DNA of 32,000 nt, from positions 1,183,228 through 1,215,227 of the forward strand of contig NZ_CP117982.1 in assembly GCF_030708075.1 (NCBI RefSeq). The letters are read 5' to 3'. The notes under the pieces are model-generated. The model made no database searches, had not been told where the DNA came from, and worked only from the letters and a program-made list of their open reading frames with translations. Origin of the DNA: Candidatus Epulonipiscium viviparus. GTDB lineage: Bacteria > Bacillota > Clostridia > Lachnospirales > Cellulosilyticaceae. The position numbers were made by a program, and so were the translations under genes. Of this stretch, positions 1 through 32,000 are shown piece by piece. The first letter of the stretch is position 1. Every line of letters starts with the position of its first letter.

Positions 1-684
1 CTTACGAGGATATTTTTTATTAGTAAATCCAACTTTTTTGATAACTGCTATTTTATGAACGATGTCTGTTGCTGGAATTGGAACATCCACTACTCGTTCT
101 AGTTCTCCTCCCAAAATTTTTATTGCATTAGTAGCCTGAGCCACTTCTTCATCTAATTTTTGTCCTTTTAAGGCAATGAAATAGCCTCCTGTACGCACAA
201 ATGGCAAAGCATATTCGCTCAATGTTGCTAAATTTGAAACTGCTCTTGGGCTACAAATATCAAATTTTTCTCTATATTGTACATCTTTAGCGATATCTTC
301 TGCACGCCCATGAACTGTCACAACGTGTTTCAATTTTAAGGTTTCTATCACAGCATCTAAAAATGTTAATCGTTTTTTCAACGAATCTACTAATACAATA
401 TTAAGATGAGGATAGGCTATTTTTAACACTAGCCCTGGAAATCCTGCTCCTGTACCTACATCTACTAAATTTTTATATTTTAATAAATCTACTGCCATAT
501 TTACAGACAACGAATCTAAAAAATGCTTTGTAATGATTTCATCCTCTTTAGTTATTGCAGTCAAATTTAGCTTTTGATTCCACTCCAATAGCAAATCTTT
601 ATATTGCAGCAATTGTTGTATCTGCAGCTCTTGCAATTCCACTCCCAATTCCGCTGACTTCTCTTTAAGAAACTGATGCATCAT
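1..684 (-). CDS. rsmG: 16S rRNA (guanine527-N7)-methyltransferase RsmG/GidB; the 3' end runs off the window
   Basis: My translation of the minus strand gives [21 protein letters not shown]...[20 protein letters not shown]...[12 protein letters not shown]...KKYPRK. It has the SAM-binding GxGxGxPG motif and sits in the conserved mnmG-rsmG position. ATG is at 684 (or 681) with GAGAGGG upstream. It overlaps the mnmG 3' end by 20 nt. No stop is seen before position 1. Confidence 0.85.
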
Positions 685-2581
685 TTGCCCTCTCAGTTCT
701 CTTTAACTGCTCCATATATACCAGCATCACACTTATATCTGCCGGAGATACACCAGAAATTCTACTTGCAGCTCCTATAGACTTAGGTTTAATCTCTAGT
801 AATTTTTGCCTAGCCTCAATTCTCAAACTCTTAATGTCTTCATATTTTAAATTTTCTGGAATTAATTTTTTCTCCAATTTTTTGAATTGATCTACCTGTA
901 TCAATTGCCGTTTAATATAACCTTCATACTTAAGCGTTATTTCGATTTGCTCTATAATTTCGTCAGATAACTCTGGTCCATCCAAATTTACTGCCGCAAA
1001 ATCTTTATAATCAAGCTCGGGGCGCTTTAATAATTCATGCAAGGACATTCCACTAGTCAGTGGCGTACTGCCTTTTGCCATCAAAATACTTTGAACTGTT
1101 GCAGTTGTCCCTACAAATACCTTCTTAATGCGTTCAATTTCAGCTTCTATTACCTCTTGCTTATCCAAAAATTTTGCGTATATATCATCTGGTACCAACC
1201 CTATATCATGCCCTTTTGTCATAAGTCTAATATCAGCATTGTCTTGTCTCAAAAGCAATCTGTACTCCGCGCGAGAAGTTAGCATTCTGTATGGTTCATT
1301 AGTTCCTTTTATAACCAAATCATCAATTAAAACGCCAATATAGCCTTCTGCTCTATCAATAATTAACGGCTCTTTTGCATCAATTTTTAATGCTGCATTA
1401 ATTCCTGCAACTAATCCCTGTGCAGCAGCTTCTTCATACCCAGAGCTTCCATTAATTTGCCCTGCAAAAAACAACCCCGATATAACTTTATTTTCCAACG
1501 AATGCAATAGCGACGTAGGATTAATGCAATCATATTCAATAGCATATCCTCCACGAATCACTTCCACATTCTCCAATCCTCTCACGGAACGCAACATCTG
1601 AATTTGCACTTCCTCTGGCAAAGATGAGCTCATTCCCTGAACATACATTTCGTTGGTCTCCACACCCTCAGGCTCAATAAATATCTGATGTCGAGATTTA
1701 TCTGCAAATCTAACAACCTTATCTTCAATCGAAGGGCAATATCTAGGACCCACTCCTTCTATCTTACCTCCATATAACGGAGAGCGATCCAAGTTATCTC
1801 TAATAATTTGATGCGTCTGCTCGTTTGTATAAGTCAAAAAGCATTGTATCTGATTTTTTTTAATACTAGCTGCAGAATTAGAAAACGAAAATGGTACAAC
1901 TTTGCTATCACCCAATTGCGCTTCCATTGCAGTAAAATCTATAGTTCTCTTATCAACTCTAGCGGGTGTACCAGTTTTAAACCTTCTAAGAGTAATTCCA
2001 TTATCCAATAATGAATTTGATAAAACTTGTGAACTTTTTAAACCATCAGGGCCTGCATTTTCTGCAAACTCACCAATGAAAATTTTCGACTTCAAGTATG
2101 TTCCAGTACAAACAACGACTGCTTTTGCATAATAAATTGCACCAGTAATCGTCCGTACCCCCATAACTCTCGCATTTTCTATAAGAATATCTGATACTTC
2201 TTGCTGTTTTATCGTCAAATTCGTTTCGGCATCCAAAACCTTCAACATTGCTTTATGATATTCTACTTTATCAGCTTGAGCTCTAAGTGAATGAACAGCT
2301 GGTCCTTTAGAAGTGTTCAACATTTTAGACTGAATATAGGTTTTATCAATATTTTTACCCATTTCTCCGCCTAACGCATCAATTTCTTTGACTAGGTGTC
2401 CTTTTGATGTTCCGCCAATATTAGGATTGCACGGCATCTTTGCAATTGCTTCAATATTCAAACAAAATATAACAGTTTTTTTGCCAAGGCGAGCCAAACT
2501 TAGTGCAGCTTCACACCCCGCATGACCACCTCCAATAACGATGGCATCCACATAATTTGCGATATAATCCATTTTTTTCAC
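665..2581 (-). CDS. mnmG: tRNA uridine 5-carboxymethylaminomethyl modification enzyme MnmG (GidA)
   Basis: A 638 aa ORF with the N-terminal FAD motif [12 protein letters not shown] and GidA-typical length and context. The track start at 2581 is GTG; an ATG (MDYIANY...) at 2572 is an alternative start. Confidence 0.93.
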
Positions 2582-2605
2582 TTCTTTCTAAACAATATAA
2601 ATAGA

Positions 2606-3937
2606 TTATTTCCCAAGACAGAACCTTTCAAACAACCCATTAATAATTTCTTCTTTAACTTCCTCTCCAATAATCATTCCTAAATGAGAATAAGCATCTT
2701 GTAAATCAATTGCTAAAAAATCTACTGAAAATCCAGCGTTAATAGCATCTTCAACTTTTTCAAGAGCTTCTATTGCGCATGATAAAGCAGTTTTTTGCCT
2801 TATATTAGAAATCACTGCCGTCCCCATTGTTAAATTTTGTACTACAGCCGCTTTCATTGCAGCTTTTAGTTCATCTATCCCTTCACCAGTTGTTGCAGAA
2901 ATAAATATCTTATCATCATCACTATACTTATCTACACAATCAATTTTATTAACAACAAATAGTGTATTTCGATTTTTTAACATAGTCATAAGATCTACTT
3001 CTTCGATCGAAATTTTTTCTGTTGCATCTAACAACATAATAACTAAATCTGATTTTTCTATTGCCTCCTTTGATCTTTCTACGCCAATACGTTCTACAGC
3101 ATCTGCAGTATCTCTGATACCTGCTGTATCCTGCAAAATAAACGGTACTCCTTCCACACTAAAATGTTCTGAGACTATATCTCTTGTAGTTCCAGCTATA
3201 TTAGTTACAATTGCTTTATCTTCTTCTAGCAAAGCATTCAGTAGTGAGGATTTACCTACATTAGGTCTTCCTACAATAGTAACTACAGCCCCTTCTCGAA
3301 TAATTTTACCAGTTGCGGCTGTCTCTAATATTGCCTTCAAATCTGCAATCAACCTAGTGATATCCTCTTCAAATCCATCCGATATCAACTCCGCTTCATC
3401 ATATTCTGGATAATCAATCGAAACTTCAATTCTTGCAATAATTTCTAACAATATATTTTGATATTTTTTTATATTTTTAGACAAATTACCCATAAGTTGA
3501 CTAGTTGCTTGTGCTAAACTTAAATTTGTTTTGGCAGAAATTATATCCATAATTGCCTCTACTTGAGATAAATCTATTCTTCCATTTAGGAATGCTCTTT
3601 TGGTGAACTCGCCTGCTGTCGCAAGACGGGCTCCATTCACCAATAACAATTCCAATACTCTATTTAAAACAACATATCCACCATGGCAATTAACTTCTAC
3701 AATATCTTCGCGTGTAAAAGTTTTTGGTGCTTTCATTAACATAACCAAAACTTCATCAATGATAAGCCCGTCACTTACTATATAACCATAATGAATCGTG
3801 TGACTTTTTTTATTATTTAAATTTTTAGTAAAAATTTTGTTAACAATGCTAATAGCAGAACTGCCACTAACTCTTATAACTCCAATTCCACCCTGACCAA
3901 CAGGAGTAGAGATTGCAGCTATTGTATCAAAAAACAT
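2606..3937 (-). CDS. mnmE: tRNA modification GTPase MnmE (TrmE)
   Basis: A 443 aa ORF with G1 GRPNVGKSS, G3 DTAGIR, G4 NKID and the terminal C-x-G-K (FCLGK) motif typical of MnmE. Confidence 0.93.
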   Translation of the reverse strand: MFFDTIAAISTPVGQGGIGVIRVSGSSAISIVNKIFTKNLNNKKSHTIHYGYIVSDGLIIDEVLVMLMKAPKTFTREDIVEVNCHGGYVVLNRVLELLLVNGARLATAGEFTKRAFLNGRIDLSQVEAIMDIISAKTNLSLAQATSQLMGNLSKNIKKYQNILLEIIARIEVSIDYPEYDEAELISDGFEEDITRLIADLKAILETAATGKIIREGAVVTIVGRPNVGKSSLLNALLEEDKAIVTNIAGTTRDIVSEHFSVEGVPFILQDTAGIRDTADAVERIGVERSKEAIEKSDLVIMLLDATEKISIEEVDLMTMLKNRNTLFVVNKIDCVDKYSDDDKIFISATTGEGIDELKAAMKAAVVQNLTMGTAVISNIRQKTALSCAIEALEKVEDAINAGFSVDFLAIDLQDAYSHLGMIIGEEVKEEIINGLFERFCLGK

Positions 3938-3946
3938 ATAAATCTC

Positions 3947-5170
3947 CTACTTTTTCTTTCCAGGCTGACTTCTTTCTTTTCGCTCTTTAGGAGCTGCTGG
4001 TTTTTCTGGTTTTTCTATTTTTGTTTTTACTCCTTCTTCAGCGATTTCTGCTTTTTTAGCAGTTGATTTTTCTTGTATCGCTTTTGTTGACGACTTTTTT
4101 TGACCCTGATTTGGTTTTTTCTTTTTATTACTTCTCTTCGCAGCTAAAGCAGCTCGCTCGGCCTTTCTTTCAGCCTCTAACCGCGCTTCCAACTCTGCCT
4201 CTTCTTTTTTAACAATCTTTGCAACAAAAACCTGTTGTCCCATCATGATCAAATTACCAGCAATCCAATAAAGAGCCAAACCATAAGGTACAGTATATGA
4301 GATAGAACCCATCATAATAGGCATAATGATATTCATAGTTTTCATCATACCTTCAGCTTGATTTGGTTGCCCATTCGCATTTTTATTTGCAGCTGGTTGA
4401 GATTGAGACATAGAAATCTTTGAGAAAATAAACGTTGATGCACCAGCAAGTAAAGGAATAATAAATGCAAAATAATTTCCTGATGCTACAATTTGACTAG
4501 GTGAATCCACAAGGTTAAAAATAAAATATTCATAATCTATTTTTTGATTTATCAACGCCGCTATTGTATCATTAAGTTCTGGTATTTTTTCGAGTAATAC
4601 ATTCCAATGCTGAGTCGTAAAATTAGCAATGGTATCACCTAAATTTGCAGCGCCCTCCATTTTATCTAGTTCTAACTGAGCCGTTGCACTTAAGGGAAGT
4701 TGTTGGATAACTTCTGCAATAACCGTAGCTGAATTGTTAATTGTACTTTCAATTGCTGCAGCAAGTTGTTGATATAATTCATACAGCTTGGTAATGTGCT
4801 TACTTGGAGCTCTAAGTACAGCATACAATGCATAAATCAATGGCAATTGAATTAATAAAGGCAAACAACCTGCCCACGGATTTATGTTGTATTTTTTATA
4901 TAAAGCCTGCATTTCTTGAGATTGAGCCAATTGCGACTGTTGATCTTTACGACCGGCATATTTTTGTTGAATCTTTTGCATTTCTGGTTGAATTTTACTC
5001 ATGCCTCTTGTAGTTCTTTGTTGTTTAATTTGTAGAGGAGTAAGTAGTAACCTAGTAAAAAACGTAAATAAAATAATAGCAATACCAAGAGTCCCCACTG
5101 GCGTTAAGACAGCAACAAAGTTAAAAATTATGTTAAAAATCTCTCCAAAAAAATTACTTATAAAATCCAT
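3947..5170 (-). CDS. yidC: Membrane protein insertase YidC/OxaA family, with a long Lys/Glu-rich C-terminal tail
   Basis: A 407 aa multi-TM protein in the conserved rnpA-yidD-yidC position. It has YidC-like TM segments (PLLIQLPLIYALY, YWIAGNLIMMGQQ) and a basic tail of about 90 aa. Confidence 0.85.
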   Translation of the reverse strand: MDFISNFFGEIFNIIFNFVAVLTPVGTLGIAIILFTFFTRLLLTPLQIKQQRTTRGMSKIQPEMQKIQQKYAGRKDQQSQLAQSQEMQALYKKYNINPWAGCLPLLIQLPLIYALYAVLRAPSKHITKLYELYQQLAAAIESTINNSATVIAEVIQQLPLSATAQLELDKMEGAANLGDTIANFTTQHWNVLLEKIPELNDTIAALINQKIDYEYFIFNLVDSPSQIVASGNYFAFIIPLLAGASTFIFSKISMSQSQPAANKNANGQPNQAEGMMKTMNIIMPIMMGSISYTVPYGLALYWIAGNLIMMGQQVFVAKIVKKEEAELEARLEAERKAERAALAAKRSNKKKKPNQGQKKSSTKAIQEKSTAKKAEIAEEGVKTKIEKPEKPAAPKERKERSQPGKKK

Positions 5171-5179
5171 CGTCTCCTC

Positions 5180-5401
5180 CTATTTCTTTTTCTCTGGTAC
5201 TGGATCAAATCCACCTTTACAAAATGGGTTACATCGTAAGATTCTAAATGTTCCAAGTAATCCTCCCTTAAAAAACCCATGTATTTGTATTGCCTCATAA
5301 GTATAGCTAGAACAAGTAGGATAAAATCTACATCTAGGACCTAAGTGTGGCGAAATACATTTTTGATAAAATCTAATTAAAAATAAAGCAAGTTTTTTCA
5401 T
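5180..5401 (-). CDS. yidD: Membrane protein insertion efficiency factor YidD
   Basis: A 73 aa ORF with the conserved [10 protein letters not shown] and RCNPF motifs. It overlaps the rnpA stop by 4 nt. Confidence 0.9.
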
Positions 5402-5733
5402 AACAGCCCCTGTCTTTTTAAAAGCTTATAAAGAGAATTTTTAATTTCATAAAAATTTTTAGTTGAAGAGGCCTCTCTTGCAATAATTACAATATCAAAA
5501 CCAACTAAAACTAAATTTTCTTCATTCAGTCTAAAATTTTCTCGTATTAAACGAGTTACACGACTTCTTGTTACACTATTACCTACTTTTTTACTAACTG
5601 AAATACCAAGCCTATTACATTGCACATTGTTTTTAAATTTATATAATACAAGTTCTTTGTTAGCATAAGATTTTCCCTTAGCATATACTTTTTTAAACTC
5701 AGTATTTTTTCTTAATTTTTCTGTCGTTTTCAT
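5398..5733 (-). CDS. rnpA: Ribonuclease P protein component
   Basis: A basic protein of about 111 aa ([17 protein letters not shown]...) immediately downstream of rpmH. I moved the start to the ATG at 5733, which is preceded by AGGAG. The track ORF start at 5763 lies inside a hairpin. Confidence 0.88.
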
Positions 5734-5776
5734 TGTGCTCCTATATGAAACAAGACCGCACAAAGCGGTCTCATTT

Positions 5777-5911
5777 TTACGCTGATAATTTTTTTCTACC
5801 TTTTGCTCTTCTTCTTGCTAATACAGCACGTCCCGACGTAGTTCTCATTCTTTTTCTAAAACCATGTTCTCTACTACGTTGACGTTTTTTAGGTTGAAAT
5901 GTCATTTTCAT
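5777..5911 (-). CDS. rpmH: 50S ribosomal protein L34
   Basis: This gene is not in the ORF track because it is under 60 aa. My translation is [44 protein letters not shown], which is canonical L34. It is followed by the hairpin GACCGC-TTTGT-GCGGTC. Confidence 0.92.
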
Positions 5912-6275
5912 ATAAAAATTTAAGGCAACCGCCCTAGATTATTGTTTCTAGGAAGATCTACCTTTTCCTCCTTTCACAAATCAATCAATATGCAAAAAAT
6001 AATACACACTCATTGAGTATAAGCAATACATTTCAATAAGTCAAGTATATTTTCTCAAAAAATCTTTTATGTAAACAGAAATTTTGCCATAAAATGTCAA
6101 ATCATTTTATATTTTGCAAATATTTTATTAAAACTAGTAAATATTTTTTATAAAACATTTTAATTTTATCAGTTCTGCCAATCAATAAATTTGTTTAAAC
6201 AATCCACAAATTGGCAATACTTTTATACGTTAGTGAATAACTTTATAATAGTAAATTTTAGAAAGGAGGAACCAA

Positions 6276-7613
6276 TTGAGTTTTAATGAAAAATGGAACT
6301 CGATACTTAAATTAGTAGAAATAGAAACATCATCTGTAAGCTTTAATACCTGGTTTAAACAAACAAAGTTATCTAATATTTCTGACGATACATTAACAAT
6401 AACCGTAAAAGATGATTTATCCAAAAGTATACTAAGCACCAGATATTTTGATCTTATTCGAACAAGTGCTGTAACTGTTTTAGATAAAAAATATAATCTT
6501 GAATTTATTATAAAAGAATCCAATCCACTATCAATAACTAAAATTGCCACCAATCGCATCGCTATCCAAGATCCACTTAATGCACCCTCTAATTTAAATC
6601 CAAAATATACCTTTAACTCATTTGTAGTTGGAAATAGTAATAGAATGGCTCATGCAGCAACAATGGCTGTTGCAAAAATGCCTGCTAAATCTTATAATCC
6701 ATTATTTCTCTATGGAGGGGTTGGACTGGGTAAAACACATCTTATGCAATCAATAGCACACTTTACACTTAAGCATCATCCAAACTTAAAAGTACTATAT
6801 ACTTCTACAGAAAAATTTACTAATGAATTAATAAATTCAATTCGCGATGACCAAAATAATGCCTTCAGAAATAAATATAGAAATATAGATATATTACTAA
6901 TAGATGATATTCAATTTATCGCCGGAAAAGAAAGAACACAAGAAGAATTTTTCCATACATTTAACACTCTTTATGAAGCCAATAAGCAAATTATCATATC
7001 TAGTGATCGTACACCAAAAGAAATAGAGTTTTTAGAATCTAGACTTCGCTCTAGATTTGAATGGGGATTAATAGCCGATTTACAACCCCCAGATTTAGAA
7101 ACTCGCATAGCAATACTAAAAAAAAAAGCAGAAATGGAAAATATCACAATTGATTCGAATGTATTGCAATTTATAGCGGAAACCATTATTTCTAATATAA
7201 GAGAACTAGAAGGAGCTCTAAATCGAATTATAGCATTTTCATCATTGTCAAACGAAACTATAAATTTAGAACTTACTGAAGAAGCCTTAAAAGATACTAT
7301 ATTATCAAAAGAATCTATTTCCATAATCACTCCTTCCTATATTCAAAGTATTGTAGCCATGACCTATAATATTACTATTTCTGAACTTTTATCAAGTAAA
7401 CGAGTAAGAACTATATCACGACCAAGGCAAATAGCAATGTATCTATGTAGAAAATTAACCAATTTGTCCCTCACAAAAATCGCTGAACAATTTGGAGGTA
7501 GAGATCACACCACCATTTTACATGGTTATGATAAAATAGCCAAAGAACTAGTTGAAGATGAACAACTCGCTTACTCCATCACCCAACTTGAACTCAAAAT
7601 TCTTCATTCATAA
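6276..7613 (+). CDS. dnaA: Chromosomal replication initiator protein DnaA
   Basis: A 445 aa ORF with Walker A GGVGLGKTHL, Walker B LLIDDIQF and a C-terminal DnaA-box binding domain (RPRQIAMYLCRKLT...GGRDHTTILHG). The start is TTG, preceded by AGGAGGA. Confidence 0.95.
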   Translation: MSFNEKWNSILKLVEIETSSVSFNTWFKQTKLSNISDDTLTITVKDDLSKSILSTRYFDLIRTSAVTVLDKKYNLEFIIKESNPLSITKIATNRIAIQDPLNAPSNLNPKYTFNSFVVGNSNRMAHAATMAVAKMPAKSYNPLFLYGGVGLGKTHLMQSIAHFTLKHHPNLKVLYTSTEKFTNELINSIRDDQNNAFRNKYRNIDILLIDDIQFIAGKERTQEEFFHTFNTLYEANKQIIISSDRTPKEIEFLESRLRSRFEWGLIADLQPPDLETRIAILKKKAEMENITIDSNVLQFIAETIISNIRELEGALNRIIAFSSLSNETINLELTEEALKDTILSKESISIITPSYIQSIVAMTYNITISELLSSKRVRTISRPRQIAMYLCRKLTNLSLTKIAEQFGGRDHTTILHGYDKIAKELVEDEQLAYSITQLELKILHS

Positions 7614-7690
7614 AAAAGTTATCCACAGGCATAAAAAAGTTATCCACCAGATAAAGTGAATTTTCTTTCAAAATTGCCTTAAAAACCCCT

Positions 7691-7804
7691 AAATTGTACC
7701 CATACAAAAAAGTTATCCACAGGTTTTTTAAAGTTATCCACAAAGTTATCCACAGGCTAGATTGTTGCTTATCAAGGGCTAGACATAGTTATCCACAGAT
7801 TTCG
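7691..7804 (+). repeat. Copy 1 of the duplicated DnaA-box module within oriC
   Basis: The sequence aaattgtacccatacaaaaaagttatccacagg...ctagacatagttatccacagatttcg recurs nearly identically at 8054..8178. Confidence 0.85.
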
Positions 7805-8053
7805 AAAGTTATCCACAGGCTGATTAATGATGTCATTTCATCACATAAACTCAATATTGTATGATTTTTCTTCAAAATTTCAAATTTATTTTCGTGTATT
7901 TTAACTATCAAAAAATTATTTTAAAATTTTCATTATATAATAATTTACCAAGAAATTGTCTTTTTTCGCATTCAAAATTGATAAATAGTGCACATATTTT
8001 TTTGAAAAAAAGTTATCCACAGGCATTTTGTATCTTATCCACAGGTAAGGCAA

Positions 8054-8178
8054 AAATTGTACCCATACAAAAAAGTTATCCACAGGTTTTTAAAGTTATC
8101 CACAAGTTATCCACAGAGTTATCCACAGGCTAGATCGTTGACTATCAAGGGCTAGACATAGTTATCCACAGATTTTCG
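8054..8178 (+). repeat. Copy 2 of the duplicated DnaA-box module within oriC, carrying one extra box
   Basis: It aligns by eye to 7691..7804, with an extra gttatccaca unit and a few substitutions. Confidence 0.85.
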
Positions 8179-8240
8179 CTTCCCCTATTACTACTAGTCA
8201 ATAATATATATATAAAAAGGGAAAAAAATTCAGTTAGAAA
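8177..8240 (+). promoter_or_regulatory. Candidate unwinding element: GC cluster, DnaA-trio-like triplets and an AT-rich tract
   Basis: Directly after the box at 8162..8170 comes cgcttcccc (8177..8185). This is followed by tat tac tac tag tca ata ata (8186..8206) and then tatatatataaaaagggaaaaaaatt. The layout resembles the Bacillus-type box / GC-cluster / trio / AT-rich arrangement. Confidence 0.4.
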
Positions 8241-8334
8241 AAGTTATCCACAAAACGATGAAAAAACGATGCAAAAACGATGCAAAAAAATTTATAATCC
8301 GAAAATTTATAACCGAAAGGAAATTAATAACAAA

Positions 8335-9441
8335 ATGAAATTTATATGCAATCAAAATATTTTAGCACAAGCTATAAATATAGTTATCAAAGCCTGCGCC
8401 ACAAGGAGTACAAACCCTTTACTAGAATGTATCTTAATTACCGCTACAAACACGACGCTAACGTTAATGGGCAACAATTTAGAAATGGGCATAGAAAAAA
8501 CAATCGAGGGTGAAATTTTAGAAAATGGAAAAATAGCTATTGACGCAAAACTATTTTCTGAGATAATAAAGAAAATGCCACAAGGTGACATAAAAATGGC
8601 AACTATCAATGAAACTCAAATCACTATTACAAGTGGGAAATCTAGATTTACTTTACAAACTCTCGATACAAGTCATTTTCCAACTTTACCAGACGTATCT
8701 CTTAAGCAAAGTCTTACAATTAGTCAATTAGAATTAAAAAACTTAATAAAGCAAACCATTTTTTCTGTTGCTCAAGAAGAAAGTAGGCCTACACTAACCG
8801 GAGAAAAATTTGAAGTCGAAAATGGGCAACTGAGTTTAGTAGCTATAGATGGATTTAGGATAGCCTTTAGAACAATTTCTTTAAATAACAAAAATTTAAG
8901 TATTGAAAAAGTTATTCCTGCAAAAACATTAATGGAGATAACAAAAATTTTAAGTAACGAAAATAACGATGAAGTAACAATCTGTTTTGGTGAAAATCAT
9001 ATTTTATTTAATCTAATTGACACTACCATAGTATCTAGGCTACTGGAAGGTGAATTTTTAAGATACAAAGATATCTTCTCAAATGATTTTGAGACTAAGA
9101 TCATAGTTAATCGTAATGAATTCTTGATGAGCATTGAAAGATCTGCACTTATGTCAAAAGAGGGCGGTAAAAACCCAATTAGATTTAATATTACTCAGGA
9201 CACTCTCATAATCACTTCAAATACCGATATAGGAAATTCGTTAGAAGAGATAGACATTATACTAACAGGAATGCCTTTAAAAATTGCTTTTAACCCTCGA
9301 TATCTCATCGATGCATTGAAAAATATTGAAGATGACGAAATATGTATAAACTTTTTATCTAAAACAGCTCCAGCTGTAATTATGCCTATTAACAGTGATA
9401 AATATAGGTATCTAGTATTACCCATTAGAGTTACTGATTAA
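8335..9441 (+). CDS. dnaN: DNA polymerase III beta sliding clamp
   Basis: The sequence MKFICNQNILAQAINIV... gives about 368 aa, the typical DnaN length, in the typical position. I moved the start to the ATG at 8335. The track ORF start at 8269 would extend into oriC. Confidence 0.92.
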   Translation: MKFICNQNILAQAINIVIKACATRSTNPLLECILITATNTTLTLMGNNLEMGIEKTIEGEILENGKIAIDAKLFSEIIKKMPQGDIKMATINETQITITSGKSRFTLQTLDTSHFPTLPDVSLKQSLTISQLELKNLIKQTIFSVAQEESRPTLTGEKFEVENGQLSLVAIDGFRIAFRTISLNNKNLSIEKVIPAKTLMEITKILSNENNDEVTICFGENHILFNLIDTTIVSRLLEGEFLRYKDIFSNDFETKIIVNRNEFLMSIERSALMSKEGGKNPIRFNITQDTLIITSNTDIGNSLEEIDIILTGMPLKIAFNPRYLIDALKNIEDDEICINFLSKTAPAVIMPINSDKYRYLVLPIRVTD

Positions 9442-9479
9442 TCAAATAAACTGATCTTTAAAAGATTGAAGGAGAAATT

Positions 9480-9686
9480 ATGAATACAATAAAAATTACT
9501 ACTGAATTTATAAAATTAGACTCATTATTAAAATTTTCTGGACTTGTCGAAACAGGTGGTATAGCCAAAGCTGTTATTCAAAACGAATTAGTTAAAGTAA
9601 ATAACACTATATGTATCCAACGAGGGAAAAAAATACGAGTGGGTGATATAATTGAATTTGACGGAAAGGTATTAAATATAATTTGA
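9480..9686 (+). CDS. yaaA: S4-domain RNA-binding protein YaaA
   Basis: A 68 aa ORF in the conserved position between dnaN and recF, with an S4-like fold signature (LDSLLKFSGLVETGGIAK...VNN...RGKKIRVGD). GAAGGAG lies upstream. Confidence 0.8.
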   Translation: MNTIKITTEFIKLDSLLKFSGLVETGGIAKAVIQNELVKVNNTICIQRGKKIRVGDIIEFDGKVLNII

Positions 9687-9693
9687 CAAACAT

Positions 9694-10773
9694 ATGTATA
9701 TTTCAACTTTAAGTTTAACCAATTTTAGAAATTATCAAAACTTAAGCTTATCTTTAAGCAAGGGTATAAATATCTTTTTTGGAGATAATGCCCAAGGTAA
9801 AACAAATGTATTAGAGGCTATTTATTTATGTGCTACAGCTCGCTCACATCGTACTACTTCCGAAAAAGAAGTTATTAAATGGGATAGTGAAAATGCATTA
9901 GTAAATCTTATGTTGACAAAACAATATTCTTTATCAACAATAGATTTTATAATTTCAAGAAGATATAAGTCTGTTTTAGTTAATAAGTTACCCATAAATA
10001 AATTAACCAAACTATTTGGAGTTTTAAATGTTGTATTTTTTGCACCTGAGAATTTAGATCTTATAAAAAAAAGTCCAAAGGATCGTAGACGCTTTATAGA
10101 TATTGAATTATGTCAATTGGATAGTATGTATGTTAGCCAACTTAGTAGTTATCATAAAATTTTAAAACAACGTAATTGTTATTTAAAGCAAAATGTTGAT
10201 AATATTAATTATGAATTTTTAGATATCTTAGATGAAAATCTTTACAAGTATGCAAAAAAAATTTTTTACAAAAGATCAGAGTTTATCAAAAATTTAAATA
10301 CAAAAGCAGCGGCAATACACTTAGAACTCTCAGGTGGCAAAGAACATCTAAAACTAATATACGAACCTAATGTGGATATAAATATTTTTAAAAGTAGACT
10401 CAAATTTAATAGAGATAGGGATATAAGAACCAAAACTACAAATAGTGGACCACACAGGGATGATATTAATTTTTTGATTAATGATCATTCACTTAAACTT
10501 TTTGGTTCTCAAGGACAACAAAGAACTTGTATTTTAAGTATAAAATTCGCACAAATAGATATAATAACTGAGATAACAGGTGAGACCCCTATATTACTTT
10601 TGGACGATATTTTATCAGAACTCGATATAAATAGACAAAAATATTTATTTAAATATATCAATAATCTTCAAACTATGATAACATGTACAGGAGTTGATCC
10701 AAATTTATTTACTTGGAATGACAGTATAAAAGTATTTATTGTTGAAAAAGCAAATATAATTTGCAAAAATTAG
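9694..10773 (+). CDS. recF: DNA replication/repair protein RecF
   Basis: A 359 aa ORF with Walker A GDNAQGKTNVLEA, signature GSQGQQR and Walker B ILLLDDILSELD. Confidence 0.93.
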   Translation: MYISTLSLTNFRNYQNLSLSLSKGINIFFGDNAQGKTNVLEAIYLCATARSHRTTSEKEVIKWDSENALVNLMLTKQYSLSTIDFIISRRYKSVLVNKLPINKLTKLFGVLNVVFFAPENLDLIKKSPKDRRRFIDIELCQLDSMYVSQLSSYHKILKQRNCYLKQNVDNINYEFLDILDENLYKYAKKIFYKRSEFIKNLNTKAAAIHLELSGGKEHLKLIYEPNVDINIFKSRLKFNRDRDIRTKTTNSGPHRDDINFLINDHSLKLFGSQGQQRTCILSIKFAQIDIITEITGETPILLLDDILSELDINRQKYLFKYINNLQTMITCTGVDPNLFTWNDSIKVFIVEKANIICKN

Positions 10774-10789
10774 AAAAACATGTTATAAT
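10761..10789 (+). promoter_or_regulatory. Sigma-A-type promoter for gyrBA
   Basis: The -35 TTGCAA is at 10761..10766. A 17-bp spacer ends in TGt (extended -10). The -10 TATAAT is at 10784..10789. The promoter overlaps the recF stop. Confidence 0.55.
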
Positions 10790-10841
10790 ACCATGATTAT
10801 AAAAAAAATTATAAAAAATTTATAAAATTTCAAAGGAGTGA

Positions 10842-12758
<1,917 letters not shown>

Positions 12759-12778
12759 GTTGGAAATGGAGGTGAAAA

Positions 12779-15394
12779 ATGAAAAATACAGAATTTGATA
12801 AAATTATTCCTGTTGATATTAAGGACGAAATGAAAAACTGTTATATCGATTATGCTATGAGCGTAATTGTTGCACGCGCATTACCAGATGTTAGGGATGG
12901 CTTAAAGCCAGTTCATAGACGAATTTTATATGCTATGGATGAACTTAATTTATCTCCTGATAAACAATATAGAAAATCGGCACGTATAGTAGGCGATACG
13001 ATGGGTAAATACCATCCTCACGGAGATGCGTCCATATACGACGCCATGGTTAGATTGGCACAGAATTTTAATACTAGATATCCTCTAGTAGATGGACACG
13101 GAAATTTTGGTAATGTAGATGGTGATTCAGCTGCAGCAATGCGTTATACAGAGGCTAGAATGAGCAAGCTAACAATGTATATGCTAAGTGATATAGACAA
13201 AGAAACAGTTGATTTTAGACCTAATTTTGATGAATCTATAGAAGAACCTACTGTATTGCCAGCTAGATATCCTAACTTACTAGTAAATGGATCATCTGGG
13301 ATAGCTGTAGGAATGGCAACCAATATTCCTCCTCACAATATGGGAGAAGTTATAGATGCTGTCATTAAAATAATTGACAACTATACTGGTGATAACGAGA
13401 CTAATGAGAAAAAAGAAACTGAAATCGAAGACTTAATGGAGATTGTAGTAGGACCAGATTTTCCAACGGGAGGACAAATATTAGGGAGATATGGTATAGA
13501 ACAAGCATATAGAACCGGTAAAGGCAAAGTAAAAATTCGAGCCAAGACTGAAATTGAAGAAATGTCAGCGGGTAAGACTGCAATCATCATTACAGAAATC
13601 CCTTATCAAGTAAATAAATCAAAGTTAATAGAGAAAATTGCCGAATTAGTCAAATTAAAAAAAGTTGATGGAATAACTGGAATAAGAGATGAATCAGATA
13701 GAGACGGTATGAGGATTGTAATTGAATTAAGGCGTGATGTAAATGCTAATATAATCTTAAATCAATTATATAAATTTAGCCAACTTCAAGATACATTTAG
13801 TATCAACATGCTTGCTTTAATTAATGGTGAACCTCACGTATTTAACTTAAAAGAAATGTTAGAAGCTTATCTGGATCATCAAAAACAAGTTATTACAAGA
13901 CGAACAGAGTTTGAATTGGATAAGGCTCAAGCTAGAGCTCACATCATAGAAGGCTTTTTAATTGTTTTAGGTGCAGATAAAATAGATTTAGTTATAAATT
14001 TAATTAGAAATTCTAAAACAGTTGCTGAGGCAAAAGAGAAGTTGATGGAAAAAATTGGATTATCAGAAATTCAAGCACAAGCAATTATGGATATGAGACT
14101 GAGAGTATTAACGGGGTTAGAACATGACAAATTAACCCAGGAATTTAACGAGCTAAGGGATAAAATTGCTTATCTTAAATCATTGCTAGAACATGAAGAT
14201 CAATTACTAAAAGTGATTAAAGAAGAGTTAATCGTCGTTCGTGAAAAATTTACTGATCCTAGAAGGTCGGAGCTTAGTTTATTAGATGATGAAATTGATA
14301 TCGAAGACTTGATAGATGAAGAAGAGGTAGTCGTAACAATCACTCATTTTGGTTATATAAAAAGAATTCCTTTAGTTACCTACAAAGAACAAAAAAGAGG
14401 TGGTAGAGGTGTTATAGGGGTTAACACGATAGAAGAAGATTTTATAGAAAAATTATTTACAACTAGCAATTTAGATTTTATAATGTTTTTTACTAATAAA
14501 GGTCGTGCTTATAAAATTAAAGCGTATAAAATTCCTGAAGCTAGTAGAACTGCAAGAGGGCTTGCTATTGTAAATTTACTGCATCTAAATGTTGATGAAA
14601 AAATTAGTGCGGTATTTCCTGTAAAACAAAATGAGCATGAACGCTATCTTACAATGATAACCAAAAAGGGTTTAATTAAAAAAACCAACATCACTGCTTT
14701 TAATAATATCAAAAAAGGTGGAATAATTGCTCTTACCATGCAAGATGCTGACGAATTAGTAGGCGTATATGAAACAACCGATCAAGATAAAATTATCATT
14801 GCAACTAAAAAAGGTTTAGGTATAATGTTTGAGGGTAAGAATATTAGACCAACTGGTAGAACAGCAAAAGGTGTTAGAGCCATTAATCTTTCAAAAGAGG
14901 ACTATGTAATTAGTGCGACTATTCCAAAAGAGGGTGAACAAATTCTTATTGCAACTAAAAATGGAATAGGCAAAAGAACCAGGATCGATGAGTTTAAATC
15001 TCAAAGAAGAGGCGGAAAAGGCCTTATTATTTACAAAGTGGATGACAAAACAGGTGATGTAGTTGCTATTACTTCTGTTTCAGATTCAAATGGACTTTTG
15101 ATGATAACATCCGAAGGCGTGATTATAAGAATTAAAGTAAGTCAGATTTCAAGCTTAGGTAGATACGCTAAAGGGGTCAAGTTAATTAACTTAACCGATG
15201 GCATACACGTAGTATGTATGGAAAAAGTAGCCGAATTTATAGAAGAACCAGAAGAATTAGAAGAATTAGAGGAATTGGAGGAATTACAAGAAGAAGTCAT
15301 CGAAAAATTACCAAATGAAATTTTAGATAATATAACAAATGAGTTAATAGAAGCTGAAATAGTAGTTGAAGTTTTAGAACCTCCAAAGGAGTAA
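12779..15394 (+). CDS. gyrA: DNA gyrase subunit A, with an acidic C-terminal tail
   Basis: An 871 aa ORF with the QRDR region ([20 protein letters not shown]), the active-site AAMRYTE motif, beta-pinwheel repeats and an [15 protein letters not shown] tail. Confidence 0.96.
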
Positions 15395-15401
15395 GAATTT
15401 T

Positions 15402-16466
15402 ATGAAAATACTGAGAAATTTTATGCTAACCTTAATAATAATTAATTGTGCATTAATTTGGTATTTAACAGAAATTTTATCTTTAGAAGATGTTATGGTA
15501 ATTCATAATATCTTCAATGAAGTTCCTTCGTTTCATCAAATTCTCACTCAGCCAGTTACAGAAACTGCAATGAAAAATTATTCTGTTATGCAAGGAAATA
15601 CCAATTTAGGTGAGTATAGTAATTTACAACTTGCTATAGACAATACTAAAACTAAGTCCCGTGCTGTTGTTATTGATAATAGTACAGGAGTTTGGGTACA
15701 TAATACATTTGAACCTTATATTATTTTGAATAATAGTCAAGTCTTAGATTTTAAAAATTTTAATTCTGCTTATGCTTATGCTATTAAAAATAACAAAAAC
15801 AGGATATATTATAAGGGTAATGAGAAAATTATATGGGAAAACAATTTTTCCTTCGAAAAAGATGTCTATCTTACAGTACCCCATATTAAACAAATGCCAG
15901 AGTTGCCTCGAGGCTGTGAAGTGACTTCTTTGGCAATGGTTTTAAATTATAACGATATAGATGTGGACAAGATGCACCTCGCATTAGAAATAAAAAAAGA
16001 CTTAACTCAGTTTAAAAAAAATGAAAATGGTACAGTATTTTTTGGAAATCCAAACGATGGATTTGTAGGCGATATGTATAGCTTTAAAAATCACGGCCTA
16101 GGCGTATATCATGAACCTATATTTGACCTTGCATATAGTTATGTTGGAGATAGCGCAATAAATTTAACAGATACAAATTTTGAGCTTGTTTTACAGTTTA
16201 TTACTCGTGGATATCCCGTGTGGGTTATTGCAAACACTGATTTCAAAAAATTGCCAAATAGTGATTTTGAAGTATGGGATACTCCAACAGGTCAGGTAGC
16301 AATAACATATAAGATGCATTCTGTTGTTATAACAGGGTTTAATGATAATTATATTTATATAAATGATCCGCTTTCTAGTTTTGCTAATCGGAGAATAAAT
16401 TTAAAAAATTTTAAGGAGTCTTGGGAACAGATGGGAAGCCAAGCTATTGTAATTTTAGAGCAATAG
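15402..16466 (+). CDS. Membrane-anchored C39-like cysteine peptidase family protein (YvpB-like)
   Basis: It has an N-terminal TM segment (LTLIIINCALIWYL), a candidate catalytic Cys in LPRGCEVTSLAMVLNY, and His/Asp in MHSVVITGFNDNYIYINDP. The family assignment is by motif recall only. Confidence 0.6.
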   Translation: MKILRNFMLTLIIINCALIWYLTEILSLEDVMVIHNIFNEVPSFHQILTQPVTETAMKNYSVMQGNTNLGEYSNLQLAIDNTKTKSRAVVIDNSTGVWVHNTFEPYIILNNSQVLDFKNFNSAYAYAIKNNKNRIYYKGNEKIIWENNFSFEKDVYLTVPHIKQMPELPRGCEVTSLAMVLNYNDIDVDKMHLALEIKKDLTQFKKNENGTVFFGNPNDGFVGDMYSFKNHGLGVYHEPIFDLAYSYVGDSAINLTDTNFELVLQFITRGYPVWVIANTDFKKLPNSDFEVWDTPTGQVAITYKMHSVVITGFNDNYIYINDPLSSFANRRINLKNFKESWEQMGSQAIVILEQ

Positions 16467-16480
16467 AAAGGAAAATTCAA

Positions 16481-17383
16481 ATGAAAAGAGCAATTTTACT
16501 ATACAACCCTAAAGCTGGTAATAGAAAAATATTAAATCAAGTTGATTATATCACTGAGAAAATTCAGAAATTAGGTTATGTTTTAACGATTTATAGAAGT
16601 GAATTTAAAGGTGCAATAGAAAAACATATTTTAGATAAAGTTTTACCAGAAGATTTTGATTTAATTATGATATCTGGTGGTGATGGAACAATTAACGAAT
16701 GCATTAACGGCATGATGAAAAAAAAGATCTATGCTCCTCTTGCAATTTTACCTTTAGGTACTGCGAATGATTTTGCAAATACGGCAATGATTCCTAATAC
16801 GATAGACGATGCCATTAATTTGATAGCAAAAGGTGAGCTGAGATTTGTTGATATCGGACAGGTAAACGATAAATATTTTATCAATGTTTGCAATATGGGA
16901 CTTTTTAGCGGGGTATCTCATGAGATAGATCTAGTACTGAAGAAAAACTTGGGAAAAATTGCCTATTATGTTAAAGGCATAGAAGAGCTTCAAAACTATG
17001 ATGCGATGGACTTAATAATTGAGCATGATAATAAAGTTTTAACCAATAAATATGTACTAGTGTTAATTTTTAACGGTAAAGGTGCAGGTGGATTTAGCAA
17101 AATGGCAAAGGATGCGGATATCGAAGATGGGTATTTCGATTTGGTAGGGATAAAAGAAGTGGATTTTTTTGATGTGCCATTGCTATTTCTCAAAGTATTG
17201 CAAGGTGAGCATTTAGAAGACGATAAAATCGATTATATTAAGCTGAAACACGCAAGGATTACCTGTAAAAATCCAGAAAGTAAATTTATAACAGATATTG
17301 ATGGCGAAGTAGGTCCAGATTTTCCTTTGAATATTAGCGTTATAACAAAACAACTGAGGATATATTTACCACCTAAATTATAA
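16481..17383 (+). CDS. Diacylglycerol/lipid kinase family protein (YegS/DagK-like)
   Basis: The sequence MKRAILLYNPKAGNRK...ISGGDGTINE...LPLGTANDFA carries the DAGK catalytic-domain motifs. I moved the start to the ATG at 16481, after the upstream stop and AAAGGAAAA. Confidence 0.85.
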   Translation: MKRAILLYNPKAGNRKILNQVDYITEKIQKLGYVLTIYRSEFKGAIEKHILDKVLPEDFDLIMISGGDGTINECINGMMKKKIYAPLAILPLGTANDFANTAMIPNTIDDAINLIAKGELRFVDIGQVNDKYFINVCNMGLFSGVSHEIDLVLKKNLGKIAYYVKGIEELQNYDAMDLIIEHDNKVLTNKYVLVLIFNGKGAGGFSKMAKDADIEDGYFDLVGIKEVDFFDVPLLFLKVLQGEHLEDDKIDYIKLKHARITCKNPESKFITDIDGEVGPDFPLNISVITKQLRIYLPPKL

Positions 17384-17397
17384 AACATTTTGCAAAG

Positions 17398-17426
17398 TTT
17401 AGCTCCCTAGGAGTTAGACTTTTTAT
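17398..17426 (+). terminator. Probable intrinsic terminator after the lipid kinase gene
   Basis: The stem TAGCTCC / GGAGTTA contains one G-U pair, has a 3-nt loop, and is followed by CTTTTTATTT. Confidence 0.45.
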
Positions 17427-17510
17427 TTGTAAAAATTTTTGAAAATCCTAGTATTGCATGTCAACTTAATATATAATGCTAATATCTAAATATGGAAAGG
17501 GTGCAATACG

Positions 17511-20012
17511 ATGCAGGATTTTAATCGAAATTGGAAGTTTAGACTTAATACAAAGCAGTTAAAGCCAAAAATGAGTGAAGATATCTATGGTCAACTAATT
17601 AGTTTAGATGAAACAGAATTTAAAACAGTAGACTTGCCCCATGATTTTAGTATAGAACAACCGTATAGTGAAACTGAGGGAGATGCGGCAACTGGCTATT
17701 TAGTTGGAGGGATTGGCTGGTATAGAAAGCATTTTAGCCTGGACGGAAATTATCGAGATAAAAAAATCTTTGTTTGCTTTGATGGAATTTATAATCGCTC
17801 CAATATTTACATTAATGAAAAATTTGTAAAATTTCAACCATTTGGTTATGTACCTGTTTTAATTGATATTAGTGATTATGTGAAAGAAGAAAATGTGTTA
17901 TCGGTCAAAGTGGATCATTCAAGATATCAAAATAGTCGCTGGTATCCAGGTGGTGGAATTTATAGAAAAGTTCAGCTGCATATCTTTGAAAAAATGTATA
18001 TTCCAGTATTTGGAACCAGAATTAATACAGCTGCAGTCTCTAAAGAATCTGCAGTAGTGACGATCAGTACACAACTAAAAAACGAGTCAACTCCCCAAAA
18101 TGTAACTATAGTACAAGAAATTATTGATCCTACAGGAAAAATAGTTGCAATCAATTCAAAAGGGTTTTATCTAAATGAATCCAAAGAGGTAACACAGAAA
18201 ATTACGATCACTAATCCATTACTATGGGATATATATCAAGGCCAACTATATACAGCGGTAACAGAACTAGTGGTTGATGGAAAGTCTATTCAAACTACTG
18301 CCACAAAATTTGGAATACGAGATTTTGAGTTTACAGTAGATAAAGGATTTTTCATAAATGGACGTCATGAGTATATTAAAGGTGTTTGCTTGCATCATGA
18401 CGCTGGAGCTGTGGGAGCTGCAGTGCCAAAAGATGTATGGAGACGCAGATTTGAAATTTTGATTGCTGCAGGAGTGAATGCAATAAGGACGGCTCATAAC
18501 CCCGCTTCGAGAGAGTTTATTGAGCTATGCGACGAAATGGGATTGCTAGTGCAAGAGGAATTTTTTGATGAGTGGGATAACCCCAAAGATAAAAAGCATA
18601 ATGCAGGAGAAAAATCGGTAAGCTATATTACTATGGGTAATACAGAGTACTTTAGAGATTACGCAAAAGATGACCTGCAAAATATAATTAGACGCGATTA
18701 TAATAGCCCATCTATCGTGCAATGGAGCATTGGAAATGAGATCGAGTGGACGTATCCTAAATATAATGCGGCAACAGGATACTTTGGTGCAGATGCCGCG
18801 GGTGGATACTTCTTTACTGAGCCACCATATTCGATAGATGAAATTAGACGTAGAATGGCAGAAATCCCAAGAGAACAATATGAAATAGCAGATACGGCGA
18901 AAAAATTGGCAGATTGGACAAAAGAGCTAGATACAACAAGGCCAGTAATCGCAAATTGTATTTTGCCGTCTGCTAGCTATGAGTCAGGATATACAGATGC
19001 TCTTGATATGGTTGGCTTCAGTTACAGACGAGTAATGTACGATAGATGTCACAGATGCTATCCCGACAAGCCTATTATGGGGACAGAGAATGTTTGCCAA
19101 TGGCATGAATGGAAAGCAGTTCTGGATAATGAATATATTGCAGGTATCTTTTTGTGGACGGGCATAGAATATATGGGAGAAGCTGGAAAAAGAGGTCCGT
19201 GGCCACTTAAATCAAATATAGCAGGGCTGATAGATGTAGCAGGATTTCCAAAAGGGTCATATCACATGTTTAAAACTTTGTGGCAAGACAAACCGTATAC
19301 GCATATGATGACTCAAGTTTTAGAAAAATCTCTGCACGATATAGAAGATGGAAAAGTCGTGGATAGAAAAGTTATTCCTCCGAATAATCCAAAAGCAAAG
19401 CCTCAAATAAATGTATGGGATAGACGCCTATGGGTTTGGCAAGATGTAAATGACCATTATAATTACAGTGAAGGCGATATGATTTTGGTAGAAGTATATT
19501 CGAATTGCGACGAAGTAACGCTATATCAAAACGGCGAAAAGATTTCCACGCTATATTTAAAAGATTTTGAAGACAGAATATATCGCTGGTGCGTACCATA
19601 TAAACCAGGAGAACTAACAGCACAAAGCGATGCGGGAACGACTAAACTTGTAACAACTGGCAAGCCGGCATCAGTAAAGATTAGCTGCGATAAAAACAAT
19701 ATCAATACGAGCGTCGACAGCGCAGTGAATATAATCGCACAACTTTACGACGAGGCAGGTAACGCGATAACTGCAGAAGATGCTGAAATTGAGTTTATAT
19801 ACAGCGAAAATGCCGTATTATTGGGAGTAGATAACGGCTCAAGGTATTTTGTGGGTGATCACAAGTGTCCTAAAATTATGACCAATAATGGCCATGCATT
19901 ACTAATATTAGCAGCCAAAGAAGAGGGAAGTATCACAGTTGAAGCAAAATTGAAAGAAACTATATCGAACAAACTTGAAATTTCTATAACTGAATATTCT
20001 ATAGCTGAATAA
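17511..20012 (+). CDS. Glycoside hydrolase family 2 protein (beta-galactosidase/beta-glucuronidase-like)
   Basis: An 833 aa ORF with the GH2 sugar-binding N-terminus (WYPGGGIYRKVQL), TIM-barrel motifs (NAIRTAHNP, the acid/base region WSIGNE) and C-terminal Ig-like domains. Confidence 0.85.
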   Translation: MQDFNRNWKFRLNTKQLKPKMSEDIYGQLISLDETEFKTVDLPHDFSIEQPYSETEGDAATGYLVGGIGWYRKHFSLDGNYRDKKIFVCFDGIYNRSNIYINEKFVKFQPFGYVPVLIDISDYVKEENVLSVKVDHSRYQNSRWYPGGGIYRKVQLHIFEKMYIPVFGTRINTAAVSKESAVVTISTQLKNESTPQNVTIVQEIIDPTGKIVAINSKGFYLNESKEVTQKITITNPLLWDIYQGQLYTAVTELVVDGKSIQTTATKFGIRDFEFTVDKGFFINGRHEYIKGVCLHHDAGAVGAAVPKDVWRRRFEILIAAGVNAIRTAHNPASREFIELCDEMGLLVQEEFFDEWDNPKDKKHNAGEKSVSYITMGNTEYFRDYAKDDLQNIIRRDYNSPSIVQWSIGNEIEWTYPKYNAATGYFGADAAGGYFFTEPPYSIDEIRRRMAEIPREQYEIADTAKKLADWTKELDTTRPVIANCILPSASYESGYTDALDMVGFSYRRVMYDRCHRCYPDKPIMGTENVCQWHEWKAVLDNEYIAGIFLWTGIEYMGEAGKRGPWPLKSNIAGLIDVAGFPKGSYHMFKTLWQDKPYTHMMTQVLEKSLHDIEDGKVVDRKVIPPNNPKAKPQINVWDRRLWVWQDVNDHYNYSEGDMILVEVYSNCDEVTLYQNGEKISTLYLKDFEDRIYRWCVPYKPGELTAQSDAGTTKLVTTGKPASVKISCDKNNINTSVDSAVNIIAQLYDEAGNAITAEDAEIEFIYSENAVLLGVDNGSRYFVGDHKCPKIMTNNGHALLILAAKEEGSITVEAKLKETISNKLEISITEYSIAE

Positions 20013-20021
20013 TAGTTCAAT

Positions 20022-20060
20022 CCCTCATCTACAGTCATGGCATAGGTGAGGGTTTTTTTT
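20022..20060 (+). terminator. Strong intrinsic terminator between the convergent GH2 and permease genes
   Basis: The 10-bp stem CCCTCATCTA / TAGGTGAGGG has one wobble pair and an 11-nt loop, followed by T8. Confidence 0.8.
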
Positions 20061-20063
20061 AAA

Positions 20064-21302
20064 TTAAATATTTTCTGGAAGCACTTTATTTAAAATGACA
20101 CCAAACAATGCCGCAAGGGTAAGTCCAGAAACAGTGATAGTTTCGGTAATAGGAACATCGGTAACTCCAATGCCAATAACAAATATAACTGCAGCAATCA
20201 GTAAGTTTCTACTGTTCTTAAAATCTAATTGCTCTTCTACAAGAGTTCGTACGCCTACCGCAGAAATCATTCCAAATAATATAATGCTCACACCTCCCAT
20301 AACAGCCGATGGAATGAGCTGAACCATAGCGGTAAATTTTTCGCAAATGCTAAGCAAAATGGCAAAGATGGCCGCAATGCGAATTATTGAAGGGTCATAT
20401 ATTTTAGTAACAGCAAGAACGCCGGTATTTTCTCCGTATGTAGTATTTGCAGGCCCGCCAATAAGCCCCGCAGTCATAGTTGCTAAACCATCTCCCATAA
20501 GTGTTTTATGAATTCCGGGATCTTCAAAGAAGTTTTTGCCAACAACAGCTCCGTTAGTAGTAATATCTCCAATATGCTCTATAAATACAACTAAAGCAAT
20601 AGGAGCAAGCGCAATTGCCGCCGTAAGTCCTGCAGAAGAAAAGTCTGGAAGCGTTATAATACTTCTTAATGCGTTATCAGAAAATCCAAACCAACTAGCT
20701 TCAGCAACAGCAGATACATCTACCATATTCATTAAAAATGCAACTGCATATCCAATAATAACGGCAATTAATATTGGTACCATCTTGAAGAATCCCTTTG
20801 CGAATATAGAAACAATCATTACAGTAATGACTACTATCGACGCGACAAATGCATAATTGGGATTGATAGCTCCATCGACCTTTAACATATCAATCGCTGT
20901 AGGGCTCAAACGTAATCCGATAACCATAATGATAGGACCAATAACAATTGGAGGAAAAAATGATTTAACTTTTTCTACTCCAACATGTTTTATGATTATA
21001 TCCATCGCAATATAAACTAGCCCGGTTGCCATAATTCCAGTTTTTACCGCACCAATTCCAAATTGGTTAAGCGTAAGAGAGATTGCACTGATAAATGCAA
21101 AGCTGGAACCTAAGAATACTGGAACTATACCTTTGGTAACAGAGTGAAACACTAATGTTCCAATCCCTGCAGATAAAATTGCGACACCTGGATCCAAGCC
21201 AGTAAGCATAGGGACTAAAACGGTGGCACCAAACATAGCAAGAACGTGCTGTAAACCCAAAACAAGCTTCTGGGGAATACTAATTTTTTCTGGGGACGAC
21301 AT
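20064..21302 (-). CDS. uraA: Uracil/xanthine permease (NCS2 family)
   Basis: A multi-TM protein whose N-terminus (IPQKLVLGLQHVLAMFGATVLVPMLTG) is typical of uracil permeases. I chose the start at the ATG at 21302 (MSSPEK), preceded by GAGG. The track start at 21359 has no SD. Confidence 0.8.
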   Translation of the reverse strand: MSSPEKISIPQKLVLGLQHVLAMFGATVLVPMLTGLDPGVAILSAGIGTLVFHSVTKGIVPVFLGSSFAFISAISLTLNQFGIGAVKTGIMATGLVYIAMDIIIKHVGVEKVKSFFPPIVIGPIIMVIGLRLSPTAIDMLKVDGAINPNYAFVASIVVITVMIVSIFAKGFFKMVPILIAVIIGYAVAFLMNMVDVSAVAEASWFGFSDNALRSIITLPDFSSAGLTAAIALAPIALVVFIEHIGDITTNGAVVGKNFFEDPGIHKTLMGDGLATMTAGLIGGPANTTYGENTGVLAVTKIYDPSIIRIAAIFAILLSICEKFTAMVQLIPSAVMGGVSIILFGMISAVGVRTLVEEQLDFKNSRNLLIAAVIFVIGIGVTDVPITETITVSGLTLAALFGVILNKVLPENI

Positions 21303-21399
21303 AATATAAGACCTCGCTTTCGGTAAAAATATTTTGTATATTATATTCGGAGTAAACATATTTGATGTACTAGTAACTTCGACTCGAATAAAGAATGCA

Positions 21400-22825
21400 A
21401 AGTTACAAATTTCTGCAATACTAGCTGCCGAAGAAGAATTATTCTCATCATCTACTCGTAGTGTTGCAACAGAAGAGGCCTATGATGCATAAATAGCTAC
21501 GATAACAGTATCGCCTGATAATTTACCTTCGAATATAATTTAAAACGAAAAATGGGCCTGCAGGATTCGTTTTAGAAATATTAGCTGCCAAGGAATTTGC
21601 TGGAGGGGTTTTGATCTCGTCATCTAACCATAATGCCGAGCATGGTGTTGCAACAGAATAGGTTTACGATGCTGGAAGTTTTCATAATGACAGCTGCCGA
21701 AGAAGAATTATTCTCATCATCTAACCATAATGCAGAGCATAGTGTTGCAACAGAATAGGTTTACGATGCTGGAGGAGTTTTCATAATGACAGCTGCCGAA
21801 GAAGAATTATTCTCATCATCTAACTGTAATGCTGCCCGTAGTGTTGCAACAAAATAGGTTTACGATGCTGGAATAGTTTTCATAATGACAGCTGCCGAAG
21901 AAGAATTATTCTCATCATCTAACTGTAATGCTACCCGTAGTGTTGCAGCAGAAGAGGTCTATAATGCACAAAAAGCTACGATAACAGTATCGCCTGATAA
22001 TTTTACCTTCGAATATAATTTAAAACGAAAAATGAGCCTACTGGATTCGCTTCAGAAATATTAGCTGCCAAGGAATTTGCTGGAGGGGTTTCGATCTCGT
22101 CATCTAACCATAATGCTGAGCATGGTGTTGCAACAGAATAGGTTTACGATGCTGGAAGAGTTTTCATAATGACAGCTGCCGAAGAAGAATTATTCTCATC
22201 ATCTAACTGTAATGCTGCCCGTAGTGTTGCAGCAGAAGAGGCCTATAATGCATAAATAGCTACGATAACAGCATTGACTGATATTTTACCTTCGAATATA
22301 ATTTAAAACGAAAAATGAGCCTGCTGGATGCGCTTCAGAAATATTAGCTGCCGAGGAATTTGCTGGAGGGGTTTCGATCTCATCATCTAACCATAATGCC
22401 GAGCATGGTGTTGCAACAGAAGAGGCCTATGATGCATAAATAGCTACGATAACAGCATCGCCTGATATTTTACCTTCGAATATAATTTAAAACGAAAAAT
22501 GGGCCTGCAGAATTCGTTTTAGAAATATTAGCTGCCAAGGAATTTGCTGGAGGGGTTTCGATCTCATCATCTAACCATAATGCCGAGCATGGTGTTGCAA
22601 CAGAATAGGTTTACGATGCTGGAAGAGTTTTCATAATGACAGCTGCCGAAGAAGAATTATTCTCATCATCTAACTGTAATGCTACCCGTAGTGTTGCAGC
22701 AGAAGAGGCCTATGATGCACAAAAAGCCACGATAACAGTATCGCCTGATATTTTACCTTCGAATATAATTTAAAACGAAAAATGAGCCTGCTGGATGCGC
22801 TTCAGAAATATTAGCTGCCAACGAA
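21400..22825. repeat. Modular tandem-repeat array with no ORF of 60 aa or more on either strand
   Basis: The anchor motif agctgcc[g/a]a... recurs at 21423, 21583, 21692, 21791, 21890, 22063, 22174, 22346, 22530, 22641 and 22813. Each anchor is followed by a shared core (...tcatcta-ac..taatgc...gtgttgca.cag). The core is followed by either a short tail (aataggtttacgatgctggaag..ttttcataatgac) or a long tail (aagaggcctatgatgcataaatagctacgataacagtatcgcctgat...aaaacgaaaaatg...agaaatatt). The short tail gives units of 99-111 bp and the long tail units of 160-184 bp. Confidence 0.9.
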
Positions 22826-22919
22826 AAATAAAAATATAAACCGCTTATGTATTGCCATACTAGGGTAGAGGGCTACAGTACGAAAATAGCTGTGCCAATA
22901 GACCTCTTTGGTAAATGTA

Positions 22920-23306
22920 TTACAGTGGAATCTTACATTTTGGCATCAGCTGTTCAAAAGTATATACTTCATACTCTAGATTGCTATTCCCACAAATGAT
23001 TACAAAATTGTCATCGACAAAATCACTCATAACTTGTCGGCAGATTCCACACGGGTAAATGATCTTGTCACTATCGCTGATGATAGCAATTGTAGTAAAT
23101 TTGCGCTCCCCTTCTGTAATTGCCTTATAAAATGCTGTGCGCTCTGCACACGTTGTGACTCCATAAGATGCTCCCTCTACATTAGCTCCTAGGTATACTG
23201 TCCCCGATGCCCCAAGGAGAGCGGCTCCAACGTGAAAATTTGAATAGTTAGCATAGGAAAACTTTTTTGCCTTTTCGGCTTGCTTCAATAATTCTAAATA
23301 ATCCAT
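22920..23306 (-). CDS. cdd: Cytidine deaminase
   Basis: A 128 aa ORF with zinc-binding motifs CAERTAF and PCGICRQVM. AAGGAG lies upstream. Confidence 0.9.
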   Translation of the reverse strand: MDYLELLKQAEKAKKFSYANYSNFHVGAALLGASGTVYLGANVEGASYGVTTCAERTAFYKAITEGERKFTTIAIISDSDKIIYPCGICRQVMSDFVDDNFVIICGNSNLEYEVYTFEQLMPKCKIPL

Positions 23307-23539
23307 AGTAGTCTCCTTCTCAAATTAAATTGCAATACTAGTTTATCCGACAATTACATCTATTATCCATTTGGCATTAACGATAATTTCTATTTTGCAT
23401 CAATGATAGTTGTATGCTACACTCAAATTGAGTTGGATTGCTATAGCGATTTCGGAAGCAAGATTTACGAGCATTGCCTATCATCTCATATGCTGTTTTC
23501 GTATTTCTCAAATCCATTAAGTATTTTGTAATTTTACAC

Positions 23540-23570
23540 AAAAAAAAGATACCCAAATAAATGAGTATCT
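23540..23570 (-). terminator. Intrinsic terminator after rpsI
   Basis: On the minus strand, the stem AGATAC / GTATCT has a 12-nt loop and is followed by T8. Confidence 0.7.
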
Positions 23571-23583
23571 CGGTTTGAAATAA

Positions 23584-23976
23584 TTATCTCTTTGAAAATT
23601 GAGGAGCACGTCTTGCCGCTTTGAGCCCGTATTTCTTTCTTTCTTTCATTCTAGGGTCACGTGTTAAGAATCCTGCTTTTTTTAGTGTAAGTCTATAATC
23701 ACCATCTGCTTGAAGAAGCGCGCGGCTTACTCCATGACGAATCGCTCCAGCTTGTCCAGAAACTCCTCCTCCATGAACATTTACTAAAACATCAAACTTA
23801 ATTGTTGTGCCAGTAAGTTCCAGCGGTTGCTTTACTATTAATTTTAAAGTATCAAGCCCAAAATAGTCGTCCATTTCTCTTTTGTTAATTACAATTTTTC
23901 CATTTCCTGGTGTAAGATACACTCGTGCAACAGAGCTTTTTCTTCTGCCAGTTCCATAATATTTTACCTTTGCCAT
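23584..23976 (-). CDS. rpsI: 30S ribosomal protein S9
   Basis: A 130 aa ORF starting [19 protein letters not shown] and ending ...RRAPQFSKR, which is canonical S9. Confidence 0.96.
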
Positions 23977-23994
23977 TTGACTGTTCTCCCTCCG

Positions 23995-24426
23995 TTAAAA
24001 TTTAAGTTCTTTAGGCTGTTGTGCTTCGTGGTTATGCTCAGTTCCCGCATATATTCTAACATTTGTAAGAAGCTTTCTACCTAGACTATTTTTTGGAAGC
24101 ATCCCTTTTATAGCGTGCATCAGAACTCTCTCAGGGTGTCTTTGTAACATGTCTTTTGCGGCAACTTCTTTAAGACCTCCAGCATATCCTGTATGATGTC
24201 TATAAAGTTTTTGTTCTAGTTTTTTGCCTGTAAATACAACTTCTTCTGCGTTTATAATTATTACGTGATCTCCGCAGTCTACGTGTGGGGTAAATGTTGG
24301 TTTATGCTTGCCTCGTAGTACCATAGCTACTTGACTTGCTAAACGGCCAACAGTTTGCCCCGCAGCGTCAACTATGAACCATTCTTTTTGCACGTTTTGC
24401 GCATTGGCCATAAATGTAGTTCTCAT
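23995..24426 (-). CDS. rplM: 50S ribosomal protein L13
   Basis: A 143 aa ORF containing [16 protein letters not shown]...[14 protein letters not shown], which is canonical L13. Confidence 0.96.
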
Positions 24427-24574
24427 CGATTTTCTCCTTTTATATTAATATCTGTAATTTATTTCGTATCATCATAAGCAAGTTTTCGATACACCCACAA
24501 AGGTGAACGTATTCTCGCTATCTTCTTATAAAATCCGGGGCGTTGGATTTTAAAAAGTGGTTTTTTGCATTCAG

Positions 24575-24604
24575 ATTATAATTCAGCAATATTATAATTG
24601 TCAA
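24575..24604 (-). promoter_or_regulatory. Consensus sigma-A promoter for rplM-rpsI, followed by a leader of about 140 nt (possible L13 autoregulatory leader)
   Basis: On the minus strand, the -35 TTGACA is at 24604..24599, then an 18-bp spacer, then the -10 TATAAT at 24580..24575. The leader contains the hairpin AAAATCC-N8-GGATTTT. Assignment as an L13 leader is by analogy only. Confidence 0.6.
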
Positions 24605-24633
24605 GGCTCAGAACATAAAGTCACTGAAAAACT

Positions 24634-25407
24634 TTAGTTAATATCGATAATTTGTTTAGCGCTAGATGATACGGCCTTAGAAATTGTAGGCGCAAGATAT
24701 CGGTCAATATTGTCCATCGCCTGGCTGGTAATCTGATTAATATTATTGCTAAGACTGGTAATATCATTACTCATCGTTTTTATAAATTGGTCCGCATTAT
24801 CGATGATGCCAATAAGTTGCTTCTCAACAGAATTTTCCAAAATCTCACGAGCACGGCTGCCATCTGGAAAGCGCGCCTCCAAGTCGGCTAACCTACAAAC
24901 AGCAGATTCATAGGCTTCGTTTTGTAAGTTTAGATACGCCTTAGTCCTCTCTTCGGCTAGCCTATGTGCATGGTCCATCAACGCAATAGACATCTGCCCA
25001 ATGCTATCTGCTAGTATCACAGACGCTTCTCCCAAATCATGCTGATATTTCTTTAGTGCCTCGATAGATTGCGCTTGATACTTAAGCTCGTTCTGAGAAA
25101 TAAGTTCAGTTAGCTCTAAATTAAATCGACGCATATTCACATCTTGCTCATCCTGTCGCGAATGCATTTCTATGTCAAAAGCAATCTGATTTTCTCTAAT
25201 CTGTTCTTCCTTATTTTTCTTTACCATATCAAGCTCAGCCTGCATGGAATTAATATGATGCTGCAACTCCAGCATAGAGCGGTCATGTTTCGCATTGCGT
25301 TCGCGTAGAGGCTGGCGCAGTACGTCACAAATTAGGTTTACAGGAACAAAAATAATATCATCCAATTTATCAAACATTCCAAATATACGTGATATATTTA
25401 CTTTCAT
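24634..25407 (-). CDS. Hypothetical all-helical/coiled-coil protein (257 aa), last gene of the GTPase operon
   Basis: The ORF has an ATGA start/stop overlap with the upstream gene. The sequence is rich in Q/E/L/N heptad-like stretches (ELQHHINSMQAELDMVKKNKEEQIRENQ; NDITSLSNNINQITSQAMDNI). I saw no TM segment, signal peptide or recognisable catalytic motif. Confidence 0.7.
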   Translation of the reverse strand: MKVNISRIFGMFDKLDDIIFVPVNLICDVLRQPLRERNAKHDRSMLELQHHINSMQAELDMVKKNKEEQIRENQIAFDIEMHSRQDEQDVNMRRFNLELTELISQNELKYQAQSIEALKKYQHDLGEASVILADSIGQMSIALMDHAHRLAEERTKAYLNLQNEAYESAVCRLADLEARFPDGSRAREILENSVEKQLIGIIDNADQFIKTMSNDITSLSNNINQITSQAMDNIDRYLAPTISKAVSSSAKQIIDIN

Positions 25408-25865
25408 AAGATCTCCTCTTTCTGTGTTAATTTTTTGAGCTCTCGATCTAAAATTTTATTTTCTTTAATCAGTTTAATTTGTAGTTTTTTTAAATTAGTT
25501 TCCCATTCTTCGTTTTGATTAATAAGAGTACGAAGTGCTTGAAGTTGCTCTTCCACAAAGTTTAGACTCATAGAAGAATCTCTCCAGCTATTGGCAAAGC
25601 GATGGAGATGCTCCGCAAATAGTGTAGTAAATTTTGGTCGATCTTCAGAAGAAAATTTTTTTAGTTGCAGCAAAAACTCATCGTAATGACTCTTAAGCCA
25701 CTCCAATTCATAAACTTTTGTTCTAATATAATATATTTCACTTTCCAAATCACTATATAAGGCAGAGTAAATGTTGGGGTTCGAATTTAACACACCCTCA
25801 ATAAACTCCTGGCGGCATTGGCTGGTGATCTCTAAAGCCGATAAATAGTATTTATCATCGATCAT
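25404..25865 (-). CDS. Hypothetical helical protein (153 aa), GTPase operon
   Basis: The ORF has a strong SD (GAGGGAGGGA) 12 nt after the upstream stop. The C-terminal coiled-coil-like stretch reads LKKLQIKLIKENKILDRELKKLTQKEE. No motif is recognised. Confidence 0.7.
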   Translation of the reverse strand: MIDDKYYLSALEITSQCRQEFIEGVLNSNPNIYSALYSDLESEIYYIRTKVYELEWLKSHYDEFLLQLKKFSSEDRPKFTTLFAEHLHRFANSWRDSSMSLNFVEEQLQALRTLINQNEEWETNLKKLQIKLIKENKILDRELKKLTQKEEIL

Positions 25866-25877
25866 AAATCCCTCCCT

Positions 25878-26255
25878 CTATACAATGCTTTTTAGTGTGT
25901 TTTGCACTAGTCGTTTAAATTCATCTAGCTTTTTTATTGAGTAATCATTAAGTAGAGTTTCTGTCAGTGCAAAGCTACGTTCAATATTATTTGCAAATCT
26001 ATTCATAAACACTTTTTTCATTTCTTGATCAATTGCTTCGGCGTCCAATTTTGCACTCACATTTGGAAGAATTTTACTAAAAAAATCTATTTGCTCTTGT
26101 CGAAATTCTTTCAATTTTCTATCTATAAAATCTATTTCAGGAGAATGCTTTTTTAGCAGCTCCAAATAATGCTTCTCATATTCATATAGTAATTGAAGCG
26201 AGGTGTTTTCGCTTGCGAGTGAATCATTAGTGCCGAATTTATCAAATGCTTTCAT
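25878..26255 (-). CDS. Hypothetical helical protein (125 aa), GTPase operon
   Basis: The ORF has an SD (AAGAAAGAGG), and the composition predicts an all-alpha protein. No motif is recognised. Confidence 0.65.
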   Translation of the reverse strand: MKAFDKFGTNDSLASENTSLQLLYEYEKHYLELLKKHSPEIDFIDRKLKEFRQEQIDFFSKILPNVSAKLDAEAIDQEMKKVFMNRFANNIERSFALTETLLNDYSIKKLDEFKRLVQNTLKSIV

Positions 26256-26275
26256 TAATAATGCCTCTTTCTTAT

Positions 26276-26659
26276 TTATCTCTTTTGTATTATCTCTTTG
26301 TGTATTTTATTTAAATGTATTTTGGCTGTTTCCTCTCCGTTAACAAGTATTTGCGCATAGTTTATATCGATATTAAATGCTTGATTTATTAATATCGCAT
26401 TTGCAATAGCAGTCCGAAGCTCTATCAAAAAATGTTTGCTCTGAGTCTGGAAAATTAAATTTTGCTTGTCTTTAGATGTATATAAAGGCAGAACCAACTT
26501 AAGTTTTAAAATTTTGTGATAGAGATCTAAATCAACAGTAACATTGAAATTACAGTTGCTATTACACTTCCTAAGCCAGCCACGATTAATACTGGCCGCA
26601 ATATATTTTCGGAAACCGATAATGGTTTTTTTTTTGCATCTCCAATAATTCTGTTTCAA
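26276..26659 (-). CDS. Frame-shifted 3' segment, most likely the C-terminal part of the gene starting at 27419
   Basis: The 127-codon ORF has no ATG anywhere; the track start is a TTG with no SD. It overlaps the upstream ORF by 74 nt, and the overlap contains an A10 tract (26626..26635). Removing one A fuses the two frames. Confidence 0.5.
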   Translation of the reverse strand: MKQNYWRCKKKTIIGFRKYIAASINRGWLRKCNSNCNFNVTVDLDLYHKILKLKLVLPLYTSKDKQNLIFQTQSKHFLIELRTAIANAILINQAFNIDINYAQILVNGEETAKIHLNKIHKEIIQKR

Positions 26660-27419
26660 TACGGGCAGGGGGAGCTACAGTTGTTATCGTTGGTTCCAAA
26701 GGTTCCGAAATTTCCGAGACTGGTGGCTCTTTTAACCTGCTAAGTATATTGCTAGAAGTAGAGATGATATAATTTGTATCCTGATCATAGAGCTGCTCAA
26801 TGCGTTTAGCACTGGTAATATCCGTGCAAAGCGTAAAATTAGCATCTTCAGACAAGCTAAAGTATCGTATTAATTCTGCATTACAGTCTGATGCGTATAA
26901 AGCAGTATTATGAAATGTATGGGTGGGGACAGGATAGTTTTTCGTTGTTGCCGTTGCTTCAAAGTCTAACGAGCCAAAGGGTACTTCGATAGTGCTGTTG
27001 GTGTTTGTTTCCCATACAGCGGTTAAATATTTAATATATATTTCTAACAGAAATTCATTCGTAATTTTTTCGAAATCGAAAGCGGAGCTTTTGTGGATCA
27101 CTATGCCAATAAAGGCATAAATTCGTCTGTTTTTTTCGTCTTTCAAAAATTTGGCAGCAGAATCTGTAATAAATTGATTGCAGTTCTGTGCAAGGTTCGC
27201 AATATAATCAGCTGCCCCAATGATTTTATACTCACCATCAGGACTGCTGCTAATTAACCATCTTCTTTCCGATAACGTTTCTATAGAACTTGTCGCAAGT
27301 AAAATGTTTCGTCTGGCCCATTGGATCTCAGCAGTGTTCCAGTTCGCAGGACGTACCATAAAATTAGGGTTGAAGTCACACTTAAAAGTTCTGCTATGGA
27401 TAAGATATGCTATTTCCAA
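26586..27419 (-). CDS. Hypothetical protein, second gene of the GTPase operon (5' segment if the gene is split at the A10 tract)
   Basis: I favour the TTG start at 27419, which lies 7 nt after GAGGGGGA and 19 nt after the GTPase stop. The alternative ATG at 27482 would overlap the GTPase gene by 44 nt. There is no recognisable motif. The protein is probably mixed alpha/beta, with a Pro/Glu-rich linker (KEPPVSEISEPLEPTITTVAPPA) just before the frame junction. Confidence 0.6.
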   Translation of the reverse strand: MEIAYLIHSRTFKCDFNPNFMVRPANWNTAEIQWARRNILLATSSIETLSERRWLISSSPDGEYKIIGAADYIANLAQNCNQFITDSAAKFLKDEKNRRIYAFIGIVIHKSSAFDFEKITNEFLLEIYIKYLTAVWETNTNSTIEVPFGSLDFEATATTKNYPVPTHTFHNTALYASDCNAELIRYFSLSEDANFTLCTDITSAKRIEQLYDQDTNYIISTSSNILSRLKEPPVSEISEPLEPTITTVAPPARIETELLEMQKKNHYRFPKIYCGQY

Positions 27420-27438
27420 TTTAATTCCCCCTCGTCTT

Positions 27439-28542
27439 TTATAATAAAAGCTGAAATTCGGTAAATGATTTTTCGATACCATTTATAAATAGCGGTAAAT
27501 TGGCATTCAGTTCTTCTAGAAGCGTTTGCTGATTTAAATGTAAAGACTGTATTTGCTGGTCCGTTTCGGTTATAGCTTTATCTATTGTAAATATTTCGTG
27601 ATTAACTTGATTGATATTTTTTGAAGCTGACGTTAATGCATTTTTCATTTCGTGGATTTTATTATTTTTATGAAGCGCTAAGAAAGAATTTTCTAATTTA
27701 TTTTTTTGCGCAGTATATTGTAAACGAAGATCATTCCATTTATCAAGCTCAAGCAAAAGTTTGGCTTTTGCTTCTTGGTTTTTATTTTGATACGCAGTTA
27801 GCTCCTTGAGTTTCCTAGTCAAAGCACAATATATTCCCATAAAGATCGGAAGATGCATATTTAGCAGTTGTGGAGCATCTTTTTCGTCTTCGAGATTAAG
27901 TCCAATTGATATAGGAATTATAGAAACGATGCTGGGTGGTGCAGTGTTTAAAAATAACGGTGTATATGCCGCCTTAACTATATTAAATAATTCTGCCGTA
28001 GAAATTGTTCCCGCGCATTTATCAAATTTGGTAATCACAAGGGCGATCGGTGGTAATGTCTGGTTTCCTTTTTGAAACTTAGAAATAAAATTGTTAATAG
28101 TTTTAGAATCATTTTTGATGTTGCGTATTTTTTGATCTTGAGTATCAGCGATTAAAGTATCGCCATCAATGCAAATAAATAAACAGCTAGAACTATTTAA
28201 AGACTCGATAAAATTGCTATACTCCAAACTGTCTCCAGAATTTTTGGTTTCTAAAATTCCTCCAGCATAATCAAGCCAATCAAAAGATAATATATTTTTA
28301 TAGCCATATTGAAAATCAAATTTAAAGTTAGAGCTGCTATCTGTTCCAGGAGGAAACCGATCGGGTCCCAACGAAAAATCAAGCATCCTATTATATCTTT
28401 TGCGAAGCTCAACGTCATCGTCATCGTCTGCAAGTATAGTGTAACCTTCAAATCCGGAACACATCTCATAATACATTCCAAGCAAGTAACACGTTTTGCC
28501 TGCACCTGTCATTCCTAAAATCGTAAATTTTGTATCTGCCAT
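27439..28542 (-). CDS. P-loop GTPase (TRAFAC-type motifs) with a C-terminal coiled-coil domain, first gene of the operon
   Basis: In this 367 aa ORF, G1 is G10-MTGAGKT-17 and the G3 candidate is hydrophobic-D91-YAG94. G4 is T171-KFD-174 ([NT]KxD, implying guanine specificity), and a switch-I Thr candidate lies in PPGTDSS. Residues about 240-345 are heptad-rich (KELTAYQNKNQEAKAKLLLELDKWNDLRLQYTAQKNKLEN...). AAGGAG lies 7 nt upstream of the ATG. Confidence 0.8.
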   Translation of the reverse strand: MADTKFTILGMTGAGKTCYLLGMYYEMCSGFEGYTILADDDDDVELRKRYNRMLDFSLGPDRFPPGTDSSSNFKFDFQYGYKNILSFDWLDYAGGILETKNSGDSLEYSNFIESLNSSSCLFICIDGDTLIADTQDQKIRNIKNDSKTINNFISKFQKGNQTLPPIALVITKFDKCAGTISTAELFNIVKAAYTPLFLNTAPPSIVSIIPISIGLNLEDEKDAPQLLNMHLPIFMGIYCALTRKLKELTAYQNKNQEAKAKLLLELDKWNDLRLQYTAQKNKLENSFLALHKNNKIHEMKNALTSASKNINQVNHEIFTIDKAITETDQQIQSLHLNQQTLLEELNANLPLFINGIEKSFTEFQLLL

Positions 28543-28574
28543 TCTGATACTCCTTATTGTTTAAATATAAAATT

Positions 28575-28603
28575 ATTTTAATGGCAAAGTATAAAATAGT
28601 CAA
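28575..28603 (-). promoter_or_regulatory. Sigma-A-type promoter of the GTPase operon
   Basis: On the minus strand, the -35 TTGACT is at 28603..28598, then a 17-bp spacer, then the -10 TAAAAT at 28580..28575. The -10 lies about 33 nt upstream of the ATG. Confidence 0.55.
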
Positions 28604-28730
28604 ATATTTTTGCGACTCCAAACGAAAATAAAAATACATATCAAAATATAATGAAAATGTCGAAAAAATATTGTAAAAATATTAATTAATGTCGATGTAA
28701 TAAAAATTTAATATTAAAGCCAAAAATATA

Positions 28731-28739
28731 TGCTATAAT
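28731..28739 (+). promoter_or_regulatory. Extended -10 promoter element for the 5'-nucleotidase gene
   Basis: The element TGcTATAAT lies 61 nt upstream of the ATG at 28800, and GAAGGAGAGG is the SD. No clear -35 was found. Confidence 0.45.
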
Positions 28740-28799
28740 GGTCATGCATTATGAAACTCTAAAATTTTCAAAATATTCTGAAGGAGAGGTTAATATTAC

Positions 28800-31271
28800 A
28801 TGAAAAAAAGACTAACACTAGGATTAATGATGACAACACTGATGCTTGGTATTACAGGTTGTGCAAACGAAAACAATGTAGTTCAATCAAGTGCCAATGT
28901 CGATAATATAACAAAAGTGGAAAAGCCAAAACCTACAGTAAAAACAGGATCAAAAACTACTATAAAAGAAGAAATAGGGGCTAGTGAGGAGGAGCAAGGG
29001 ACTGAAATTGCAATTATACATACCAATGATATTCACTGCGCTATAGAAAAAAATATGGGTTATGCAGGTGTTTCTGCATTTAAAAATGAAATGAATACAT
29101 TGTATGGAGAAGAAAATGTAGTTCTTGTTGACGCTGGAGACGCTATACAAGGTGGCCCAATAGGAAAGCTCACTCAAGGAGAAGCTATAGTAAATATAAT
29201 GAATGAAGTAGGATACGATGTCTTTGTTCTTGGTAACCATGAATTCGACTATCAAATTCCACGCCTACTAGAACTAATGGATAAGATGGAAGCTGCGGTC
29301 ATTTCAAGTAACTTTATAGATATTGAAAAAGACATGCCCGTCTTTAAAGCCTATACAATGACAACCCATGGAGACACTAATATAGCCTACGTGGGTGCCA
29401 CAACTCCAGAAACTTTTACCAAATCAACTCCCGCATATTTTCAAAATGAAAAAGGTGAGTATATATACGACCTAAGCGAAGGTAAAAATGGCCAAGAATT
29501 ATATGATAGAGTTCAAAGTGCTGTAGACGAAGCTATTAAAGCAGGGGCCGATTATATTGTTGCACTTGTTCATCTTGGCATCGATAAAGGAAGCGCGCCT
29601 TGGCGATCTACAGACTTAATCACTAATACAACCGGAATTGATATTGTTATTGACGGGCACTCACACTCTGTTATATATGGAGAAACCGTGAAAAACGCAA
29701 TAGGTGAAGAGGTAATTTTAACTCAAGCCGGAACCAAGTTTGATGCCATAGGAAAAATTATAATCGACACAGCCACAGATGAAATAGAAGCCACGGTGAT
29801 TCCGAACTACGACAAAAAAGATGAACGTATTCAAAATTTTATTGCTGGAATAAACGAAGAGTTCGATGAGCTTTTAAATCAAGTAGTGGCAACTTCAAGC
29901 GTACATCTCGCAACCATCGATCCCAAAACCAAAATGAGAATTATAAGAAATAACGAAACTAACTTAGGTGACCTCGTAACAGATGCCTATAGAAGTATTC
30001 TCGAAACTGATATAGCTTTGGTAAATGCTGGTGGAATCAGAGCCGATATTGAAGCCGGAGAAATCACAAATGAAGAAATAATCAATGTCCATCCTTGGGG
30101 CAATGCTGCAGTAGAAGTAGAAGTAACTGGCCAAACAATTCTAGATGCACTAGAAATGGGAGCAAAGAATATGCCTGATGAAAGTGGCGGATTTCTGCAC
30201 GTATCTGGATTAACATATTCCATCGATACCACTATTCCATCAGCAGTGACAGTAAACGATAAAGGAGAATTTTTATCTGTCGATGGCGCGTATCGAGTAA
30301 AAGATGTTTTTATCGGAGGAGAGCCCCTCAATCTAAACAAGTTATATTCTGTGGCATCGCATAATTACATGTTGCTATTATATGGAGATGGCATGACTAT
30401 GTTCAAGGATGCCAACGTGATTCGAGAAGATGTTATGGTCGATAACGAGGTGTTGATCAACTATATAACAAATAATTTAGGAGGAAATATCGTTGATGAA
30501 TATAGCGAAATCTATGGCGAAGGGCGCATCAAAATAATAACAGAAGCCAATAAAAATGATCAGTCAATAAATAAAACTGCGGATGTCATAGCTCTTGAAT
30601 CAGCGAATATCGAATCTCCGGAATTAGTAATACTTACAGATGAAGTGACCAATATCGCTGCGCTTGAATTATTGGAAGAAGATGGTGCGCTAGCCGAAGA
30701 AGCTGAAGATTTCGTTGCGCTTGAATCAGCGAATATCGAATCTCCGGAATTAGTAATACTTACAGATGAAGTGGCCGATGTCGTTGCGCTTGAATTATTG
30801 GAAGAAGATGGTGCGCTAGCCGAAGAATCTGCCAATGTCGTTGCGCTTGAATCAGCGGAAATCGAAGTTCTTACAACAGAAGAATTAGTACTACTTACAG
30901 ATGAAGTGGCACCGGTAGCCGAAGAAGCTGCCAATGTTGTTGCGCTTGAATCAGCGAATATCGAATCTCCGGAATTAGTAATACTTACAGATGAAGTGAC
31001 CAATATCGCTGCGCTTGAATTATTGGAAGAAGATGGTGCGCTAGCCGAAGAAGCTGAAGATTTCGTTGCGCTTGAATCAGCGAATATCGAATCTCCGGAA
31101 TTAGTAATACTTACAGATGAAGTGGCCGATGTCGTTGCGCTTGAATTATTGGAAGAAGATGGTGCGCTAGCCGAAGAATCTGCCAATGTCGTTGCGCTTG
31201 AATCAGCGGAAATCGAAGTTCCGGTTACAACAGAAGAATTAGTACTACTACAGATGAAGTGGCACCGGTAG
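28800..31271 (+). CDS. Lipoprotein bifunctional metallophosphatase/5'-nucleotidase with an acidic C-terminal tandem-repeat region (reading frame as called)
   Basis: The signal peptide has a lipobox (LMLGITG-C). Calcineurin-like motifs are IHTNDIHC, GDAIQGG, GNHEFD and DGHSH. The 5'-nucleotidase C-terminal domain is marked by NETNLGDLVTDA and NAGGIRADI. From about residue 595 the protein consists of acidic repeats. The ORF ends through a 1-nt frame break, not a natural-looking terminus. Confidence 0.85.
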   Translation: MKKRLTLGLMMTTLMLGITGCANENNVVQSSANVDNITKVEKPKPTVKTGSKTTIKEEIGASEEEQGTEIAIIHTNDIHCAIEKNMGYAGVSAFKNEMNTLYGEENVVLVDAGDAIQGGPIGKLTQGEAIVNIMNEVGYDVFVLGNHEFDYQIPRLLELMDKMEAAVISSNFIDIEKDMPVFKAYTMTTHGDTNIAYVGATTPETFTKSTPAYFQNEKGEYIYDLSEGKNGQELYDRVQSAVDEAIKAGADYIVALVHLGIDKGSAPWRSTDLITNTTGIDIVIDGHSHSVIYGETVKNAIGEEVILTQAGTKFDAIGKIIIDTATDEIEATVIPNYDKKDERIQNFIAGINEEFDELLNQVVATSSVHLATIDPKTKMRIIRNNETNLGDLVTDAYRSILETDIALVNAGGIRADIEAGEITNEEIINVHPWGNAAVEVEVTGQTILDALEMGAKNMPDESGGFLHVSGLTYSIDTTIPSAVTVNDKGEFLSVDGAYRVKDVFIGGEPLNLNKLYSVASHNYMLLLYGDGMTMFKDANVIREDVMVDNEVLINYITNNLGGNIVDEYSEIYGEGRIKIITEANKNDQSINKTADVIALESANIESPELVILTDEVTNIAALELLEEDGALAEEAEDFVALESANIESPELVILTDEVADVVALELLEEDGALAEESANVVALESAEIEVLTTEELVLLTDEVAPVAEEAANVVALESANIESPELVILTDEVTNIAALELLEEDGALAEEAEDFVALESANIESPELVILTDEVADVVALELLEEDGALAEESANVVALESAEIEVPVTTEELVLLQMKWHR

Positions 31272-32000
31272 CCGAAGAAGCTGCCAATGTCGTTGCGCTT
31301 GAATCAGCGGAAATCGAAGTTCCGGTTACAACAGAAGAATTAGTACTACTAGAAATCACAGATGAAGTGGCACCAGTAGCCGAAGAATCTGCCAATGTCG
31401 TTGCGCTTGAACTAGCGGAAATCGAAGTTCCGGTACAACAGAAGAATTAGTACTACTAGAAATCACAGATGAAGCGACACCAGTAGCCGAAGAAGCTGAA
31501 GATGTCGTTGCGCTTGAATTATTGGAAGAAGATGGTGCGCTCGTAGAAGAAGCGGAAGATTTCGTTGCGCTTGAACTAGCGAATATCGAATCTCCGGAAT
31601 TAGTAATACTTACAGATGAAGTGACCGAAATCGCTGCGCTTGAATTATTGGAAGAAGCATGGTGGCACTAGTAGAAGAAGCTGAAGATTTCGTTGCGCTT
31701 GAATCAGCGAATATCGAATCTCCGGAATTAGTAATACTTACAGATGAAGTGACCGATGTCGTTGCGCTTGAATCAGCGGAAATCGAATCTCCGGAATTAG
31801 TAATACTTGCAGATGAAGTGGCACCGGTAGCTGAAGAATCTGCCAATGTCGTTGCGCTTGAACTAGCGGAAATCGAAGTTCCAGTTACAACAGAAGAATT
31901 AGTACTACTAGAAATCACAGATGAAGTGGCACCGGTAGCCGAAGAATCTGCCAATGTCGTTGCGCTTGAACTAGCGGAAATCGAAGTTCCGGTTACAACA
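30591..32000 (+). repeat. Coding tandem repeats of acidic ~13-40 aa motifs, organised into a 351-bp higher-order unit and continuing past the window end
   Basis: The motifs are ALESANIESPELVILTDEV..., ALELLEEDGALAEEAEDFV and ALESAEIEVPVTTEELVLL(EI)TDEVAPVAEE. The segment starting at 30597 is repeated at 30948, identical by eye over about 270 bp. Confidence 0.9.
31251..32000 (+). pseudogene. Continuation of the nucleotidase repeat region in shifted frames (disrupted gene or assembly error)
   Basis: The same acidic repeat peptides can be read in other frames after breaks near 31250, 31434 and 31657-31668. The final segment is open to position 32000. Confidence 0.55.

Follow-up and report, generated by a model that had tools for sequence, protein, structure and literature searches.

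A candidate membrane-tethered GTPase switch encoded by a patchily distributed five-gene cassette near oriC of Ca. Epulopiscium viviparus

Main finding

A five-gene operon located approximately 20 kb from oriC of Ca. Epulopiscium viviparus may encode the membrane-tethered GTPase switch of a horizontally mobile conflict or anti-phage accessory system, a divergent sister of the predicted DO-GTPase systems; we put the chances of this reading at about even. Use against phages is the most likely role of the mobile cassette. The initial annotation had proposed a GTPase switch with several helical partners, acting in a conflict system or a membrane machine. That idea gained support from the DO-GTPase2 homology of the GTPase, the carriage of relatives on plasmids and integrative elements, and operons shared with Eleos-like dynamins, while the anatomy assigned to the operon had to be revised.

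Locus and operon layout

The window (the whole stretch of DNA analyzed, 32,000 nucleotides) comprises the oriC region of the genome. The six minus-strand ORFs initially described are real (Table 1; the second at 26586-27482/27419), and their compact spacing was borne out, with intergenic gaps of 19, 20, and 12 nt and one ATGA overlap. Good Shine-Dalgarno sequences precede all of them except the ORF at 26276-26659. The promoter proposed to drive the operon was found as a sequence (28603-28575), and its driving role is plausible by position only: promoter-like sites numbered 17 against 20.2 expected in shuffled sequence (no enrichment), so it is position that argues for this promoter. No terminator-like site was found between g5 and the promoter of rplM-rpsI.

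Table 1. Features of the operon and its borders, with positions counted from the first letter of the window.
Feature	Position	Strand	Basis or remark
Sigma-70-like promoter match TTGACT-17-TAAAAT	28575..28603	-	10/12 positions match; 33 nt 5' of GTPase start codon
g1, predicted 367-aa TRAFAC GTPase	27439..28542	-	Pfam, G motifs, AlphaFold2 model
g2, GTPase partner	26527..27419	-	297-aa form; needs A11 tract
Hypervariable poly-A tract (T10 on + strand)	26626..26635	-	shortly 5' of g2 TM-coding segment
g2 transmembrane helix segment VLIVAGLGSVIATVISMLLLI	26530..26592	-	out of frame in reference sequence
Doubtful 127-codon ORF, frame B	26276..26659	-	overlaps g2 3' end, fills 271-nt g2-g3 spacer
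g3, 125-aa soluble helical protein	25878..26255	-	same-position orthologues in 29 loci
g4, 153-aa soluble helical protein	25404..25865	-	orthologues in conserved loci
g5, 257-aa soluble helical protein	24634..25407	-	overlaps g4 by ATGA
Downstream boundary, perfect TTGACA-18-TATAAT promoter match for rplM-rpsI	24575..24604	-	

Mobility genes are absent from the window, as noted initially. The cassette occupies an identical site in E. viviparus and E. saccharophilum, with a surface nucleotidase gene on one side and rplM-rpsI on the other, and its surroundings in both are neither a defense island nor a mobile element. An accessory insertion as a recent event in Epulopiscium was rejected, since the site adjoining rplM-rpsI is common to the sister species. 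Identity is 46-72% for the cassette proteins versus 93% for ribosomal proteins, and the flanking genes diverge more slowly. No toxic or enzymatic effector domain was recognizable in the operon proteins, and the PADLOC-DB v2 component models returned only coiled-coil noise (E >= 0.08) for the six window proteins.

The GTPase

The first gene had been read as a P-loop GTPase with a helical tail, and both parts held. The motifs G1 GxxGxGKT (K16), G3 DYxGG (D91), and G4 TKxD (D174) were identified in g1 and were invariant among 29 aligned g1 homologues. In the AlphaFold2 model (pLDDT 89.8), the G domain (residues 1-229) is followed by a long helical C-terminus, consisting of an antiparallel helical hairpin (230-284 and 292-348) and then a small beta-hairpin. 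Foldseek matched the model only to generic TRAFAC GTPases, the best full-length match being mitofusin-2. Judging from the motifs and the model, g1 is a predicted GTP-specific TRAFAC GTPase with a helical-hairpin stalk.

Against Pfam PF19993 (DO-GTPase2), g1 scored 27.1 bits with a cut-off of 27.0 (E 3.9e-6, residues 7-178), making it a marginal member by sequence, and the link to DO-GTPases rests on this threshold-level score. Precomputed matches to PF19993 exist for many g1 homologues and are often flagged weak or faint.

The partner protein g2 and its poly-A tract

The apparent split of gene 2 proved to be a hypervariable poly-A tract. The gene starts with TTG after a GAGGGGG ribosome-binding site, and with the ten adenines (A10) of the reference sequence its frame stops at 26586, giving 277 aa without an anchor. 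The repair to approximately 380 aa suggested earlier was incorrect: one A added to the tract yields a protein of 297 aa, which agrees with most orthologues in length and C-terminal anchor and can be aligned to its end with the intact g2 of E. saccharophilum, where VLIVAGLGSVIATVISMLLLI aligns with LIAVGLGSAILTALATIISLLI. This form ends in a transmembrane (TM) helix, and so the earlier statement that none of the six ORFs has a TM segment was also wrong.

Across four assemblies with 99.6-99.8% identity (the window, L057, L058, and L059), the tract is A10, A11, A12, and A13, as read from assembled consensus sequences; the length differences could partly be amplification or assembly artifacts. Frameshifts of g2 at the equivalent poly-A run occur in four other genera as well. 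From the TTG start, the products are 277 aa (A10), 297 aa (A11), approximately 378 aa (A12), and 278 aa (A13). The A11 allele (P0340, L057) encodes exactly the 297-aa anchored g2, and the A12 allele (P0339, L058) fuses g2 to the ORF at 26276-26659 (399 aa). An intragenic tract of at least 9 nt, varying in length between near-identical strains and altering the frame, is what defines a homopolymer contingency locus, and the g2 tract shows these properties in the four assemblies.

It is improbable that the cassette is a decaying relic, non-functional in E. viviparus, with a pseudogene whose poly-A tract varies through neutral slippage or sequencing noise. The anchor is missing from the reference allele, homopolymers are error-prone, and the frameshifts recur at runs of Lys codons, which are natural in AT-rich genomes; but the A11 allele encodes the complete ancestral g2, and the nine other homopolymers of 7-8 nt are invariant in length among the four assemblies. 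All other genes are intact, with ribosome-binding sites, and 99.6-99.8% conserved in these assemblies, the proteins are conserved between genera with their invariant residues kept, and pseudogenes number only six in the E. viviparus genome.

Inclusion of the ORF at 26276-26659 in gene 2 is unsupported. No homologue was detected in 54 loci, no ribosome-binding site was found, and the similarity to the same-position ORF of E. saccharophilum was not significant (197/2000 shuffles scored as high). The two frames are joined only in the A12 allele.

The g2 family comprises 81 homologues and 782 representative clusters, all unannotated, and no Pfam family was matched in 79 homologues. An alpha/beta domain of 230 aa is followed in g2 by a disordered, flexible linker and then by the predicted membrane anchor at the C-terminus; most orthologues likewise end in a TM helix with Lys residues before it. 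R10, D15, R53, D94, R98, and W136 are invariant, and the alpha/beta domain with its invariant Arg and Asp residues is assigned to the cytoplasm. From gene order, g2 appears to be an obligate GTPase partner, always adjacent and once fused to the GTPase (P0288, a single case, with the g2 domain at residues 118-372 and the GTPase at 373-631).

The AlphaFold2 model of g2 (pLDDT 88.9) weakly resembles TagF, the best Foldseek matches being TagF structures (9t0n, 6iz8, and 2qnu; probability 0.54-0.99, with E 1.3e-3 at 0.99) with TM-scores of only 0.24-0.33; Nprl of GATOR1 (probability 0.41-0.54) and a Lokiarchaeal Roadblock-Longin protein (0.15) were matched more weakly. The likeness to this type VI secretion system (T6SS) regulator raises the reading that g2, like TagF, regulates or assists a contractile-injection or secretion apparatus or a polymorphic-toxin locus and would restrain an export or firing machine until released by the GTPase. 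At L004/L005, the GTPase-g2 pair lies among Phage_GPD/Phage_base_V (VgrG-like) genes and an Imm11 immunity gene, as this reading would have it, but that is one genomic context on two near-identical contigs. With the TagF Pfam family not matched, no T6SS genes in the window, and no secretion or injection genes there or in the remaining five-gene loci, we regard this reading as very improbable.

The helical trio

The last three proteins are all-helical, as described initially: Pro and Gly together make up only 2-3.5% of g3-g5 and helix-forming residues more than 51%. None matched Pfam at E below 0.01, and no relative of g3 or g4 was found in the PDB. PDB matches of g5 were only weak, to four-helix-bundle FAT domains (E about 1e-3); its N-terminal motif FGMFDKxDDIxYxP is conserved. 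From comparison of loci, g3, g4, and g5 are predicted soluble helical proteins that move with the GTPase-g2 pair as a fixed trio.

Conservation, spread, and genomic neighborhoods

Examination of the neighbors of GTPase homologues, as had been advised, showed that the order GTPase-g2-g3-g4-g5 recurs in approximately 28 loci, among them loci from Lachnospiraceae, Selenomonadaceae, and Ruminococcus. The GTPase-g2 pair is present in nearly all of the 54 loci, filamentous cyanobacteria and Bacteroidales included. By this conserved gene order, the string is a genuine conserved system.

Other lineages swap the g3-g5 trio for two dynamin-like GTPases and an HSP70-like ATPase, or for extra GTPase/g2 paralogues; two to four GTPase paralogues occur in relatives (L006, L019, L034, L035, L041, L045, and a Calothrix plasmid). 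A same-strand operon unk379-Dyn-Dyn-HSP70-like-GTPase-g2 was found in five Bacteroidales loci and one Nostocales locus, and its dynamins match the PADLOC LeoA and LeoBC models.

Three cyanobacterial plasmids, including a mobilizable one, carry homologues, and relatives also occur on integrative elements; a DUF932 gene is found 0.3-0.6 kb from the cassette in seven loci, which also have ERF recombinase or integrase genes close by. Some flanks carry restriction-modification, Abi, and MADS genes, and many other loci are flanked purely by housekeeping genes. No homologues were found among 50,697 phage genomes. This result, the housekeeping flanks, the lack of PADLOC matches and of an effector domain, and the setting of the cassette in the two Epulopiscium species count against the conflict reading; the patchy distribution, the mobile carriage, the restriction-modification, Abi, and MADS genes in some flanks, the dynamin operons, and the faster divergence of the cassette proteins count for it.

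The cassette is distributed patchily over phyla and was found in 46 of 185,579 species representatives, a count that is a minimum because of the search patterns used; this is far too sparse for a core function. This, the carriage on plasmids and integrative elements, the g2 frameshifts in the reference E. viviparus genome and four other genera, and the exchange of downstream modules between close relatives (the small genes 3' of g2 are different ones in E. fishelsonii) count against a cell-biological, non-defense module for membrane remodeling or envelope maintenance. In such a module, the GTPase-g2 pair would recruit helical scaffolds (dynamins elsewhere) to the membrane of large, filamentous, or compartmented bacteria, with membrane repair, internal offspring formation, or membrane-domain organization as possible roles. 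We consider it rather unlikely, although it would suit the giant or multicellular hosts (Epulopiscium, Quinella, Lachnoanaerobaculum, Nostocales, Pleurocapsales, and Thiotrichaceae), the stable synteny beside rplM-rpsI in E. viviparus and E. saccharophilum, the near absence of mobile elements from the E. viviparus genome (PMC10756260), the dynamins and HSP70-like/actin-fold ATPases that serve as partners in other taxa, and the mitofusin-like architecture of the GTPase.

Proposed mechanism

If the operon is a membrane-tethered conflict system, g2 would dock the GTPase at the inner membrane face and may regulate its nucleotide cycle as a GAP, a GEF, or a platform, like longin/roadblock partners. 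An infection or envelope cue would flip the GTPase switch, and the GTP-bound complex would drive assembly of g3-g5 at the membrane, the assembled module either protecting or compromising it. In E. viviparus, the poly-A tract would set the state of g2, anchored (A11), truncated and soluble (A10 and A13), or fused to the downstream ORF (A12), so that tract length might confer a heritable on/off or altered g2 state.

Comparison with known systems

Pfam, NCBIfam, PADLOC, PHROGs, and PDB sequence and fold searches placed no gene in a characterized pathway with confidence. With this outcome and the neighbors kept by GTPase homologues, neither of the two refutations set out initially applies. The earlier view that the set matches no known operon holds only in part, as the GTPase reaches the Pfam DO-GTPase2 threshold.

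In phase-variable contingency loci (for example, restriction-modification mod genes and surface proteins), as in g2, an intragenic homopolymer of 10-13 nt shifts the frame between near-identical strains, a likeness seen here in assembled sequences of such strains. Unlike in those loci, the g2 tract exchanges the C-terminus (anchored, soluble, or fused) rather than turning the whole protein off.

Longin/roadblock domains are GAP or GEF platforms for GTPases. The N-terminal subdomain of g2 (beta-beta-alpha-beta-beta...beta-alpha) is like those of MglB, Nprl2/3 of GATOR1, and Ragulator, and g2, like these platforms, is the obligate neighbor of a GTPase. It differs from TagF and longin/roadblock proteins in its predicted tail anchor, and without a sequence-level relation the link to them rests on TM-scores of about 0.3. 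TagF acts without a GTPase, unlike g2 with its partner, and the partners of MglB and Ragulator are small Ras-like GTPases, a kind to which g1 does not belong.

Eleos is a two-gene dynamin-like LeoA/LeoBC system with experimentally shown anti-phage activity (Millman et al. 2022; bioRxiv 10.1101/2022.05.11.491447). The operon resembles it as a predicted GTPase-driven, membrane-associated accessory system, g1 too has a G domain and a helical stalk, and the GTPase-g2 pair shares the Bacteroidales and Nostocales operons with LeoA-/LeoBC-like dynamins. Unlike Eleos, the window has no dynamin gene (none of its six proteins matched Dynamin_N or LeoA/LeoBC models), and a dynamin is twice as large as g1.

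DO-GTPase conflict systems of the GAP1-N2 type were predicted computationally (Kaur, Burroughs, Iyer, Aravind, eLife 2020, PMC7159879), with two paralogous GTPases in 38% and N-terminal zinc ribbons in 60%. The present operon differs from DO-GTPase systems in several respects. No GAP1-N1, GAP1-N2, GAP1-M, or GAP1-C domain occurs in g2, and no GAP1 match was obtained in Pfam for g2, 10 long orthologues, or 79 family members. The GASH (N1 type) and FNIII-repeat (N2 type) components are absent, and neither is among the top flank families of relatives. The single GTPase of the window begins at the P-loop strand itself, without zinc ribbons; in its Walker B/G3 motif, DYxGG, D91 and G94 are invariant and no Glu is conserved at >= 90%, in contrast to the conserved Walker B glutamate of DO-GTPases (as defined in the text of Kaur et al. 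2020). The present family is abundant in cyanobacteria, from which classical DO-GTPase systems were reported to be nearly absent, and neither the helical g3-g5 trio nor a link to dynamins was described for those systems. Shared with DO-GTPase systems are a constant pair of GTPase and downstream partner joined to variable modules, occasional fusion of the partner to the GTPase, a partner that often has a C-terminal TM segment and, in Bacteroidales, an extracellular BACON domain, relatives with two or three GTPase paralogues, HSP70-type partners, and hosts skewed to filamentous or multicellular forms. The operon is best read as a divergent branch or sister of the conflict-system class predicted in 2020, and as such is not unprecedented.

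Genomic setting and operon layout

The product of gene 1, the GTPase, had a 100% identical match in Candidatus Epulopiscium (Epulonipiscium) viviparus, a hypothetical protein encoded on a 3.28-Mb contig. By gene content, the window is the replication-origin region (mnmG, mnmE, yidC, dnaA [6276–7613], dnaN, recF, gyrB, and gyrA), and the GC-skew sign changes at ~8–9 kb. The operon of genes 1–5 (hereafter, the cassette) is encoded on the minus strand, ~20 kb away from dnaA. All ORFs of the initial annotation were recovered (see the table), as was the tight packing described there, with gaps of 19, 20, and 12 nt and one ATGA overlap. Each of the five genes is preceded by a strong Shine-Dalgarno sequence. 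The promoter proposed for the operon, TTGACT-17-TAAAAT (28603–28575), was present; promoter-like matches were not enriched (17 vs 20.2 ± 3.7 in shuffles), so that only its position supports the assignment. No terminator-like site was detected between gene 5 and the rplM promoter match, and Rfam and tRNA scans of the whole window yielded no matches.

The block comprising the permease gene, cdd, rpsI, rplM, and the operon (20064–28603) is transcribed against the presumed direction of replication, an orientation uncommon among the ribosomal-protein genes of Firmicutes. On the other side of the operon, the 5'-nucleotidase-like surface protein has a C-terminal VALESANIESPELVILTDEV... region encoded by long imperfect tandem repeats (30583–31820; periods of 126, 225, 101, and 69 nt). 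Its ORF breaks at 31271 and the repeats run on in other frames, which may be a repeat-length/frameshift issue or real variation. A variable spacer of 0.1–0.4 kb follows gene 2 in many loci, the rest of the operon being tightly packed; the ORFs in the spacer are small and unrelated (127 codons in the window, 125 aa in E. saccharophilum, and 55 aa in Quinella).

Features of the cassette, its surroundings, and related loci (window coordinates, unless a locus is named; L-numbers, loci or contigs with relatives; P-numbers, homologous proteins)
Feature	Location	Remark
Gene 1	27439–28542 (−)	GTPase, 367 aa
Gene 2	26527–27419 (−)	partner gene
Frame B ORF	26276–26659 (−)	extension proposed for gene 2
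Gene 3	25878–26255 (−)	125 aa
Gene 4	25404–25865 (−)	153 aa
Gene 5	24634–25407 (−)	257 aa
Repeat-rich surface 5'-nucleotidase-like gene	28800–	one side of the operon
rplM-rpsI-cdd-permease		other side of the operon
Perfect TTGACA-18-TATAAT match		in front of rplM
Gene 2–gene 3 spacer, window	26256–26526	
Gene 2–gene 3 spacer, E. saccharophilum	L056:1426–1803	
Gene 2–gene 3 spacer, other loci	L006:4374–4541; L007:10043–10352	
Poly-A tract, window (reference)	26626–26635	A10
Poly-A tract, L057 (SRR9425185)		A11; TM-anchored gene 2
Poly-A tract, L058 (SRR23598208)		A12; gene 2 fused to frame B, 399 aa
Poly-A tract, L059 (SRR23598209)		A13; truncated frame again, one extra Lys
Poly-A tract, Lachnoanaerobaculum	L013:11811	A11
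Poly-A tract, Selenomonadaceae	L022:11758	A10
Poly-A tract, Selenomonadaceae	L024, about 11850	A6
Poly-A tract, Oscillospiraceae	L033:4295	A9
Partial gene 4 and gene 3 copies, E. saccharophilum	L056:2264–2395 and 2661–2828	
GTPase homologues with EIIA, HPr, or acyl-carrier-protein fusions	P0076–P0120 (e.g. P0093, P0118; L006:1074–2609), P0058/P0078, P0081	
Cyanobacterial gene 2 paralogues	L034, L035, L041, L044, L045; P0126–P0201	

GTPase

All six ORFs were searched against Pfam, NCBIfam, PADLOC, and PHROGs; apart from coiled-coil noise, the one match was a marginal assignment of the GTPase to Pfam DO-GTPase2 (PF19993; E 3.9e-6; 27.1 bits vs a gathering score of 27.0). Among 29 homologues, residues of G1 (G10, G15, K16, T17), the RFPxGTD motif (R62, F63, P64, T67), G3 (D91, Y92, G94), and G4 (T171, K172, D174) were invariant or nearly so, and the TKxD motif argues for a predicted guanine specificity. 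The AlphaFold2 model (alignment of 29 homologues; pLDDT 89.8) had a G domain (1–229) followed by an antiparallel two-helix hairpin (230–284 and 292–348, ~55 residues per helix) and a small β-hairpin. Foldseek retrieved generic TRAFAC GTPases alone (Nog1, EngA/Der, Obg, and G-alpha; E values of at least 3e-4), with mitofusin-2 giving the best full-length overlap (TMq 0.41), and a PDB sequence-profile search found no relative.

Predicted membrane-anchored partner

Gene 2 had been proposed to be a split gene of ~380 aa, extended by frame B. This repair was abandoned: orthologues in five-gene loci are 267–332 aa long, the extension is absent from all homologues, and the orthologues' TM tail is given by another frame (frame C). 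One A added to the A10 run yields a 297-aa protein ending ...MQKKKPLSVSENILRPVLIVAGLGSVIATVISMLLLI before the stop codon. Most orthologues end in a Lys-flanked hydrophobic helix, and the intact 316-aa gene 2 product of Ca. Epulonipiscioides saccharophilum aligns with the tail of the 297-aa form to the last residue. Frame B was also rejected as a conserved gene, having a homologue in 0 loci and lacking a ribosome-binding site; its likeness to the ORF at the same place in E. saccharophilum was not significant (197 of 2000 shuffles scored as high). Since Lys residues precede the TM helix, we infer from the positive-inside rule that gene 2 encodes a tail-anchored protein with a cytoplasmic globular domain.

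The profile search returned 81 gene 2 homologues; every one is annotated as hypothetical, and none has a Pfam domain. When 1.84 billion cluster representatives were searched exhaustively, 782 matched at E ≤ 1e-3 and 527 at ≤ 1e-10. Invariant residues were R10, D15, F16, P24, R53, D94, R98, F103, G105, and W136. The AlphaFold2 model (79 sequences; pLDDT 88.9, pTM 0.83) comprised two alpha/beta subdomains (1–132 and 144–230) and a low-confidence linker, to which the PARP2 matches of a PDB sequence-profile search were confined; these were discarded as low-complexity similarity. The best PDB matches in Foldseek were to the T6SS regulator TagF (9t0n, E 1.3e-3; 6iz8; 2qnu) and weaker ones were to GATOR1 Nprl subunits, a Lokiarchaeal Roadblock-Longin protein, and a Ragulator subunit; with TM-scores of ~0.3, the TagF/longin likeness is a lead, not a classification. 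A literature search returned no text supporting a TagF-longin/DENN link, so the putative longin reading of the model is drawn only from the fold-search matches. Viral structures gave no Foldseek match to the model.

In one homologue of 693 aa (P0288), the gene 2 domain (118–372) and the GTPase (373–631) are joined in a single chain, which is strong evidence that the two work as a complex. A second, degenerate gene 2-like N-terminal domain seems to be present in P0274, P0309, and P0313.

Poly-A tract in gene 2

To the 90%-identity cluster of the reference gene 2 protein, independently assembled public runs contributed proteins of 318, 399, and 258 aa. The corresponding E. viviparus contigs (L057–L059) were 99.6–99.8% identical to the window over 4.1–4.4 kb and carried tracts of A11 to A13. 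Nine other homopolymers of 7–8 nt in the shared region were constant in length across assemblies, and L058 and L059 were otherwise four SNPs and one 9-nt indel apart. The reference genome, a PacBio assembly corrected with Illumina reads, contains only six pseudogenes (PMC10756260). In four loci of other genera, gene 2 is frameshifted at the corresponding run, just 5' of the TM codons, and the TM helix is readable in another frame in each. At least 10 intact orthologues hold an in-frame A9–A10 at that spot, where A-runs arise because Lys codons precede the TM helix. The A10–A13 alleles and the frameshifts in four other genera suggest a possible three-state phase switch of the anchor; as seen in assembled sequences, the variation may be phase variation under selection, or the tract may be a hot spot of mutation and of technical error. 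If it is a switch, the alleles would form a natural series in which the membrane anchor of the partner is toggled, in a bacterium that is giant and extremely polyploid, and would bear on contingency-locus behaviour with thousands of genome copies.

The apparently conserved alternative C-terminus '...EVK' in L022 and L024 was considered as dual coding and dismissed, being the gene 3 Shine-Dalgarno sequence read in frame (GAGGTGAAA). Elsewhere in the 32-kb window, a single homopolymer reaches 9 nt or more, namely an A10 in dnaA (7118–7127), which is in frame and leaves the gene undisrupted.

Genes 3–5

Genes 3, 4, and 5 represent three soluble families, in which aromatic and charged positions are conserved. 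From their composition (Pro+Gly 2–3.5%, helix-forming residues > 51%), the products are probably all-helical. Profile-profile comparison among the five cassette proteins detected no mutual relation, and PDB sequence-profile searches with genes 3 and 4 found no relative. FAT-domain matches of gene 5 (PDB profile, E about 1e-3) were rejected as weak, four-helix-bundle similarity. In E. saccharophilum, copies of a gene 4 N-terminus (43 aa) and a gene 3 C-terminus (55 aa) lie between genes 3 and 4, which points to a local duplication/rearrangement or an assembly artefact.

Conservation and variants of the neighbourhood

By contig look-ups and by scanning 185,579 species representatives, 54 loci were collected; the search patterns limit the scan, so that the counts are lower bounds. 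The pair of genes 1 and 2 was present in almost all loci, and the order of genes 1–5 was kept in ~28 of them (iterated HMMs), in Lachnospiraceae, Selenomonadaceae/Quinella, Ruminococcus, and Oscillospiraceae, as well as in bins labelled Bacteroides, Veillonella, and Succinimonas. Some loci of the Selenomonadaceae/Quinella group (L006, L019) encode two GTPases, the longer of which has a PTS EIIA domain in L006. Many GTPase homologues of this group carry an N-terminal PTS EIIA(Glc) and a few carry HPr or acyl-carrier-protein; such fusions suggest either an input from phosphorylation or metabolism or a decoy integrated into the protein.

Filamentous and pleurocapsalean cyanobacteria have 2–4 GTPase genes and two gene 2 paralogues without genes 3–5, and on a mobilizable Calothrix plasmid, the arrangement GTPase-g2-GTPase-GTPase-g2 (g2, gene 2) adjoins an AAA ATPase gene. 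The cyanobacterial paralogues share an acidic/aromatic C-terminal motif, ...FGFK.K...(D/S)W(F/EL), and have as neighbours a conserved AAA ATPase gene, accompanied by two genes of unknown function, and genes for CHAT/TPR/kinase proteins. In E. fishelsonii, the pair is retained and is followed by other small coiled-coil/zinc-ribbon genes.

Five loci of Bacteroidales and one of Nostocales (L049–L053, L046) have an abutting same-strand operon, unk379-dynamin-dynamin-HSP70-like-GTPase-g2, in which the Bacteroidales gene 2 has a TM helix and a BACON domain. Flanking ORFs of these operons matched the PADLOC models LeoA (nine times) and LeoBC (eight times) of the Eleos system. The six-gene operon would represent an expanded Eleos-like system, apparently undescribed so far; the core pair is thereby physically linked to Eleos-type dynamins. 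In one gut metagenome lineage (L004 [4842–16670], L005), the pair is surrounded by genes for large proteins of unknown function and for an Imm11 immunity protein, together with a VgrG-like (Phage_GPD/Phage_base_V) gene.

Mobility and genomic context

The commonest Pfam families in the flanks (135 ORFs, 26 five-gene loci) were DUF932, Mutator transposase, phage integrase, and ERF. A DUF932 gene lies 0.3–0.6 kb 3' of gene 5 in seven loci, and an ERF recombinase gene is close in five. In L007 and L008, the cassette is bounded by HTH regulators on one side and an integrase on the other; ERF, RadC, DUF932, and PD-(D/E)XK genes are close by. In a few five-gene flanks, PADLOC detected restriction genes of types IIG and IV as well as MADS and PbeA/AriA-like genes. 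The chances that the cassette serves conflict or defence are about even.

Many cassette flanks are plain housekeeping genes, and no cassette homologues were found in 50,697 phage genomes. Within Epulopiscium, the cassette is stable, at the same site in E. saccharophilum, upstream of rplM-rpsI-cdd-permease. Identities between the two species were 46–48% for gene 2, 51% for gene 4, about 59% for the GTPase, 61% for gene 5, and 72% for gene 3, with 93% for rplM and rpsI. A membrane role outside defence is considered rather unlikely, and the remaining weight goes to other rival readings.

Proposed mechanism and implications

Gene 2 would tether and regulate the GTPase at the inner membrane face, and a trigger would alter its nucleotide state. 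An output module would then assemble on, or act on, the membrane; it would be genes 3–5 here, and dynamins and an HSP70-like ATPase elsewhere. The poly-A tract would decide whether gene 2 is anchored. It is tentatively suggested that the pair is a new prokaryotic 'GTPase + membrane-anchored longin/TagF-like platform' recruiting scaffold or force-generating proteins to the cytoplasmic membrane on infection, with a three-state poly-A phase switch (anchored/soluble/fused) in giant, polyploid Epulopiscium. If true, this would be a new mechanistic class of membrane-level anti-phage immunity. Should the longin/TagF-like reading of gene 2 hold, it would supply another bacterial case of GTPase-platform logic, for which MglA-MglB and the eukaryotic Rag and Rab regulators are the known examples.

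GTPase-centred conflict systems were predicted in 2020 by comparative genomics and, to our knowledge, none has been tested. The cassette is a tractable entry point to them, since it is compact (five small genes), occurs in culturable Firmicutes (e.g. Lachnoanaerobaculum, Ruminococcus albus), and has a clear constant core of a GTPase and a tail-anchored partner. Genes 2, 3, 4, and 5 each define a family without annotation.

Comparison with known systems

The two-dynamin system protects B. subtilis against jumbo phages and requires its GTPase motifs (bioRxiv 10.1101/2022.05.11.491447). DO-GTPase systems (Kaur et al.) consist of one or two TRAFAC GTPases, a GAP1 protein, a GASH or FNIII component, and variable effectors (PMC7159879). 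The cassette resembles them in its GTPase family (at a threshold-level score), a constant pair with variable modules, partner-GTPase fusion in some members, a partner with TM and extracellular extensions, GTPase paralogy, and HSP70 partners. Unlike them, it has neither GAP1 domains nor a GASH or FNIII component, and its GTPase has no zinc ribbon and has Asp in Walker B, with no conserved Glu. The present family is common in cyanobacteria, whereas classical DO-GTPase systems are reportedly nearly absent there (PMC7159879). With these features shared and the other defining ones lacking, the cassette is best placed as a sister branch of the predicted DO-GTPase kind, not as a member.

What the first reader, a model, noticed from the sequence alone, without database searches (positions are those of the whole stretch)
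27439..28542. GTPase with readable G1/G3/G4 motifs, an Asp5 insertion and a ~110-aa coiled-coil C-terminus
Visible in the translation: GMTGAGKT (G1), WLDYAGG (DxxG, G3) and ITKFD ([NT]KxD, G4). The motif spacing is typical of Ras-like/TRAFAC G domains, so GTP rather than ATP specificity is expected. Between G1 and the candidate switch I lies an unusual acidic run (ADDDDDVE). After about residue 235 the sequence becomes heptad-like to the end. A G domain plus helical tail recalls the septin/GIMAP/IRG/GBP-type immune and scaffolding GTPases. Similarity to those families is my inference only.
Basis: partly seen in the sequence, partly recalled or inferred. Interest (0 to 1): 0.6.

Follow-up and report, generated by a model that had tools for sequence, protein, structure and literature searches.

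The report
Divergent double-GTPase-type switch operon
The gene encodes a real GTP-binding switch protein with a long helical stalk; it belongs to a little-known, untested bacterial family thought to control defence or stress responses at the membrane, and it sits in a conserved six-gene operon whose second gene carries an unusual run of A's that apparently lets the cell make two versions of the switch's partner protein.

Summary
The ORF is real but lies on the minus strand (27439-28542, 367 aa). G1, G2, G3, G4 and G5 are all present and invariant across 46 relatives. A confident AlphaFold model shows a TRAFAC G domain plus a heptad-patterned helical hairpin.

The only sequence family matched is Pfam DO-GTPase2, at threshold here and in 45 of 46 relatives. 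No septin, GIMAP, IRG, GBP, dynamin or Ras model matches. The family lacks the Walker-B Glu that defines DO-GTPases (D-Y-P/A-G-G instead).

The next gene downstream is always a tail-anchored protein. Its N-domain folds like longin/TagF/DENN regulators, and its nearest named clusters are all GAP1. Four further unannotated genes (a small orf3 and three helical proteins) complete the operon in 21 loci.

Relatives carry N-terminal SIR2, CHAT, PTS EIIA/EIIB/HPr or ACP domains. Distribution is patchy: 4 of 60 related genomes.

Best reading: a new variant of the predicted DO-GTPase/GAP1 membrane switch systems, function untested.

In passing: the partner gene holds a conserved A9-A11 tract after which two frames stay open (membrane anchor, or orf3 domain).

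This scan earlier reported a DO-GTPase branch with a TagF/longin-like partner on other DNA (e1-1233043).

The parts
28575..28603 (-). promoter-like site TTGACT-17-TAAAAT upstream of the GTPase start
   Evidence: Consensus scan, (10 of 12). The number of such sites in the region is not above shuffles, so this is weak evidence.
27439..28542 (-). GTPase gene, 367 aa (P0001): G domain res 1-230, helical hairpin 231-348, conserved C-terminal beta element 351-358
   Evidence: ORF and translation. Pfam DO-GTPase2 27.1 bits against cut-off 27. 194 and 805 relatives. AF2 pLDDT 91.7. Fold matches.
28492..28515 (-). G1 / P-loop GMTGAGKT (res 10-17), followed by invariant C18 and L20
   Evidence: Invariant columns.
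28408..28431 (-). acidic run ADDDDDVE (res 38-45), N-cap of helix 40-54
   Evidence: Sequence. Partial conservation (D41 42/46, D43 37/46). Helix placement.
28339..28359 (-). G2 / switch I candidate R62-F-P-P-G-T67-D68
   Evidence: R62 45/46, F63 and P64 46/46, T67 44/46, D68 44/46.
28258..28278 (-). G3 / Walker B WLDYAGG (res 89-95), with Gly rather than Glu or Gln after DxxG
   Evidence: D91, Y92 and G94 invariant. Position 95 is G in 39/46 and E in 1/46. Canonical DO-GTPases read D-x-S-G-E.
28021..28035 (-). G4 ITKFD (res 170-174)
   Evidence: T171 45/46, K172 and D174 46/46.
27901..27915 (-). G5-like P210-I-S212-I-G214
   Evidence: P210 46/46, S212 42/46, G214 44/46. It follows strand 205-210.
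27499..27852 (-). helical hairpin stalk (res 231-348)
   Evidence: AF2 helices 231-284 and 289-348. Heptad a/d occupancy 0.73-0.78. Length varies 73-134 residues in relatives.
26586..27419 (-). orf2, the GAP1-like partner (277 aa as it stands, TTG start at 27419): longin/TagF-like N-domain res 1-235, then a linker
   Evidence: Found directly downstream of the GTPase in nearly every locus where downstream DNA is held. AF2 pLDDT 88 (about 95 for the N-domain). Longin/roadblock Z up to 8.0. TagF Foldseek E 5.8e-4. Nearest named ESM Atlas clusters are all GAP1-N1/N2/M.
26626..26635 (-). A10 homopolymer on the coding strand, at the linker/anchor junction of orf2
   Evidence: A homologous A9-A11 tract is present in 21 loci; only 6 other A/T runs of 9 or more occur in 255 kb.
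26527..26634 (-). membrane-anchor reading frame (KKKPLSVSENILRPVLIVAGLGSVIATVISMLLLI*), out of frame with orf2 in this assembly; it would join orf2 in an mRNA or DNA carrying one more A
   Evidence: The same-genus relative L041 has the anchor in frame.
26276..26659 (-). orf3 frame (open through the A tract; would join orf2 with one A fewer), encoding the small conserved orf3 domain
   Evidence: The frame is open 61-200 codons from the tract in all 21 loci, against 4.3% of background positions reaching 62 codons.
25878..26255 (-). orf4, 125-aa helical protein, no known family
   Evidence: Conserved in 22 loci. No Pfam, NCBIfam, PHROGs, PADLOC or PDB match.
25404..25865 (-). orf5, 153-aa helical protein, no known family
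24634..25407 (-). orf6, 257-aa helical protein, no known family; overlaps the orf5 stop (ATGA)
   Evidence: ESM Atlas finds only unnamed clusters and a phasin-like helical shape. hhalign against GASH is negative.

Best explanation
The gene encodes the switch subunit of a divergent branch of the DO-GTPase/GAP1 'GTPase-centric' systems.

Shown:
- It is a TRAFAC GTPase with all five G motifs and a helical hairpin stalk.
- It is always followed by a gene for a protein with a longin/TagF-like, GAP1-like N-domain that normally ends in a C-terminal transmembrane anchor.
- In this sub-branch a small orf3 and three unrelated helical proteins follow.

Inferred mechanism:
- The GTPase binds GTP. It has Gly in place of a catalytic Gln or Glu after DxxG, so it probably hydrolyses only when G domains pair (with itself, or with the paralogue present in some loci) and/or when the partner supplies a residue. 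R10 of orf2 is invariant. R62 in switch I is near-invariant.
- The partner, tethered to the inner face of the membrane, recruits the GTPase and sets its nucleotide state, as longin and roadblock proteins do for Rag, Rab and MglA.
- The stalk and the three helical proteins form the output assembly at the membrane.
- Input comes through N-terminal modules in relatives (PTS EIIA/EIIB/HPr, ACP) or, here, through an unknown cue.
- An A9-A11 tract lets the partner be made either with the anchor or with the orf3 domain.

The biological role is most likely a conflict or stress response (anti-phage or abortive). This is prediction only.
For: Family:
- Pfam DO-GTPase2 is the only family hit for P0001 (27.1 bits). 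It matches 45/46 relatives, best E 2.9e-12.
- Shared idiosyncratic motifs with a canonical locus: GKT-x-YL, hhhIDG-x-L, (T/S)K(Y/W)D.

Fold:
- pLDDT 91.7.
- Z 15-16 to Arl2, Rag and Rab; Z 14.0 to MFN2; Z 13.8 to YcjX.

Partner:
- orf2 is adjacent in almost all loci, including distant Bacteroidota ones.
- The top fold hits are almost all longin, roadblock or DENN GTPase regulators, and TagF and NPRL2.
- All ten named ESM Atlas neighbours are GAP1-N1/N2/M, with structure TM 0.53-0.59 over 178-198 residues.
- A C-terminal TM anchor is present in most homologues.

Paired GTPases occur in L010, L011, L021, L022, L025 and L028.

Conflict flavour:
- Relatives are fused to SIR2_2 and CHAT.
- Cyanobacterial loci are flanked by vWA, Ser/Thr kinases and TPR-CHAT.
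- Distribution is patchy: 4 of 60 relatives searched.
- Flanks differ in every genome.

Two partner isoforms.
Against: - The Glu after Walker-B DxxG that defines DO-GTPases is absent: G in 39/46, E in 1/46.
- The Pfam score is only at threshold.
- hhalign of the family profile against single canonical DO-GTPase1/2 sequences gives only short local matches, probability about 12%.
- orf2 has no Pfam GAP1 hit in any of 32 members, and hhalign against one canonical GAP1 is negative. The GAP1 link therefore rests on language-model and predicted-structure similarity alone.
- The longin match is Z 8.0, at the edge of what unrelated models reach.
- No recognisable effector enzyme is in this operon. PADLOC, PHROGs and NCBIfam give nothing. 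The flanks I scanned by Pfam in four loci (L005, L010, L017, L027) were mostly housekeeping or transport genes, with no defence island or mobile-element genes.
- The family was not found in phages.
- No DO-GTPase system has an experimental function in the papers I could search.
- PTS and ACP fusions fit metabolic sensing at least as well as immunity.
Confidence: 0.5

Rival explanations
1. It is a nutrient-responsive membrane or cytoskeletal module with no role in conflict. In this reading, a mini mitofusin/BDLP-like GTPase and its membrane-tethered regulator organise helical scaffold proteins at the membrane of large cells, and sugar or lipid status gates the process.
For: - Mitofusin-1/2 and BDLP are the best whole-length fold matches: Foldseek E 5.6e-5, and MFN2 Z 14.0 over 276 residues.
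[quoted passage not shown] Both EIIA His motifs and the EIIB Cys motif are visible in L019.
- Hosts are large or filamentous bacteria: Epulopiscium kin, Quinella/Selenomonadaceae and filamentous cyanobacteria.
- Flanks are housekeeping genes.
- There is no toxic effector domain in this operon.
- orf6 has a phasin-like helical shape.
Against: - TM-scores to mitofusin are only 0.35-0.40.
- No dynamin-family sequence model matches.
- The operon is found in only 4 of 60 relatives and 1 of 3 other genomes of the genus. A core cell-biology function would be expected to be kept.
- SIR2 and CHAT fusions, and vWA/kinase neighbours, occur in the same family.
- Kaur et al. interpret an association with multicellular or large bacteria as a mark of conflict systems (PMC7159879).
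Confidence: 0.3
2. One reading: it is a member or close analogue of the septin/GIMAP/IRG/GBP group of oligomerising immune or scaffolding GTPases.
For: - It is a G domain followed by a helical extension.
- The D-x-P/A-G signature without a catalytic Gln is shared with septin, GIMAP and dynamin-type GTPases (established knowledge of these families).
- GIMAP7 appears in the Foldseek list (rank 11, E 2.2e-4, TM 0.30-0.37).
Against: - No Pfam septin, AIG1, IIGP or GBP hit is seen in 46 members.
- A profile search of PDB sequences finds no GTPase at all.
- Small GTPases score higher than GIMAP in the exhaustive fold comparison.
- The conserved partner is longin/GAP1-like, which none of those families uses.
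Confidence: 0.05
3. It is a housekeeping ribosome-associated GTPase, suggested by its position directly upstream of rplM-rpsI.
Against: - The adjacency is not conserved in any other locus.
- Distribution is patchy.
- There is no match to Era, Der, Obg or EngB-type models.
- rplM has its own perfect TTGACA-18-TATAAT promoter.
Confidence: 0.02

Closest known systems
DO-GTPase / GAP1 'GTPase-centric' conflict systems (Kaur, Burroughs, Iyer, Aravind 2020, eLife, PMC7159879; Pfam PF19993, PF19975, PF20012-14, PF19994)
   Same: - It is the only sequence family matched.
- Both are TRAFAC GTPases with GKT-x-YL, IDG-x-L and (T/S)K(Y/W)D motifs.
- The GTPase is sometimes doubled.
- A conserved partner gene lies directly downstream and often ends in a TM segment.
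- All-helical accessory proteins are present.
- Variable N-terminal or neighbouring effector-type domains (SIR2, CHAT, vWA, kinase) occur in relatives.
- Distribution is patchy and leans towards large or multicellular bacteria.
   Different: - There is no Glu after DxxG.
- There are no zinc ribbons.
- The GTPase has a C-terminal helical hairpin.
- The partner is a single ~235-aa domain plus anchor, not the three-domain GAP1 of 650 aa or more, and is invisible to the Pfam GAP1 models.
- There is no GASH, FNIII, GAAD or calcineurin-type effector, although all of these are present in the canonical locus L044.
- The accessory proteins orf3-6 are unrelated to anything described.
- This family is common in cyanobacteria, where the paper found DO-GTPase systems nearly absent.
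- The partner gene has an A-tract recoding site.
Mitofusin / BDLP (dynamin superfamily) minimal G-domain plus helical-bundle constructs (PDB 5GOF, 6JFK, 2J69)
   Same: The overall shape is shared: a G domain with a helical hairpin that leaves and returns to it. Both have DxxG without a catalytic Gln. The context is membrane-linked.
   Different: TM-scores are only 0.27-0.40. No dynamin-family sequence signature is present. The protein is much smaller. It has no paddle or TM of its own; membrane attachment would come from the partner.
Small GTPases with longin/roadblock regulators: Rag-GATOR1 (NPRL2)/FLCN-FNIP/Ragulator, Rab-TRAPP/Mon1-Ccz1/DENN, MglA-MglB; and T6SS TagF (DENN-like)
   Same: - The G domain scores best against Arl2, Rag and Rab (Z 15-16).
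- The partner's fold matches are almost exclusively longin, roadblock or DENN regulators and TagF.
- The regulator is membrane-tethered.
- Paralogous GTPase pairs in some loci recall the RagA/C heterodimers.
   Different: Similarity is at fold level only (Z up to 8.0, identity about 10%). There is no roadblock dimerisation domain on the GTPase. No regulatory activity has been shown. Any evolutionary link is untested.
Programmed recoding at A-rich tracts (dnaX tau/gamma by -1 frameshift at A-AAA-AAG in E. coli and by transcriptional slippage at an A tract in Thermus; IS-element transposases) - from my own knowledge, not checked in papers here
   Same: A conserved homopolymer sits at a domain boundary. 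Two downstream frames are both kept open and both encode conserved protein, giving two C-terminal variants of one protein.
   Different: The system and proteins are different. Three outcomes are possible here (short tail, anchor, orf3 domain). The mechanism is undetermined: DNA phase variation, RNA polymerase slippage or ribosomal frameshift.

Membership tests
DO-GTPase (Pfam PF19993/PF19975; PMC7159879) | Sequence match to the family model at or above the curated cut-off | tested here: met
   P0001 scores 27.1 bits against cut-off 27, which is marginal. 45 of 46 relatives match DO-GTPase2 at E <= 0.01, best 2.9e-12, and 11 match DO-GTPase1.
DO-GTPase (Pfam PF19993/PF19975; PMC7159879) | TRAFAC-class GTPase fold with Walker A/B and NKxD-type specificity motif | tested here: met
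   G1-G5 are invariant. AF2 model pLDDT 91.7. Z 12-16 to many GTPases.
DO-GTPase (Pfam PF19993/PF19975; PMC7159879) | Conserved glutamate in the Walker B motif (D-x-x-G-E) | tested here: not met
   The canonical pair in L044 reads DFSGE / DLSGE. This family reads DY[PA]GG, with position 95 G in 39/46 and E in 1/46.
DO-GTPase (Pfam PF19993/PF19975; PMC7159879) | GAP1 protein (GAP1-N, -M, -C) encoded downstream | tested here: inconclusive
   A conserved partner is always downstream. All its named ESM Atlas neighbours are GAP1-N1/N2/M. However, no Pfam GAP1 hit occurs in 32 members, hhalign against one canonical GAP1 is negative, and the partner is about 235 aa plus an anchor, not three domains.
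DO-GTPase (Pfam PF19993/PF19975; PMC7159879) | Two paralogous GTPase genes (seen in 38% of systems) and N-terminal zinc ribbons or TM (60% / 13%) | tested here: not met
   The window and its genome hold a single copy. The N-terminus starts 6 residues before beta1. Pairs do exist in L010, L011, L021, L022, L025 and L028.
DO-GTPase (Pfam PF19993/PF19975; PMC7159879) | Third component GASH (helical) or FNIII repeats | tested here: not met
   orf4-6 have no Pfam hit. hhalign of orf6 against the GASH protein of L044 gives probability 0.1%. They are helical, so an analogous role is possible.
Septin / GIMAP (AIG1) / IRG / GBP | Match to the family sequence models | tested here: not met
   None of 46 members hits these Pfam families at E <= 0.01.
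Septin / GIMAP (AIG1) / IRG / GBP | Closest fold among GTPases | tested here: inconclusive
   GIMAP7 is listed by Foldseek at E 2.2e-4, TM 0.30-0.37. It is not among the top 50 of the exhaustive comparison, where small GTPases and MFN2 lead.
Dynamin superfamily (mitofusin/BDLP) | Large G domain with dynamin signature, plus helical bundle(s) built from N- and C-terminal helices | tested here: inconclusive
   MFN1 and MFN2 are the best full-length matches (E 5.6e-5; Z 14.0, rmsd 5.0, 276 aligned), but TM is only 0.35-0.40 and no Dynamin_N Pfam hit is seen.
Ras-superfamily small GTPases | Catalytic Gln after DxxG and a compact ~170-aa G domain | tested here: not met
   Gly follows DxxG. The G domain is about 230 aa with inserts at 30-62 and 127-158. 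No Ras, Arf or Roc Pfam hit is seen. The fold similarity is nonetheless the highest (Z 15-16).
Longin / roadblock / DENN-TagF regulators (for the partner orf2) | Longin-type alpha-beta-alpha sandwich at the N-terminus | tested here: inconclusive
   Top VIA-align hits are a Loki Roadblock-Longin protein (Z 8.0, 132 aligned), TRAPP, FNIP2, VAMP7 and Lst4. Foldseek finds TagF at E 5.8e-4, then NPRL2 and DENND1. Z 8 is at the noise ceiling the tool states.

The most novel reading that the evidence does not exclude
The GTPase and its partner are a bacterial counterpart of the eukaryotic/Asgard pairing of a small GTPase with a longin regulator (Rag-GATOR1/FLCN type). In this reading:
- The regulator is membrane-tethered.
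- The GTPase works as a dimer.
- In Selenomonadaceae the module reads sugar status directly through fused PTS EIIA/EIIB/HPr domains.
- A conserved A9-A11 recoding site in the regulator gene sets the ratio of membrane-anchored to orf3-tailed regulator, which would be a previously undescribed way of tuning a GTPase switch.
Probability: 0.15. Interest if true: 0.8.

Novelty: new variant of a known kind. Interest (0 to 1): 0.6.

Why it matters
DO-GTPase systems are a large predicted class of bacterial conflict or stress switches. No experimental function was found for them in the searchable literature.

This branch offers a compact version that should be tractable: a 367-aa GTPase, a 235-aa regulator domain and three small helical proteins.

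It gives a structural hypothesis for what GAP1-type partners are, namely longin/TagF-like GTPase regulators. That links bacterial systems to the regulator logic of eukaryotic Rag, Rab and Arf GTPases.

The PTS, HPr and ACP fusions point to a concrete input that can be tested.

The conserved A tract with two open downstream frames is a candidate new case of programmed recoding. It is supported by natural controls: loci that lack the tract encode the two forms as separate genes.

Five of the six proteins have no family in Pfam, NCBIfam, PHROGs or PADLOC.

Tried and rejected
- **PADLOC, NCBIfam, PHROGs:** nothing for any of the six proteins.
- **Profile searches of PDB sequences:** no GTPase for A1, and only coiled-coil noise for orf4-6.
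- **hhalign of family profiles against single canonical DO-GTPase1/2, GAP1 and GASH sequences:** weak or negative. I could not build canonical-family profiles, because only one canonical locus turned up in 300 Bacillota genomes.
- **hhalign among orf4, orf5 and orf6:** unrelated to one another.
- **'Longer' search for fused forms of orf2:** none. This is weak evidence.
- **Phage collection:** no match. Plasmids: only 3 cyanobacterial records.
- **Metagenome scan for tract-length polymorphism near the L012/L016 tract:** the pattern was too loose and returned only chance matches. DNA-level phase variation therefore remains untested.
- **Ribosome-linked reading:** rejected because the rplM adjacency is unique to this genome.
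Full report
**Observation**

The ORF at 27439-28542 is open only on the minus strand and encodes 367 aa (P0001).

A search of 5.8 billion clustered proteins gave 194 relatives. An exhaustive HMMER scan of 1.84 billion representatives gave 805 at E <= 1e-3 and 106 at E <= 1e-30.

In an alignment of 46 relatives (33-59% identity, A1), these residues are invariant or nearly so:
- G1: G10, G13, G15, K16, T17
- switch I: R62, F63, P64, T67, D68
- G3: D91, Y92, G94
- G4: T171, K172, D174
- G5-like: P210, S212, G214

So this is a selected, intact G domain, not a chance pattern.

The Asp run (38-45) is a partly conserved acidic cap (consensus T-D-D-D-T-D-V) of a helix within a family-wide insert. It is not an insertion peculiar to this protein.

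**Structure**

AlphaFold2 with A1 gives pLDDT 91.7 and pTM 0.88. The model has three parts:
- a Ras-like core, with each G motif after the expected strand;
- two long antiparallel helices (231-284, 289-348);
- a short conserved beta element that returns towards the G domain.

Heptad a/d positions are 73-78% hydrophobic. Stalk length varies from 73 to 134 residues in relatives, and reaches 644-aa proteins in L022.

The exhaustive fold comparison ranks Arl2, Rag and Rab first (Z 15-16, about 175 residues aligned). Mitofusin-2 follows at Z 14.0 over 276 residues and YcjX at Z 13.8. Foldseek leads with mitofusin-1, EngA, GIMAP7 and BDLP at TM 0.27-0.40. The profile finds no GTPase among PDB sequences.

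**Family**

The only Pfam hit is DO-GTPase2, at threshold (27.1 against 27). Across A1, 45/46 members hit DO-GTPase2 (best E 2.9e-12) and 11 hit DO-GTPase1. No septin, AIG1, IIGP, GBP, dynamin or Ras model is hit.

DO-GTPases were defined by Kaur et al. 2020 (PMC7159879). They are TRAFAC GTPases with a conserved Walker-B Glu. They are often doubled, often carry zinc ribbons, and are followed by GAP1 plus GASH or FNIII proteins and variable effectors.

I fetched one canonical locus for comparison (G220, L044). It reads Metallophos-GAAD, GASH, DO-GTPase2, DO-GTPase1, GAP1-N1. Aligned with it, the present family shares GKT-x-YL, IDG-x-L and (T/S)K(Y/W)D, but has Gly where the canonical proteins have Glu (DFSGE/DLSGE against DY[PA]GG).

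Profile-to-single-sequence hhalign gives only short local matches. I therefore treat the family as a sister or outlying branch, not a typical member.

**Operon**

A scan of one genome per species gave 36 loci. tblastn, ORF inspection and HMM searches show this gene order:
- the GTPase (one or two copies);
- orf2;
- a small orf3;
- orf4, orf5 and orf6.

The full set is present in Lachnospiraceae, Selenomonadaceae, a Succinimonas MAG, a 'Xenobia' MAG and others. The GTPase-orf2 pair alone is found in Epulopiscium type A, filamentous cyanobacteria, a Clostridia MAG and, distantly, in Bacteroidota.

orf4-6 are helical, unrelated to each other and match nothing known. The ESM Atlas sees only unnamed clusters and a phasin-like shape for orf6.

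**The partner**

orf2 homologues share a ~235-aa N-domain, a low-complexity linker and usually a C-terminal TM anchor. R10, D15, G68, F103 and G105 are invariant; T11, R53, R98 and W136 are nearly so.

No Pfam family matches any of 32 members. AF2 models the N-domain at about pLDDT 95.

Its best fold matches are almost all longin, roadblock or DENN GTPase regulators: a Loki Roadblock-Longin protein (Z 8.0), TRAPP subunits, FNIP2, VAMP7, Lst4, Mon1-Ccz1 and DENND10. Foldseek finds TagF (E 5.8e-4), NPRL2 and DENND1. These scores are borderline, but the hit list is strikingly uniform.

Independently, the ESM Atlas places residues 1-235 next to clusters that carry GAP1-N1, GAP1-N2 and GAP1-M. Feature scores are 0.84-0.89 and structure TM is 0.53-0.59 over 178-198 residues; all ten named neighbours are GAP1.

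So the pair looks like a minimal DO-GTPase/GAP1 pair, and GAP1-type partners may be longin/TagF-like. A previous report of this scan reached a similar view on a different DO-GTPase branch (e1-1233043). I tested that claim only for the present family.

**Context and distribution**

- The genome holds one copy.
- Among 60 relatives, matches occur in one partial same-genus contig, both genomes of one sister genus, and one weak hit.
- The closest proteins are from Candidatus Epulonipiscioides saccharophilum: 59% for the GTPase and 48% for orf2.
- Flanks differ in every locus, and the ones I scanned were mostly housekeeping or transport genes. The rplM-rpsI adjacency is unique to the window.
- The family was not found in phages, and in only three cyanobacterial plasmids.
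- Relatives carry N-terminal domains: PTS EIIA (E down to 1e-62), EIIB, HPr, ACP, SIR2_2 and CHAT.
- Cyanobacterial loci add vWA, Ser/Thr kinases and TPR-kinase-CHAT proteins.

SIR2, CHAT and vWA are the vocabulary of conflict systems. The PTS and ACP domains suggest metabolic input, or metabolic targets.

**A conserved A tract in orf2**

In the window, orf2 stops 16 codons after an A10 tract (26626-26635). The TM anchor lies in the frame reached by adding one A. The orf3 frame is reached by removing one A.

The tract is conserved at the same site:
- An A9-A11 tract lies at the homologous linker position in 21 loci whose flanking DNA is not conserved.
- Those 21 tracts account for 21 of the 27 A/T runs of 9 or more in 255 kb.

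After the tract two frames stay open in every case:
- one encodes the anchor;
- the other, always the anchor frame minus one, runs 61-200 codons into the conserved orf3 domain. Only 4.3% of 6081 background positions inside genes have 62 or more open codons in that frame.

The genomic frame after the tract varies between loci:
- it leads to the anchor in most loci;
- to the orf3 domain in L015 and L017;
- to neither in the window and L005.

The two loci without a tract (L010, L022) instead have two orf2 paralogues, one with an anchor and one without. The anchorless L010 copy ends ...KYRIMIWEESNE, like the Selenomonad orf3 end ...KLIYLIxEETDG.

This argues for two functional isoforms made by slippage or phase variation. 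A homopolymer assembly error could explain the window's own out-of-frame state.

**Verdict**

The septin/GIMAP/IRG/GBP interpretation is not supported at family level.

The best-supported reading is a new variant of the predicted DO-GTPase/GAP1 membrane switch systems, with a coiled-coil stalk, a minimal longin-like tail-anchored partner and novel helical accessory proteins. Whether it serves defence or nutrient-linked membrane biology is open. Nothing here is experimentally tested.

Noticed in passing
window 26527-26659 (minus strand); L003:2407, L007:6238, L011:3656, L015:9758, L017:9728, L005:9811 and 14 more loci: A conserved A9-A11 tract lies in the linker of the GTPase's partner gene. 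After it, both the TM-anchor frame and the orf3 frame stay open. The genomic frame joins the anchor, the orf3 domain or neither, depending on the genome. In the window (A10) it joins neither. This is a candidate programmed slippage or phase switch; an assembly error is possible for the window itself.
   Followed up: yes
L010:9277-10275 and 13047-14057; L022:2869-4140 and 5000-6592: The two loci that lack the A tract encode two paralogues of the partner, one with a TM anchor and one without. They look like a natural 'unfused' version of the two isoforms.
   Followed up: partly
L019:6765-9116; P0091, P0118, P0058, P0081, P0121: Selenomonadaceae/Quinella homologues of the GTPase carry N-terminal PTS EIIA (sometimes two, plus EIIB), HPr or acyl-carrier (PP-binding) domains. 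The EIIA His motifs and the EIIB Cys motif look intact in L019.
   Followed up: partly
L028:1-13078; L025:2274-11329; P0157, P0217, P0226, P0243: Cyanobacterial relatives form arrays of two GTPases plus a partner, repeated. They have CHAT or SIR2 fused to one GTPase, and vWA, Ser/Thr kinase and TPR-kinase-CHAT genes alongside. Kaur et al. reported DO-GTPase systems as nearly absent from cyanobacteria.
   Followed up: partly
L027:9134-10678; L018:2909-3512: In L027 the partner and orf4 are one 514-aa protein. In L018 the alternative frame after the A tract runs on into orf4 (200 codons). This suggests the partner, orf3 and orf4 act together physically.
   Followed up: no
window 28800-31271 (+): The divergent neighbour is a lipoprotein-like 5'-nucleotidase/metallophosphoesterase (Pfam 5_nucleotid_C, Metallophos) with a long acidic LE-rich repeat tail.
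   Followed up: no
window 7118-7127 (+): This is the only other 10-nt homopolymer (A10 on the plus strand) in the 32-kb window. It lies inside the 445-aa ORF at 6276-7613.
   Followed up: no
whole genome G000: The closest proteins come from Candidatus Epulonipiscioides saccharophilum (Epulopiscium type B kin), and the genome is a single 3.28-Mb contig. The host is probably a giant surgeonfish-gut bacterium or a close relative.
   Followed up: partly
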